Source: an uncultured Actinomycetes bacterium | Lineage (GTDB): Bacteria; Actinomycetota; UBA4738; HRBIN12 | Length of the DNA stretch: 64,000 bases | Assembly (NCBI GenBank): GCA_963704725.1 | Contig: OY969934.1 | Location: 2,048,001 to 2,112,000 of the forward strand | Reading direction: 5' to 3' | Part shown: one piece after another, positions 1 through 64,000 of the stretch | Numbering within the stretch: the first letter of the stretch is position 1 | How the letters are laid out: each line of letters opens with the position of its first letter | The notes under the pieces: generated by a model | Told to the model about the DNA's origin: nothing | Seen by the model: only the letters and a program-made list of their open reading frames with translations | Databases searched by the model: none | Program-made: the position numbers and the translations under genes

Positions 1-1001
1 AAGAACAGCCGAAGGTCGTGCACGCCGAATCTGACCATGGCCACCCGCTCGATGCCCAGGCCGAACGCGAACCCCGTGTACCGCTCGGAGTCGTACCCGC
101 AGTTCTCGAGCACCTTGGGGTGCACCATGCCGGCGCCGAGCAGCTCGATCCAACCGTTGCCGCACACGCGGCATCCCGCCCCGTCGCAGATGAAGCACGA
201 GACCGCGGCCTGGCAGCCGGGCTCGACGAACGGGAAGTAGTCGGGCGAGATCCGCACCCGCGTCCGTTCGCCGAACATCTCGCGGGCGAACGCCTCGAGC
301 GTCCCCTTGAGGTCGGCGAACGAGATCCCCTCGTCCACGGCCAGCCCCTCGACCTGATGGAACACCGATCCGTGGGTGGCGTCCGGGTTCTCTCGCCGGT
401 AGACGCGTCCCGGAACGACCACGGCGACGGGCGGTTGCTGCGACTCCATCGTTCGGATCTGCACGGCCGAGGTCTCCGTCCGCATCAGCAGGCCCGGAAC
501 GTCAACGTAGAGCGAGTCCTTCATCGTTCGGGCGGGATGGTCGGACGGGATGTTCAGCGCCTCGAAGTTGTGCCAGTCGTCCTCGATCTCGGGGCCCTCG
601 GCGACGCGGTAGCCCATCCGCGTGAAGATCTCGACGATCCGGTCCTCGACCAGCGTGAGCGGATGGAGCGAGCCGGGTCGGGGACGCCGTCCGGGCAGGG
701 TGACGTCGACCGCGTCGGCGGAGAGCAGGGCCGCGTCCGCCCCGAGCTCGAGCCCCGTGCGGCGCGTCTCGAGGGCGTCGCGGAGATCGGAGAACGCGCG
801 GTTCGTCAGCCGGCCGACCTCACGGCGATCGTCGTCCGCGAACGCGCCGAGCGACCTCTGCACCTCGCTCAGCCGGGACCTGCGCCCGAGGGCGGCGACC
901 TTGGCCTCCTCGAGCGCTTCGACGGAGCCGGCGGCGCCGATCAGCTCCCGGCCCCGCGCGACCTCCTCTTCGAGGATGCGTCGAGCGTCGCTCGGGTCCA
1001 T
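1..1001 (-). CDS. pheS: Phenylalanine--tRNA ligase alpha subunit (3' end runs off window)
   Basis: Not in ORF track; manual translation from ATG 1001: MDPSDARR...GSLHPLT...HNFEALNIPSDHPAR...FHQVEG...YFPFVEP...GFAFGLGIERVAM. Confidence 0.97.
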   Translation of the reverse strand, partial: MDPSDARRILEEEVARGRELIGAAGSVEALEEAKVAALGRRSRLSEVQRSLGAFADDDRREVGRLTNRAFSDLRDALETRRTGLELGADAALLSADAVDVTLPGRRPRPGSLHPLTLVEDRIVEIFTRMGYRVAEGPEIEDDWHNFEALNIPSDHPARTMKDSLYVDVPGLLMRTETSAVQIRTMESQQPPVAVVVPGRVYRRENPDATHGSVFHQVEGLAVDEGISFADLKGTLEAFAREMFGERTRVRISPDYFPFVEPGCQAAVSCFICDGAGCRVCGNGWIELLGAGMVHPKVLENCGYDSERYTGFAFGLGIERVAMVRFGVHDLRLF

Positions 1002-1055
1002 GTGTCCGGCGAGTCTAGCAAGCCACTGTGCGCGGACCGGCCGCGCCGAGCCGGG

Positions 1056-2501
1056 TCAGCCCGGCGGCCTGGGCCCGCCCGACGGCACGTCCAGGACGAA
1101 CGACAGCGTCCCGTCCTGCACGTGGACGGACGCGGTGCCGCCCTGCGACGTGGCCACGCCGAGGGCGACGAACAGCCCGATCTTGCTTCCGGCCCCCGTC
1201 CCGGGGGGGCGCGGACGGAACAGCCGCTCCGCATCGGCTTGCGACAGATCGGTCCCGTGCCGGGAGGTGACGAGCACGAAGCGGCCCTGTTGCACGGAGC
1301 CCTCGACCTCCACAGGCCCGTCGCTCGTCCACCACACGAGCGACTCGACGAAGGCCTCGAGGATCATCCGCAGCCGCTCGGGGTCGGCGAAGACCTCGAG
1401 GGCCTCCCCCCGCCACAGCACGGGCGGGTGATCTGGGTCGCGACGCAGGGACTCCGCCGTGCTCCCCACGAGCGCCGCGACGTCCACGCGCTCGGGGTAC
1501 AGGTCGAGCGACCCGGCCGCCAGGCGGGCGGCGTCGACGAGCTGGCGCAGGATGCCGTTGAGCCGGTCGGTGTCGTACACGATCCCGGCCAGCATCAGCT
1601 CGCGCTGCTCGTCGGTCATCTGCTCCCACCGGTTCGCGAGGGCGTGCCCGAACCCCTTCATCGCCGTGAGCGGCGAGCGGATGTCGTGCGCCGCCGCCGC
1701 GATCACCGTCTCGAGCACCGCGCGCCGCCCCTGGCGGCGCTGGCGGGCCCACTCGAACAGGCACACGGTGGCGGCCGCGGCCAGGTTGAGCGACTCGGCC
1801 GCGCCCTCGATCGGCACGCGAACGGTGGCGTCGGCGAGCCGGCTGACGTCGGTGGGCAGCCCCCAGGCCTCGTTGCCGAACAGGAAGGCCACGGGGTCTG
1901 CGAGGTCGAGCTCGTACAGGTCGGCGTCGCCGTGGGCGTCCATGGCCAGGACCCGGAACCCCCGGTCCTTCAGCTCCCGAGTGGCGGCTGCCGTGTCCGC
2001 GCCCCGGACGACGGGGACGTGGAAGAGCGAGCCGGCCGAGGCCCGGACGGTCTTCGGGTTGTAGACGTCTACGGAATCGGCGCTGAAGACCACGGCGCCC
2101 GCGCCGATCGCGTCCGCGGATCGAAGTATCGTCCCGGCGTTGCCGGGATCGCGGACCGAATGCAGCAGGGCGACGCATCCCGTCTCGAGCTCGAGCGACT
2201 CCAGACCGGCGTCGAGGTACCCGGCCACGCCGACCAGCCCCTGCGGCGTGACGGTCGAGGTGAGCTTGCCCATCACGTCCTCGCTCACCTCGATGAGCTC
2301 GACGCCCCCCTCCCGAGCCCGGTCCAGGAGCGGGTGCGGGCGGTCGGTGTGGTAGAGGCCGAGCAGCCCGGCGGGGTGCCCGAGCGCCTCCCCCACCCCC
2401 TGGGCGCCCTCCACGAGGAACCGCCGCTCGCCGTCCCGGAACGACCGCTTCTTCAGCTTGAGGACAACCGCCACGCGCTCGTTCCGCGTCGACGTGATCA
2501 C
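1056..2501 (-). CDS. TrmH/SpoU-family RNA 2'-O-methyltransferase fused to HisKA + degenerate HATPase domain
   Basis: GTG 2501 (VITSTRN); SpoU motifs RDPGNAGTILRSA, FGNEAWGL, ESLNLAAAA; in-frame H-box AAHDIRSPLTAMKGF and G2-like GSKIGLFVA. Confidence 0.85.
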   Translation of the reverse strand: MITSTRNERVAVVLKLKKRSFRDGERRFLVEGAQGVGEALGHPAGLLGLYHTDRPHPLLDRAREGGVELIEVSEDVMGKLTSTVTPQGLVGVAGYLDAGLESLELETGCVALLHSVRDPGNAGTILRSADAIGAGAVVFSADSVDVYNPKTVRASAGSLFHVPVVRGADTAAATRELKDRGFRVLAMDAHGDADLYELDLADPVAFLFGNEAWGLPTDVSRLADATVRVPIEGAAESLNLAAAATVCLFEWARQRRQGRRAVLETVIAAAAHDIRSPLTAMKGFGHALANRWEQMTDEQRELMLAGIVYDTDRLNGILRQLVDAARLAAGSLDLYPERVDVAALVGSTAESLRRDPDHPPVLWRGEALEVFADPERLRMILEAFVESLVWWTSDGPVEVEGSVQQGRFVLVTSRHGTDLSQADAERLFRPRPPGTGAGSKIGLFVALGVATSQGGTASVHVQDGTLSFVLDVPSGGPRPPG

Positions 2502-2553
2502 GCGGGCCCCCGAGGGACGTCGAAACCGGTTCGGGGGCGACCGCCCCGGCGGC

Positions 2554-2913
2554 TCACGAAGCCAGCGCGTCCTTGGCGGTCTGCGCGAGCTGTCCGAAGG
2601 CGCCCGGGTCGTGCACCGCCAGGTCCGCGAGGATCTTCCGGTCGACCTCGACACCCGCCTTCTGCAGGCCGTGGATCATCCGCGAGTAGGACAGGCCGTT
2701 CTGGCGGGCGCCGGCCCCGATCCGCGCGATCCACAGCCGGCGGAACTGGCCCTTGCGGTCTCGCCGGTCCCGGTACGCGTACTGGCCGGAGTGGAGCAGC
2801 TGCTCCTTGGCCACCCGGTACCGGCGCGAGCGCGACCCGAAGTAGCCCTTGGCCTGTCGCAGCACCTCGCGGCGCTTCTTCTTGGCGTGGACGGAGCGCT
2901 TGACCCGTGCCAT
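2554..2913 (-). CDS. rplT: 50S ribosomal protein L20
   Basis: MARVKR...AKGYFG...AYRDRR...FRRLWIARI...DRKILADLA. Confidence 0.98.
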
Positions 2914-2919
2914 CCCCGC

Positions 2920-3108
2920 CTACTTCCCCAGCAGCCGGCGGATGTTGGTGCGCTCGGCCGTGACCTCGGCCATGCCCTCCACGCGACGTCGCCGACTGCC
3001 GCTCTTCTTCGTGAGGAAGTGGTTCCCCGTCGCCTTTCGGTGCAGGATCTTCCCCGTTCGGGTGATCCGGAAGCGCTTGGCGCTCGCCCGGTGCGTCTTC
3101 TGCTTCAT
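2920..3108 (-). CDS. rpmI: 50S ribosomal protein L35
   Basis: KTHRASAKRFRITRTGK; position between infC and rplT. Confidence 0.96.
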   Translation of the reverse strand: MKQKTHRASAKRFRITRTGKILHRKATGNHFLTKKSGSRRRRVEGMAEVTAERTNIRRLLGK

Positions 3109-3157
3109 CGATCCGTCCTCGCTGTCGACTCCGACGCCGGTGTGCGGCGGTTCGTGC

Positions 3158-3766
3158 TCAGGCGCCCTGTGATTCGACCGGGGCCGCCGCGGGCGGCGCC
3201 TCGGATCGGGCCGGGCTCGCGTTCGGCGAGGGCGCCTCCACCCGGTGCTCGGTCGGCTTCTTGCTCGGCGCGATCACCATGACCATGTTGCGCCCGTCCT
3301 GCTTGGGCTGCGCCTCGACGACCGCGACCCCGCTCAGGTCCTGCACCAACCGGTCGAGGATCTTGCGGCCGAGGTCCGTGTGGGCCATCTCGCGACCGCG
3401 GAACATGATCGTGACCTTGACCCGCGCACCCGCCGAAAGGAACCGCACGACGTGACCCTTCTTCGTGGCGTAGTCGTGCGGATCGATCTTCGGGCGGAAC
3501 TTGATCTCCTTGACCTCGATCCTGGCCTGCTTCTTGCGGGCCTCCTTCTGGCGGATGTCGCGCTCGTACTTGTACTTCCCGTAGTCCATGATCCTGGCCA
3601 CGGGGGGATTCGCCTGCGGCGCCACCTCCACCAGATCGAGGTCGAGCTCCTGGGCTTGCCGGAGCGCCTCCTGCGTGGAGACGATCCCGATCTGCGACCC
3701 GTCGGCACCCACCAGCCGCACCTGCGGCGAGCGGATCCGGTCGTTTATGCGCGGATCAGCCGAGAC
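3158..3766 (-). CDS. infC: Translation initiation factor IF-3, probable non-canonical start (GTC 3766; ATA 3748 alternative)
   Basis: PRINDRIR..VRLVG, LDLVEVAP, MDYGKYKY, KEIKFRPKID, MFRGRE; SD GGAGGTGA 6 nt before GTC; in-frame TGA immediately upstream. Confidence 0.95.
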   Translation of the reverse strand, partial: VSADPRINDRIRSPQVRLVGADGSQIGIVSTQEALRQAQELDLDLVEVAPQANPPVARIMDYGKYKYERDIRQKEARKKQARIEVKEIKFRPKIDPHDYATKKGHVVRFLSAGARVKVTIMFRGREMAHTDLGRKILDRLVQDLSGVAVVEAQPKQDGRNMVMVIAPSKKPTEHRVEAPSPNASPARSEAPPAAAPVESQGA

Positions 3767-3789
3767 CCCGCATCACCTCCCTACCGAGA

Positions 3790-3816
3790 CAAAGGCACCG
3801 GCCGTCCGCCGGTGCC
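3790..3816 (-). terminator. Terminator-like hairpin in infC-rpmI-rplT leader (possible attenuator)
   Basis: Minus strand GGCACCGGC-GGACG-GCCGGTGCC-TTTG between promoter and infC SD. Confidence 0.5.
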
Positions 3817-3847
3817 GAGGGTGGAGCACGGTGAACCGTTCCCGGGG

Positions 3848-3877
3848 AGTATAGGTGCAGGCTGGGGGCGGTGTCGA
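3848..3877 (-). promoter_or_regulatory. Housekeeping-sigma promoter for infC operon
   Basis: TCGACA-N18-TATACT on minus strand. Confidence 0.6.
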
Positions 3878-3904
3878 CGGGATGCGCATCCCCGAGCGCG
3901 GCGC

Positions 3905-4108
3905 TTACAGGGGCCGGACGTTGGCCGCCTGCTTGCCCTTCGGGCCGTCCACCACGTCGAATTCGACGGACTGCCCCTCGGTGAGCGACCGGTACCCCTC
4001 CCCCGAGATCGCGGAGAAGTGGACGAACACGTCCTCCGCGCCCTCCCGCGAGATGAACCCGTAGCCCTTCTCGTTGCTGAACCACTTCACGGTGCCCTGC
4101 TCGGCCAA
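3905..4108 (-). CDS. cspA: Cold-shock protein
   Basis: TTG start after GGAGGA; [21 protein letters not shown]. Confidence 0.95.
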
Positions 4109-4197
4109 CGGTTCCTCCAGGTACGTGAGCGGCGCGGAGCCTAGCACGAGGGTGCCCGCGGCTCAACGCGGGCCGCCGGGCCAGGAGCGGACGGCGA

Positions 4198-4548
4198 TCA
4201 CCAGTCGGGCTCGAGGGGGCGGCCGTAGTCGTCCTGCAGGCGCAGGGTGTCGTCTTCCGTCGTGTAGCCGTAGGCGATCTCCAGGACGCGCCCCCGGGCC
4301 CCGCCGCCGTTGGCGATGCGGTGGGTCGTCTCGGCCGAGACCATGAACTCCTCCCCCGGCGCGGCCTCGACCGTCTTGTTGCCGATCTGCACCGTGAGCC
4401 CGGGGTCGAGCACCACCCACATCTCGTCCCGCATCTGGTGGTAGTGGACGCTCGTCTCCTGCGCCGGCTCCACCGTGATCACCCGGACGGAGCTCGGCTG
4501 GTTGAGCGCGTACGTGACCACCTTGCCCCACGGCTTGTCGACGATCAT
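4198..4548 (-). CDS. Cupin protein (mannose-6-phosphate isomerase type II C-terminal-like)
   Basis: MIVDKPWG...SVHYHQMRDEMWVV...HRIAN...LEIAYG...DDTLRLQDDYGR; ATGA overlap with ribH. Confidence 0.8.
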   Translation of the reverse strand: MIVDKPWGKVVTYALNQPSSVRVITVEPAQETSVHYHQMRDEMWVVLDPGLTVQIGNKTVEAAPGEEFMVSAETTHRIANGGGARGRVLEIAYGYTTEDDTLRLQDDYGRPLEPDW

Positions 4549-5030
4549 CGACCCTCCTGTTCGGTCCCCTTCGGCAGCTGCTCGAGGACCGAGGACGTCT
4601 CCATGGCCGCCATCGCCGCGTCCCATCCCTTGTTGCCGTGCTTGCCCCCGGCCCGGTCCATGGCCTGGTCGAAGGTGTCGGTCGTGAGCACGCCGAAGAT
4701 GACCGGCACGCCCGTGACCTCGGCCGCCGCGCGGATCCCGCTCGCGGCCTCGCCGGCCACGTAGTCGAAGTGCGCGGTCTCGCCCCGGATCACCGCGCCG
4801 AGGCAGATCACGGCGTCGATGCCCGACGCGGCCAGGCGCCGGGCCACCAGCGGCAGCTCGAACGCACCGGGGACCCACGCCACGAGGAGGTCGTCCTCGG
4901 CCACGCCGTGGGCCCGCAGGCAGGCGAGCGCCCCCTCGAGGAGCTTCGCCGTGACGATCTCGTTGAACCGGGACACGACGAGCGCGAACCGCCGTCCCCG
5001 GGCCTGGAAGTCGCCCCGGATCTCGTTCAT
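4545..5030 (-). CDS. ribH: 6,7-dimethyl-8-ribityllumazine synthase
   Basis: SRFN, VPGAFELP, LGAVIRGETAHFDYV, GNKG. Confidence 0.97.
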   Translation of the reverse strand: MNEIRGDFQARGRRFALVVSRFNEIVTAKLLEGALACLRAHGVAEDDLLVAWVPGAFELPLVARRLAASGIDAVICLGAVIRGETAHFDYVAGEAASGIRAAAEVTGVPVIFGVLTTDTFDQAMDRAGGKHGNKGWDAAMAAMETSSVLEQLPKGTEQEGR

Positions 5031-6322
5031 GGCGCGTCTGTCGCCAGCGTCCCGAGCCCGGCCGCCAGGTCCTCGGGGAGGTCACCATCCAGCTGGTGCA
5101 GGATGTGGCCCATCTTCTCCCGCTTCGTCCGCAGGTACTCGATGTTGCGGGGGTTCGGCCGAGTCTCGAGCGGCACCCGCTCCAGGATCGACAGCCCGTA
5201 GCCCTCCAGGCCCGCCCGCTTGGACGGGTTGTTCGTGAGCAGGCGCATCGTGCGGACGCCGAGGTCGCCGAGGACCTGCGCGCCGATCCCGTAGTCGCGG
5301 GGATCGGCCGGGAACCCCAGCTCGACGTTGGCCTCGACCGTGTCCCGCCCCTGCTCCTGGAGCCGATAGGCGCGGAACTTGTGAGTCAGGCCGATGGCCC
5401 GCCCCTCGTGCCCCCGGATGTACAGGACGACGCCGCGGCCCTCCTGGCCGATCCGCTCGACCGCGCGCTGCAACTGGTCGCCGCAGTCGCATCGCAGGGA
5501 GCCGAAGACGTCGCCGGTCAGGCACTCCGAATGGACGCGCACGAGGACCTCCTCGCCGTCCCCGATCTCGCCGAGCACGAGCGCCAGATGAACGTGGCCG
5601 TCGATCAGGCTCTCGTACGTGTAGGCCGTGAAGTCGCCGTGCTCGGTGGGGATGACGGCCTCGGCCGTGCGCCGCACGAGCTGCTCGCGGTGGCGCCGGT
5701 ACTCGATGAGATCGGCGATCGAGATGATCTTGAGACCGTGCCGCTGCGCCACCCGCACGAGCTCGGGCAGCCGCGCCATCGACCCGTCGGGATGGAGCAC
5801 CTCGCACAGGACGCCCGCCGGGTACAGCCCCGCCAGGCGGGCCAGGTCGACCGTGGCCTCGGTGTGGCCGGCCCGGCGCAGGACGCCGCCCTCCTGCGCC
5901 ATCAGCGGGAAGACGTGGCCGGGCATGCGGATGTCGCCCGGGACGAGCTCGGGGTCGGCGATCGCCCGCACCGTGGCGGCGCGATCGAACGCGCTCGTGC
6001 CGGTCGTGGTCCGGCCCTTGATGTCGATCGAGACGGCGAAGGCCGTTCCGTGGCTCTCGTTGTTCTTCGAGACCATGAGCGGGATCCGGAGCTCGTCCAG
6101 CCGCTGGGCGGTCACCGGCATGCACACGATGCCCCGACCGTTCGTCACCATGAAGTTGAGCCGCTCCGGGGTGGCCATCTCGGCCGCCATGATGAAGTCG
6201 CCCTCGTTCTCGCGATCGGCGTCGTCGACCACGATGACGATCTTGCCGTCGCGGATGTCCTGCACGGCCTCGTCGATCGTGGCGAACGTGGATCGATCCA
6301 CGTCGTCCTGGGTCCGACTCAT
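5027..6322 (-). CDS. ribBA: Bifunctional DHBP synthase / GTP cyclohydrolase II
   Basis: DDADRENEGD, RAGHTEA, RVHSECLTGD..SLRCDCG, LLTNNP; ATG 6322. Confidence 0.97.
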   Translation of the reverse strand: MSRTQDDVDRSTFATIDEAVQDIRDGKIVIVVDDADRENEGDFIMAAEMATPERLNFMVTNGRGIVCMPVTAQRLDELRIPLMVSKNNESHGTAFAVSIDIKGRTTTGTSAFDRAATVRAIADPELVPGDIRMPGHVFPLMAQEGGVLRRAGHTEATVDLARLAGLYPAGVLCEVLHPDGSMARLPELVRVAQRHGLKIISIADLIEYRRHREQLVRRTAEAVIPTEHGDFTAYTYESLIDGHVHLALVLGEIGDGEEVLVRVHSECLTGDVFGSLRCDCGDQLQRAVERIGQEGRGVVLYIRGHEGRAIGLTHKFRAYRLQEQGRDTVEANVELGFPADPRDYGIGAQVLGDLGVRTMRLLTNNPSKRAGLEGYGLSILERVPLETRPNPRNIEYLRTKREKMGHILHQLDGDLPEDLAAGLGTLATDAP

Positions 6323-6906
6323 GACTCTCTCCCCTCGAGCAGCGCTTCCACGTACTTCGCGAACACGTCGACCTCCAGGTTCACCGGGTCGCCGGCGCGG
6401 GCCGACCCGAGCGTCGTCACCTCCAGCGTGTGCGGGATCACCGCCACCGAGAACGTCCCATCCTCGAGCGCGGCGACGGTGAGGCTGATCCCGTCGACGC
6501 ACACGGATCCCTTCTCCACCAGGTAGCGGCGGACCTCCGGGGGCACCGCCACCGTGAGCCAGGCGCCCCCGTCCTCGGTGGGACCCAGGGACCGGACCTC
6601 GCCGACGGCGTCGACGTGGCCCTGCACCAGGTGGCCGCCGAGCCGGCTCGACAGCGTGAGCGGTCGTTCCAGGTTGACCGGGTCGCCCGAGGACAGCCGG
6701 GCGAGCCCGGTGCGACGAAGTGTCTCCTCGGAAAGGTCGAACGCGAGGCGCTCCCGGGACCGTTCGACGACCGTCAGACAGACCCCGTTGACGGCGATCG
6801 ACGCCCCGACCTCGGCGTCAGAGCTCACCGTGTGGCAGCCCACGGCGAGGCGCGACGGGCCCACCTCCCGCACGACGCCGCGCTCCTCAACGATCCCGGT
6901 GAACAT
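6319..6906 (-). CDS. ribE: Riboflavin synthase alpha chain
   Basis: MFTGIVE, NGVCLTV, GGHLVQGHVD, VNLEVD. Confidence 0.97.
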   Translation of the reverse strand: MFTGIVEERGVVREVGPSRLAVGCHTVSSDAEVGASIAVNGVCLTVVERSRERLAFDLSEETLRRTGLARLSSGDPVNLERPLTLSSRLGGHLVQGHVDAVGEVRSLGPTEDGGAWLTVAVPPEVRRYLVEKGSVCVDGISLTVAALEDGTFSVAVIPHTLEVTTLGSARAGDPVNLEVDVFAKYVEALLEGRES

Positions 6907-7984
6907 CCGCCTCCACCTTCAGGTCCCCGCCCAGCAGGTCGAACGAGCGGATCCGCAGCGGCAGCGCCTCCTCGACGGGGGCGAACCCCCGTCCGCCCAG
7001 CACGGTCGGAGCATCGGTGCCGCCGATGAGCTTCGGCGCCAGGTAGACGACCACCTCGTCGACGATGCCCTCCTCCACCGCAGCCCACGCCAGGGTCGGC
7101 CCCCCCTCGAGCAGCACGCCCTGGACGTCCCGCTTGCCGAGATGGGCGGCGAGCTCGTCCAGGGGGACGCGCTGGGCCTGGCTCTGGAACTCGACGATCT
7201 CGGCCCCGGCGGCGGCCCACTCGTCCCGCCGGGCGGCGGGCGCGAGCTCCGTCGTCGCGACGAGCGTGGGCGCGGCGTCGTCGAACAGATCGCCGGTCCC
7301 CGGGACCCGGCCGCGCCCGTCCACGAGGACCCGAAGCGGAGGCCGGCCGGCATAGCCGGGCTCGCGGACCGTGAGCGACGGATCGTCGGTCGCGGCCGTG
7401 CCGGCGCCGACCACGATGGCGTCGGACCAGGCCCGCATGCGGTGCACGTCCGCGCGGGCGGCCTCTCCCGTCACCCATCGCGACGAGCCGTCCCGCGCCG
7501 CGACCTTCCCGTCGAGCGAGGCGGCGGCCTTCCACACGACGAACGGCAGCCCGGTGCGGACATGCTTGATGAAGGCCTTGTTCAGCCGGGCGGCGGCATC
7601 GGCGAGGACCCCCACGCGCACCTCGATCCCGGCACCCTCGAGCGTGCCGATCCCCCGCCCGTCCACGATGGGGTTGGGGTCGCGGATCGCCGCGACGACC
7701 CGGGCCACGCCCGCTCGCACGATCGCCTCCGAGCACGGCGGGGTTCGCCCGTGGTGGTCGCACGGCTCGAGCGACGTGAACAGGCTTGCGCCGCGGGCGT
7801 GGTCCCCGGCCTCGTTCAGCGCGACGACCTCGGCGTGGGGGCGACCGGGCCCCTCGTGCCATCCCTCGCCCACGATCCGGCCCTCGGAGACCACGACGGC
7901 CCCCACCAGGGGGTTCGGCGAGACGAGCCCCCGGCCGCGCTCGGCCAGGCCGATCGCTCGCTCCATGTACGCCTCGTCGGACAC
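6887..7984 (-). CDS. ribD: Riboflavin biosynthesis deaminase/reductase
   Basis: PNPLVG, HAE, LEPCDHHGRTPPC, SLDGK, LLEGG. Confidence 0.97.
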   Translation of the reverse strand: MSDEAYMERAIGLAERGRGLVSPNPLVGAVVVSEGRIVGEGWHEGPGRPHAEVVALNEAGDHARGASLFTSLEPCDHHGRTPPCSEAIVRAGVARVVAAIRDPNPIVDGRGIGTLEGAGIEVRVGVLADAAARLNKAFIKHVRTGLPFVVWKAAASLDGKVAARDGSSRWVTGEAARADVHRMRAWSDAIVVGAGTAATDDPSLTVREPGYAGRPPLRVLVDGRGRVPGTGDLFDDAAPTLVATTELAPAARRDEWAAAGAEIVEFQSQAQRVPLDELAAHLGKRDVQGVLLEGGPTLAWAAVEEGIVDEVVVYLAPKLIGGTDAPTVLGGRGFAPVEEALPLRIRSFDLLGGDLKVEADVHRDR

Positions 7985-8012
7985 GTCACTCCGATCCCGA
8001 GGCGCGGGTGGG

Positions 8013-8067
8013 GAAAAGGGCAGGTGGCGGCAGCGGTGGGAAGCCCACGCCGCTGCCGGCGCCGCCC
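8013..8067 (-). terminator. FMN riboswitch expression-platform hairpin with U-tract
   Basis: Minus strand GGGCGG..CGGCAGCGG/CCGCTGCCG..CCTGCCC-TTTT between aptamer and ribD. Confidence 0.55.
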
Positions 8068-8190
8068 GTCCTCTCCCATCCCGACTCTCACGGTCGGTCC
8101 CGGAATCTCACCGGATCCACCCCTGAGCGGCTCCCAGGGGGTCGCGGACTGTCACCGCCGGTGGGGAGTTGCACCCCGCCCCGAAGACAG
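8068..8190 (-). ncRNA. FMN riboswitch (RFN element)
   Basis: Minus strand GTCTTCGGGGCGGGGTGCAACTCCCCACCGGCGGT...GGATCCGGTGAGATTCCGGGACCGAC...AGTCGGGATGGGAGAGGAC upstream of ribD. Confidence 0.95.
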
Positions 8191-8280
8191 GCTTCTGACC
8201 TCGAAGTATACGAGCGAGGTCCAGAACCCGCCAGGCGTCGGGGCGGCGCCGGGCCTGCGAGCGAGCGTGGCCCGGATCGA

Positions 8281-9210
8281 TCAGACGATGCGGCGGTCGA
8301 CGGCGTAGGAGGAGCGCAGCTCCCGCTTCGCGAACTGCTTCATCTCGGTGGCGACGGCGACGGCCTCGCCGTAGTGGGCGAATCGGCGGACCTGCGTCGT
8401 GGCGATCCCCACCGACACGCCCGCCAGGGGCAGCTTCTGGAGCACGCCCTTGCGATCCTCGACCTCGACGTACCCGCGCTCCAGGTCCTCCGCCTCGTAG
8501 AACTCCCGGACCTCCTCGTCGAACCGCTCGACGATGCGCTTGGCCGCGTCCTCGGCGATGTCGGGCGGCACCACGGCCACGAAGTCGTCCCCGCCGACGT
8601 GTCCCACGAACCCGTCGGAGCCGGCGAACTCCACCACCGCGTCCTGGATGATGCGCGCGGTCGCCTGGATGAGCCGGTCGCCCCGCACGAACCCCTTCTG
8701 GTCGTTGTACGCCTTGAAGTTGTCGAGGTCGCAGTACAAGACGGCGAACGGGCGATCCTCCCGGACCTCCCGCTCGATCTCCTCCTGGATCCGGATGTTG
8801 CCGGGCAGGCCCGTGAGCGGCGACAGGTTGCGCATCTCCTTGGCCCGCCGGAGCGTGCCCTTCACCCGCGCGAGCAGCTCGATGGGGTCGAAGGGCTTGA
8901 TGATGTAGTCGTCGGCGCCGGCGGTCAGGCCGAGCACCTTGTCGGTGGACAGCGCCTTCGCCGTGAGCATGATGATCGACGTGTTCGACGTCTGCGGGTT
9001 GCGCCGCAACCGTTGTGCCACCTCGAACCCGTCGATCCGCGGCATCATGACGTCCAGCAGGACGAGGTCGGGGCGGAGCGTGGCCGCCTTCTCGAGCGCC
9101 TCCTCCCCGTCGGAGGCGACGGACACGTCATAGCCGGCGCTCCGCAGGTTGACCTCGACGAACCTCGCGATGTCCGGGTCGTCGTCGACGACGAGGATCG
9201 TCTCGGGCAT
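8281..9210 (-). CDS. Response regulator receiver + GGDEF (GGDDF) diguanylate cyclase
   Basis: ILVVDDD, LLDVMMP, KPF; PLTGLPGN, DLDNFKAYND, GD, GHVGGDDF. Confidence 0.9.
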   Translation of the reverse strand: MPETILVVDDDPDIARFVEVNLRSAGYDVSVASDGEEALEKAATLRPDLVLLDVMMPRIDGFEVAQRLRRNPQTSNTSIIMLTAKALSTDKVLGLTAGADDYIIKPFDPIELLARVKGTLRRAKEMRNLSPLTGLPGNIRIQEEIEREVREDRPFAVLYCDLDNFKAYNDQKGFVRGDRLIQATARIIQDAVVEFAGSDGFVGHVGGDDFVAVVPPDIAEDAAKRIVERFDEEVREFYEAEDLERGYVEVEDRKGVLQKLPLAGVSVGIATTQVRRFAHYGEAVAVATEMKQFAKRELRSSYAVDRRIV

Positions 9211-9866
9211 CAGGCCGGCTCCACGACGGCTTTGAGATCGCGCACCGCCGCCGCGACGTCGGGGGCCCCGAAGATGGCCGAGCCCGCCACGAGGACGGTG
9301 GCGCCGGCGTCGACGCACCGGCGGGCCGCGTCGAGGTCCACGCCGCCCTCGACCTCGACGTCGGCGCTCAGGCCCCGGCGCTCGAGCTCGGCCCGCACCG
9401 CGGCGATCCGCGGCAGGGCCTCGGGCATGAACGTGTCCCCGTTCCGGCCGGGGTGGACGCTCATCACGATCACGTCGTCGACGTCCTCGAGGCTCGGGAA
9501 CACGGTCTCGATCGGCGTCTGGGGGCCCACGGCCAGTCCGACGCCCATGCCGGCGCCCCTGGCCTTGGCGATCACCGGAGACGGGTCCGCCGCGGCCTCC
9601 ACGTGGAACCCGACCAGATCCGTCCCGGCCTCGGCGAGCTCGTCGAACACTGCCTCGGGCGACTCGACCATGAGGTGCGCGTGGAGCGTTCGGTCCGTGT
9701 GGGGGCGGAGCGAGGCCACGACTACGGGTCCGATCGTGAGCGGCGCGACGAAGTGGGCGTCCATGACGTCGACGTGGATCACGTCGACGTGCCGGTCGAC
9801 CGCCCCCACCTGGTCCGCGAGGCTCGCGAGATCCGCGGACAGGATCGAGGCCGAGAGTTTGCCCAT
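9210..9866 (-). CDS. rpe: Ribulose-phosphate 3-epimerase family protein (divergent active site)
   Basis: SILSAD, HVDVMDAHF, HLMV, FHVE, LVAGSAIF; canonical VDGG reads VEGG. Confidence 0.88.
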   Translation of the reverse strand: MGKLSASILSADLASLADQVGAVDRHVDVIHVDVMDAHFVAPLTIGPVVVASLRPHTDRTLHAHLMVESPEAVFDELAEAGTDLVGFHVEAAADPSPVIAKARGAGMGVGLAVGPQTPIETVFPSLEDVDDVIVMSVHPGRNGDTFMPEALPRIAAVRAELERRGLSADVEVEGGVDLDAARRCVDAGATVLVAGSAIFGAPDVAAAVRDLKAVVEPA

Positions 9867-9915
9867 CGCGCGCGATTCTAGGCGCAAGGCCGGGCCGCGA
9901 CCCGCACATCCGACG

Positions 9916-11295
9916 TCATCCGCGTTCGACGAGGCGACCCGGACCGTCGCCGCGACGGCGGAACCCCGCCACGAACATCGCGTCGCACCCGTGGCGATGA
10001 GGCCACAGCCGGATCCGGGTCGCCGGGCCGTCGGGACCGGGCAGCTCGACGGGCTCCAGGTCGGGACGATGCCGGACGATCGCGTCGCACGCGGCGTCGG
10101 TCTCGGCCCGGGGGAACGTGCACACGCTGTACACGAGGCGGCCGCCGGGGCGCAGGAGGCCGGCCACCCCGGCCACGATGGCCACCTGCAGCCGGGCCAG
10201 CGCGGACAGCTCCTCGCGGCGGAACCGCCACAGCAGCTCCGGCCGCCGCCGTGCCGAACCGATCCCCGAGCACGGGGCATCGACGAGGATCCGGTCGAAC
10301 GGGCCTCGCACGGCGGGCTCCCGCCCGTCCTGGACCAGCACGCGGGCGGCGACGCCCAGACGCTCGAGGGTCTGGGCGACGAGCCCGGCGCGATGCGGCC
10401 GCGCGTCCGAGGCCACGAGCGAGCCGCCCGGTCCGACCAGACACGCCAGGTGCCCGGACTTGCCCCCCGGCCCGGCGCAGGCATCGAGCACCCGCTCCCC
10501 CGTTTGCGGGTCGACGCACTCCACGACGAACGAGGAGGCCTCGTCCTGCACGGCGAACCAGCCCTGATCGAACCCCGGGAGCGAGGACGGCGCGCCGGCC
10601 GAGACGACGAGGGAGCCGGAGTGGATCCGGCCGCGCTCGACCTCCACCCCCGCGCCGCGAAGGGCCGCCTCGAGGTCCTCCACACCCGTGCGACACGTGT
10701 TCGTCCGCAGCGTGGTCCGGGCCGGCTCCGCCAGGGCCGCCGCCGCCGTCTCCGCCTCGTCGCCGAGCTGCCGGCGAAGCTCGCTCACCGCCCAGGGGTC
10801 GAGCCCCGTGCGGATCGCGATCGCCTCGTCGTCGTCGCCGTCTGCGGGCGGAGCCCCCTGCGACGCGAGCCGGCGGAGCACGGCGTTCGCCAACCCGCGA
10901 TACCGGCGCTCCGCCAGCGCCACGCTCTCCCCCACGGCGGCGTGCGGCGGGATGCGCGTGTACAGGATCTGGTAGGCCCCCAACCGGAGCACGGCCCGGG
11001 CCGCCGCCGGGGCGTCCTCGAGCGGGCGATCCAACAGCGGGGCGAGGGCGTGGTCGAGCGCCAGACGCCGCCGCAGCGTGCCGTAGGCCAGCTCGGTGGC
11101 GAGGGCGGCATCCCGGCCGGTCAGGCCCGCCGACGCGATCGTCCTCGCGACCGCGAGGTTGGAGTACGCGCCCTGGTCGGTGACGCGCCGGACGACGTCG
11201 AGCGCCACGGCCCGGGCGTCCCGCCGCTGCGGAGCGGGCCGGGCGGGCCCCCGGGCGCGGCTCGACCCACGCCGCCGGTCGGAGGGCGTGTTCAT
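9916..11295 (-). CDS. rsmB: 16S rRNA m5C967 methyltransferase RsmB/Sun
   Basis: NusB-like N-terminus, VQDEAS, DACAGPGGK, DAPCSG, YSVC. Confidence 0.92.
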   Translation of the reverse strand: MNTPSDRRRGSSRARGPARPAPQRRDARAVALDVVRRVTDQGAYSNLAVARTIASAGLTGRDAALATELAYGTLRRRLALDHALAPLLDRPLEDAPAAARAVLRLGAYQILYTRIPPHAAVGESVALAERRYRGLANAVLRRLASQGAPPADGDDDEAIAIRTGLDPWAVSELRRQLGDEAETAAAALAEPARTTLRTNTCRTGVEDLEAALRGAGVEVERGRIHSGSLVVSAGAPSSLPGFDQGWFAVQDEASSFVVECVDPQTGERVLDACAGPGGKSGHLACLVGPGGSLVASDARPHRAGLVAQTLERLGVAARVLVQDGREPAVRGPFDRILVDAPCSGIGSARRRPELLWRFRREELSALARLQVAIVAGVAGLLRPGGRLVYSVCTFPRAETDAACDAIVRHRPDLEPVELPGPDGPATRIRLWPHRHGCDAMFVAGFRRRGDGPGRLVERG

Positions 11296-12251
11296 CCCAG
11301 GCGCTCGCCGACCCTCGGCCGTAGGCCGTTCACCAGGTCGGCACCCGACATCCGTCTCCGCCCGGCGGGCGCGACCTCGAGCGGGCGGAATCCACCTGCG
11401 GCGGTGCCGACGACGATGCCCGCCTTCGTCACCGCGACGATCTCGCCCTGCGGCCCGCCCCCGTCCACCGCGTCCGCTCGGTAGACCTTCAGGGGGTCGC
11501 CCCGGAACGACGTCTGCGCGGCCGGAGCCGGCGAGAGCGCGCGACACAGCGCCACCAGCGCCTCGGCGGGTTGGGACCAGTCGAGCGCCCGGTCCTGCGG
11601 CCCGAGCTTCGGGGCGTACGTCGCGAGCGCATCGTCCTGCGGCGTCGGAGCGAAGCCTTCGGTGCACAGCAGCCCGACGCTGTCGACCAGGATCTCCGCG
11701 CCCACCCCGGCGAGCCGCGCCCCCAGCGTCCCGGCGTCGTCCTCGGGCTCGACGACGACCTCCCGCTGCATCACGACCGGGCCCGTGTCGAGGCCCTCGT
11801 CCATGACGATCGTCGTCACCCCGGTGCGATCCATGCCGACCCGAAGGGCGGACTGGACCGGGCTCGCCCCGCGGAGCGCCGGCAGGAGCGAGAAGTGCAG
11901 GTTGACCGGGGCGACCGCCGGGAGCTCGAGCACGGTCCGGGGCAGGATCTCTCCGTAGGCGACGACGACCAGGACTTCGGGTCTCGCGCCGGCGAGCAGG
12001 TCGAACCCGTCCCCCCGCTTGACCGTGTCGACCTCGGCCAGGGGCAGGCCCAGCTCACGGGCGGCGGAGGCGACGGCCGTCGGCGTGGGGTGGTTCCCCC
12101 GACCGGCGGGCTTCGGCGGCGCGGTCGCGACCACGACGACGTCATGGATCGATCCGGCCAGCGCTCGGAGCGACGGGACGGACCACGCGTCGTTCCCGAG
12201 GAACGCGACGCGCGCGGGCCGGTCCCGTCCCGAGCCCGCGGGAGCGGGCAC
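11292..12251 (-). CDS. fmt: Methionyl-tRNA formyltransferase
   Basis: VVAYG, NLHFSLLP..RGASP, GLDTG; GTG start overlapping def stop. Confidence 0.93.
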   Translation of the reverse strand: MPAPAGSGRDRPARVAFLGNDAWSVPSLRALAGSIHDVVVVATAPPKPAGRGNHPTPTAVASAARELGLPLAEVDTVKRGDGFDLLAGARPEVLVVVAYGEILPRTVLELPAVAPVNLHFSLLPALRGASPVQSALRVGMDRTGVTTIVMDEGLDTGPVVMQREVVVEPEDDAGTLGARLAGVGAEILVDSVGLLCTEGFAPTPQDDALATYAPKLGPQDRALDWSQPAEALVALCRALSPAPAAQTSFRGDPLKVYRADAVDGGGPQGEIVAVTKAGIVVGTAAGGFRPLEVAPAGRRRMSGADLVNGLRPRVGERLG

Positions 12252-12757
12252 TAGCCCCCCTGGGCGCGCTTGAGCTCCAGCTCGCGGAGCTGCCGCATCA
12301 CGTCGCGGCGACCGGCGTCGTCGAGGCGGTCGATGTAGAGCATGCCGTTCAGGTGATCGGTCTCGTGCTGGAAGATCCGCGCGAGGTATCCCTCGACCTG
12401 CAGGTCGACCGTCTCTCCGTGCACGTCCTGCGCGCGGAGCCGGACGCTCTGGGCCCGGGGCGTCTCGTGATAGGGCCCGGGGATCGACAAGCAGCCCTCC
12501 GAGTCCCGCTGCTCCCCCTCGAGGTCCGACAGCGACGGGTTGGCCAGGAAGCCGCTGTGGCCCTCGCGGTCGTCGTACGCGAAGCAGGCCAGCGACAGGC
12601 CGACCTGATTGGCCGCCAATCCCACGCCGGGAGCCTCGTACATCGTCTCGAGCATGTCCTCGGCCAGACGCGCCAGCGCGACGTCGAACACCTCGACGGG
12701 TCGGCAGGACCTTCGCAGGACTGGGTCGCCCAGCGTCCGGACCGGCATGAGCGTCAC
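12251..12757 (-). CDS. def: Peptide deformylase
   Basis: GVGLAANQVG, EGCLS, QHETDHLNG. Confidence 0.96.
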   Translation of the reverse strand: MTLMPVRTLGDPVLRRSCRPVEVFDVALARLAEDMLETMYEAPGVGLAANQVGLSLACFAYDDREGHSGFLANPSLSDLEGEQRDSEGCLSIPGPYHETPRAQSVRLRAQDVHGETVDLQVEGYLARIFQHETDHLNGMLYIDRLDDAGRRDVMRQLRELELKRAQGG

Positions 12758-12767
12758 GCCCCACTCC

Positions 12768-14666
12768 TCACAGATGCGGTTCGGCCTCGACCCTCGTCAC
12801 GACACCGCGCTCCGCGAGCCGACGAACCGCCGCGCCGAACGCGGCCAGGTCCCCGGGGTCGAGGGCGACCAAGCATACCGTCTGGTCTCCGAGCGCCGAG
12901 ATGAGCAGCGTCCGAGGCCCCAGGCGTGTCAGCTCCGCCTCGAGCTCGTCGGTGCCGGCGACGCGGAACACCGGCGCGCCGACGGGGAACCCCGCCTCCG
13001 CGAGCCTGGGGGCCTCGGTCCGCGCGAAGCGATCCGGCCTGCCGGTCACCAACGCCTGCACGGCATGGTCGTTCGGCCGGCCGGCCTGGATGACGACCCG
13101 TCCACCGGGCCCGGTCCACGCCGCGACCTCGGCCCACGCGGAGAGCGCGCGCTCCCGCGCCGCGATGCCCGGCCGACGGAGCGAGGCGTCGGCGTTCAGG
13201 ATGCCGACGAGGTCCGCGTCGACCCGCCCGAAGTCCTTCACGGCGTCGATCCCGCCCACGACGACCTCCGCGTCCCCCGGCGGCGACGGCCGGTCGCGCG
13301 GTCCGAGCCGCCGAACGGGAACCGCGGCGACCCCCCGGGCCCATTCCTCCACCCGCTCGGCCCCGCCGCGCGCCACGCCGAAGTCGGACGCCCCGCACGT
13401 CGCGCATCGCCCCGGCGCCTCGCACACCGTGCAACGGAAGGCCCCCTCCTCGGACCGCAGGGAACCGCCACAGACGGCGCACGCCGCCAGCTCGCCGCAG
13501 GCCCGGCACACGCGAGCCATGCCGTATCCGCGCATCGGCTCGAACAGGAACGCCCGCCGCGCCTCCCGCAGCACCCGCACCAACCTCGGCGCACGCCCCT
13601 CGGGTCCCGGCTTCACCACCTCGACCGGCGGCCACCGCCGCCCCTTCGGCTCCACGTCCACGTGCGGCATCGTCTGCGCCTCCATCGACGGCATCACCGA
13701 CGCCATCACGCACACCGCCCCCTCGATCCGCGCCCGCTCCGCCGCCACCTCGCGCGCGTGGAAGTGCGGCGCCCGCTCCTCCCGATGCAGCGCATGGTGC
13801 TCCCGCGCCACCACCACGACCCCCAGGTCCTCGAGCGGCGCGAACACTGCCGGCCGGGTCCCCACCACCACCCGATACCTCCCCGCCCCGATCCCCAGCC
13901 ACATCCGGTACCGCTCCCGCTTCTCCCCCCCGAAGAAGCACGCCACCGAATCCCCGAACTCCCCCACCACCGCAGCGACGGTCACGGGTGTCGGATCCAC
14001 CTCCGGCACCACCACGATCGCCGACCTCCCCGCCGCCAGCGCCGCCCCCACGCACTCCACGACCAACGCGGCATCGTCCCCAGGAGCCGTCCGAAGAAGG
14101 AAGGTGCCCGAGCCGTCGCGAACCGCGTCCAGCAGGCGAGGCCCGTTCGCGTATCCGTCCAAGAGCTTCGGCAGGGCGGGGGCGCCGTCGCGGAGGGGTC
14201 GGGGAGGAGGAGCGAAGCTCGACGTACCCGTCTCGAGCAGGGGCCCCTCGCCGGAGCGACGAAGGAACCGCGACCCCGCATCGGCGACGCCCCCGCCCAC
14301 CCCGGCGACCTCCTCGCCGGCCACCCGAGGCGGGACACCCCGCCCGATCACCGCCGCCAGCGGCGACACGTACCGCTCCGACATCCACCGGTACAGGGAC
14401 AACAGCCGATCGTCGAAGAACCGCACGGGCGACACCAGCTTGTGGATGGGCAGCATCCGCGGAGGGACGTCGTCGGTCGTTCCGAGCACCCATCCGCGCA
14501 CGAGCTTGCCGTGGAACCGCACCTGCACGAGCGACCCGACGCCGGCGTCCAGCTCTCCGGGGAGCTCGTAGGTGAACGGACGGTCGAGCGCCAACAGGGG
14601 CCGGTCGACGCAGACGGCGACGGGGCCCGAGATCGGTGGGCTACTCGAACGCGCGGCGGAGCTCAT
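12768..14666 (-). CDS. priA: Primosomal protein N' (actinobacterial type, helicase motifs degenerate)
   Basis: DRPFTY N-terminus, VVVGTR.AVFAP, four CxxC, position after metK; no Walker A. Confidence 0.85.
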
Positions 14667-15828
14667 CCGCGCGGTCGGTCGCCTCCCACGGGAACTCCTT
14701 GCGGCCGAAATGTCCGTAGGCGGCCGTGTCTCGGTAGATGGGCCGCCGCAGGTCGAGGTCTCGGATGATCGCCGCGGGACGGAAGTCGAAGGCGTCCCAC
14801 ACCAGATCCGTCACGCGCTCCGGGTCCGCGTGCTCGGTCCCGAAGGTGTCGATGGCCAGAGAGACCGGGTGGGCCGTGCCGATGGCGTACGCCACCTGGA
14901 TCTGCAGCCGGTCGGCGAGGCCGGCCGCCACGAGGTTCTTCGCGACGTAGCGGGCCATGTACGCCGCCGAGCGGTCGACCTTCGTCGGATCCTTGCCCGA
15001 GAAGCAGCCGCCGCCGTGCGGCGCCATCCCTCCGTAGCTGTCGACCATGATCTTGCGGCCCGTCAGGCCCGTGTCCGCCTTGGGGCCGCCGATCTCGAAC
15101 CGGCCGGTCGGGTTCACGAGCACCCGCACGTCCTCGGCGTCGAGCTCGAACTCGCGCAGGACCGGGTCGATGACCTCGGCCTTCACGTCCGGCGCGAGCA
15201 GGGTTTCGACGTCGACCTCCTCGCGGTGCTGCGCGGCGATGAGGACGGTGTTGACTCGCCGCGGGATCCGGTCCGCGTACTCGATCGAGACCTGGCTCTT
15301 GCCGTCCGGCCGCAGGTACGGGATCACCCCGGCCTTGCGGACGTCGGACAGCCGCCGGGCCAGGCGGTGGGCCATCGCGATCGGCAGCGGCATCAGCTCG
15401 TCCGTCTCGCGGCAGGCGAACCCGAACATCATCCCCTGGTCCCCGGCGCCGAGGGCGTCGAGCTGATCGGCCGAATGCCCCTCACGATGTTCGAGCGAGT
15501 CGTCGACGCCTCGGGCGATGTCGGCCGACTGCTCCTGGATCGAGGTCACGACGCCACACGTGTGGCCGTCGATGCCAAAGTTGGAGTCCGTGTAACCGAT
15601 CTCCGTGATCGTGTCCCGGACCACCTGGGGGATGTCGACGTACTCGGAGGTCGAGATCTCTCCAGCCACGATCACGAGGCCGGTGGTGACGAGCGTCTCG
15701 CACGCCACCCGCCCCACGGGATCCACCGCGAGGATCGCGTCCAAGATGGCATCGGAGATCTGATCGGCGAGCTTGTCGGGGTGCCCCTCGGTGACGGATT
15801 CCGAGGAGAAGAGGTAGCCGTGACTCAT
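14641..15828 (-). CDS. metK: S-adenosylmethionine synthetase
   Basis: [32 protein letters not shown]. Confidence 0.98.
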
Positions 15829-15874
15829 GTCGGCGGAGCATAGCAGCCCCCTCGGACCCGCCCGAGAGCGGCGG

Positions 15875-17086
15875 TCAGCGTGTGAGGAGCTTGGCGATCC
15901 GGTCGCAGATCGCGCCGGCGAGGTCGGCCTTCGTCCAGTCCCGGATCGGCTCGTCCTCCCCCGAAGCCGACAGGATGGCGGCCCGGTTGGTGTCGGAGCC
16001 GAACCCGGTGCCCGCGCGGCCGACCTCGTTGGCCACGAGGAGGTCGAGGTGCTTGCGCTCGAGCTTGGCTCGCCCGGCGGGCTCGGGCTCTCCCGTCTCG
16101 GCCGCGAAGCCGACCAGGATGCGATCGCGCTTGTCCGACCCCAGCTCGGCCAGGATGTCCGGCGTCGGGACGAGGTGGATCTGGGGCGGCCCCGTCTCCT
16201 TCTTGAGCTTCGACTCGGATGCCGCCGCGGGTCGGAAGTCGGCGACCGCGGCCGCCATCACGATCACGTCGGCGTCCTCGGCCGCCCCGAGCACCGCGGC
16301 TCGCATCTCCTGCGCCGTCGTCACGCGGACGATCGTGGGTCCCTGCGGCGGGGGGATCGTGCCGGGACCGACCACGAGGGTGACGTCGGCCCCGCGCGCC
16401 GCGGCCTCCGCGGCCACGGCGAACCCCATGCGGCCGCTCGACCGGTTGCCGATGAACCGGACCGGGTCGAGGGGCTCCCACGTGGGGCCGGCGGTGACCA
16501 CCACACGACGCCCGGCCAGGTCCCGGCCGTGGGCGAGCGTCTCGACCACGGCCTCGAGGATCTGTTCCGGCTCGCTCATCCGTCCCATCCCCTCGTCGCC
16601 GGCGGCGAGGGAGCCGCTCACCGGACCGACCACGCGCGCCCCGCGCTCGACGAGCGCCGCCAGGTTGGCCTGCGTCGCGGCGTGCCGCCACATGCCGCTG
16701 TGCATCGCGGGGGCCAGGACGAGCGGCGCGTCCGCCTCCAGCAGCGTCGAGGTGAGGAGGTCGTCGGCGATGCCGAAGGTGAGCTTTGCGATCACGTTGG
16801 CCGTCGCCGGCGCCACCACCACCACGTCCGCCTCGTGCGCGAGCCGGACGTGCAGCACCTGGCCCGGCTCCTCGAACAGGTCCGTGTACACCCGCTGGTC
16901 GGACAGCGACGCGAAGGTGGCCGGGCCGACGAAGCGCTCCGCCGTGTGGGTCATCACCACCCGGACGGAGGCACCCCGCAGCCGCAGCAGCCGCGTGAGG
17001 ATGCAGGCCTTGTACGCGGCGATGCCGCCCGTGACCCCGAGCAGGACGCGTCGACCGCTGAGAACGGGGGAGACGTTGGGATCCAC
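15875..17086 (-). CDS. coaBC: Phosphopantothenoylcysteine decarboxylase/ligase
   Basis: [41 protein letters not shown]. Confidence 0.96.
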
Positions 17087-17120
17087 TGCCCCACCTCCGC
17101 TGGCGGCTCCCGGCGCGACG

Positions 17121-17363
17121 CTACTCGGGCGTGACCTCGGTGCGCTCGCCGCTGATCTTGCCCTCGGCGATCTCCTCGAGCGCGATCGACAGCGGCTTGT
17201 TCTTCAGGCCGGTCTCGACGAGCGGGGGGATGAACTCCGCGCGGCCCTCGCCGAGCTGGTTGTAGTACGAGTTGATCTCGCGGGCGCGCTTGGCCGCCAG
17301 GATCACCAGCGTGTACTTGGAGTCCACCTGGGCGAGCAGATCGTCGATCTTGGGATCGATCAT
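17121..17363 (-). CDS. rpoZ: RNA polymerase omega subunit
   Basis: [33 protein letters not shown]. Confidence 0.95.
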
Positions 17364-17980
17364 GGGTTCGCGGAACCTCCGGGGTCGGGCTCTCCGGTCG
17401 CGCCATCTGGCGGCCGCCGGGACCTCTGGATGATAGCAGCGACCTGCGACGATGCAGCTTCGACGTCCTCGTTGACCACCACGTGGTCGAACAGGTCGCG
17501 CTGCTCGAGCTCCGATTCGGCCTCGGCCAGCCGGCGGGCGAGGCGCTCCTCGTCCTCGCTCGCCCGCGTCCGGAGCCGCCGTTCCAGCTCCTCGGCGGAG
17601 GGCGGCTCGAGGAAGATCAGCACGGCCTCGGGGATCGCCTCGCGGACCTTCCGAGCGCCCTGCACGTCGATCTCGAGCACGACGTCGGCTCCCTCCGAAA
17701 GCGTGCGCTCCACCCACGCGCGGGGGGTGCCGTACCGCTTGCCGAACACCTCCGCCCACTCGAGCAGGCCGTCCTGCTCCACCAGTCGGTCGAACTCGTC
17801 GGGCGAGACGAAACGGTAGTCGACCCCGTCCCGCTCCCCGAGCGAGGCGCGGGGCGCTCGGGTCGTCGCCGAGATCGAGAGGCGGAGCCCCGGCACCCGT
17901 TCCAGGACGCGCCGGACGACGGTTCCCTTGCCGACGCCGGACGGACCGGCGATCACGAAGAGCGTGCCGCGCCGTTCGAT
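17360..17980 (-). CDS. gmk: Guanylate kinase (start uncertain: ATC 17980 or GTG 17956)
   Basis: [36 protein letters not shown]. Confidence 0.93.
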
Positions 17981-17989
17981 GAGCGCGCG

Positions 17990-18304
17990 CTACTTCTTGG
18001 CGAACTCGGTGAGCAGCGAGTCGCGCTGCTTGGCGCCGAGGCCACGGACCCTGCGGCTCGCAGAGATGTCGAGCTTCTCCATGATCTTGCGCGCCCGGAC
18101 CTTCCCCACACCCGGGAGCGACTCGAGGACCGTGGAGACCTTCATCTTCCCGACGGTGTCGTCGCCAGGCCGGGAGAGCATGTCCTTGAGCGTGATCTTC
18201 CCGGACTTGAGCTGGCCCTTGAGCTCGGCACGCTTCCTGCGCGCCTCGGCCGCCTTCTCCAGAGCCTGCTTGCGCTGTTCATCCGTCAGGACGGGTAGGG
18301 GCAT
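17990..18304 (-). CDS. mihF: Actinobacterial integration host factor
   Basis: [43 protein letters not shown]. Confidence 0.95.
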
Positions 18305-18343
18305 GACAACACTCCTTCACTGATGGGAGCCGGGATCGTCGCG

Positions 18344-18373
18344 AGTATAGCCACGCCCTCCCGGGCGCCGCAA
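18344..18373 (-). promoter_or_regulatory. Housekeeping-sigma promoter for mihF
   Basis: TTGCGG-N18-TATACT. Confidence 0.55.
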
Positions 18374-18420
18374 CGCGAACCATGCCTCCCGACCTGCGGT
18401 TTTCCTCGGCCCCACACCGA

Positions 18421-19104
18421 TCATCGAACGCTCGCCAGGATCGCTCGGGCCGCGCCGGCCGGATCGACGGACGCCGTGATGGGCCGCCCGACGACCAGAT
18501 AGTCCGCGCCGCGCTCGATCGCCTCCTCCGGAGTGAGGATGCGGACCTGGTCGTGTCCGTTGGAGCCGGCGGGGCGGATGCCGGGGACGACGAGACACGG
18601 CTCCTCGCCGAGGACCTCGCGGACCGTGACCACGTCCTCGCCCGAGACCACGATCCCGCCCGCGCCGGCGGCGCGGGCTTCGAACGCGAGCGATGCCGCC
18701 GACGCGAGCCCCTCCCCCGCCGAGCTCGACAGCACCGTCACCGCGAGCACGATGGGTGGCGCCGCGCCGGCCTCCTCGGCACCCGTCGCCGCACCGCGGA
18801 TCGCCGCCGCGATCATGGCCTCGCCCCCCAGCGCGTGCACGGTGAACATCGCGGCGCCGAGCCGCGCGACGTTGCGCGACGCGCGCTCCACCGTGGTGGG
18901 GATGTCGTGGAACTTGAGGTCCACGAACACCGGCCCGTACGGCAGGACCCGACGGAGCGCGTCGGGGCCGGCCGCCGAGAAGAGCTCGGACCCCACCTTG
19001 AACAACCCCACCGAGCCACGGAGGCCGCGCGCCAGCTCCTCGGCCGCGTCCGCGTCCGAGACGTCGAGCGCGACGGCGAGCGGGTTGTCCGGACGGGGGA
19101 TCAT
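18421..19104 (-). CDS. pyrF: Orotidine-5'-phosphate decarboxylase
   Basis: VALD, FKVG, DLKFHDIPTTV, PGIRP, DQ.R, VVGRPI. Confidence 0.95.
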   Translation of the reverse strand: MIPRPDNPLAVALDVSDADAAEELARGLRGSVGLFKVGSELFSAAGPDALRRVLPYGPVFVDLKFHDIPTTVERASRNVARLGAAMFTVHALGGEAMIAAAIRGAATGAEEAGAAPPIVLAVTVLSSSAGEGLASAASLAFEARAAGAGGIVVSGEDVVTVREVLGEEPCLVVPGIRPAGSNGHDQVRILTPEEAIERGADYLVVGRPITASVDPAGAARAILASVR

Positions 19105-20087
19105 CTCAGGGCCCCGGTGGTCCTGGCGGCCCCCGCCTCCGAGCGCGAGCCGGCGGCTGGGTCCTGCCGCGTCCGGAGCCGGCCCCGCAGGTCGGCCGGG
19201 GAGGCGATCCCCTTGGCCCGCAGGTACTCGAGCACGCCCCGCGCGATCTCCTCCGGCGCCGAGGGGTTCACCAGCAGGGCGGTCCCCACCTGCACGGCCC
19301 ACGCCCCGGCCAGCAGGAACTCGACGGCGTCGATGCCGGTGGTGACGCCGCCCACCCCCATGATCGGGACGTTCGGCAGCGCCCGGGCCACGCGGTGCAC
19401 GGCGGCCAGCGCGATCGGCTTGATCGCCGGGCCGGACAGCCGCCCCTCGGTGGCGGCCAGCCGGGGGCGGAGGCGCTCGGCGTCCACGGCCAGGCCGGGC
19501 ACCCCGTCGATCAGCGTGAGGCCCGACGCCCCCGCCCGCACGCAGGCCCGGGCGGTTCCCACGAGATCGGGCAGCAGGGGCGGGAGCTTGACGAACACCG
19601 GGACGCGGGAGTGCCGGGCGACCGAGCCGACGACCTCGTTCATCCGCTCGAGGTGGGCGTAGAAGGGATCGCCGTGCCGCTCGTCGTCCGGGGCCGACAG
19701 GTTGATCTCGAGGGCCACGATGCCGGGGCGCAGGTGGAGGTAGCTCGCGACCCGGATGTACTCGTCCGGCGTGGAGCCGGCCACCGAGGCGATCACCGGC
19801 ACCTGCGACCGCAGGAGCTTCGGCAGGTCCAGCTCGACGAACTCCTCGACGCCGGGGTTCTGCAGGCCGACCCACGACAGGAACCCCGACGGCGTCTCGG
19901 CGCCGCGCGGCGTCGGCGCGCCCTTGGACGGGGCCAGCGTGAGGCTGCGCGTGACGATCCCACCCAGCCGGTGCAGATCCACCAGACCGGGGATGTCGCG
20001 GCCCGTCCCCAGGCATCCCGACGCCGCGAGCACCGGATGCGGGAAGACGATCCCGCCCCCGAGATCGACCGCCAGCGTCTGCTTCAT
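19101..20087 (-). CDS. pyrD: Dihydroorotate dehydrogenase family 1B-like subunit, atypical active site
   Basis: PVLAASG, GLQNPG, PVFVKL, LSGPAIKP, GVGGV, AVQVGTA; SCPN reads SAPD. Confidence 0.85.
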   Translation of the reverse strand: MKQTLAVDLGGGIVFPHPVLAASGCLGTGRDIPGLVDLHRLGGIVTRSLTLAPSKGAPTPRGAETPSGFLSWVGLQNPGVEEFVELDLPKLLRSQVPVIASVAGSTPDEYIRVASYLHLRPGIVALEINLSAPDDERHGDPFYAHLERMNEVVGSVARHSRVPVFVKLPPLLPDLVGTARACVRAGASGLTLIDGVPGLAVDAERLRPRLAATEGRLSGPAIKPIALAAVHRVARALPNVPIMGVGGVTTGIDAVEFLLAGAWAVQVGTALLVNPSAPEEIARGVLEYLRAKGIASPADLRGRLRTRQDPAAGSRSEAGAARTTGALR

Positions 20088-20956
20088 CCCGGCCACGTGC
20101 GCACCACCGGGAAGCCCTCGGGCGGCGTGGGCTGCATCTGCGGCTCGTCGCCCATCCACCGATCCCACAGGATCCGCGCGGGGTTGAAGACCGGCCCGTC
20201 CGTGCACGCCCGAAGCTCGTCGTAGCCCGACCCGTCCTTGCGGATCACCGGGACCGTGCACGTGAAGCACATCCCCACGCCGCAGGCCATGCGCTCCTCC
20301 ACCGCCATCTGCGAGGGGATGCTGCGTTCGATGCAGCGCTCGGCGATCGCGCGGAGCGTGGAACGTCTGGCCGCGGCGTACACGACCTGGGCCCCGGTCG
20401 ACTCGAGCATGCCGGGCAACGCGTCCAGGACGTTGCCCTGCTCCCCGAGGCTCCCGTCCTCCGTCATGATCGCGACCGTCTGCGAGACGCGCTTGCCCTC
20501 GATCGGCTTGAAGACCTCGTCCATCGTGTCGGCGCCGACGATCATGTCGACCCGCTTGCCGCGGGCGCGGAGCTCCTGGGCCAGGTAGTAGATCGGCGCC
20601 GTGCCGTGTCCCTCCGAGACCAGCAGGCATCCCGAGAGCTTCGTGGGGTACGCGAACCCCTTGCCGAGCGGTCCGATCACGTCGAGGAACTGATGGGCCT
20701 TGGCCTCCGCCAGCCACGAGGTCCCCGCGCCCCTGGGGTCGAACACGAACTCGAGCGTGCCCGCCCATCCTCCTCGCCGCGACGCCTGGGCGATCGAGAA
20801 GTGCCGGCGCAGGAGGAACGCCCGGCCCTCGGGCATGCCCACCGAGAGGAACTGCCCGGGACGGACGCGCTCGGCCACCTCGGGCGCCACGATCGTGATC
20901 GATTGGTAGGCGCCGAACCGGCGCGCGTTCAGCACCTCCGCCCGCACGCGCCTCAC
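20084..20956 (-). CDS. pyrK: Dihydroorotate dehydrogenase electron-transfer subunit
   Basis: PGQF, LRRHFSI, GPLGKGF, EERMACGVGMCFTC...CTDGPVF (2Fe-2S). Confidence 0.92.
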   Translation of the reverse strand: MRRVRAEVLNARRFGAYQSITIVAPEVAERVRPGQFLSVGMPEGRAFLLRRHFSIAQASRRGGWAGTLEFVFDPRGAGTSWLAEAKAHQFLDVIGPLGKGFAYPTKLSGCLLVSEGHGTAPIYYLAQELRARGKRVDMIVGADTMDEVFKPIEGKRVSQTVAIMTEDGSLGEQGNVLDALPGMLESTGAQVVYAAARRSTLRAIAERCIERSIPSQMAVEERMACGVGMCFTCTVPVIRKDGSGYDELRACTDGPVFNPARILWDRWMGDEPQMQPTPPEGFPVVRTWPG

Positions 20957-20960
20957 GGCC

Positions 20961-23900
20961 TCACCCTACCCGGCTCGTCGCGGCCCCGAGGGGGACCTGC
21001 ACCGGCCTCGGCGAGGCGGCGTGCTCGTGATATCGCTGCAGGTCGACGGGGGTTCCCGGCGCGCCTTGGAGCGCCTCGATCCCTCTGACCGCCGCCAGCG
21101 CGCCCGGCAGCGTCGTGATGCACGGGATGCCGGCCAGGGCCGACGCGGTCCGGACGAAGTATCCGTCGGTGCGCGGCCCGCGCCCGAACGGGGTGTTGAC
21201 GACGAGATCGACCTCGCCCTCGCGGATCAGGTCGACGATCGTGCGCCCGCCCTCCGAGACCTTGGCCACCCGCGTCACGGGGATCCCCGCCCGCTCCAGG
21301 ACGCCGGCCGTGCCCTTCGTCGCCAGGAGCCGGAACCCCAGGTCGGCCAGGCGCTTGGCCGGGAAGGCGATGGCGCGCTTGTCGCGGTTGGCCATCGAGA
21401 CGAACACGGTGCCTTCGCGCGGGAGCGCGGCACCGCTCGCCACGAGCGCCTTCGCCAGGGCCCGCCCCGGGTCTCCGTCGATCCCCATGACCTCGCCGGT
21501 CGAGCGCATCTCGGGCCCCAGCACGGTGTCGACGCCGGGGAACCGACCGAACGGCAGGACCGCCGCCTTCACACACGTGTACGGCAGGTGGCGGTAGTGA
21601 CCCGGGTCGGCGGGCACGATCCCCGACTCCGTGAGCTCGGCGAGCGAGCGCCCGAGCAGCACGAGCGCGGCCACCTTGGCCAGGGGAACGCCGACCGCCT
21701 TCGACACGAAGGGCACCGTCCGCGAGGCGCGCGGGTTCGCCTCGAGCACCCAGATCCGTTCGTCCTTCACCGCGAGCTGGACGTTGATCAGCCCGACGAC
21801 GCCGAGTCGCCGCGCCACCCGGCGCACGATGTCCTCGACCTCGTCCAGCTCCTCCTCGGCCAGCGTGGCCGGCGGGATCTGGCACGACGAGTCCCCGGAG
21901 TGCACTCCGGCCTCCTCGATGTGCTCCATCACCGCCCCCACGAAGACGTCCGCCCCGTCGCACACGGCGTCCACGTCGAGCTCGATCGCGCCCTCCAGGA
22001 ACCGATCGATCAGCACGGGGTGATCCGGCCCCGCCGCAGCGGCGGTCCTCACGAACCCCTCGAGCTCGTCCTCGCCGTACACGATCTCCATGGCCCGGCC
22101 TCCCAGCACGTACGACGGCCGAACCACGACCGGGTACCCGATCCGCTCCGCGATCTCCCGCGCCTCCCCTTGATCCCGCGCTTCCCCGTGCGCCGGCGCC
22201 GCGATCCCCAACTCCTCCAGCACCCCCGCGAACTTCCCCCGGTCCTCCGCCAGGTCGATCGCCACGGGCGACGTCCCGAGGATGCGGAACCCCGCCGCCT
22301 CGAGATCGTGCGCCAGCCGCAGCGGCGTCTGCCCCCCGAGCTGACACACGACCCCGATCGGACGTTCCGCCTCGCACACCGCGAGCACGTCCTCGGCGGA
22401 CAGCGGCTCGAGGTACAACCGCGAACTGGTGTCGTAGTCCGTGGAGACCGTCTCGGGATTCGAGTTCACCATCACGGCCTCGAACCCCGCCTCCTCCAAC
22501 GCCTCCGCCGCGTGCACACACGCGTAGTCGAACTCGATCCCCTGTCCGATCCGATTCGGCCCCGCTCCCAAGATCACGACTCGATCCCGCTCCGCCCCCC
22601 GAACCTCGTCCTCGTCCTCGTACGTCGAGTAGTGATAGGGCGTCCGTGCCGGGAACTCCCCCGCACACGTATCCACCGTCTTGAACACGACGCGCACCCC
22701 GAGCGCCGTCCGCCGAGCGCGCACGTCGGCCTCCGCCGACCCGGTGACCGAAGCGATCCGCCGATCCGACAGCCCGACCCGCTTCGCCTCGAGCAGCTCC
22801 TCGGCATCCAGCTCGTCCAGCGCCCGACCGGCGATCGCGCCGACCTCCTCGACGACCTGCGCGATCTGATCCACGAACCACGCATCGATGTGCGACACGG
22901 CAGAGATCTCATCCACCGAGCGTCCAGCTTGCAGCGCAGCCTCGACGAGGTGGAGCCGCCGCTCCGTCGGGACCGCGAGCGACCCCAAGCCGGCGGGGTC
23001 GCCGCCGGCCCCGAGGTCCGCACCACCCACCTCCAGAGCCCGCCACGCCTTCCCCAGCGCCTCCTTGAACGTGCGGCCGATCGCCATGACCTCGCCCACG
23101 CTCTTCATCGTCGACGTGAGCACCGGGTCGGCCTCGGGGAACTTCTCGAACGCGAACCGCGGGACCTTCACGACCACGTAGTCGAGCGTGGGCTCGAAGG
23201 CCGCGAGCGTCTCCCCGGTGATGTCGTTCGGGATCTCGTCGAGCGTGTATCCGACGGCCAGCAGCGCGGCGATCTTCGCGATCGGGAAGCCCGTGGCTTT
23301 CGACGCGAGGGCGCTGCTGCGCGACACGCGGGGGTTCATCTCGATGAGGACCTGGCGACCCGTCATCGGGTCGACCGCGAATTGGATGTTGGAACCGCCG
23401 GTCTCGACGCCGATAGCTCGGATGCAGGCGAGCGCCGCGTCGCGCATCGTCTGGTACTCGCGGTCCGAGAGCGTCATCTGCGGGGCGACGGTGATGGAGT
23501 CGCCGGTATGGACGCCCATGGGGTCGACGTTCTCGATGGAGCAGACGACGACGGCGTTGTCGGCGGCGTCGCGCATGACCTCGAGCTCGAATTCCTTCCA
23601 CCCGGCCACGGACTCCTCGACGAGGACCTCGGTGACCGGGCTGATCTCGAGGCTCCGTCGTGCGACGCGCGCGAGCTCGTCCGGATCGTGGGCGAAGCCG
23701 CTGCCGCCGCCGCCGAGCGTGAACGAGGGACGAACGATCACCGGGTAGCCGAGGTCGTCGCCGATCGCGAGGGCCTCGTCGACGGTGTGGGCGATGCCGG
23801 CCCTCGGCACGTCGAGGCCGGCGGCCTGCATCGTGGTCTTGAAGCCGCTGCGGTCCTCGGCGCGGCGGATGGCGTCCAGGCCGGCGCCGATGAGCTCGAC

Positions 23901-24236
23901 GCCCAGGCGGCCGAGGTCGCCGGATGAGGCCAGGGCGACGGCGACGTTGAGGGCGGTCTGGCCGCCGAGGGTGGGGAGCAGGACGTCGGGGCGCTCCCGC
24001 TCCAGGACCTGGAGGACGGACTCGGGCGTGAGGGGTTCGATGTAGGTGCGGTCGGCGAACTCAGGGTCGGTCATGATCGTCGCGGGGTTCGAGTTCACGA
24101 GCGAGACGTGGAAGCCCTCCCGCCGAAGGACCTTGCAGGCCTGGGTGCCTGAGTAGTCGAACTCGCACGCCTGGCCGATCACGATGGGGCCGGAGCCGAC
24201 GATGAGGATCCGCTCGAGGTCCGTGCGCCTCGGCAT
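20961..24236 (-). CDS. carB: Carbamoyl-phosphate synthase large chain
   Basis: [53 protein letters not shown] domain. Confidence 0.98.
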
Positions 24237-25363
24237 CAGGGCGTCCCCATGAGGGCGCGGAACTCCTCGAACAGGTGCCTCGAGTCGTGGGGGCCGGGTG
24301 CGGCCTCGGGGTGGTACTGCACCGCGAGCGCCGGGACGTCGAGGCATCGCAATCCCTCGAGCGCCCCGTCGTTGAGGTTCCAGTGGCTGAGCTCGGCACG
24401 GCCGAACGCGGTCTCGGCCACGACGCCCTCGCGGGGCCATCCCTCCGGGTCGACGGCGAAGCCGTGGTTGTGGCTCGTGATCTCGACCCGCCCGGTCCGC
24501 AGGTCCTTCACCGGCTGGTTCGCGCCCCGATGGCCGAACTTCATCTTGTACGTCCGTCCGCCGAGCGCGAGCGCGAGGAGCTGGTGCCCGAGGCAGATGC
24601 CGAACACCGGCACACGCCCCAGGAGCTCGCGCGCGGCCGCGATCCCATAGCGGGTGGCGGCGGGGTCGCCCGGCCCGTTCGACAGGAACACGCCGTCGAA
24701 GCCGTCGACGTGGTTCGGCGGCGTCCGCGCCGGGAACACCGTCGCCTCGATGCCGGACGCCGCGAGCCGGCGCAGGGAGTTCCGCTTCAGCCCGAAGTCG
24801 TAGGCGGCGACCCGGAACACCGGCCCGCGCTCCGCCGAGGCCCGACCGACCACGTCGCGCGCTTCGTACGGCTCGGGTGCCGAGACGTCGCCCGCCAGGT
24901 CGGCGCCCTCCATGCCGGGCGTGGCGCGGACGCGCTCCAGGAGCGAGGCGGGATCGAGGTCCTCCGTGGACAGCCCGCACCGCATCGCGCCGCCCTCGCG
25001 GAGCCGGAGCGTGAGTCGCCTCGTGTCCACGCCCTCCACCCCGACCACGCCGGCGTCGGCGAGCTCCTCCCCCAGCGTTCGCACCGCCCGCCGGCTCGAG
25101 GCGCGCCGGGAGGCCTCGCGCACCACGAAGCCGGAGACCCGGACGCGGTCCGACTCGGGGTCCTCGAGGTTCGTCCCGTAGTTGCCCTGGTGCGGCGAGG
25201 TCATCGTGACGACCTGCCCGGCGTAGGAGGGGTCGGTGAGCACCTCCTGGTATCCGGACATGCCGGTGTTGAAGACGGCCTCCCCGAACGCCTCCCCGGT
25301 CGCCCCGAACGCCCGCCCCCGGAACACCGTGCCGTCCTCGAGGACGAGGACGGCGACCGTCAC
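24236..25363 (-). CDS. carA: Carbamoyl-phosphate synthase small chain
   Basis: [43 protein letters not shown]. Confidence 0.97.
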
Positions 25364-26647
25364 CGCTGCGCCTTCCCGTCGGCGACGACCAACCGGCCCC
25401 GGTACACGGTGTGGATCACGCGGCCTCGGAGCGTGCGGCCGAGGAACGCACTGTTGCGACTCTTGGAGGCGAACGGCGTCTCGACCACCCACTCGGCGCC
25501 GGGATCGAACAGGACGAGGTTCGCAGGACTTCCCGGCTCGATCGGCCCGCCGTGGTCGGCGGCCCCGAGGATCCGCGCCGGCGTCCTCGACAGGGCCTCG
25601 ACCGCCCGGGCCAGCGTCATCGTGCCCGGCTCGACGACGTGGGTCAGGACGGCGGCCAGGGCCGTCTCCAGCCCGATCGTCCCCGGTGGGGCCTGGTCGA
25701 ACTCGACCTCCTTCTCCTCGACCGCATGTGGCGCGTGGTCCGTGGCGACGGCGTCGATCGTGCCGTCGGCGAGCCCGGCCCGGAGCGCGTCCCGGTCCTC
25801 CGGCGTCCGCAGCGGCGGGTGCACCTTGAAGTTGGTGTCGTAGGTGACGAGGTCCTCGTCGCTGAACGCGAGGTGATGCGGCGTCACCTCCGCGGTCACG
25901 CGGAGCCCGTCGGCCTTGGCCCGCCGCACCAGGTCGACCGATCCGGCCGACGACAGGTGCTGGACGTGGAGCCGGCCGCCGGTGAGCCGCGCCAGGGCGA
26001 GATCGCGACCCACGATGATCTCCTCCGACTCGCGGGGCCGCCCGGCCAGCCCGAGCTCGTACGAGTGCGCCCCCTCGTGCATCTGCCCGCCCTCGGCGAG
26101 CGTGGGGTCCTCGCAGTGCTCGGCGATGATGACGCCCTCGAAGGTGCGGGCGTACGTGAGCGCGTTCCGGAGCACCCGGGCGTCCGGCACCGTGTCGCCG
26201 TCGTCGCTGAACATGCGGACCCCGGCCTCCACCATCTCGCCGAGCTCGGCCATCGCCTCGCCGCCCCGGCCGCGGGTGATGGCGCCGGCGGGGAACACGT
26301 CGCAGAGCCCGGCGCGGATGCCGAGGTCGCGGACCTCGTGGATCACGGCCGCGTTGTCCGCGACCGGGTCGGTGTTCGCCATCGGCGAGACCGCGGTGAA
26401 GCCACCGATGGCCGCGGCCCGGCACCCCGTCTCGACGGTCTCCTTGTCCTCCCGCCCTGGCTCGCGCAGGTGCGTGTGCAGGTCGACGAGCCCCGGCGAC
26501 AGCACGAGCCCGTCGCATTCGAGGACCGTGGCGCCCGCCGTGCCACCGTCGGCCGGGGCGATCCGGCCGTCGTCGACGAGCACGTCCCCGGTCTCGTCGC
26601 GTCCCGACGCCGGGTCGACGATCCGCGCGCCCCGGATCCAGATGCGC

Positions 26648-26655
<8 letters not shown>
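25360..26655 (-). CDS. pyrC: Dihydroorotase
   Basis: [24 protein letters not shown]. Confidence 0.96.
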
Positions 26656-28342
<1,687 letters not shown>

Positions 28343-28522
28343 CGTTGCCGAGGATAGCCCCCACCCCGGGGCCCGACAACGAGCGGGACCAGACCCGCCC
28401 GAGATACGCCGTTCGGCGCAGGACATCGCGGGGACGGAAGTGGACCATCGTGCGGGGGCGAGACAGGGAGGGAGCATGATCGGCGACGAAGGCCGCCGGG
28501 CCATCCGGCGTCGGGCCCGGTG

Positions 28523-28816
28523 GTGAGCGTGGGCCAGCGGGACGACGACGTCCCGGGACGACCGAGGCCCTCGTCGGGCCCGATCGTGCTCGCGATCCTG
28601 CTCGCGGCCCTGCTGCTCGCCGGCGCCCTCGTGCTGATCGACGTCAACCGTGCCGCTCGTTGCGAGCGCTACGGGCGGAACGTGCTCGAGTTCTACCAGC
28701 GGCAGTCCGACTTCGAGAGGGCCTCCCCCGACGAGGAGCCCGTCTCCCAGGCCACCCTCACGGCCACTCTCCTCGAGGCCGTCGGCTACCCTCCCCCGGG
28801 CTGCGAGCTGCCCTGA
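28523..28816 (+). CDS. Small hypothetical membrane-anchored protein with two Cys
   Basis: One hydrophobic helix (IVLAILLAALLLAGALVLI), GC-typical codons; start uncertain. Confidence 0.55.
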   Translation: MSVGQRDDDVPGRPRPSSGPIVLAILLAALLLAGALVLIDVNRAARCERYGRNVLEFYQRQSDFERASPDEEPVSQATLTATLLEAVGYPPPGCELP

Positions 28817-28905
28817 TCGAGGCCGGCGGCGCCTCGGGTGGGGCCGAGTCGGTCTCCAGGGCCTACACTGGCGGCGACGTCGAGGAACGCGGAGGAGGTT
28901 GCCGA

Positions 28906-29115
28906 ATGCCTGGTGGTCCGGAGTGGGTCATCGTCCTGGTGATCTTGGTGCTGCTCTTCGGGGCGAAGAAGCTCCCGGAGCTGGCGCGATCGGTCGGCAA
29001 GTCCACCTCCGAGTTCAAGAAGGGCATGGCCGAGGGCTCGACCGAGGCCGACGCCGCCGGCGCATCGGACGACGCCGCCCCCCGGCCCGAGCACACGGCC
29101 GAGACGAAGGAGTAG
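28906..29115 (+). CDS. tatA: Twin-arginine translocase TatA/TatE subunit
   Basis: SD GGAGGAGG; EWVIVLVILVLLFGAKKLPELARSVGKS..EFKKG. Confidence 0.92.
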   Translation: MPGGPEWVIVLVILVLLFGAKKLPELARSVGKSTSEFKKGMAEGSTEADAAGASDDAAPRPEHTAETKE

Positions 29116-29199
29116 GCGTCCGGGGCCGGCCGCACGGACCCGCGGCATGATCCGGCCCCGCGCGTAAGCGCGCCGCCCTCCTCGGGTGTTCACGCTCCG

Positions 29200-29724
29200 A
29201 TGGACGAGGCGCTCGATCTATACGATCCCCCGATCGCCGCGCGCGGCGCCCTGCCGCTGTTCGAGGACTTCTTCGAGGAGCATCGCGCGCGTCTGCACGC
29301 CGCCCTGTGGCTGGTCGCTCGAGACCACCACGAGGCCGAGGAGATCGCACAGGATGCGTTCGTGCGGTTGTGGGAGCGCTGGGACCGGGTCCGCACGCTC
29401 GAGGATCCCGCCGGCTACCTGTACCGGACGGCCATGAACCTGTTCCGGAACCGGCGCCGCCGCGCCGCGCTCGCCCTCCGGCGGCTCGTGCGCGCCGTCC
29501 CGGCCCCGGACGCCACCGCTCCGGTGGATGCCGCGGACGCGATCCATCGCGGGCTGCTTGCCCTCACGGCCCGGCAGCGCGCCGCGCTCGTCCTCACCGA
29601 CCTGCTCGACATGACCTCGGAGGAGGCCGGGCGAGCGCTCGGCGTGCGCCCCTCGACGGTGCGCGTGCTCGCCGCCCGCGCCCGGGCCGCCCTCCGCCGC
29701 GAGATCGGAGGCGAGGATGCGTAG
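29200..29724 (+). CDS. ECF-family RNA polymerase sigma factor
   Basis: AEEIAQDAF, YLYRTAMN, LTARQRAALVL, ALGVRPSTVR. Confidence 0.9.
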   Translation: MDEALDLYDPPIAARGALPLFEDFFEEHRARLHAALWLVARDHHEAEEIAQDAFVRLWERWDRVRTLEDPAGYLYRTAMNLFRNRRRRAALALRRLVRAVPAPDATAPVDAADAIHRGLLALTARQRAALVLTDLLDMTSEEAGRALGVRPSTVRVLAARARAALRREIGGEDA

Positions 29725-30712
29725 CACGAAGGACCTCCTGGAACGGGCTGCCCGCTCGGCGCCGCAGGGCGCGTTCGGCGTGGACGACCTTCGCCGGCGC
29801 CGCGACCGCCGCCGGGAGCGGCAGCGCCTCGGCACGAGCCTGGTCGCGCTTGCGCTGACGGTCCTGGTGTTCGGCGGGGTGTTCGCCGTCCTGCGCGACC
29901 GCGGCGAGGAGTCGTCCGTGGGATCGACGGGGCCCAGCGGCACAGCGACCGCCGTGCTTCCCCCCGCATCCTCCGCGCCCCTGCAGGCGGGTCCCGGCCA
30001 GTACTACTACGCAAGGACGTGGAGCCATTCCGCCCGCATCTGCACCGTGGACGGATCAGGAATGACGTGCACGTTCTCGACGGTCGAGTCCGAGAGCTGG
30101 TGGGCTGCCGACGAGTCGGGGCGGATCGCCTCGAGCGATCGCGACGAGTCCTACGGGGCCGGCGAGTACCCACACGACACGGTCACGACCGGTCTGCCGA
30201 CCGACCCGGCTCGGCTTCGCGAGGCGATGTTCGCCCGCTCCGGGTCGGGTGGCGCCTCGCCCGAGCCGCAGACGACCGTCTCGCCGGGTCAGGACGCCGA
30301 GGACGCGAGCGTCGAGCAGTCCATCGTGAACCTGCTCTCCATGCCGAACACCACGCCGGCGCTACGAGCAGGGTTGCTCGAGGTCCTCGCCGAGATGCCG
30401 GACGCGACCGTCGAACTCGCGGCCACGGACCCGGCCGGGCGGCCTGCGTACCGGATCACCGTCACGACGTTCGGCGGTCCCACGGTGCACGAGCTCTACG
30501 TCGACCCCGCCACGCACGAGCTGCTCGCGCACGTCCAGACGGGCCGGGACGGGACGCTGGTGGAGGAGTTCGTCCTCGAGGCCGCCGGTGTCGCGAACGG
30601 AACCGTCGACCCGGCCGCCGAGAGCGTCGTGCCGGCGCCGGTCAGCCTTCCCGAGGTGGACGATGCCGACCCGGGATCGGCGCCCGTGGTCGAACCCTCG
30701 CCCTCGGCATAG
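29717..30712 (+). CDS. Probable membrane anti-sigma factor (actinobacterial CU044_5270-like)
   Basis: Overlaps sigma stop; Arg-rich segment + TM helix; GQYYY, LPTDP..LR, P.LRA.L.EVLA, DPAGR, DPAT.ELL. Confidence 0.7.
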   Translation: MRSTKDLLERAARSAPQGAFGVDDLRRRRDRRRERQRLGTSLVALALTVLVFGGVFAVLRDRGEESSVGSTGPSGTATAVLPPASSAPLQAGPGQYYYARTWSHSARICTVDGSGMTCTFSTVESESWWAADESGRIASSDRDESYGAGEYPHDTVTTGLPTDPARLREAMFARSGSGGASPEPQTTVSPGQDAEDASVEQSIVNLLSMPNTTPALRAGLLEVLAEMPDATVELAATDPAGRPAYRITVTTFGGPTVHELYVDPATHELLAHVQTGRDGTLVEEFVLEAAGVANGTVDPAAESVVPAPVSLPEVDDADPGSAPVVEPSPSA

Positions 30713-30759
30713 CGACCTCGGATCGATCCTCGGGATCGGGCCCGCCGGGAGGCGCCGGG

Positions 30760-31200
30760 CTACCCGGGCTCGGGTGACGAGACGACGGTTCCACCGCCGG
30801 CGAGGTCGCGCGCGAGCTTGCCGAGGACGCCGTTCACGAAGCGGCCGGAATCCTCCGTGGAGAGCTCCTTCGCGGCACGGACGGCCTCGTCGATCACCAC
30901 GCCGGCGGGCATGTCGACGCCGAAGGAAAGCTCGAATGTCGCCACCCGCAGAATCGTGCGGTCGAGCGAGGGCATCCGCTCGACGCGCCAGCCCTCGGCA
31001 ACATCGCCGATCGAGCGGTCGAGGTCGTCAAGATGCGCCGAGACGCCCTCCACCAGCTCGCGCGTGAAGGGCGGGATCTCGCGGCCGGCGGCCTCCCACT
31101 CGTGGAGCACGTCGCCGCCGACGGCGTGCGTGACGTCGGCCTGATACAGGACGTCGAGGGCGAGGCGCCGGGCCTCGCGCCGCGACGGCTCGCGGGTCAC
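30760..31200 (-). CDS. nusB: Transcription antitermination factor NusB
   Basis: RREARRLALDVLYQ, W..ERM..LDR.ILR, DEAV..AK, FVNGVL. Confidence 0.95.
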   Translation of the reverse strand: MTREPSRREARRLALDVLYQADVTHAVGGDVLHEWEAAGREIPPFTRELVEGVSAHLDDLDRSIGDVAEGWRVERMPSLDRTILRVATFELSFGVDMPAGVVIDEAVRAAKELSTEDSGRFVNGVLGKLARDLAGGGTVVSSPEPG

Positions 31201-31760
31201 TTCACGCGCTCGATGTACGCCCCGGTGCGCGTGTCGACCTTGACCCGCTCCCCCTCCTCGACGAACAGCGGGACCTGCGCCACGTAGCCGGTCTCGAGCG
31301 TCGCGGGCTTCAGGGTGTTCGTCTTCGTGTCGCCCTTCACGGCCGGCTGGGTCTGCGTGACGGTCAGGGCCACCGAGGCGGGGAGCTCCAGCCCGATCGG
31401 CACGCCCTGGTGGACGGCGACCTGGGCCATGGACCCCTCGGACAGGTAGTGGGCGGCGTCGCCGACGATGGCGGCGGGGATGGGGAGCTGCTCGTAGGTC
31501 TCCGTGTCCATGAACGTGAAGAAGTCGCCGTCACCGTAGAGGTACTGCATCTCCTTGCGCTCGACGATGGCGAGGCCGACCTTGACGCCGGCGTTGAAGG
31601 TGCGCTCGACGACGCCGCCGGTCTTGAGGTTCCGGAGCTTCGTCCGGACGAACGCGCCCCCCTTGCCCGGCTTCACGTGCTGGAACTCGACGATCTGGAA
31701 CAGGTTCCCGTCCAGCTCGAGCGTCATGCCGTTCTTCAGGTCGTTCGTGGACACGCTCAT
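31197..31760 (-). CDS. efp: Elongation factor P
   Basis: HVKPGKGGAFVRTKL, KPATLETG, VPLFV, KVDTRTG.Y. Confidence 0.97.
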   Translation of the reverse strand: MSVSTNDLKNGMTLELDGNLFQIVEFQHVKPGKGGAFVRTKLRNLKTGGVVERTFNAGVKVGLAIVERKEMQYLYGDGDFFTFMDTETYEQLPIPAAIVGDAAHYLSEGSMAQVAVHQGVPIGLELPASVALTVTQTQPAVKGDTKTNTLKPATLETGYVAQVPLFVEEGERVKVDTRTGAYIERVK

Positions 31761-32836
31761 GGCAGCACCACCAGCTCCTTGGTCGATCGCGGGATGGGGC
31801 GGCATCCGCCGGCGGTCACCTCGACCATGTCCTCGATGCGGACGCCCCCGAGTCCCGGAATGTACACGCCGGGTTCGATCGTGACGACCGCGCCGTCGGG
31901 CACGTCGTCCGTTGCGTCCCAGCGCAGGCGGGGGTCCTCGTGGATCTCGAGCCCCACCCCGTGGCCGAGGCCGTGGGGGAACTCCTTGCCGAGCCCGGCC
32001 CGCTCGATCACGCCCCGCGCGGCGAGGTCCACCTCCGCCACCGTCGCGCCGGCGTGCACCGCCTCGATCCCCGCCGCTTGTGCCGCGGCGACCAGCTCGT
32101 GGAGCTCGCGGATCCTCGCCTCCGGCGGGCCGAAGGCCACCGTCCTCGTCATGTCCGAGTGGTAGCCGTCCACGAGCGCGCCGAAGTCGAGCTTCACCAC
32201 GTCGCCGCGGCGAAGCGGCCGGTCCGTCGGATCGTGATGCGGCTCCGCGGCCGACTCGCCGAACGCCGCGATCGTCTCGAAGGACTTGTCGTCGGCGCCG
32301 GCCTCGCGCATCTCGAGCTCGAGGCGGAGCGCGAGCTGGCGCTCGGTGATCCCCTCGCGCACGCCGCCGCCCAGCACGACCCGCTCGAAGGCCGCGTCGG
32401 CCGCCTCCTGAGCCCGGTCCAGCCGCCCCATCTCATCGCCGTCCTTCACCCGGCGCAGCCGCTCGACCTCGGGGCCGGCCGGGACCAGCTCGACGCCCTC
32501 GAGCTGGTCGCGCAGGCGCTCCCAGAACCGGTAGGTGACCCCTTCGGCCTCGAATCCGATCCGCCGAAGCTTCCGGTTGGCCGCCTGCTCCGCGATGGGC
32601 GGCGAGCCGTCCAGGTAGATGACCCGCTCGGTGTCGGGCACCTCGTGGCACGACTGCTCCTCGTACCGCCCGTCCGTGAAGAACACGGCACCCTCGGGCC
32701 CGAGCAGGATCTGCCCGTTCGATCCGGTGAACCCGGTGAGGTACCGCACGTTCGGCAGCCGTGTCACGAACAGGGCGTCGAGCTCGAGCTCGGCCACGCG
32801 CGCCGCGAGGCGCTCCCGCCTCAGCCCGTGATCCAC
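31757..32836 (-). CDS. Xaa-Pro peptidase (M24 family)
   Basis: NVRYLTGFTGS, TDGRY, DFGA..DGYHSDMTRT, HGLGHGVGLEIHE, TIEPG.Y, GVRIED. Confidence 0.93.
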   Translation of the reverse strand: MDHGLRRERLAARVAELELDALFVTRLPNVRYLTGFTGSNGQILLGPEGAVFFTDGRYEEQSCHEVPDTERVIYLDGSPPIAEQAANRKLRRIGFEAEGVTYRFWERLRDQLEGVELVPAGPEVERLRRVKDGDEMGRLDRAQEAADAAFERVVLGGGVREGITERQLALRLELEMREAGADDKSFETIAAFGESAAEPHHDPTDRPLRRGDVVKLDFGALVDGYHSDMTRTVAFGPPEARIRELHELVAAAQAAGIEAVHAGATVAEVDLAARGVIERAGLGKEFPHGLGHGVGLEIHEDPRLRWDATDDVPDGAVVTIEPGVYIPGLGGVRIEDMVEVTAGGCRPIPRSTKELVVLP

Positions 32837-33261
32837 GGCAGCGCCTCCAGCGCGAGGTGGTACCCGCCAGCGCCCGCGCCGGCGATCGTGGCGCGGCAGA
32901 CGCCCGAGATCACCGAGTGCCGGCGGAACTCCTCGCGAGCGTAGATGTTCGTCATGTGCACCTCGACGACCGGGAGGGGGCAGGCCTCGATCGCGTCCCG
33001 GAGCGCGTACGAGTAGTGCGTGAGGGCTCCGCCGTTCACCACGATCGCCCCGTGCCCCTCGCCGGCGGCGGCGTGGATCCACCCGAGCAGCTCACCCTCG
33101 TGGTCGGACTGCCGCCACGCCGTCTCGTGGCCCAGGCGCCCGGCCCGCTCGGCCACCTCGCCCATGATCTCGGCGAGGGTCTGCGAACCGTAGCGCTCGG
33201 GCTCGCGCGACCCGAGCTCTCCGAGGTTCGGCCCGAACAGGAAGAGCACCCGCATCCCCAT
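32821..33261 (-). CDS. aroQ: Type II 3-dehydroquinate dehydratase
   Basis: GPNL..LG.REP..YG, QSDHEG, THYSYALRDA, EVH.TN..AREEFR. Confidence 0.95.
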   Translation of the reverse strand: MGMRVLFLFGPNLGELGSREPERYGSQTLAEIMGEVAERAGRLGHETAWRQSDHEGELLGWIHAAAGEGHGAIVVNGGALTHYSYALRDAIEACPLPVVEVHMTNIYAREEFRRHSVISGVCRATIAGAGAGGYHLALEALPWITG

Positions 33262-33704
33262 CACCCCACGGCGAAGCCTACGGCCTCGGCGGCGGTCGCC
33301 TGGTCCCGATCCCTGGTCACGAACACGATCTCCTCGTCGCCGGCGATGGCGGGACACTCCTCGAGCGCCACGGCAAGGTGAAGGGCGTCGAGTGTCCGAA
33401 GACGATGCTCCAGCACCAGTCGATGGGCCGATGGGATCACGGACTCCGGCCGCAAGCGGAGGACCGAGACGGGTCCGCTCCCCCCGAGGTCGAGATCGAT
33501 CCGCGCCAGGACGTCCTCGGGTCCACGGATCCGGCCTGCCGCCAGAGCGGCTCGAACCGCGCTGGCCAGCTCTACACGCGTCAGCTCGCTCGTCACGACA
33601 ACGTCATCGCCTTCGAGGAGGATCCCGAGCAAGACGTTGTGCTCGGGCTCGTCAATGAGGTAGGCGCGTGCAAGAGCACTCGCGTCCGCGTAGATGACGC
33701 TCAC
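33261..33704 (-). CDS. vapC: VapC-like PIN-domain toxin
   Basis: YADASAL..YL.E, ELASA, LRTLDALHLA.A, FVT.D..Q..AA..VG. Confidence 0.88.
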   Translation of the reverse strand: MSVIYADASALARAYLIDEPEHNVLLGILLEGDDVVVTSELTRVELASAVRAALAAGRIRGPEDVLARIDLDLGGSGPVSVLRLRPESVIPSAHRLVLEHRLRTLDALHLAVALEECPAIAGDEEIVFVTRDRDQATAAEAVGFAVG

Positions 33705-33991
33705 CGGGCGTTGCGTTCGGCCTCGAGGGCCTCGCTGACCGCCGTTCCCCAGCCCCGCGTCGACCGGATCGCGGCGTCACGTGACGGTGGCCGCTTCGCC
33801 GGTGGAGGAAGCTTCACGCCAAGGCCGAGCGCCTCGATCCTCGCCCGAACCCTGGCGCGGGCGTCGTCCTTGGTGAGGCCCGCCTCGAGCAGCTCAGTGA
33901 CCAGCGCGTTCAGGGAACGGCCCTCCGCCTCCGCCCTGGCCTTGAGCCGCTCGTGCAGGCGCTCGTCCACTCGGGTGATGAGCTGCTTCAC
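33701..33991 (-). CDS. Ribbon-helix-helix antitoxin
   Basis: MKQLITRVDERLHERLKARAEAEGRSLNALV; GTGA overlap with PIN gene. Confidence 0.85.
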   Translation of the reverse strand: MKQLITRVDERLHERLKARAEAEGRSLNALVTELLEAGLTKDDARARVRARIEALGLGVKLPPPAKRPPSRDAAIRSTRGWGTAVSEALEAERNAR

Positions 33992-33998
33992 CCCTCGA

Positions 33999-34027
33999 TG
34001 ATAGCACGTGCGAACAAGATGCTATCA
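33999..34027. promoter_or_regulatory. Inverted-repeat operator and -10 of the TA module
   Basis: TGATAGCA-N13-TGCTATCA; overlaps minus-strand TATCAT 6 nt before antitoxin GTG and the aroB stop. Confidence 0.7.
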
Positions 34028-35104
34028 CGCGCCCTGTTCGATGGCGGCGCGCACTCGGGCCTCCGAGACCGAGTCGAGCACCACCGGCCGGCCCACGTCC
34101 TCTAGGAGCACGAAGCGGACGCCGCCCCGGTACTTCTTGTCCATCTTCATCGCCCCGAGGATCTCGTCCGCGTCCGGCACCTGGCCCACGGTCTCCAGAC
34201 CGAGCGAGGCGAGCAGGCGGACGTGACGGGCGGCGAGCCCGGCGGGGGCGAGCCCCTCGGCCTCGGCCAGGCGGGCCGCGAACACCATACCGATCGAGAT
34301 GGCCTCACCGTGCGTGCGGCCGGCGAACGCGTCCAGGCGCTCGAGGGCGTGCCCCAGCGTGTGTCCGTAGTTCAGCATCAGCCGGCGGCCGGCGTCGCGC
34401 TCGTCCTGCCCGACGACCCCGGCCTTGGCCCGGACGCACCGGGCCACGATCGCCTCCAGCGCCGCCGGATCGCGGGCCAGCAGCGGGGCCGGGTCGCGCT
34501 CCAGCAGGTCGAGGAGCTCGAGGTCGAGCGTGAGCCCGTACTTCGCCACCTCGGCCAGGCCCGAGCGATAGTCGCGATCCGAGAGCGTCGCCAGCGTGGC
34601 GACGTCGGCCAGCACCGCGACCGGCTGGTGGAACGCGCCCACGAGGTTCTTGCCCTCGGGCAGGTTCACCGCGGTCTTGCCGCCGATCGCGGCGTCCACC
34701 TGAGCCGTGAGCGTGGTCGGCACCTGGACGAACGGGACGCCGCGCATGTAGGTGGCGGCGACGAACCCCGCCAGGTCCCCCACCGCCCCGCCGCCCAGGG
34801 CCACCACCACGTCGTCGCGATGGGCCTCCTGCGTGGCGAGATGGCGGAGCAGCGCGAAGAGCGTCGGCAGCGACTTGGCCTCCTCGCCCTCGGGGACGCC
34901 GAGGTGCACGCAGGCGAACCCGCGCTCGGCGAGCCCCCGCTCCAAGGCCCCCAGGTAGCGCTCGGCGACCGCGCCGTCGGCGACGACGAATGCCCGCTCG
35001 GCGCCGGGGAGATCGGGCACGATGGCCCCCGCACGCTCGAGCACGCCGGACCCGATCGTCACGTCGTACGCGCGTCCGGGGAGCTCGACCGTCACGCGCT
35101 CCAT
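34025..35104 (-). CDS. aroB: 3-dehydroquinate synthase
   Basis: GEEAKS, GGGAVGDLAGF, PTTL.AQVDAAIGGKTAVN, LNYGHTLGHA, HGEA, DKK. Confidence 0.97.
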   Translation of the reverse strand: MERVTVELPGRAYDVTIGSGVLERAGAIVPDLPGAERAFVVADGAVAERYLGALERGLAERGFACVHLGVPEGEEAKSLPTLFALLRHLATQEAHRDDVVVALGGGAVGDLAGFVAATYMRGVPFVQVPTTLTAQVDAAIGGKTAVNLPEGKNLVGAFHQPVAVLADVATLATLSDRDYRSGLAEVAKYGLTLDLELLDLLERDPAPLLARDPAALEAIVARCVRAKAGVVGQDERDAGRRLMLNYGHTLGHALERLDAFAGRTHGEAISIGMVFAARLAEAEGLAPAGLAARHVRLLASLGLETVGQVPDADEILGAMKMDKKYRGGVRFVLLEDVGRPVVLDSVSEARVRAAIEQGA

Positions 35105-35592
35105 CGCAACAGCTCCCTCTCGATCGCCTCGGCGACCTCCGCCGGTGTCCCGCTCGCCTCGACGACGTGCACGGCGAACTCGCGGTACAGCGGCTCGCGC
35201 TCCCGGTACAGCCGCTCGAGGTCGCCCTCGGCGTGGATCAGGGGACGCTCGGACGCCGGCCGAACGCGCCCGCGAAGGACCTCGAGGGGGACGGACAGGA
35301 ACACCACGTCGCCGGTGGCTCGGAGCGTGATCCGGTTCGCCGGCTCCAGCACGACGCCGCCCCCGCACGAGACCACCGAGGGGTCCCGAGCGGCGGCCTC
35401 GCTGAGCGCCGCGGCCTCCAGCTCGCGGAAGCGCGCCTCGCCGTCCTGCTCGAAGATCTCCCGAACGGTCCGCCCGGCGGCGCGCTCGATCTCGGCGTCG
35501 AGCTCGACGTACGGGACGCCGAGACGCGCCGCGAGCTCGGGCCCGACGGTCGACTTGCCCGAGCCCGGCATCCCCACGAGGTAGACGATCAC
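35092..35592 (-). CDS. aroK: Shikimate kinase
   Basis: [30 protein letters not shown]. Confidence 0.95.
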
Positions 35593-36731
35593 GGCAGCCC
35601 CGCCACGAAGGCGTCGAGGTTGCGGCGCGTCTCCGGGAGCGAGTCGCCGCCGAACTTCTCGAGCACGGCGTCGGCGAGCACATGGGCCACGACGGCCTCG
35701 CCCACCACGGCTCCGGCCGGGACCGCGCACACGTCCGTCCGCTGCTTGATGGCGACGGCGGGCTCCCCCGTCGCCAGGTCGATGGTGGCCAGCGGACGGG
35801 GCACGGTGGAGAAGGGCTTCATCGCGGCGCGGAGCCGGATCGTCTGCCCGGTGCTCATGCCGCCCTCGATCCCGCCGGCGCGTCCGCTCCGCCGGCGTAG
35901 CGGCCCCAGGATCTCGTCGTGCGCCTTCGAGCCGGGCCGGGCGGCCGTGGCGAAGCCGTCGCCCACCTCGACGCCCTTGACGGACTGCACGCTCATGAGC
36001 GCCAGCGCCAGGCGCGCGTCGAGCTTGCGGTCGTACTGGACGTGCGACCCGAGCCCCGGCGGGCATCCGTACGCCAGCACCTCGAACACGCCGCCGAGCG
36101 TGTCCTTGTCCTTGCGGGCCCTGCGGATCGCCTCGACCATGCGCGCGCCGGCTCCCTCGTCGAGGCAGCGCACCGGCGACGCGTCGATCCGGTCGAGGTC
36201 CCCCGGGCGCGGGAGGCGGGCCGACCGGGAAGTGGCGGGTCCGATCCTGACGACGTGCGAGAGCACCTGGATGCCGAGCTCGGCCAGGAACGCCTTGCAC
36301 AGCGACCCCAGCGCGACCCGCATCGCCGTCTCGCGGGCGCTGGCCCGCTCGAGCACGTTGCGGACGTCGTCGAACCCGTACTTCAGCGCGCCGGCCAGGT
36401 CGGCGTGGCCCGGTCGCGGCCGCGTGAGCTTGTCGGCGGCGTCGATATCGCCTTCCACGCCCATGAGGTCGCGGTACCTGCGCTCCCACTCGGCGTTCGC
36501 GACCGTGATCGCGATCGGGCTGCCGAGGGTGCGCCCGTGCCGGACGCCGGAGACGATCTCGACCGGGTCGGCCTCGAGCTTCTGGCGGCCGCTCCGGCCG
36601 TAGCCCATCCGCCGCCGCGCCAGCTCCTGGGCGATCTCCTTGGGCGAGACCGGGACGCCCGCCGGCAGCCCCTCCAGCACGCCGACGAGCCCCTTGCCGT
36701 GCGATTCACCCGCCGTGAGCAGCCGCAGCAT
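35589..36731 (-). CDS. aroC: Chorismate synthase
   Basis: [32 protein letters not shown]. Confidence 0.97.
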
Positions 36732-36832
36732 GGGCCTCATGATATGGAATGGTCGAGGGCGGCCCCGGGTCACGGGGCCGCCCTCGCGGACCGGCGAGCC
36801 GCTCCCCCCGAAGCGCGACCGCCGGCGTTTGC

Positions 36833-37480
36833 CTACGGGTCCAGGCAGAGCGTGAAGCTCTGGTCCCCGAACAGGAACCGCGCGCACCCGTCGTCGATGT
36901 TCACGAGCTTGAAGTTCTCCGCGAACAGGGCGCCCTCCTCGACGGTCCACGTGTCGTGGTCCACGACGACCTGGAGCTTCCTCCCGTTGCCGGCGATCGA
37001 GTCGAGCACCACGTGGTGGCCGCCGATCGTGATCTCGTTCGTGGGAGGCGGGGGCGGCGGGGGCGGCGGTGTCGTCGGCGGGGCCGTCGTCGGCGGTGCG
37101 GTGGTCGGCGGGGCCGTCGTCGGCGGTGCGGTGGTCGGCGGGCCCGTCGTCGGCGGTGCCGTGGTCGGCCCGGTGGCGCCAGTGGGGCCGACGCTGCCGC
37201 TCGGGGTCTCGGTCGCGAGGCCGGGCGGGATCGAGAACGGATCCCGGCCTCCGGCCAGGTCCACGGGCGGCAGCGTCTCGCGGGGCGTGGGGGACTCGGA
37301 GACGGACGGCGTCGCGCTCGGCGCCGGACCGGTCACCGTCGTCGTCGGACCGGTCGGCGATGCGTTGTCGCCCTCTCCTCCCCCTCCCAGCACGGTCGTG
37401 ACCAAGAAGTAGACGAGCGCCAGGCCGGCGACCACGCCGAGCACCTGGAGCATGCGCTTGTCGCGGGGGGTCAGGGTCAT
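36833..37480 (-). CDS. Membrane-anchored Pro/Thr-rich protein in the PilP position
   Basis: TM helix, GRDPF motif, TTAPP repeats, small C-terminal domain with two Cys; ATGA-coupled to pilO. Confidence 0.7.
37045..37170. repeat. 15-nt tandem repeats encoding (TTAPP)n plus poly-Pro
   Basis: GTCGTCGGCGGTGCG/GTGGTCGGCGGGGCC-type units repeated about six times. Confidence 0.85.
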
Positions 37481-38121
37481 GTGGCGGCTCCTGTGGTGGA
37501 CGTCGGCCCGGTGGTACCGCTCGGCGCGATGGCCCCGCCCTCTTGCGGTCCCGGCTGCGACCCCGGACCGGAGCTGATGTCCGTCGTGTAGAACTCGATC
37601 GTGATCTGCATCGACAGGGACGTCGTCGTGGTCGTCGCAGAGGCCTCGGTGGCCGGCGCCATCGTGATGCTCAACACCTTCGCGGCGCGCGGGAGGGTCT
37701 CCATCAGGAACAGGAACTGATCGAGCGAGAAGTAGTTGCCCGTGACCGAGATCTGGGACGGGATGATCGAGAAGGTGGACGAGGCGTCCGCGGTGGGCGT
37801 TCCGGGCGTGAACGAGAAGAAGTCGACCGCCGAACGGTCCGCCGCACCCTGCAGCAGGCCGAACAGCGCCGGCAGGTCGGCCGTCGGCGGGATCTGCTCC
37901 TCGATCTGCGCGATCTGACGCTCGGTCTCTGGCGCGTTCGCCTGCGCCTCCTGGAGGGCCCGAAGCTGGTTCTGGAGCGTGAGCTCCTGGTCCTCGGCGG
38001 CCGTGAGGTCGTCCTGGACCTCCCCGACCTGTCCCATCTTCGGCAGGACGAGGATCATGACGAGGAGCACCGCGATCAGCGCGATCGCCCCGCCGGCGAT
38101 GAGCGGTGCGCGGCGATTCAC
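37477..38121 (-). CDS. pilO: Type IV pilus alignment protein PilO
   Basis: TM helix + coiled coil, [24 protein letters not shown]; follows pilN. Confidence 0.82.
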
Positions 38122-38750
38122 GGCTGCGTCCCTCCTTGCCCACGCTCCGTGGTGGCGATCGCCGTCAGGTCGAGCCCGCTCGCGAAGGTGTAGATCCTCG
38201 AGAACGCCGCGCTCTCGGCCGCGCTCGTCACCCAGGGGTTGACCCACCCCTTCACCTGCTCGAGACGGGTCAGCCAGGTGGCGATCGTGTCCGTTCCTCC
38301 CGCCACGCCGTCGAACGTGAGGTTCCCGATCAGCGTGCTCTCCGCGGTCTCCGGCGTCGGCGCGGTCGCGCCGCCGGTCGGCGTCGTGACCTGCCCGGAC
38401 AGGCTCGTCAGATAGGAGTCGTCGGGGATCACGCGCGAGACGTCGAGGAGGGCGCTCGACCACGACACCTCGTTGAGGAAGAGCGTGCCGACGAGCTGCT
38501 GCTTGCCCGCGAGCTGTGCCTGAAGCGTGGCGAACTCCTGGAGCCCACCGATCTGCGACGTGAGCTGGGCGTTCTTGTCGTTCTGCGTCGCCAGGTCGTC
38601 CTGGACCCCGGCCAGCCGCTGGCTCTGCGTGAAGTAGAAGACGCCGATCAGCGCCAGCACGGCGAGCCCGGCGGCCACGACGAGCGACGTCGTCCGGCGG
38701 ATCTTCTGGCGCTCACGGAGCTCGGGGGGGAGGAGGTTGACCTGGCTCAC
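38118..38750 (-). CDS. pilN: Type IV pilus alignment protein PilN
   Basis: N-terminal VNLLP motif, TM helix, coiled coil, WS..L..V...IP. Confidence 0.88.
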   Translation of the reverse strand: MSQVNLLPPELRERQKIRRTTSLVVAAGLAVLALIGVFYFTQSQRLAGVQDDLATQNDKNAQLTSQIGGLQEFATLQAQLAGKQQLVGTLFLNEVSWSSALLDVSRVIPDDSYLTSLSGQVTTPTGGATAPTPETAESTLIGNLTFDGVAGGTDTIATWLTRLEQVKGWVNPWVTSAAESAAFSRIYTFASGLDLTAIATTERGQGGTQP

Positions 38751-39844
38751 GACCGCCTCCGCTCCTGGATCGCGAGACCGACGGCAACGGCCAGCACGGC
38801 CTCGGCCTCGGCCGACGCCTCCGGGGTCAGGTCCAGCTCGGACTTGACGCGCTCGAACAGCCTCCCCCGCTCGACCTGCACCGGGATCCGCTCCTGCAGG
38901 AGCTCGACGAATCCGTCCAGACGGGACCCGCCGCCGCTCACCACGACGCGGGCGATCCGCGCGCCGGGGACCTGCGCCGCATAGAACTCGAGCGACGACC
39001 GGATCTCGTCCACGAAGCTCCCCGCCCGGGCCAGCGCGAGCCGATGGACCTCGTCCAGGCTCGGGAGCTCCGGAGGCGCCGCCGGCGCTCCGCTCTCGTC
39101 CGGCGGCGGGGGCACGACGGGCTCGCCGCGCTTCAGCGCCTCGGCCACGTCGTCGTCGATGTTGAGCCCGCGCGCGATCGCGAGCGTCACGTCGCGGCCG
39201 CCCGAGGGCAGGATCCGGACGAAGCGGGTCACGCCCCGGTCGTGCACGCAGATGCTCGTCACGTGGGCGCCGACGTCGATCACGGCCTCGTCGCCCTGCG
39301 ACTCCAGATCCAGCCCCACGTCGCCGCCGCCGATGGCGCGGACCGCGGCGAACGGTGTGAGGTCGATGCCCTGGGGGTCGAGCTTGGCGGCCAGCGCCGC
39401 CGAGACCAGCGCGCTGACCATCGACTTGTTGGCGGCGACCAGCAGGATCCGCTCCATGCGGCGTCCGCCCTGATCCATCTCGCCCAGGGCGTCGAAGTCG
39501 AGCACGGCGTCCTCCGCCGCCATGGGGATGAACTCCTGGACCTGGAACGCGAGCGAGTCCCGGAGCTCCTTCTCGGGGAGCCACGGGAGCGAGACCTCGC
39601 GGACGACCACCCGCTGGTTGCCGACTCCGAGGTAGACCTGCTTCGCCTTCACGCCCGCCTGGCTCCACAGGTTGCGGAGGGCGTCGGCCACGACCTCGGG
39701 CTGGCGCACCTCGCCGGCCTCGACGGCCCCGGGCGGCAGCGGCACCTGGGCGGCGCGCACGACCACGGGGGTGTCTCCCCCGGCCACCTCCGCCACGCGG
39801 ACGGCGGTCGAACCCACGTCGACGCCGATCCTGGTCCGGGCCAC
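38747..39844 (-). CDS. pilM: Type IV pilus actin-like protein PilM
   Basis: IGVDVGS, QEFIP, IDVGA, EIRSSLEFY, SGGGS, AVAVGLA. Confidence 0.92.
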   Translation of the reverse strand: MARTRIGVDVGSTAVRVAEVAGGDTPVVVRAAQVPLPPGAVEAGEVRQPEVVADALRNLWSQAGVKAKQVYLGVGNQRVVVREVSLPWLPEKELRDSLAFQVQEFIPMAAEDAVLDFDALGEMDQGGRRMERILLVAANKSMVSALVSAALAAKLDPQGIDLTPFAAVRAIGGGDVGLDLESQGDEAVIDVGAHVTSICVHDRGVTRFVRILPSGGRDVTLAIARGLNIDDDVAEALKRGEPVVPPPPDESGAPAAPPELPSLDEVHRLALARAGSFVDEIRSSLEFYAAQVPGARIARVVVSGGGSRLDGFVELLQERIPVQVERGRLFERVKSELDLTPEASAEAEAVLAVAVGLAIQERRRS

Positions 39845-40059
39845 TACGCTCCCTCCACCTGCCGCTGCTCCAGGTACCGATCCATGTCCGACTCCCGGAT
39901 CCGGTAGTTCTTGCCCACCCGGATCGCCGGGAGCTCGCCGCCTTTGATCAGGCGGTACACCGTCATGTTCGAGACCCGCATCGTCGCGGCCACCTCGGCC
40001 ACGGTGAGCAGCCGGTCGCCCGCCTGCCGTCCCGACCACCCTCCCGATCGCCGCGACAC
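39844..40059 (-). CDS. Small Xis/BldC-like (MerR-type) HTH DNA-binding protein, copy 2
   Basis: LLTVAEVAATMRVSNMTVYRLIKGGELPAIRVGKNYRI; stop overlaps pilM GTG. Confidence 0.88.
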   Translation of the reverse strand: MSRRSGGWSGRQAGDRLLTVAEVAATMRVSNMTVYRLIKGGELPAIRVGKNYRIRESDMDRYLEQRQVEGA

Positions 40060-40075
40060 GCTGTTGTTGCCTCCC

Positions 40076-40267
40076 TCAGACCGACCGCTCGGAGAGGTAT
40101 CGGTCCACGTCCGACTCCCGGATCCGGTAGTTCTTGCCCACCCGGATCGCCGGGAGCTGCCCCGCCTTGATCAGGCGGTACACCGTCATGTTCGAGACCC
40201 GCATCGTCGCCGCCACCTCACCGACCGTGAGGAGCCGGTCACCGACGAACGGTCGTCGCTTGCCCAT
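40076..40267 (-). CDS. Small Xis/BldC-like (MerR-type) HTH DNA-binding protein, copy 1
   Basis: LLTVGEVAATMRVSNMTVYRLIKAGQLPAIRVGKNYRI. Confidence 0.88.
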   Translation of the reverse strand: MGKRRPFVGDRLLTVGEVAATMRVSNMTVYRLIKAGQLPAIRVGKNYRIRESDVDRYLSERSV

Positions 40268-40386
40268 CTCTCACATCTTTCACACTTAGCCCATCCGCCA
40301 CACTTGCCTCTTGTGTCACAACCCTCACACCTGCTCCATCCGCCCCTGGAGTCCCAGGGTCCCGCACCGTAACAAGAGCCACATCT
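40261..40386. repeat. Phased degenerate 9-bp direct-repeat array
   Basis: tgcccatct ctcacatct ttcacactt agcccatcc gccacactt gcctcttgt gtcacaacc ctcacacct gctccatcc ... gtcccaggg ... gtaacaaga gccacatct, all at 40261+9n. Confidence 0.75.
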
Positions 40387-40394
40387 GTCGTCAA
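40366..40394 (-). promoter_or_regulatory. Housekeeping-sigma promoter for HTH-HTH-pilMNO(P)
   Basis: TTGACG-N17-TACGGT with extended TGn. Confidence 0.6.
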
Positions 40395-40429
40395 TCACCC
40401 CTATGACCTACATTCGGCACGATAAGCTG

Positions 40430-40447
40430 AATTACATATATGTAATT
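40430..40447. promoter_or_regulatory. Perfect 18-bp AT-rich palindrome (candidate operator)
   Basis: AATTACATATATGTAATT in a GC-rich background. Confidence 0.65.
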
Positions 40448-40505
40448 AGCAGAAATCGTCAGAAACCCCAGAAGTAACGGCGAGACGGCTCGGGTCGGGT
40501 CCGGT

Positions 40506-41285
40506 CTAGGCGCCGATCAGGCGCAGGTAGGCGTCCGCGATCTGCCGGCCGGCCAGGACCGCCGCGGCGGCCCCGAGCGCCAACGACGGACCGTACGGGA
40601 GGGCGCTCTTCCGGCTCGCCCCCGCGACGAGCGCGACGATCGCCGCCACTCCCCCGACCAGGATCCCCACCCCCGCCGCCACGGCGACGTAGCGGAGCCC
40701 GAGCGCACCCAGGACGGCCCCGGAGACGGCTGCGAGCTTGACGTCCCCCATGCCCAGGCCGCGTGGCGCGATCAGCGCGATGAGGAGCAGTCCCCCGCCG
40801 TAGGCGAGGAACCCGATACCCGCACGTCCGAGGTCCAGCGGAGCCCCGGCCAGCCGCGCCACGATCAGATAGACGGGGGCGATCACGAGCGACGGGTACA
40901 TGAGCCCGTTCGGGATGATCCGGTGCCGGACGTCGATCACCGCGACCGCCACCAGGATCCCCAGGAAGGGCGCCATCAACACGGCCACCCACGGGTCGTC
41001 GAAGACGAGGGCGGCGGCGACGAAGAGCCCGGCGGTCGCGAGCTCGGTCAGGGGGTAGACCACCGAGATCCTGACCCCGCAGCCGCGGCAGCGGCCCCGA
41101 AGCAGCAGCCACGAGACGACGGGGATGTTGTCGACGTTCCGGAGCTGCGCCCCGCACGACGGGCACCGGGAGCGGGGGCGGATCAGGGACTCCTTCGCCG
41201 GCAGCCGGTGGATCGCCACGGTGAGGAAGCTGCCGAACACGAGCCCGAACGGGATCGCGATGATCAGCCGGATCGCGGTGTCCAA
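40506..41285 (-). CDS. pilD: Prepilin peptidase / N-methyltransferase
   Basis: GSFL, RSRCPSC, NIPVVSWLLLRGRCRGC, YPLTEL, ID, GMGDVKL, PYGP; TTG start approximate. Confidence 0.94.
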   Translation of the reverse strand: MDTAIRLIIAIPFGLVFGSFLTVAIHRLPAKESLIRPRSRCPSCGAQLRNVDNIPVVSWLLLRGRCRGCGVRISVVYPLTELATAGLFVAAALVFDDPWVAVLMAPFLGILVAVAVIDVRHRIIPNGLMYPSLVIAPVYLIVARLAGAPLDLGRAGIGFLAYGGGLLLIALIAPRGLGMGDVKLAAVSGAVLGALGLRYVAVAAGVGILVGGVAAIVALVAGASRKSALPYGPSLALGAAAAVLAGRQIADAYLRLIGA

Positions 41286-41311
41286 GGCGGGCGCCAGTCT
41301 AGGGGTGGCCG

Positions 41312-43576
41312 CTACGGCGCGTCCGCCGGGAACTCGGCGGACTGCTCTCCCCAGGTCACGACCTGCCACGCCGACGCCACCGGGTCGAGGAAGTGCGGAG
41401 GCGAGTCGTACTTCAGCCGCTGGTCGTAGCTGTAGTCCTTGGCGTAGCCCGAAGTGGCCGAGCTTCCCGAGAAGACCCCGACGGGTCCCCGGTACTTCTG
41501 CGCGATCGCGCCGTTGACCGAGAGGAGCGACGCGGCCGCCGAGTAGTCGTCGAAGGGTCGTCCGAGATTGTAGTTCTGGACCCCGAACGAATGCGCCACG
41601 GTGACCAGCGCGGCGCTGATGCTCGGGCCGCGGTTGCTGGTGGCTCCGGTCAGCGTGGCCATCGTCGACGTGCCGGGGACCGATCCGCTGAACAGGGACG
41701 GAACGGTAGCCGTCGTGCCGAGCGCGGGGGTCTTCAAGTTGCAGTGGTCGTTCGACGACGAAGCCGTTCCGTCGCAGGTCGTCACGGTCGCAGGGTCTCC
41801 GGGGACACCCTTCACCGACTCCGCGACGGATGCGGAACAGCCGGAGCAGGAGGGTGCGGACATGTGAGATCCGGTCATCGTCGGGTTCACGTCCGTGGCG
41901 GCCTGCGCTCCGATGAACGTCACGGCGTAGGTCCTGGTGCTCCCGGACCCGCTGCCGGTCACGCTGATGTCCCCGCTCCCGAGGGCGGCGAGGTTGGCCA
42001 GGGCCGTGGCGATGCGCGAGGCGGTGGTGCTGTTGGTGCTGCTGTAGCTGATGTTCGCGGTGGTCTGACAGCTGGCGGAGGCCGTGCAGTAGGTGAGCGT
42101 GAACGTGTCTCCGAACGACGCGCTCGTCAGCGTGATCGTCTGGATCTCGTTGACCGAGGCGACGAAGTCGGCCGGGTCGTTCGGATCGGCGACCGCGTGG
42201 TAGACGTTGATGAAGTTGTTGGCGACCAGCCCGAGCAGGTCGGTGCTCCCCGAGTACGCCGTGCTCCCGAACACGATGATGTTGTTCTCGGCCGCGATCG
42301 TGAGGCGGCCGTGCAGCGTCCCCTGGACGAACGCGTCACCGTTCCGGCACCCGTACCCGGTGGGAGTCGTGTTCGGATCGAGCGGTGTGACGTCGTTCTT
42401 CTGTGGGAATCCGAGCGGGTGGGTCCGGAAGGGCGCTCCGCTGCCTCCGATGGCCGGCCGGCTGAAGGGGCAGCCGCTCGTGGCATTGTCTCCCGCCGTC
42501 GGGACGTTCTGAACGTAGACCACGCCACCTCCGCTGGTCGGCAGCGTGAACCTGGTGGTCGTGTACTTCTGGAACATGACCTCCGCGGCGGGCGCGCCGG
42601 GCCACGTGCAGTAGACCTGCCTGGTGAACGGGCTGATGACGTCCATGGTGCCGTCGCTGTTCATGGAGATGGCGGTCGGGCCCGTGAACAGGCACCCGGT
42701 GCCACCCATCGTCGGGTTCGTCTCGTTCTTGATGCTGGCGTTGCTCGGGGGGATCGTCAGCGGGTCCGCGTACCGGGGGTCTCCGGCCGTCGCGAACACG
42801 GGCGTGCCGGAGCCGATCCAGCGGTTCCCCGACGCCGGCTTGTAGCTGGTGCTGGTGTCGCCGTTGAAGTGGGGGCTCCCGCTGATGCGGATCGCGTCGT
42901 TCGTGTGCAGTGGGCCGTCGACCGTGTCTCCCGAGATGAACGTGATGTCGGTGCAGTAGTCGTTGGCCGAGCTGTCGTTGTCGGAGAAGCCGAGCGCCGC
43001 AGTGTCGTTGCGGCTGCTGACGTCCCGGCCGTCGTAGTACCGGTGGTCGCATCGGTGCAGGGTCGCCCAGTTCGAGTTGTTGCTGTTGAACGGGCTCGGA
43101 TACAGCGCGGTGTCGGTCGTCTCGAGATCGGTGAAGTAGAGGTAGTCGAGGAAGTTGCGCCGTCGCAGGCTCGCGGCGACCGAACGCGTGACGCTCCCTA
43201 CCTTGCCCGTCGCGGTGATCTTGATGGTTCCGGTCGAGGCCAGATCGCTCGTGCTCGTCGAGTAGCGGAAAGAGGCGTCGCTCGACTCGCCCGGGATCGG
43301 CACCCACGTCGTGAACGCCTGGTTCCCGTCGGGCGGGAGGTTGGTGCTCGAGTACTGCCAGTACGAGCCGTCCTGGTTCAGGTGGAACAGGTAGTCATCG
43401 ATCCCCGCCTCTGCGGCCGCGAGCGCCGCGTTCCAGTCCTGATCCCGCGCCGAGAGGTCGCGCGAACCGACCGCGTAGGACATGACTCCGGTGATGAGCG
43501 CGAGGACCAGGATCATCGACAGCATGACGACGACGAGGACGTAGCCACCTTCCTCACGCCGGATCCTGGTCATCAT
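41312..43576 (-). CDS. Large PilX-like minor pilin / putative tip adhesin
   Basis: EEGG|YVLVVV prepilin-like start lacking Glu5, A..AAEAG, GPLHTND, GRLTIAAENNI, GAIAQKYRG, GY.KDYSYD.RL...PP.F. Confidence 0.75.
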   Translation of the reverse strand: MMTRIRREEGGYVLVVVMLSMILVLALITGVMSYAVGSRDLSARDQDWNAALAAAEAGIDDYLFHLNQDGSYWQYSSTNLPPDGNQAFTTWVPIPGESSDASFRYSTSTSDLASTGTIKITATGKVGSVTRSVAASLRRRNFLDYLYFTDLETTDTALYPSPFNSNNSNWATLHRCDHRYYDGRDVSSRNDTAALGFSDNDSSANDYCTDITFISGDTVDGPLHTNDAIRISGSPHFNGDTSTSYKPASGNRWIGSGTPVFATAGDPRYADPLTIPPSNASIKNETNPTMGGTGCLFTGPTAISMNSDGTMDVISPFTRQVYCTWPGAPAAEVMFQKYTTTRFTLPTSGGGVVYVQNVPTAGDNATSGCPFSRPAIGGSGAPFRTHPLGFPQKNDVTPLDPNTTPTGYGCRNGDAFVQGTLHGRLTIAAENNIIVFGSTAYSGSTDLLGLVANNFINVYHAVADPNDPADFVASVNEIQTITLTSASFGDTFTLTYCTASASCQTTANISYSSTNSTTASRIATALANLAALGSGDISVTGSGSGSTRTYAVTFIGAQAATDVNPTMTGSHMSAPSCSGCSASVAESVKGVPGDPATVTTCDGTASSSNDHCNLKTPALGTTATVPSLFSGSVPGTSTMATLTGATSNRGPSISAALVTVAHSFGVQNYNLGRPFDDYSAAASLLSVNGAIAQKYRGPVGVFSGSSATSGYAKDYSYDQRLKYDSPPHFLDPVASAWQVVTWGEQSAEFPADAP

Positions 43577-43588
43577 GGCTGCCTCACC

Positions 43589-44329
43589 TCACGGGCTCGG
43601 GGACGGTGGCGGGTTGTAGAACACGTTGGGAAGACGCACCCGGTTCTCGATCGTGGTGTCCGCGACGCTCAGGCTCGTGTCCTTGCGCACCGCGAGCCTG
43701 ATGCCGACCTCCTTGACCTTCAGCGCGTCCGTGACGGATAGCCAGGCGCCGTCGGCGAGCGCGAACGGGACGAGGTCGCCGGCGGCGTCCGCGTAGTAGT
43801 AGGTGAAGACCGGCTCGGCGGTGGTGTTCGCGATGTACCGGCCGACGAGCCGCGTCCGGACCGCTCCCCCGATCCACGTGCAGTCGTCTCCCTCCGGGGT
43901 CCCGCCGCTGGGCTCCCTGACGGACTCGATCAGCCGGTAGCCGTCCACGGCGCTCGTGTACTGGAGGTACAGGCGGATGAGCTTGGGACACTGCGTCGAC
44001 AGGTTCAGGTTCGCCAGGAACAGGATCTCCCGGTTCCCGGCCCTGGTCACGCCATCGATCGGGTAGAAGCCGCTCGGCCCGTCGGGGAACGGCGAGGTCG
44101 AGGCGTTCAGCTTCGCCGCCGTCCTCACGTCCTTGGTGATGACCTGCATGAGGATGCGCGCCTCGTTGAGGTTCTCGATGCGCCGGACGCCACCTGTGGA
44201 CGCGCGCTGGAACGAGGCGACCGACTGCATCGTGAAGGCCAGGATCGTGCTGAGCACCAACATCACCACCATCATCTCGACGAGGGTCACGCCCTCGTCT
44301 GCGCGCAGACGGCGGATGAGTCCGGCCAT
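43589..44329 (-). CDS. Minor pilin (PilW-like)
   Basis: DEG|VTLVEMMVVM class III signal; ITKDVRTA. Confidence 0.82.
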   Translation of the reverse strand: MAGLIRRLRADEGVTLVEMMVVMLVLSTILAFTMQSVASFQRASTGGVRRIENLNEARILMQVITKDVRTAAKLNASTSPFPDGPSGFYPIDGVTRAGNREILFLANLNLSTQCPKLIRLYLQYTSAVDGYRLIESVREPSGGTPEGDDCTWIGGAVRTRLVGRYIANTTAEPVFTYYYADAAGDLVPFALADGAWLSVTDALKVKEVGIRLAVRKDTSLSVADTTIENRVRLPNVFYNPPPSPSP

Positions 44330-45621
44330 CACTGGATCACCGCGATGTCGAATGGCCACGTCCCGTCGGCGTCGGCCGGCGGGGTCGTGGTCGAGATCAC
44401 GACCGTGTTCGGGATGCCGTTCACCGAGACGCTCCACGTCCCGTACGGGAGGGCCGCCCCGAGCACGCCGAACTCGTCGGTCGTGCCGAGGGCGAACGAT
44501 TCGCCCGACGGACACGACGCGTCGACGGCGTGCGAGGCCGAGACCGACACGCCGGCCACCGGCGTGAGGTTCCCCAAGCCGTCGTCGTGCTGGACCGTGA
44601 CGAACACCTCATGGAGACCCAGCGTCACGGCCGTGGCGACGCCCGGAAGGACCGCGACCGCAGGCTCGTCGGGGCTGGCGTCCGCACACGTGCCCGCCCT
44701 GATGTCGTAGCCGTCCGCGAACGGGAACAGCCCGCCGACCTGGCGCGAAGGACCGCTGCCGGGGACGAGCCGGATCCCGCTGGGAAGGAGGTGGGTGTTG
44801 CCGATGACGAGCGAGACCGCGGTGGGGGCGGCCGCGCCCGTATCCTGTCCGACCACCGTCACATCGAGGGTGGAGGCGCGGTCGTAGTCGAACGCGAGCG
44901 AGGTGGTGCCACCCACGGCCACCGAAGCAACCTGTGAGGGCATCGATTCCCCCTGGTAGCTGACGTAGCCCCCGGCAGACAGCGTGGCCGTGAAGGGGCC
45001 GGCGGGCAGGAAGGCGAAGAACGCGCAGCCGTCCGCGGTCGTCATCTGCGTGGCGGTGGTCGGGGGCGGAGGCGTCGGGCTCAGCGTGACCTGCGCGCCG
45101 GCCACAGGCAGCCCGTCTCGGTCGATGACGCTCACGGCGATGTGGCCGGAGTCCTCGTCGTAGGTCCCTACGGGGGGAGTCACGATCGTGTGTGCGTCCA
45201 CGGGCTGGACACCCGACATGACCGGCCACGACACGTAGACGTTGACGCTGAGGTACTTGGGCTCCGCGTTCGCCGGCGCATCGCACGGGCTGGAGCTCGC
45301 ATCGCCGACCACCCACTGGGAGTCGCGAACGATCGTGTACTCCACATCGCCGACGGTCCGAGATACCTCGGTCCGGCCCGCCTGCAGGTTCGTGAAGGAC
45401 GTCGCGCGTACGATGTCCATCTCCTCGGCGGCCAGGTTCGCCGCGACACTCCGGTGGCGGTCGGTCCGAAGGATGTTCATCGTGCTGCTCTGCGTGGTGG
45501 CGATGGAGACGATGAGGACGCCGAACAGGAGCATCGCGATGGCGACCTCGATCATGGTGAAGCCGCGCTCGTCGGCGTGCAGACGAGCGCGGAGTCGATC
45601 CAGCACGGCTCGCTCCCTCAT
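44329..45621 (-). CDS. Minor pilin (PilV-like) with C-terminal beta-sandwich domains
   Basis: ERG|FTMIEVAIAM; AANLA.EEM; later V.VIDRDGLPVAGAQVTL...TTADGC. Confidence 0.82.
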   Translation of the reverse strand: MRERAVLDRLRARLHADERGFTMIEVAIAMLLFGVLIVSIATTQSSTMNILRTDRHRSVAANLAAEEMDIVRATSFTNLQAGRTEVSRTVGDVEYTIVRDSQWVVGDASSSPCDAPANAEPKYLSVNVYVSWPVMSGVQPVDAHTIVTPPVGTYDEDSGHIAVSVIDRDGLPVAGAQVTLSPTPPPPTTATQMTTADGCAFFAFLPAGPFTATLSAGGYVSYQGESMPSQVASVAVGGTTSLAFDYDRASTLDVTVVGQDTGAAAPTAVSLVIGNTHLLPSGIRLVPGSGPSRQVGGLFPFADGYDIRAGTCADASPDEPAVAVLPGVATAVTLGLHEVFVTVQHDDGLGNLTPVAGVSVSASHAVDASCPSGESFALGTTDEFGVLGAALPYGTWSVSVNGIPNTVVISTTTPPADADGTWPFDIAVIQ

Positions 45622-45678
45622 CCGAACCTCATCCCGGTCCTGCGCACACCATCGACCTCACCCTCGAGCCCCTTGAGC

Positions 45679-46141
45679 TCACGACCATCCGCCCGTGCAC
45701 TCCGCCGTCTGGTCCACCGCCGAGAACGCCGCTCCCTGCCCCTTGTCGAACGCGGGGCTGTTCGCCAGCTGGCGGAGGCAGAAGTACCTCCCCGTGCGAG
45801 ACCTGGAGATCAGCAGCAGCGCCGACCCCGTAGCCTCCTGGATGGTGATCTCCTCGACGGCGGGATCCGTGTCGGCGGCCCTCCAGTCGAGCGCGGGCTC
45901 CACGGAGACGGCCGCGGCCAGCGTGAAGGCGTCGTACGACCCCTCCCCCGCCCACGTGGAGAGGGCGGCGGCGAGCGCCGGTGCGCAGGTTCGACTGCGT
46001 CGCCCGGTCCTCCGCCCGCTCCCTCGCGCCGAGGAAGGTGGGCAGGGCGATGGCGATCAGGATGCCGATGATGAGGACGACCACCATCAGCTCGATGAGG
46101 GTGAAGCCCTCTTCCTGGTCTCGTTCGTGTAGACGTCGCAT
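45679..46141 (-). pseudogene. Type IV pilin 2, +1 frameshift near 45980 (pseudogene or sequence error)
   Basis: EEG|FTLIELMVVVLIIGILIAIALP...QSNLRT then shifted frame ALAAA...EPALDW...YFC...ECTGGWS*; span is 3n+1. Confidence 0.8.
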
Positions 46142-46163
46142 CCTGCTCTCACTCCATGTCGGA

Positions 46164-46190
46164 AGGGGGCGGCCCGACAGGCCGCCCCCT
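46164..46190 (-). terminator. Hairpin after pilin 1
   Basis: AGGGGGCGGCC-TGTCG-GGCCGCCCCCT, 22 nt downstream of the shifted-frame TAG at 46212. Confidence 0.65.
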
Positions 46191-46211
46191 CGACGTTCGG
46201 ATCGGTGCGGC

Positions 46212-46680
46212 CTACCAGCTGCCGGTGCAGGTCGCGAGCGTGGTCGCAGTGCCCGACGTCGCCCTCGTTCTGCCCGCCGCCCGCCGAAGAGACGTTCTTG
46301 GCGATGCAGAAGACGGAGCCGGACGCGCTGATTGCGTTCAGGGCGATGTCGGTGGCCGTGGCCCCGCCGATGTAGACCGTGTCCAACGACTGGCCGACCG
46401 CGGATGCGCCGTCGTCCCACGTCAGCGACGGCTCGATGCTGCCGGCCGCCGACGCCGTGAAGCCGAGGTACGTGTCGCCGTCGGTGAAGAACGTGTCCGC
46501 CGCGGCGATCGCGTTCCGCAGGTTCGACTGTGCGGCCCGGTCCTGTGCCCGAGTCCTGGCGCCCAGGAAGGTCGGCAGAGCGATGGCGATCAGGATGCCG
46601 ATGATCAGAACGACCACCATGAGCTCGATGAGGGTGAAGCCCTCGTCGTCCTTCCTGCGCTCCCAGAAGCGCTGAAGCAT
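46212..46680 (-). CDS. pilA: Probable major type IV pilin, +1 frameshift near 46261
   Basis: Strong SD AGGAGGAGGTGA; DEG|FTLIELMVVVLIIGILIAIALP; shifted frame gives TSGTATTLATCTGSW*, matching pilin 2 CTGGW. Confidence 0.82.
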
Positions 46681-46742
46681 GGAGTCACCTCCTCCTTCTA
46701 TGTCTCTAGGCGCGTCACCGTGACGCGCTTCCTTCCAGGGTT

Positions 46743-46769
46743 TTCGGTCTCCGGCGCCGGGGGCTTGAC
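46743..46769 (-). promoter_or_regulatory. Sigma28/FliA-like promoter for pilin 1
   Basis: GTCA-N17-ACCGAA. Confidence 0.45.
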
Positions 46770-46881
46770 CCCGGTTAAGCGCTTTGGGCAGGAATGGCTC
46801 GAACGGAGTAGTCACCGGGGGCCGGGCGTGGAGGGAGACCGGCGGGCGGCCGTGCCGAACGGGCCCACCGGTCTCCGGGCG

Positions 46882-48093
46882 CTACTTGATCAGGTTGATG
46901 ACGTTGAACATGGGCAGGTACAGGGCCACGACCGCCCCACCCACGCAGCCGCCGATCACGGCGATCATGAGCGGCTCGATCAGGGACGTCAGCGCGTCCA
47001 CCGAGGCCTCGACCTCCGAGTTGTAGAACTCGGCAACCTTGCTCAGCATCGTGTCGACGCCGCCGGTCTCCTCCCCGACCGCCATCATCTGGACGACCAT
47101 CGGTGGGAAGACTTTGTGCTTGGACAGGGGCTTCGCGATCGACTCGCCCTCCCGGATGCTCCCCTTGACGTCGTCGACGGCGCCCGAGAGGACCCGGTTG
47201 TTCACGGTCTCCTTCACGATGTCCAGCGCGCTCAGGATCGGCACGCCAGCGTGCATGAGCATCCCGAACGTCGAGGAGAACCGGGCCAGGGCCACCTTGT
47301 GGAACAGCGGGCCGAACACCGGCGTCTTGATCTTCATCGCGTCGATCCGGGCCCGGCCCGAGTCGGTCTTCTTGTACCGCTTGAGACCGATGACCAGCCC
47401 GACGGAGATGGCGATCATCATGTACCAGTAGGTGCGGAGCCCTCGGGACGCCCCCAGCAGGACCCTGGTCGGCATCGGCAGGGTGCTGTTCAGGCTGGCG
47501 TAGATGCCCTCGAACTGCGGCACGATGAACAGCAGCATCGCGGCCAGGATCAGGAAGACCATGCAGACCACGACCACGGGATAGGTCATGGCGGACTTGA
47601 TCCGGCGCCGGAGCTCGACCTCCTTCTCGATCTGGTCGGCCAGCTCGAGCAGGACCATGTCGAGCACACCACCGGTCTCGCCGGCCCGGACCATCGAGAC
47701 GAACAGGTTGTTGAAGGCCTTGGGGTGCTTGGCGACCGCGTTCGACAGGGACGAGCCCTGCTCCACGTCAAGTCGCACCTGGCCCAGGACCTTGGCCAGC
47801 TCCTTGCTCTCCGTCTGGTCCGCCAGGATCGACAGGGCGCGCAGGATCGGCAGGCCCGAGTTGACCATCGTCGCGAACTGGCGGCAGAAGATGGCGATCT
47901 GCTTCAGCTTCACGTGGCCCGGACGGAGGTTGATCTCCATCCTCAGGCCCTCGACGTGCTTCTTCACGTTGACGGGCGTCATGCCCATCTCGCGAAGCTT
48001 GTTCAGGACCAGCGTCTCGCTGTCGCCGACGAGCTGGCCCGAGACGAGGTTCCCCGTCCGGTCACGGACCTTGTAGTCGTAGGTCTGCGGCAT
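46882..48093 (-). CDS. pilC: Type IV pilus platform protein PilC
   Basis: FCRQFATMVNSGLPI, AGETGG.L, AMTYP, GEETG, LIEP, YLPMF. Confidence 0.95.
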   Translation of the reverse strand: MPQTYDYKVRDRTGNLVSGQLVGDSETLVLNKLREMGMTPVNVKKHVEGLRMEINLRPGHVKLKQIAIFCRQFATMVNSGLPILRALSILADQTESKELAKVLGQVRLDVEQGSSLSNAVAKHPKAFNNLFVSMVRAGETGGVLDMVLLELADQIEKEVELRRRIKSAMTYPVVVVCMVFLILAAMLLFIVPQFEGIYASLNSTLPMPTRVLLGASRGLRTYWYMMIAISVGLVIGLKRYKKTDSGRARIDAMKIKTPVFGPLFHKVALARFSSTFGMLMHAGVPILSALDIVKETVNNRVLSGAVDDVKGSIREGESIAKPLSKHKVFPPMVVQMMAVGEETGGVDTMLSKVAEFYNSEVEASVDALTSLIEPLMIAVIGGCVGGAVVALYLPMFNVINLIK

Positions 48094-48106
48094 CGTCCCC
48101 CTCCGC

Positions 48107-49261
48107 TCAGTAGTCGCCCATGACGATGCCGGCGGCCGCCGCGGCGCCGTAGCCGGCGTCGAAGCTCGCGCCCTGACCGCCGATGAGCCGGTTGAGCTCC
48201 TCGGGGTCGTGGCACCGCTCGTAGGCGAGGTTCTGGGTCACCATGTTGGCCTTCACCAGGTTGGCCAGCGACTGGTCCATGGTCTGCATGCCGAAACGGC
48301 CGCCGGCCTGCATGATCGAGTAGATCTGGTGGGTCTTGCCCTCGCGGATCAGGTTCCGCACGGCCGGCGTGCAGATGAGCACCTCCACCGAGATGCAGCG
48401 CCCGAGCCCGTCCGCGGTCTGCAGCAGCTGCTGGGTCACGACGCCCTGGAGGGTGGTGGCGAGCTGGACGCGGACCTGCTGCTGCTGGTGGGGCGGGAAG
48501 ACGTCGATGATGCGGTCGATCGTCTGCGGCGCGTCCTGCGTGTGGAGCGTGGCGAAGACCAGGTGCCCGGTCTCGGCCGCCGTGATCGCCGTGGAGATCG
48601 TCTCCAGGTCGCGCATCTCGCCGACCAGGATCACGTCGGGGTCCTGGCGCAGGACGTGCTTGAGGGCCTGCGAGAACGAGTGGGTGTCGGCGCCGATCTC
48701 GCGCTGGTTCACGATGCACCGCTGGTGCCGGTGCAGGAACTCGATGGGGTCCTCGACGGTCATGATGTGGGCCCGGCGCTCCTTGTTGACGATGTCGACC
48801 ATCGACGCCAGCGTCGTCGACTTGCCCGAGCCGGTCGGGCCGGTGACCACGACGAACCCACGCGGGTACCTGGCCAGGTCGGCCACGACGCTCGGCAGGC
48901 CGAGCGCCTCGATCGGCTTGATCTCGTACGGGATCAGACGGAAGGCTGCTCCCACGGAGTCGCGCTGCAGGTAGACGTTGACCCGGAACCGCGCCTTGCC
49001 GGGCAGCGAGTACGACATGTCGAGCTCGAGCTCCTGCTCGAACCGCTCCCGCATCTTCTGCGGCAGGATCGCGTAGATCATGCCCTGCAACGCTCTCGGG
49101 GTGAGGATGGGGTACTCGTCCAGGCGGACGAGATCGCCGTGCAGCCGGATCGTCGGCGGCGCCCCCACGGTCAGGTGCAGGTCCGACGCGTTCTTGTCCA
49201 GCACCACCTCCAGCAACTCGGGCACCGGAACCGTCAGCTCCTGCTCCGCCGGGATGCTCAT
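48107..49261 (-). CDS. pilT: Type IV pilus retraction ATPase PilT
   Basis: ASDLHL, GPTGSGKSTT, EDPIE, LRQDPD, AETGHLVFATLHT, AVRNLIRE, GMQTMD. Confidence 0.96.
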   Translation of the reverse strand: MSIPAEQELTVPVPELLEVVLDKNASDLHLTVGAPPTIRLHGDLVRLDEYPILTPRALQGMIYAILPQKMRERFEQELELDMSYSLPGKARFRVNVYLQRDSVGAAFRLIPYEIKPIEALGLPSVVADLARYPRGFVVVTGPTGSGKSTTLASMVDIVNKERRAHIMTVEDPIEFLHRHQRCIVNQREIGADTHSFSQALKHVLRQDPDVILVGEMRDLETISTAITAAETGHLVFATLHTQDAPQTIDRIIDVFPPHQQQQVRVQLATTLQGVVTQQLLQTADGLGRCISVEVLICTPAVRNLIREGKTHQIYSIMQAGGRFGMQTMDQSLANLVKANMVTQNLAYERCHDPEELNRLIGGQGASFDAGYGAAAAAGIVMGDY

Positions 49262-49262
49262 G

Positions 49263-50948
49263 TCACTTCACCACCCTCGCGATCTCCTCGATGGACGTCA
49301 GGCCCGCGCGGGACTTCTCGAGCCCGTCGTCGCGGAGTGTCATCATTCCCTGCTCGATGGCCACGGCCCGGATCGTGTCCGAGGACGCGCGCTCGACCGT
49401 GAGCCTCTCGATCTCTTCGGACATCAACATCACTTCATAAAGCCCGATCCGTCCGCGGTATCCCGTCGTGGAACAGGCGGGACACCCCACGGCCCGGTGG
49501 AACTTGGCCCCCTCGGGGATCTGGGACTCGCTGAACCCCGCCTCGATCAGCTCCGCCGGCTCCGGCTCGAAGGGCTCGGCACACCGCTCGCAGAGCTTGC
49601 GGGCCAGGCGCTGAGCGACCACGCAGTCCACGGCCGAGGCCACCAGGAACGTCTCGACCTCCATCTCGATCAGCCGGGTGATCGCGCTCGGCGCGTCGTT
49701 GGTGTGGAGGGAGGACAGGACGAGGTGGCCGGTGAGGGCCGACTCGACCGCGATCATGGCGGTCTCGCGGTCACGGATCTCACCGATCATGATGATGTCG
49801 GGGTCGGCGCGCAGGATGGAGCGCAGCGCCGAGGCGAACGTGAGGCCCGCCTTGGGGTTGACCTGGATCTGGTTGACGCCGGCCAGCCGGTACTCGACCG
49901 GGTCCTCGACCGTGATGATGTGCTTGTCGGGGCTGTTCACGATGTTGAGCGTCGCGTACAGCGACGTCGACTTGCCGGAGCCGGTCGGCCCGGTGGCCAG
50001 GATCGCGCCGTAGGGCTTGCGGAAGGCGGCCTCGTACCGCTTGAAGGCGGACTCGAGGAAGCCAAGGTCGGACAGCTGCAAGAGCGCGTTGCTCTTGTCC
50101 AGGATCCGGATGACGACCTTCTCGCCGTACACCGTCGGCAGGGTCGCGACACGCAGGTCCAGCTGCTTGGTGCCCACGCGCATCCCGATCCGGCCGTCCT
50201 GGGGGACCCGTTTCTCCGCGATGTTCATGTCGGCCATCACCTTGAGCCGGCTGATCAGCCCGCCCTGGATGCTCTTGGGCGAGTGCATGACCTCGTGGAG
50301 CACGCCGTCAACGCGGAACCGGACGCGCACGTCCTTCTCGCTCGGCTCGATGTGGACGTCCGAGGCCCGGTCGGCGACGGCCTGGGTCATGATGGCCTGG
50401 ACGAGCTTGACGATCGGGGCGTCCTCGACGGCCGCCTCGACGTCGGCCAGGTCGGTGTCGTCCATGCCCTCGACGGCCTCGGCGGCCAGCGCCTCGACCT
50501 GGTCGCCCATGCCGGAGAACTTGCCGATGGCCTGCTCCACGTCGTTGGCCGTGGCCACGACGGGTTGGACCTCGCGCCCGGTGATCGTGCGGATGTCGTC
50601 GAGCGCGTACACGTTGGCGGGGTCCGACATCGCGACCAGGAGCTTCCCGTCGCGCTCGTCGATGGCGAGCGCCCGGTAGCGGCGGCAGATCGCGTCGGGG
50701 ATCAGGGTCGCGATGCCGGCGTCGATCCGGTAGTCGGACAGGTCGACGAACTCCAGGCCGACCTGCTCGGCGAGGGCGCGGACCAGATCGCGTTCGCGGA
50801 TGTAGCCGAGGTCGATGAGGACGCGGCCGAGCGACTTCGGCGTGTTCTGGTGCTCATCGAGCGCGCGGTCGAGCTGCTCCTGGTCCAGGAGCCCCTGCTC
50901 GAGCAGGATCTGACCGAGCTGCTTCGGCTTTCGCTTCGTCGTTGCCAT
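49263..50948 (-). CDS. pilB: Type IV pilus extension ATPase PilB with N-terminal MshEN-like domain
   Basis: LGQILLEQGLL / LGRVLIDLGYI; ASDVHIEP, GPTGSGKS, LRADPD, CERC..GCPAC..GYRGR. Confidence 0.96.
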   Translation of the reverse strand: MATTKRKPKQLGQILLEQGLLDQEQLDRALDEHQNTPKSLGRVLIDLGYIRERDLVRALAEQVGLEFVDLSDYRIDAGIATLIPDAICRRYRALAIDERDGKLLVAMSDPANVYALDDIRTITGREVQPVVATANDVEQAIGKFSGMGDQVEALAAEAVEGMDDTDLADVEAAVEDAPIVKLVQAIMTQAVADRASDVHIEPSEKDVRVRFRVDGVLHEVMHSPKSIQGGLISRLKVMADMNIAEKRVPQDGRIGMRVGTKQLDLRVATLPTVYGEKVVIRILDKSNALLQLSDLGFLESAFKRYEAAFRKPYGAILATGPTGSGKSTSLYATLNIVNSPDKHIITVEDPVEYRLAGVNQIQVNPKAGLTFASALRSILRADPDIIMIGEIRDRETAMIAVESALTGHLVLSSLHTNDAPSAITRLIEMEVETFLVASAVDCVVAQRLARKLCERCAEPFEPEPAELIEAGFSESQIPEGAKFHRAVGCPACSTTGYRGRIGLYEVMLMSEEIERLTVERASSDTIRAVAIEQGMMTLRDDGLEKSRAGLTSIEEIARVVK

Positions 50949-50985
50949 GCAGGCGGACGTCCTTTGGGCCTAGGTCGACCTATCC

Positions 50986-51012
50986 ATCGGCAGCGTCCAC
51001 GCCGACCTGTAG
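50986..51012 (-). promoter_or_regulatory. Sigma28/FliA-like promoter for pilB
   Basis: CTAC-N17-GCCGAT. Confidence 0.5.
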
Positions 51013-51050
51013 CACGCGCGAACGCTGCGAACGGTGCCTGCGGATCCCGC

Positions 51051-53832
51051 TCAAGAGGGGGCCCGCCATCTGCCGGATGCCGGTTCCGCGGGCGCCTCGG
51101 GGACCTCGATCGGGACGGCTGGGGTCGCCGCCGCCCCGGCCGAGCGGGCCCCGGACCGGGATCGCTCGAGCAGGTCCCGGGCGACGGCGGCCTGCGCCCG
51201 GGCCCCTCGGCGGTCGAACCCCCGCAGGGCTCTGCCGGCCACGGACACCGCCTCGTTCTCCCGACCGGCGAGCCCCCGCACCCGCGCCAGGTCCAGGAGG
51301 GCCTCCCCCCGCGTGGGCCAGGCGTCGGTCTGCTCCGCCAGCCGGACCGCGATCCGGGCCGCGGACTCGGCCTCGGAGAACCTGCCGAGCAGCGCCAGCG
51401 CCTTGGCCCGGGCCGTCCGCCAGCCCACCTGGGTGGGGAAGTCCTCGGGAGCCGCCTCGCGTTCGGCGAGCGCGCCCAGCTCCAGGGTCTTCTCCCCCAT
51501 CTCCCGCATGGCCAGGACGTGCGCGAGGGACGACGCAGCCTGGGCGCGGATGCCGTCGCGCCCCGGGCCGGGCTCGAGCTCGAGCACGCCGCGGAACGCG
51601 ACCTCGGCGCCCTCCAGGTCGCCGGCCAACGCCTCGACGGTCCCTCCCCGCCACCGGCACAGCGCGGCCGGCTCCTTCAGACCGAGATCCTCGAGGGCCG
51701 CCAAGGCGCCGGAGGCCAGGCGGCGGGCCTCGTCCATATGGCCACGGCGCGCCTGGAGGACGGCGAGGACGCCCTCGACGTCCTGCCGGGCGGGCCTCTC
51801 GTCCCCCACGCGCTCACGGATCGCCTCGCAGCAGGCGATGGCTTCCGCGATGGGAAGGGGGCCGTTCAGGGTCGCCCACGCCAGGTCGCGGAGCGCCTCC
51901 AGCTCCTCGGCGACCAGACCGGCGTTGGCGGCGTGCCGGGCCGCCCGCTCGGTCGCTTCGGCGCAGCGGGCCAGGTTCCCCCATCGCAGATACACCGCAC
52001 CGCGCAGCGCGAAGGCCCACGACAGGCCCTGTTCGTCGCCGGTCTCCTCGAACACCTGGATCGCCCGACTCACCGTGGTGTGTGCATGCTCGAGCGCGTC
52101 CAGGCCGTAGCCCCCGCGCAGGCCCAGCTTCGCCGAGACCACCTTCGCCCGCCACTCCACGCCGCGTGCGCCGAGCTTCCTCGCCGAGCTCGCGGCGGCG
52201 GCGAGCAACGCGGCGGCGGCCTCGTCGCCGACCGCGGCGAGGGCGATGCCCGAACGCAGGACGAGATCGGATCGGCGCGGATCGGAGGGCGGCACCAGCG
52301 TGGACGCGCGGTGCAGCAACGAGGCGGCGCCCCGGCCGTTCCCGAGCCGCTCGGCCCTGGCCGCCGCCGCCTCGAGCAGGGTCGCGGCGCGTTCGCCGAG
52401 CTCCCGGGTCGACCCCTCGTCGTGCCCCAGCCCGGTCCGCAGCTCGAAGGCCGAGACGAGGTGGGCGGCGATCGCCTCGGCGAAGCGAGGGAGCCGGTCC
52501 CCCGCCACACCCTCGAGCCACGTCGCGCAGTGCTCGTGCACCTCGGCGCGCGCCTCCTCGCGAACGCACGCCGCGGCGGCCTCTCGAACGAGCGCGTGGC
52601 GGAAGGCGAACCAAGCTCGGCCGTCCTCGGCCACATCGCGCACGATGAGACCTTTGCGGGCCAGCTCCTCGAGATGCTCGGCGAGGGCCGGCCGGTGCTC
52701 CGGCGGGAGGAGCTCCGCCACGAGGTCGGCGGGGAACACCTCGCCGACGACGGCCGACAGGCCCGCCACGATCCGTTCCTCGGGCGACGCCCGATCCAGG
52801 CGGGCTCGCAGGACCGCCTCGGCTCCCGGCGGGGTGGGTGGCGCGGAGAGATCGAGGGTCGGCACGACCCGCCCCTGGACCACCCGGACCAGCTCCTCCT
52901 CGACGAGCATCGCGAGCAGGTGTTCGGCGACGAACGGGCTGCCCCCCGAGGTCTCGACGACGAGCCGTCGCACCTCCTCGTCCAGCTCGCTCCCGCCCAC
53001 GAGACCGGCGGCCAGGGACGCCAGGTCGTCGTCCCCGAGCGGCTCCAGACGCGCGATGCCGAGATCGCCCGACGCCTCCACCGCCGGGCCGAACTCCCTT
53101 GCGGCGCAGAGCACCACGAGGGGTACCGCCGGCATCCCGGCCGCCACGGCCCGGATCAGATGCCAGAAGGAGGACTCCACCCGGTCGGCGTCGTCCACCC
53201 ACACCACCAACGCCCGGTCGCCGGCGACCGTCGACAGGATCCGGGAGAGCTCGCGAGGTGTCTCCTGGGCCCGCGCCACCGCCTCGGGGAGCGCGAGGAC
53301 GCCCGCCATCCACTCCACCTCGGAGCGATCCCGCGGGTCCACGAAGAGCGCCTCGAGCTTGCGCCGGGCATCGGCGGCCGGATCACGGTCCCCGATCCCT
53401 GCCACCTGCTCCACGATCTCGGCGAGCGGCCACGCCGTCCCGATCTCCTGGACCGGACGGCAGCGGACCCGCAGCACCCGGGCTTCTCCGCCGGCCTCGA
53501 GCCTGCGCAGCGACTCCTCGACGAGGGCCGTCTTGCCGAGCCCGGGCTCGCCGGCGATCCCCACGAGGCAGCCGATCCGGTCCGCGACGGCGCGATCCAG
53601 GATCTCGCGCAGGTCGGCGCGCTCCCGGTCGCGGCCGATCAGGGGGACCTCGACGACCCGCGCACCGGAGGACGCCGGATGCGGGGGCGCGGAGCGGCTC
53701 CGCGCACTGCTGGCAGAAGCGCGCCGACTCCGAGTTGATCTCGCCGCACGCCGGGCACCGGCTGTGGATCGCTTCCCGGCTCGTCGGAGCGCCCCAGGGG
53801 GCGAAGGAGCCGGAGCGGCCGTCCACGCTCAT
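51051..53832 (-). CDS. Zinc-ribbon + STAND/AAA ATPase + TPR-like protein, +1 frameshift near 53680
   Basis: SD GGGAGG + ATG 53832; CPAC...FCQQC; shifted frame PLIGRDRE, GEPGLGKT, VVWVDD, SGGSPF, FRHALVREAA, helical repeats. Confidence 0.75.
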
Positions 53833-53884
53833 CCGTTGCCTCCCACTCAAGCCGGCCGTCATCGCGTCCTGCGGCCGGTGCGCG

Positions 53885-54838
53885 CTAGGACTGATCGAAG
53901 CCGCTGGCCTCGAGCAGCTTGGAGAACTCCTGGGCGAGCAGGAACCTGTCGACCTCGCCCTCCCGCTCCCGTCGCGGCTCCACGTCGAACTCGACCTCGG
54001 GTTGGGACTGACCCTCGGGCCGTGTCTCCGGCGGTACCTCGGGCTGGGGTTCGGCGGCCGTCTCGGTCGGGGCCGCCGGCCCCTGCGGGGAGATCTGCTC
54101 GGCCGACGCCGGAGCCGGCGCGGGGGCCGGCGCGAGACCACTCGCGGGGTCCGGGAGGGACAGCTCCTGCGGCGGGAGGATCCACGTTCGGGTCTCGGAA
54201 CGACGCTCCGGCGGCGCCAGCTGCGTGGACGCCTCCTCCTGCGGGGCGAGGATCCACGAGACGGGCCGGCGCTCGGGCTCGGCCGGCGGCGCCTCCTCGC
54301 TTTCGGGGGCAAGGATCCACGACAACGGCCGGGCGTGGCGCTCCGAAGGCTCGGGGGCGATCGCCTCCGGGGGCGCGGCGTACTGCAGCGCGGCGTCCTG
54401 CACCTCGAGCCGCATGACCGACGGCGCGTGGACGGGCTGACCCGCGCTCTTGTGCAGCGGCGTCCGCGGCTTGCTCTTCGGGGCGTCGGCCACGTCGGGG
54501 AGCTTCAACGCCTCTCGCTTGGCTCGCGCCTCCTCGGCCGAGAGCAGGAGCTGCTGGAGCTGGTCGATCACGAGTCCGGGCCTGGCGCTCGCCTCCGACA
54601 GCACGAACGCCGCGTAGGGGCCCCGCCGGACGTACACCCACAGCTCGTCGCCGAACTCGACGAACCCCTTCTCGGGGTCGCCGAGGGCGGCGAAGCGCAG
54701 CCAGGCTCGCTGAACGGGGCTCTCATCCGACGGCGGATACGACCCCACGACGAGGCCGTCACGAGTCAGGATGATGCAGCCCTTCAGCTGGCCGACGCTC
54801 ACCGCGATGCGCGCCGCGATTGCGGAGAAATCGTCCAT
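53885..54838 (-). CDS. Roadblock/LC7 (MglB-like) domain protein with Pro/Glu-rich repeat tail
   Basis: LKGCIILTRDGLVVGS, ARPGLV; three WIL(A/P)P repeats; C-terminal helix VDRFLLAQEFSKLL. Confidence 0.65.
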   Translation of the reverse strand: MDDFSAIAARIAVSVGQLKGCIILTRDGLVVGSYPPSDESPVQRAWLRFAALGDPEKGFVEFGDELWVYVRRGPYAAFVLSEASARPGLVIDQLQQLLLSAEEARAKREALKLPDVADAPKSKPRTPLHKSAGQPVHAPSVMRLEVQDAALQYAAPPEAIAPEPSERHARPLSWILAPESEEAPPAEPERRPVSWILAPQEEASTQLAPPERRSETRTWILPPQELSLPDPASGLAPAPAPAPASAEQISPQGPAAPTETAAEPQPEVPPETRPEGQSQPEVEFDVEPRREREGEVDRFLLAQEFSKLLEASGFDQS

Positions 54839-54851
54839 GGTTGTGGGCTTT

Positions 54852-54886
54852 CTCCGATGCATCGGAGGGATGCCGACGCACTTGAG
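54852..54886 (-). promoter_or_regulatory. Sigma28/FliA-like promoter overlapped by a 16-bp palindrome
   Basis: CTCA-N16-TCCGAT; CTCCGATGCATCGGAG at 54852-54867. Confidence 0.5.
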
Positions 54887-55050
54887 GGCCGTCCCCGAGA
54901 AAACCGACCTCCCGGCCCCGGCGTCGTAGCCCGGATGCCCGCTCCGCTCGGCCAGGGGGTTTTCTACGCAACGCCTTAAGTCCCCATCCCATCAGCACGA
55001 TGCACACCCAGAGAGGACTGCGTGCACCGACCTGAGGAACGGGGGCTCAG

Positions 55051-57339
55051 TTGTCCGGCGAATGGTCCGATGAGCTCGATGAGGTGATCGGTGAGTTCCT
55101 CGTCGAGAGCAACGAGGGTCTCGATCGCGTCGACCAGGACCTCCTCACGCTCGAGAAGCGCCCTCGCTCGTCGGAGGAGATCGCGCGCATCTTCCGCACC
55201 GTCCACACCATCAAGGGAACGTGCGGATTCCTGGGGTTCGAGCGACTCGAACGGGTCGCCCACGAGGCCGAGGGCCTGCTCGGGAAGTTGCGGGACGGCA
55301 AGCTGACGGCCGACGCCGACATCGTGACCGCGCTCCTCGCCACCGGTGACGCCCTGCGGCGGATGCTCACGGCGATCGAGGCCACCGGGTCGGAGGGCGA
55401 CGGCGACTTCTCGGAGCTCGTCACCACGCTGGCGGCACTGCACGCCGGCGCGCCGAAGACCGGCGCCGGTCGCCCTCGCTCGAGGACCCGAACCGGGCGA
55501 TCGCGGTCCGCCGCCCCCGTCGCCAAGGCGGAGCCCGACACGGTCGCCGTCGATCGAGAGCCGCTCGAGGCGCCCGATACCCCGCCCCCGGCCGCCGAGT
55601 CGCACCCCAGTGTGACCGAGTCCTCGATCCGGGTCGACGTCGGACTGCTGGACGGCCTCATGCGGCTCGTCGGTGAGCTCGTCCTGGCCCGCAACCAGAT
55701 CGTCCAGCGGACGGCGACCCAGCAGGACGCGGTCCTGACGACGACGTCGCAGCGATTGGATCTCATCACGACCGAGCTGCAAGAGGCGGTCATGAAGACC
55801 CGCATGCAGCCCATCGGGACCGTGTGGGGCAAGCTCCCGCGCGTGGTCCGGGACCTCGCCCTCGAGTGCGGCAAGCAGGTCCGCATCCAGCTCGAAGGCG
55901 AGGACACCGAGCTCGACCGGTCGCTGCTCGAGGCCGTTCGAGACCCCCTCACCCACCTCGTTCGCAACGCGGTCGACCACGGCATCGAAGGGCCGGAGAT
56001 CCGCCGAGCCCATGGCAAGCCCGAGGAGGGGACGCTGGTGGTCCGGGCGTTCCACGAGGGCGGCCAGGTCAACATCGAGATCTCGGACGACGGTGCGGGC
56101 ATCGACGCGGCGGAGGTGCGGGCCAAGGCGGTCGAGCTCGGCCTGGTGCCCGCCGAGTCGGTCGCGGGCATAAGCGATCGGGAGCTCCTGAAGCTCATCT
56201 TCCTGCCCGGACTGACCACGGCGGAGGATGTGACCACCCTGTCGGGCCGAGGTGTGGGCATGGACGTCGTTCGTACGAACGTCGAGCGCGTCGGCGGCAG
56301 CGTCGACGTGCAGAGCCGATCCGGCGAGGGCACGACGTTCAGGATCAAGATCCCCTTGACCCTGGCCATCATCCCCGCCCTGATCGTGGAGACGGGCGGC
56401 GAGCGGTACGCCATCCCGCAGGTGAGCCTTCTCGAGCTCGTGCGGATCGAGGCGTCCGACGTGAACCGGTCGATCGAGATGATCCACGGAGCCCCCGTCT
56501 ACCGCCTCCGCGGCCGCCTCCTGCCGTTGGTGTCGCTGGCCCACGAGCTGTGTGGCGTGCCATGGCTGGAGGAGTTCCGTCCGGAGCCGGACCACGGGTC
56601 AGACGGGCACGACCGGGCCGTCAACATCGTGGTGCTCCAGGCCGACGACCGGCAGTTCGGGCTGCTCGTCGAGGGCGTCAGCGACTCGGCCGAGATCGTC
56701 GTGAAGCCGCTCGAGCACCACCTGAAGGGGATCGGGACGTTCGCCGGCGCGACCATCATGGGCGACGGCAGGGTGGGGCTCATCCTCGACGTCATCGGCC
56801 TGGCGCAGCGGGCCCACGTGGTCGACACCGCGCGGGACCACGCCCTCATCGATGTCGCGGCAGAGAGTCCGGACGCCGAGGTCGAGACCACGAGCCTCCT
56901 GCTGTTCGAGGACGCGATGGGAGGCCGGATGTCGGTTCCGCTGGAGCTGGTCGACCGCCTCGAGGAGTTCTCCATCTCCTCGGTGGAGCGATCCGGCCCG
57001 CAGGACGTGGTGCAGTATCGCGACGAGATCCTGCCCCTGTACGACGTCTCGGCCCTCCTTCTCGAGCGACGGCGCACGCCCCGCGGAGAACCCTCCGACG
57101 AGTGGGATCGCGGGACGATCCAGGTGATCGTCCTGCGACACGCGGGGGGTCGCGTCGGCATCACGGTCGAGCGGATCCTCGACACCGTCGACGAGGTGAT
57201 GGATCTCAAGCCGGCGAGCCGGCCTGGGGTCGCCGGCACGTTGGTCATCAACGGTCGCGTGACCGAGGTCCTCGACGTGCCGGAGCTCCTGGCCTCCTCC
57301 CGCGAGGAACGATCACTGCAGGAGGCGCTTCCGGCATGA
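55051..57339 (+). CDS. cheA: Chemotaxis histidine kinase CheA with two CheW-like domains
   Basis: HTIKG (P1), SIRVDV, RMQP, HLVRNAVDHG, DDGAG, SGRGVGMDVV, PLTLAI, then two CheW-like repeats; no clear P2. Confidence 0.96.
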   Translation: MSGEWSDELDEVIGEFLVESNEGLDRVDQDLLTLEKRPRSSEEIARIFRTVHTIKGTCGFLGFERLERVAHEAEGLLGKLRDGKLTADADIVTALLATGDALRRMLTAIEATGSEGDGDFSELVTTLAALHAGAPKTGAGRPRSRTRTGRSRSAAPVAKAEPDTVAVDREPLEAPDTPPPAAESHPSVTESSIRVDVGLLDGLMRLVGELVLARNQIVQRTATQQDAVLTTTSQRLDLITTELQEAVMKTRMQPIGTVWGKLPRVVRDLALECGKQVRIQLEGEDTELDRSLLEAVRDPLTHLVRNAVDHGIEGPEIRRAHGKPEEGTLVVRAFHEGGQVNIEISDDGAGIDAAEVRAKAVELGLVPAESVAGISDRELLKLIFLPGLTTAEDVTTLSGRGVGMDVVRTNVERVGGSVDVQSRSGEGTTFRIKIPLTLAIIPALIVETGGERYAIPQVSLLELVRIEASDVNRSIEMIHGAPVYRLRGRLLPLVSLAHELCGVPWLEEFRPEPDHGSDGHDRAVNIVVLQADDRQFGLLVEGVSDSAEIVVKPLEHHLKGIGTFAGATIMGDGRVGLILDVIGLAQRAHVVDTARDHALIDVAAESPDAEVETTSLLLFEDAMGGRMSVPLELVDRLEEFSISSVERSGPQDVVQYRDEILPLYDVSALLLERRRTPRGEPSDEWDRGTIQVIVLRHAGGRVGITVERILDTVDEVMDLKPASRPGVAGTLVINGRVTEVLDVPELLASSREERSLQEALPA

Positions 57340-57764
57340 CGACGAGACAGTTCACGACCTTCTACGCGGACGAGCGGTACTTCGGCATCGACGTGACGAA
57401 GGTCCAGGAGGTCCTGCGCTACCAGGACATGACGCGCGCCCCACTCGCGCCGGCGGAGATCCGCGGCCTGATCAACCTCCGCGGACAGATCGTCGTGGCG
57501 CTCGACCTGCGACGGCGGCTGGGCTTGCCCGACCGCGCCGAGGGGAGCCTGCCGATGAACGTGGTCGTGCGGGCGGACGACGCGTTGATCAGCCTGCTGG
57601 TGGACGAGATCGGGGACGTCCTCGAGGTGGATGAGGACCTCTTCGAAGAGCCGCCGGAGACCTTGCAGGCCGGCCGGGAGTTCGTCCGGGGGGCCTACAA
57701 GCTCGACGGACGGCTGCTGCTCGAGCTCGACATGGAGAAGGCCATCGACATCACGTCCGGATAG
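57336..57764 (+). CDS. cheW: Chemotaxis coupling protein CheW
   Basis: [29 protein letters not shown]. Confidence 0.95.
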
Positions 57765-57816
57765 ATCGAGACAGCTGGGACGCGAACCAACCGAACGAGG
57801 AAGGGAAGGGGTCGAC

Positions 57817-59520
57817 GTGAACGTCATCATCAGGACGATCCGGGACTCTCGGATCCGTACGAAGCTCGCCGCCCTCACGGCGATCGGCCTGATCGGTGCC
57901 GTGGTCGTCGCGATGTTCGGGGTCGGCGCCCTCTCCAACCTGCGCGGCGTGTCCGACCGAGAGGTCGCCATCAACCGGATCAAGGCCGGTCTGAACCACC
58001 TCGACGGACGCATGAGCGAGCTCAAGGTCGACGCGTTCCGCTCGCTGATCCCGGTCGAGGACGCCCAGGCCCTCGCCGAGGAGCTCGTCGGGGACCTCCA
58101 GACCATCGACGAGGTCTGGGCCCAGGAGCTCGACCCGTACGCCGACCTCGCCCCGGCCCCCCTGCAGCAAGCGCTCGTCGATCTGAAGCAGGGATCGCAC
58201 GGGTTCGCAGCCTTCATCGATGAGTTCTCCGCCCTGGCGCGGCGGGATCCGGACGCCGCCCTGGCGCGCGAGTCCGAGATCCAGGACCGCAACCACGCGA
58301 TGGACGACGTCGTCGACGGGACGCACGCGCTCGCCGACACGGAGATGGCGGCCACGCAGGCGGAGACGCGCAGCACGATCTCCGACGCCCGCCGGACGAT
58401 GATCCTCGTGGTGCTCGCCGCGCTGGCGCTGGCCATCTTCATCTGGTGGGCGCTCTCGCGGATGATCTCGCGGCCGCTGCGGCGCAGCGCCGAGGTGCTG
58501 TCCCGGGTGGTCGGGGGCGACCTCACCCAGCGCATCCACGTCGAGTCGATGGACGAGGTCGGTCAGATGGCGCAGGCCCTGAACACCTCGGTCGAGGCCA
58601 CCCAGGAGGCCATGCGGGCGATCCGCGAGTCGGCCGTCACGCTGGCGTCCTCCTCGGAGGAGCTGTCGGCCACGTCCTCGCAGATGAGCGCGGCGGCCGA
58701 GGAGACCTCCGCGCAGGCCAACGCGGTCTCGGCCGCGGCCGAGCAGGTCTCCAACAACGCGCAGTCGGTCTCGACCTCCTCCGAGCAGATGTCCACCTCG
58801 ATCCGTGAGATCGCGACCTCGGCCAACGAGGCCGCGGCCGTGGCCGCCAACGCCGTCGAGGTCGCCGGCTCCACGACGGCCACCGTGGCCCGGCTCGGAG
58901 AGTCCTCGGCCGAGATCGGCGAGGTCATCAAGGTCATCACCTCGATCGCCGAGCAGACCAACCTGCTCGCCCTGAACGCCACGATCGAGGCGGCCAGGGC
59001 CGGCGAGGCCGGCAAGGGCTTCGCGGTCGTGGCCAACGAGGTCAAGGAGCTGGCCAAGGAGACGGCCCGGGCCACCGAGGAGATCGGGTCCAAGATCCTG
59101 GCGATCCAGGACGACGCGACGGCCGCCGTGGAGGCGATCGGTCAGATCGGCGAGGTCATCACCAAGATCAACGACATCCAGGCCACGATCGCCTCGGCGG
59201 TCGAGGAGCAGACCGTGACCACGAACGAGATCTCGCGCAGCGTGGGCGAGGCCGCTCGTGGGGCCAACGACATCGCCGCCAACATCACGGGCGTGGCGCG
59301 GGCGACGGAGGACACGTCCGGAGGCGCCGCCTCCACGCAGTCGGCCGCCCACAACCTGGCCCAGCTCGCCGAGGAGCTCGGCCACCTCGTCGGTCGGTTC
59401 GTCGTGGAGGACGGATCGGGCAACGACTCGGCGCGCGAGATGCACGCAGGATCCATATGGCACGGACCGCACGGCCAGGAGCAGGAGCTGGTCGGGGCCG
59501 TCAAGGGCTCGAGCGACTAG
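57817..59520 (+). CDS. Methyl-accepting chemotaxis protein 1
   Basis: Two TM helices, HAMP (DEVGQMA), [37 protein letters not shown]. Confidence 0.95.
58552..59419 (+). repeat. 868-bp direct repeat copy 1 (MCP signalling domain)
   Basis: Appears identical to 60314-61181 (offset 1762). Confidence 0.9.
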
Positions 59521-59557
59521 GACACGAACCGATGTGAACGGAGAAGGAGAGGGGGAC

Positions 59558-61309
59558 ATGCGGTCGATCCTCGAGCACGTGAGGACCGTCAGGACCAAGG
59601 TCCTGGCCGGCTTCCTCGCCATGTGTGTGGCCGTGGCCGTCCTCGGACTGCTGGCGCTGAGCCAGATGGGCAGGATCTACCAGGCCGGGAACGACGTCAC
59701 CGCGGTGCAACTGCCCATCGTCAGCGCCGTCACGTCGTTCCAGGAGGCGGTCCGTGACGCTCACGCCGCGTTGTACGAGATCGGCATCCAGGCGCTGAAC
59801 GACGAGCAGGACCTCGTCAACATGCTGATCCAGGAGTACAACGATGTGACCGCGGACGCCGAGGCCGCGCTGGCCAGCGACGCGATCACGAAGGACTTCG
59901 CCGACACGACGGCGTTCCGGTCGCTCCTGCAGGCATGGAGCAACTGGAAGAACTACGCCAGCAGACAGCTCCTCATGTCGCTCCAGGGCGGACAGCCTGG
60001 CATCTACCTCGTCAACCTCGCGTCCGACAAGGCGGGCGGAGGCGAGGCGTTCTACGGTGCCGTCCTCGTGGCCGCGGACGCCGCCGGAGAGAAGGCGGTC
60101 GCCACCGCCGATCGGCTCGTCGAGGAGAGCCATGCCGTGAACGCCGCGGCTCGCCGGGTCATCCTCGTGCTCATCGTCGTCACCGTCGGCTTCGCGCTGG
60201 GGGTGGGGTTCGTCCTGTCCCGGGCGATCTCCGGACCGCTCCGGCGATCGGTCGACGTCCTGCGGAGGGTGGCGCAGGGCGATCTGACCCAGCGACTGGA
60301 GGTTCGCTCCCGCGACGAGGTCGGTCAGATGGCGCAGGCCCTGAACACCTCGGTCGAGGCCACCCAGGAGGCCATGCGGGCGATCCGCGAGTCGGCCGTC
60401 ACGCTGGCGTCCTCCTCGGAGGAGCTGTCGGCCACGTCCTCGCAGATGAGCGCGGCGGCCGAGGAGACCTCCGCGCAGGCCAACGCGGTCTCGGCCGCGG
60501 CCGAGCAGGTCTCCAACAACGCGCAGTCGGTCTCGACCTCCTCCGAGCAGATGTCCACCTCGATCCGTGAGATCGCGACCTCGGCCAACGAGGCCGCGGC
60601 CGTGGCCGCCAACGCCGTCGAGGTCGCCGGCTCCACGACGGCCACCGTGGCCCGGCTCGGAGAGTCCTCGGCCGAGATCGGCGAGGTCATCAAGGTCATC
60701 ACCTCGATCGCCGAGCAGACCAACCTGCTCGCCCTGAACGCCACGATCGAGGCGGCCAGGGCCGGCGAGGCCGGCAAGGGCTTCGCGGTCGTGGCCAACG
60801 AGGTCAAGGAGCTGGCCAAGGAGACGGCCCGGGCCACCGAGGAGATCGGGTCCAAGATCCTGGCGATCCAGGACGACGCGACGGCCGCCGTGGAGGCGAT
60901 CGGTCAGATCGGCGAGGTCATCACCAAGATCAACGACATCCAGGCCACGATCGCCTCGGCGGTCGAGGAGCAGACCGTGACCACGAACGAGATCTCGCGC
61001 AGCGTGGGCGAGGCCGCTCGTGGGGCCAACGACATCGCCGCCAACATCACGGGCGTGGCGCGGGCGACGGAGGACACGTCCGGAGGCGCCGCCTCCACGC
61101 AGTCGGCCGCCCACAACCTGGCCCAGCTCGCCGAGGAGCTCGGCCACCTCGTCGGTCGGTTCGTCGTGGAGGACGGATCGGACGGCGACCAGACCCGGCC
61201 GGGCGGAGGCGCCTCGATGCACGAGGCGTACCACGTGGGATCCGCCACGCGCACCTCGCGCGGCAAGGACCAGGAGCTGATCGGGGCCGGCAGCGGCTCG
61301 AGCGACTAG
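59558..61309 (+). CDS. Methyl-accepting chemotaxis protein 2
   Basis: Two TM helices, different sensor domain, HAMP, same signalling domain as MCP1. Confidence 0.95.
60314..61181 (+). repeat. 868-bp direct repeat copy 2
   Basis: Appears identical to 58552-59419. Confidence 0.9.
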
Positions 61310-61369
61310 GAGCGAACCGATGTGACGGGCCGGACCTCTGGCCGGACCCGTCACCGTTGACTGGAGGAG

Positions 61370-61747
61370 ATGGTGCGAGCACTGGTGGTAGACGACTCGA
61401 GGGCGATGCGCATCATGCTGGGGCGCCAGCTCTCCCGTCTCGGCTTCGAAGTGTTCGAGGCCGGGAACGGGAAGGAGGCGTTGGAACGTCTGGCCGAGCT
61501 CGGCCCGGTCGACGTCGCGCTCGTCGACCGGACGATGCCGGTGATGGACGGCGTCGCCTTCCTCAGGGAGGTGCGGGCCGTTCCGGCCTACGAACGCATC
61601 CGGGTCATCATCGTGACGTCGGAGAGCGACCCGGTCCAGATCATGCACGCGCTGCTGGCCGGCGCGGACGAGTACGCCACGAAACCGATCACGGCTGCGG
61701 GTCTCGCCGAGAAGCTGGGTCTCGTAGGGTTCGCGAAGAACGGCTAG
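61370..61747 (+). CDS. cheY: Chemotaxis response regulator CheY
   Basis: ALVVDDSRAMR, LVD..MPVMDG, VTSE, KP. Confidence 0.92.
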   Translation: MVRALVVDDSRAMRIMLGRQLSRLGFEVFEAGNGKEALERLAELGPVDVALVDRTMPVMDGVAFLREVRAVPAYERIRVIIVTSESDPVQIMHALLAGADEYATKPITAAGLAEKLGLVGFAKNG

Positions 61748-62860
61748 ATGAGCAAGCCCCGCGTCCTGGTCGTCGACGACTCCGTCGTCGTGCGCCGGCT
61801 GGTCTCCAAGGCCCTCGAGCAGGATGGCTCGGTCGAGATCGCCGGGGTCGCGGCCGACGGTCGGATCGCGCTGACGAAGATCGCGCAGAACAAGCCCGAT
61901 CTCGTCGTCCTGGATCTCGAGATGCCCGTCATGGACGGGCTCGAGGCGCTCGCCGAGATCCGCATCCGATGGCCGAAGCTACCGGTCGTCGTCTTCAGCA
62001 CGCTCACCGTCCGGGGCGCGGAGATCACCCTCGAGGCCCTGTCGCGAGGCGCCTCCGATTACGTCCTCAAGCCCGGCCGCAGCGGCGACGCCGCCGAGAA
62101 CCTCGCGCGCGTCCGAGGCGAGCTCCTGCCGAGGATCTTCGCCCTGTGTCCGGCCGTGTCGGGCCCGCGGCGCCTGGAGGGCATCCGGCCCCCCGCGCGA
62201 CCGCAGGCCGCCCCCCGCCCCAGAGCCACCCGGCTCGCGCCCCGCGGCCCCATCGAGGTCGTCGCGATCGGCACCTCGACGGGCGGCCCGAGCGCGCTGG
62301 CGGAGCTCGTGCCGGCGCTGCCCGAGTCGCTGCCCGTGCCCGTCGTGATCGTCCAGCACATGCCGCCGGAGTTCACGCGGTTCCTCGCCGACCGGCTCGA
62401 CCGCCGGTCGGCCCTGCACGTCCGCGAGGCGTCAAACGGCGACCCGCTGGTGGCCGGTGACGTCCTGATCGCGCCGGGAGACCGCCACATGGTCGTGGAG
62501 ACGATGGGGGGCGGCCTCCAGGTCCGAACGCACCGCGGGCCCCACGAGAACTCCTGTCGTCCTTCCGTGGATCCGCTCTTCCGATCCGTCGCCGACACGG
62601 TCGGCTCGGGCGCCCTCGCGGTCGTCCTCACCGGCATGGGCAGCGACGGCCTGCGGGGCGCCGAGCACGTGCGCGCGGCAGGTGGCCGGATCCTCGTGCA
62701 GGACGAGGCCTCGAGCGTGATCTGGGGGATGCCCGGCTTCGTGGCCAGATCCGGGCTCGCCGACGCCGTGATCCCGCTCCGGTCCATGTCCCGGGAGATC
62801 ACCGACCGCGTGAACGCCGGACGCGCCTCCCTGCGCCGGGCCCAGGGAGCCTCGACATGA
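61748..62860 (+). CDS. cheB: Chemotaxis methylesterase CheB
   Basis: REC domain; GTSTGGP, VQHMP, RPSVD, LTGMGSDG, WGMP. Confidence 0.96.
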   Translation: MSKPRVLVVDDSVVVRRLVSKALEQDGSVEIAGVAADGRIALTKIAQNKPDLVVLDLEMPVMDGLEALAEIRIRWPKLPVVVFSTLTVRGAEITLEALSRGASDYVLKPGRSGDAAENLARVRGELLPRIFALCPAVSGPRRLEGIRPPARPQAAPRPRATRLAPRGPIEVVAIGTSTGGPSALAELVPALPESLPVPVVIVQHMPPEFTRFLADRLDRRSALHVREASNGDPLVAGDVLIAPGDRHMVVETMGGGLQVRTHRGPHENSCRPSVDPLFRSVADTVGSGALAVVLTGMGSDGLRGAEHVRAAGGRILVQDEASSVIWGMPGFVARSGLADAVIPLRSMSREITDRVNAGRASLRRAQGAST

Positions 62861-63705
62861 GCCTGCCCACCTCGGACTTCGACTACATCCGGGATCTCGT
62901 CCGCGAGCGGGCGGCCATCGTGCTCGAGCCCCACAAGGAGTACCTCGCGGTGACGCGCCTCGAGCCGCTGGCGCGGGGCGTCGGGCTCGGCACGGTCTCC
63001 GAGCTGGTCGCTCGTCTCCGCAGGGACTCGGAATCCTGGCTGCACGAGCGGGTCGTGGAGGCCATGGCGACGAACGAGACCTCGTTCTTCCGGGACCTGC
63101 ATCCCTTCGAGAGCCTCGGCACGGACGTGCTCCCCGCCGTCATGGAGGCGAACCGGGCGCGCCGGGTGATCAACATCTGGTCGGCGGCCTGCGCCAGCGG
63201 GCAGGAGCCCTACAGCGTGGCGATGCTGCTCGACGAGCAGTTCCCGGAGCTCGCGTCCTGGTCCGTGAGCATCCTGGCGACCGACCTGTCGGGCACGATC
63301 GTGGAGCAGGCGCGGAACGGCCGCTTCGGACAGATCGAGATGAACCGTGGTCTTCCCGCCCATCTGCACGTGAAATACTTCCACCGCGACGGCTCGCACT
63401 GGCAGATCGACGATTCGATCCGGAACCGCGTGAGGTTCAAGACGCTCAACCTCGTGAACGACTGGCCGATCCTGCCCGTCATGGACATCGTGCTGCTGCG
63501 CAACGTCATGATCTACTTCGACCAACAGACGCGGCAGGATATCCTCAAGCGGCTGCGGTCCGTGCTCCGGCCGAACGGGTTCCTGCTCCTGGGCGCTTCC
63601 GAGACGACGTCCAACGTCGACGAGGGGTACGACCGATACCCGGTCGGCAGGACGATGTGGTTCCGCAGGAAGGCGACCGCCTCGCCCATCGACAACTTCG
63701 CGTAG
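62857..63705 (+). CDS. cheR: Chemotaxis methyltransferase CheR
   Basis: TNETSFFRD, IWSAACASGQEPYS, RNVMIYFD, LGASE. Confidence 0.96.
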   Translation: MSLPTSDFDYIRDLVRERAAIVLEPHKEYLAVTRLEPLARGVGLGTVSELVARLRRDSESWLHERVVEAMATNETSFFRDLHPFESLGTDVLPAVMEANRARRVINIWSAACASGQEPYSVAMLLDEQFPELASWSVSILATDLSGTIVEQARNGRFGQIEMNRGLPAHLHVKYFHRDGSHWQIDDSIRNRVRFKTLNLVNDWPILPVMDIVLLRNVMIYFDQQTRQDILKRLRSVLRPNGFLLLGASETTSNVDEGYDRYPVGRTMWFRRKATASPIDNFA

Positions 63706-63718
63706 ACAGGGGACAGCC

Positions 63719-64000
63719 GTGGAGATCTCCCAGGAAGACATCGCGCAGATCGTGACCGACATCTGGTCCACGATGCTGGGGCTCGAGGTCAAGGCGAGGA
63801 CCGTGCCCGTACGCGAGGTCGAGGGCGGTCGCCAGGTCTCGGCCTCGGTGCAGGTCACCGGCGAGTGGGAGGGGGCCATCGCCATCAACTGCCCCGAGTC
63901 CGTCGGCCGCCGGGTCGCCGCGGCCATGTTCGGGATCGAGGACGGCCAGGCCTCCGAGGCAGACGTGCACGATGCCATCGGAGAGGTCGCCAACATGACG
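63719..64000 (+). CDS. cheX: CheX-like phosphatase (partial)
   Basis: Manual translation VEISQEDIAQIVTDIWSTMLG...TGEWEGAI...AAAMFG...DAIGEVANM (ExxN). Confidence 0.82.
   Translation, partial: MEISQEDIAQIVTDIWSTMLGLEVKARTVPVREVEGGRQVSASVQVTGEWEGAIAINCPESVGRRVAAAMFGIEDGQASEADVHDAIGEVANMT

Follow-up and report, generated by a model that had tools for sequence, protein, structure and literature searches.

The Streptomyces regulator BldC (PDB 6AMA and 6AMK; Schumacher et al. 2018, PMC5859096; Bush et al. 2019, PMC6428758) is described as a single winged helix-turn-helix (HTH) domain of about 65 residues, without a dimerisation or effector domain. According to the text of PMC5859096, its DNA unit is exactly 9 bp long with the consensus AATTXXXX(C), four protomers sit head-to-tail on the direct repeats of a 36-mer, and such units are read with variable numbers of protomers. 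The DNA contacts given there are made by Arg30 and Lys26 of the recognition helix and by His46, Arg47 and Arg48 of the wing, which reads AATT. The same text notes that it is unknown what BldC homologues do outside Streptomyces. For excisionases, including lambda Xis (2IEF, 1RH6), mycobacteriophage Pukovnik Xis (4J2N) and RdfS (8DGL), a cooperative head-to-tail assembly along direct repeats is also reported, according to PDB entry titles and the text of PMC5859096 and PMC12266134. The mycobacteriophage D29 protein Gp36, small and MerR-like/Xis-like, binds non-AT-rich direct repeats, represses downstream genes and oligomerises weakly off DNA, as described in the text of PMC12266134. In Rubrobacter, the WhiG-(c-di-GMP)-RsiG system controls type IV pilus genes, and pilus clusters of early-branching Actinomycetota use flagellar-type promoters, with TAAA at -35, about 15 nt, and GCCGATAA at -10 (main text of PMC8325347).

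Here we compare these systems with a locus in a 64,000-nt stretch of actinobacterial DNA (the window). A conserved row of 9-base repeats at this locus probably allows two small HTH proteins to align along the promoter of their own genes and so to control the expression of pilus genes across an uncultured class of soil actinobacteria.

Two HTH genes head a pilus operon

The genes belong to a type IVa pilus cluster of monoderm Actinomycetota. Pfam identified T2SSE with MshEN (pilB), T2SSE (pilT), T2SSF (pilC), Peptidase_A24, PilM_2 and PilN, and three ORFs of the cluster carry or adjoin N_methyl motifs. On the minus strand, pilD is the final gene of the upstream block pilB-pilT-pilC-pilin-minor pilin-pilD. 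It is followed by a 238-nt spacer, HTH1, HTH2 and pilM (Table 1), and then by pilN, pilO, a proline-rich ORF and aroC (chorismate synthase). The PilO assignment is unconfirmed by Pfam (0 families for 37477-38140). A sigma-70 and terminator scan of 39800-40600 called no terminator-like site 3' of pilD.

Table 1. Features of the HTH-pilM locus (window coordinates).
Feature	Position	Strand	Evidence
pilM	38747..39844	-	PilM_2 E 3e-40, PilN E 1.1e-4
HTH2, 71 aa, tandem paralogue of HTH1	39844..40059	-	HTH_17 E 2.4e-17
HTH1, 63 aa, excisionase-family winged HTH	40076..40267	-	HTH_17 E 7.6e-17
Main array (slots 6-14, nine of 9 bp each; consensus on the coding strand A-G-W-T-G-T-K-R-M)	40261..40341	-	periodicity, slot counts, logo, alignment
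Putative sigma-70-like promoter TTGACG-N17-TACGGT, TGT before -10 (extended -10)	40366..40394	-	sequence
GCCGAATG, resembling flagellar/WhiG-type -10 (GCCGATAA)	40411..40418	-	sequence
Perfect 18-bp palindrome AATTACATATATGTAATT (TTAC-N6-GTAA)	40430..40447	.	sequence
pilD, prepilin peptidase	40506..41369	-	Pfam A24_N_bact E 1.4e-33, Peptidase_A24 E 3e-12

The first-pass annotation had noted two near-identical HTH genes between pilD and pilM; gene calls agree, and the two proteins are 86% identical over 56-57 residues. It had also proposed that HTH2 is translationally coupled to pilM. The overlap is indeed present: the HTH2 stop codon TAG (39844-39846) shares a base with the pilM GTG start (39842-39844) in TAGTG, GGAGGGAG stands directly 5' of it, and the pilM ribosome-binding site falls inside the C-terminal QVEGA codons of HTH2. 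Coupling itself fits this arrangement at the sequence level only. HTH2 has its own ribosome site, GGGAGG, in the 16-nt gap that separates it from HTH1. Synteny with pilM, put forward earlier as a check, is kept throughout: pilM lies immediately 3' of the HTH in 80/80 fetched loci. The pilus HTH itself is present in 128 of the 151 genomes of the class (E<=1e-18).

Both proteins carry the excisionase-family domain, scoring above the cut-offs of HTH_17 (PF12728; 61.8 and 63.3 bits, cut-off 27) and TIGR01764 (68.2 bits for HTH1 and 66.9 for HTH2, cut-off 28.8). Unlike excisionases, however, they are encoded by stable chromosomal genes of a pilus cluster, with no integrase, attachment site or mobile element near the HTH genes, and their proposed role is transcription control rather than recombination directionality. 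Both fall below the cut-off of the narrow BldC subfamily (NCBIfam NF033787, HTH_BldC, at least 77 bits), with 32.6 bits for HTH1 and 27.1 for HTH2. True BldC-type proteins (100-107 bits) occur elsewhere in the genome, in addition to the pilus HTH, in four of 21 related genomes, and none above the cut-off was found among the 13 searched genomes of the window's genus. Since the pilus HTHs score below the BldC cut-off and coexist with true BldC in related genomes, they constitute a separate, paralogous subfamily. This coexistence weakens the idea that the pilus HTH is the ancestor or an orthologue of BldC.

In sequence and predicted fold, the BldC/Xis-like identity suggested by the first-pass annotation is borne out. 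The sequence matched the BldC structure 6AMK with E 7.9e-5, and the AF2 model of HTH1 (pLDDT 88.3) is built of a strand, two helices, a wing of two strands and a helix at the C-terminus. The first seven fold matches in the PDB were all BldC-DNA chains (rmsd 0.9-1.7 Å, 43-45% identity, query-normalised TM 0.73-0.74), and the excisionases named above, of the same fold class, occupied ranks 8-42. Being single MerR-type winged HTHs without a coiled-coil or effector domain, the pilus proteins have the domain architecture of the broad BldC structural family (Schumacher 2018).

Among 73 sequences, the recognition helix (VSNMTVYRLIK) and the wing (RVGKNYRIR) show little or no variation. In an alignment to 6AMK, with BldC numbering by hand count, Arg30 corresponds to the invariant R31, Lys26 to M27, and the wing residues His46, Arg47 and Arg48 to N46, Y47 and R48. 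Since the minor-groove wing residues His46 and Arg47 are replaced by Asn and Tyr, and Lys26 by Met, the AATT readout of BldC is not transferable to the pilus HTH. The retained Arg would be compatible with BldC-like docking, and the altered wing with a different, non-AT repeat.

A phased 9-bp array from promoter to start codon

The first-pass annotation had parsed 40261-40386 into 14 slots on a strict 9-bp grid, most of them fitting nYC(A/C)CAYYY. Autocorrelation of this interval against 2000 dinucleotide shuffles gave z = 3.72, 4.17 and 4.50 at lags 9, 18 and 27; no other lag from 1 to 30 exceeded z 3, and the maximum z was reached by 0/2000 shuffles. On the coding strand, T-G-K occupies slot positions 4-6 in 11/14 slots (shuffle mean 2.1, maximum 5; 11 reached in 0/5000). 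The nYC(A/C)CAYYY pattern, scored on that strand, is exact in 5/14 slots and has one mismatch in four more; slots 2-5 and 9 do not fit it. The strict 9-nt period is confirmed; the unbroken 14-slot grid is not, as slots 3-5 are off motif and relatives do not keep it. The main array reaches and covers the HTH1 start codon (ATG 40265-40267), and two further units (slot 1, 40378-40386; slot 2, 40369-40377) lie in the promoter spacer.

The elements of the putative promoter are present as first annotated, with TTGACG at 40389-40394, a 17-nt spacer and TACGGT at 40366-40371. A promoter scan of 39800-40600 with an E. coli-type consensus called no site; it misses TACGGT because just 3/6 bases match TATAAT. 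The arrangement TTGAC-N16-19-TWNNNT recurs in 35/39 close and 23/32 distant loci (0.6 expected), and at least one TGTK lies between -35 and -10 in 32/36 close loci. No RNA sequencing run was found to contain the region.

No second array of this kind was found in the 3.45-Mb genome, whether by at least 4/6 slots or by a three-slot weight matrix, which speaks against a regulon of other arrays of at least that length in the organism's own genome. We also rejected a coding repeat or upstream ORF: reading frames across the array differ from locus to locus, and in a genome of 71% GC the conserved T would sit at codon wobble positions (GAT, GTT).

The array is conserved under selection. In related genomes, lag-9 periodicity with z above 3 was present in 16/25 loci, and in the public scan in 33/73, counts that are not independent, since related genomes are kin. 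In the public scan, the periodicity is mostly confined to loci whose PilM is at least 53% identical (30/40, vs 4/33 below); the HTH is retained in the more distant loci despite the scarcity of lag-9 periodicity. Two loci with pilD and pilM but without the HTH have no long array. Pooled over 96 loci, 10 of them duplicates, the strand counts of TGTK are 510 (coding) vs 97 (other), and 172/414 consecutive spacings are exactly 9; in distant lineages the counts by strand are 115 vs 32 and the commonest spacing is again 9. An alignment of ten loci has an invariant G at positions 140, 149, 158, 167, 176, 185, 194 and 203, while the intervening bases vary. In the 43 loci (227 slots) used for the array logo, the last TGTK lies at -8 from the start codon in 16. 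The offset between the promoter-spacer pair and the leader array was 0 in 13, -1 in 26 and -2 in 9 of 54 counts in related loci, and some distant loci have repeat units upstream of or across -35.

A neutral 9-bp minisatellite or compositional accident without function could in principle produce such a row: the last two units are close copies, and the number of repeats varies among relatives from 2 to 8 slots. However, Tandem Repeats Finder detects only the last 2.2 copies (90% matches), so the array repeats are degenerate, too much so for recent slippage, and a minisatellite as the sole explanation is rejected. Across genera and families, neither the phase nor the TG core changes while the bases around them do, and the period-9 array is unique in the genome, with nothing at periods 7, 8, 10, 11 or 12. 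We consider a functionless origin scarcely credible.

A proposed autoregulatory filament

With a probability of roughly 0.55, we favour a reading in which head-to-tail binding of the HTH proteins to the repeats autoregulates the HTH-pilMNO operon. HTH1 and HTH2 are small BldC-type winged-helix proteins at the head of the pilMNO(P) operon. We propose that they form head-to-tail multimers on the array DNA in which each 9-bp unit (core TGTK) takes one protomer, with sites at the two units in the promoter spacer and at about nine that cover the 5' leader DNA as far as the start codon. Array occupancy would then track the concentration of the operon's own first product, and a cooperative autoregulation of pilM-pilN-pilO would follow. 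Repression, through occlusion or a roadblock, appears the more likely sign, because the units are placed within the promoter and further downstream.

The likeness to BldC comprises the single winged HTH, the retained recognition-helix Arg and the 9-bp DNA period. The two differ in the repeat core (TGTK here, AATT in BldC), in the wing residues and in array length, where about nine leader units and two promoter units compare with 2-4 for BldC. The array stands at the gene's own promoter and is the sole one in the genome; BldC, by contrast, controls a large regulon. The pilus HTH is fixed at the head of pilMNO, whereas BldC acts in development. The likeness to D29 Gp36 is one of protein type; Gp36 differs in being a phage protein whose GCGGC repeats are spaced 15-19 nt, with no strict 9-bp comb in the text of PMC12266134.

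The HTH might instead bind the array as an activator or architectural factor, with a DNA-bending filament that aids the promoter or a positive feedback that makes an on/off (bistable) pilus switch. BldC is described as both activator and repressor (text of PMC6428758) and as bending DNA by about 50 degrees per dimer (text of PMC5859096), and a palindrome at a fixed distance from TTGAC together with a possible second, WhiG-type promoter (see below) suggests multi-input control. Nevertheless, most units lie downstream of -10 and over the start codon, with two in the spacer, which are typical repressor positions, and we regard activation as distinctly unlikely.

The strand specificity of the motif leads to another alternative, namely that the comb is not the HTH operator and is read by another factor, or acts in the mRNA leader, for instance as a phased UGUK platform that serves an RNA-binding protein or translation control of the HTH, the HTH having its targets elsewhere. 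The comb takes up the presumed 5' leader and its end keeps an almost constant distance to the start codon, in a leader without a clear Shine-Dalgarno beyond the purines of the repeat itself. A structured RNA or riboswitch is, however, rejected: there was no Rfam match at E<=10, the leader folded no better than shuffles (z -0.38), and RNAalifold gave 0 pairs over 16 loci. The hairpin after -10 had a median z of -0.33 per locus and was below -2 in 2/34 loci, so the CCCTGG/CCAGGG hairpin of the window is not a general feature. We know of no RNA-binding system with a 9-nt period, and 9 bp is the measured BldC footprint. Finally, units also occur in the promoter spacer, and those upstream of or across -35 in distant loci would be untranscribed from that promoter. 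A leader or third-factor role is possible but unlikely, and autoregulation by the HTH proteins is preferred.

The first-pass annotation had further suggested that the two paralogues form a co-filament, an idea the comparison does not sustain. Arrays are about equally frequent with one HTH copy and with two (z above 3 at lag 9 in 15/22 and 15/18 loci), no alternating repeat subtypes were found, and the recognition helix and wing are identical between HTH1 and HTH2. Both paralogues probably read the same sequence and would be interchangeable on the array. The N-terminus of HTH1 (KRRPFVGDR) matches the single-copy form of other lineages, and HTH1 is without the C-terminal VEG tail; the N-terminal tail of HTH2 differs. 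Duplication of the HTH is a later event confined to some lineages. The second copies have 80% mean column identity (21 sequences), and 20 of the 21 fall in one weakly supported group of a quick tree (100 rows, SH-aLRT 88; most forks unresolved), a grouping with which a single origin of the duplication would be compatible.

To our knowledge, what is understood of type IV pilus regulation in Actinomycetota goes no further than WhiG-type promoters. Consistent with the earlier impression of an undescribed module, our searches returned no description of an HTH heading pilMNO in the literature covered, which included the main texts of PMC8325347 and PMC5859096. The locus presents a distinct BldC-like subfamily tied to one function (pilMNO) across an uncultured class, with a predicted operator whose 9-bp register is that of the only solved structures. 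It is directly testable with a synthetic gene and synthetic DNA, without culture of the organism, and could show how head-to-tail winged-HTH filaments count repeats and how the dosage of the pilus machinery is set. An invariant G every 9 bp, with free turnover in between, is also a clean natural case in which selection acts on phase and not on sequence.

Elements upstream of the promoter

Two further elements upstream of TTGACG permit a wider reading, which we hold to be improbable: the pilMNO promoter of this class would be an ancestral control node, a single region of 200 bp at which relatives of three developmental regulators of Streptomyces come together. The comb would carry a BldC-type filament, next to a c-di-GMP-gated promoter element of the WhiG type and a BldD-like palindrome. 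The HTH filament, running from promoter to start codon, would then be a cooperative dosage governor of the pilus alignment complex. If so, filamentous actinomycetes would have co-opted such a pilus circuit for their developmental circuits, an origin that has already been proposed for WhiG-RsiG.

As to the WhiG-type element, the window has no TAAA 15-17 nt upstream of GCCGAATG and so no full flagellar/WhiG-type promoter. GCCGAW is present in 30/39 close loci (4.0 expected), and the full TAAA-N15-17-SYCGAW in 2/39 close and 8/32 distant loci (0.1 expected). The genome encodes a FliA/WhiG sigma factor (270.8 bits, cut-off 189.6). The conserved GCCGAW, the full matches in distant loci and the WhiG-family sigma recall the Rubrobacter system; there, in contrast, the switch is a sigma/anti-sigma pair, and no HTH with a repeat array appears in the main text of PMC8325347.

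The palindrome AATTACATATATGTAATT is a candidate site for a dimeric regulator. Its half-sites fit the BldD box, a 13-bp pseudo-palindrome with the consensus TNAC-N5-GTNA (PMC4151990), but its spacer is one base longer, so it is not a BldD box in the strict sense. AATTACATATATGTAATT occurs once in the 3.45-Mb genome and ends 35 nt upstream of TTGAC. The related form TYAC-N6-GTRA is found in 16/39 close and 6/32 distant loci (0.3 expected), and in 16 of the 19 loci with both elements its distance to TTGAC is likewise 35 nt.

A 9-bp repeat array between pilD and the HTH genes

The genes from pilB to aroB are all encoded on the window's minus strand (see table), and the spacer between pilD and HTH1, the first of two small helix-turn-helix genes, has a GC content of 54%, compared with 71% for the window. 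Autocorrelation over 40261-40386 singled out lags 9, 18 and 27 alone (z = 3.72, 4.17 and 4.50), with a maximum z reached by none of 2000 dinucleotide shuffles; the 9-bp periodicity proposed in the first-pass annotation is thus real. On the coding strand, T-G-K occupies the same offset in 11 of the 14 slots (9-bp units), a count reached in none of 5000 shuffles (mean 2.1, maximum 5). The degenerate pattern originally proposed, nYC(A/C)CAYYY, survived in part: five of the 14 slots fit exactly and four more with one mismatch, but slots 2-5 and 9 do not. Tandem Repeats Finder picked up the last 2.2 units alone, so that the array consists of old, degenerate units. Across the 3.45-Mb genome, it is the sole place with at least four of six TGTK slots at period 9, and the sole place with three consecutive slots of at least 6 bits each by weight matrix; the same genome-wide slot scan at periods 7, 8, 10, 11 and 12 found none.

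Features of the pilus locus (window positions)
Feature	Position	Strand	Remarks
CheA-type kinase	55051-57339	+	divergent; Hpt, H-kinase_dim, HATPase_c, CheW
Proline-rich ORF	53885-54862	-	325 aa; near pilB
AAA_16/TPR (STAND-like) protein	51051-53564	-	837 aa; near pilB
GCCGATGG	50984-50991		upstream of pilB; resembles flagellar/WhiG -10
pilB	49263-50948	-	T2SSE + MshEN
pilT		-	after pilB in gene order
pilC		-	after pilT in gene order
Pilin	46087-46815	-	N-methyl motif
Three minor-pilin-like ORFs		-	between pilin and pilD
pilD	40506-41369	-	
pilD-HTH1 spacer	40268-40505		non-coding, 238 nt
Palindrome AATTACATATATGTAATT	40430-40447		perfect, 18 bp, TTAC-N6-GTAA; unique in genome
GCCGAATG	40411-40418		upstream of TTGAC promoter; resembles flagellar/WhiG -10
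HTH1	40076-40267	-	63 aa
HTH2	39844-40059	-	71 aa
pilM	39842-39844 (GTG start)	-	overlaps TAG stop of HTH2
pilN, pilO-like, proline-rich ORFs, then aroC, aroK, aroB		-	downstream of pilM

A pilus-linked relative of BldC

HTH1 and HTH2 both match Pfam HTH_17 (E about 1e-17) and NCBIfam TIGR01764. Among solved structures, BldC is the best sequence relative (6AMK, E 7.9e-5; 6AMA, E 1.1e-4), and chains of BldC-DNA complexes take ranks 1-7 among fold matches to the AlphaFold model (pLDDT 88.3; rmsd 0.9-1.7 Å, identity 43-45%), followed by Pukovnik Xis, RacA, RdfS and lambda Xis, in agreement with the BldC/Xis-like nature first assigned. Against the narrow BldC-subfamily model, however, they score 32.6 and 27.1 bits (cut-off 77), and four genomes of the same order encode proteins of 100-107 bits alongside the pilus HTH. 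Because the cut-off is missed and true BldC coexists, the pilus-linked HTH is, judged by sequence, a subfamily separate from BldC.

As described in PMC5859096, BldC has a per-protomer consensus AATTXXXX(C), the smeA operator holds four 9-bp units for it, and it loads four protomers head-to-tail on a 36-mer with four repeats; the array period here equals this 9-bp footprint. The recognition helix (VSNMTVYRLIK) and wing (RVGKNYRIR), common to HTH1 and HTH2, show little or no variation among 73 sequences, including loci where PilM identity drops to 33%. BldC Arg30 is retained, whereas Met, Asn and Tyr stand in place of Lys26, His46 and Arg47, respectively (residues numbered by our own count on the BldC-HTH alignment), changes in contact residues that would fit a different, non-AT repeat.

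Conservation of the array and of HTH-pilM linkage

Among 41 related genomes, including the window's own, PilM was found in 32, and 30 loci were returned, 28 with sequence upstream of pilM. HTH lies between pilD and pilM in 26 of these 28, as two tandem copies in ten of the 26, and the lag-9 autocorrelation z-score against shuffles (z9) exceeded 3 in 16 of 25 scorable loci. Searching public genomes with HTH1, we kept the best 80 of 135 relatives, all uncultured Actinomycetota MAGs: pilM directly follows HTH in 80/80, and z9 exceeded 3 in 33 of the 73 that extend far enough upstream, in keeping with conserved HTH-pilM synteny and a conserved array. In a re-run by PilM identity, 30 of 40 loci at 53% or above had z9 >3, against 4 of 33 below. 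HTH was present at E<=1e-18 in 128 of 151 genomes of the class as sampled. Genomes marked as unpublished (G011 = L006, G029 = L023, G037) contribute to the related-genome PilM and array, BldC-coexistence, alignment and 128/151 counts, with further ones in the class-wide count; no claim depends on these alone.

A pool of 96 loci (86 distinct, since ten are duplicates) has 510 TGTK occurrences on the coding strand but 97 on the opposite one, with 172 of 414 consecutive spacings exactly 9. The slot logo (227 slots, 43 loci) reads A-G-W-T-G-T-K-R-M; slots were picked by the core, and the flanks (A 0.59, G 0.63, R 0.84) played no part. The clearest single result is the comb in an alignment of ten loci: one G per nine bases is invariant (columns including G140, G149, G158, G167, G176, G185, G194 and G203), and the bases in between vary even among close relatives, which shows selection on phase and core rather than identity by descent.

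In the two exceptional loci, L025 (G023) and L033 (G036), pilD adjoins pilM and the HTH gene is absent. In L025, an apparent remnant of the control region persists in the spacer: GCCCGATAA, TTTGAC and a pair of TGT units at 9-bp distance. Within one related genus, some genomes (G057, G060, G071, G088, G089, G119, G157) carry a further HTH copy (66-69% identity) at a second, distant site.

Promoter units and predicted autoregulation

Of the 39 close loci, 35 carry TTGAC-N16-19-TWNNNT, as do 23 of the 32 distant ones (0.6 expected); in the window, a generic promoter scan did not call it. Usually, TGT precedes the -10 and the promoter spacer holds one or two repeat units. In the window and its nearest relatives these units keep the phase of the leader array, but elsewhere they are offset by -1 or -2; we therefore read promoter units and leader array as separate predicted sites, contrary to the single continuous 14-slot filament suggested at first.

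The most economical reading, to which we give slightly better than even odds (about 0.55), is autoregulation: the operon's first product would polymerise head-to-tail on comb and promoter units, and its occupancy would set transcription of its own operon. The positions of the predicted sites favour repression. The main rival is that the comb acts at the RNA level, or is bound by another factor, as the strand bias of TGTK and the nearly fixed end of the comb near the start codon might suggest; however, the leader gave no RNA structure signal, units also occur in non-transcribed promoter DNA, and the period matches the BldC register exactly. In the literature searched we found no description of an HTH gene heading pilMNO, though a mention in the figures or supplements of PMC8325347 and PMC5859096 is possible.

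Tandem duplication of the HTH gene

In single-copy HTH proteins, KRRPFVGDR at the N-terminus is combined with a C-terminal (R/K)VEG tail. Where there are two copies, HTH1 retains the N-terminus and ends at SERSV, and HTH2 has a new N-terminus and retains the QVEGA tail. In the window, the 16-nt gap between them holds GGGAGG. At 39842-39860, the VEG(A) codons, GTGGAGGGAGCG, contain the pilM ribosome-binding site, with the HTH2 stop and pilM start overlapping as TAGTG, and conservation of the tail may reflect a nucleotide-level (RNA) constraint rather than a protein one. Since arrays are about as frequent in single-copy lineages, the array predates the duplication. The DNA offers no reason to posit two kinds of protomer, as in the proposed co-filament of both paralogues, given this frequency and the lack of alternation between G and T at the K position. 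A quick tree of the copies neither established nor excluded a single origin of the duplication.

Upstream elements and the pilB neighbourhood

The palindrome lies 35 nt 5' of TTGAC in 16 of the 19 loci having both. The half-sites are those of the BldD box TNAC-N5-GTNA (PMC4151990), but the spacer is one base longer here, and the genome encodes a 151-aa HTH_31 + BldD-like_C protein (L117:1261-1713; 27.8 bits, cut-off 27). Flagellar/WhiG promoters drive Rubrobacter pilus genes, and the window shows -10-like elements; more distant loci have a full CTAAAG-N15-GCCGAW directly 3' of the palindrome. In the window's lineage the GCCGAW-type element is 10 nt nearer the palindrome, with the palindrome-TTGAC distance unchanged. 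A FliA/WhiG sigma factor is encoded in the genome (270.8 bits).

At its N-terminus, PilB has an MshEN domain (E 1.4e-23). This type of domain binds c-di-GMP in MshE, and by analogy would fit c-di-GMP control of the pilus. The proline-rich ORF near pilB matched no Pfam family; with the STAND-like protein and the CheA-type kinase, it may form a candidate chemosensory module for the pilus.
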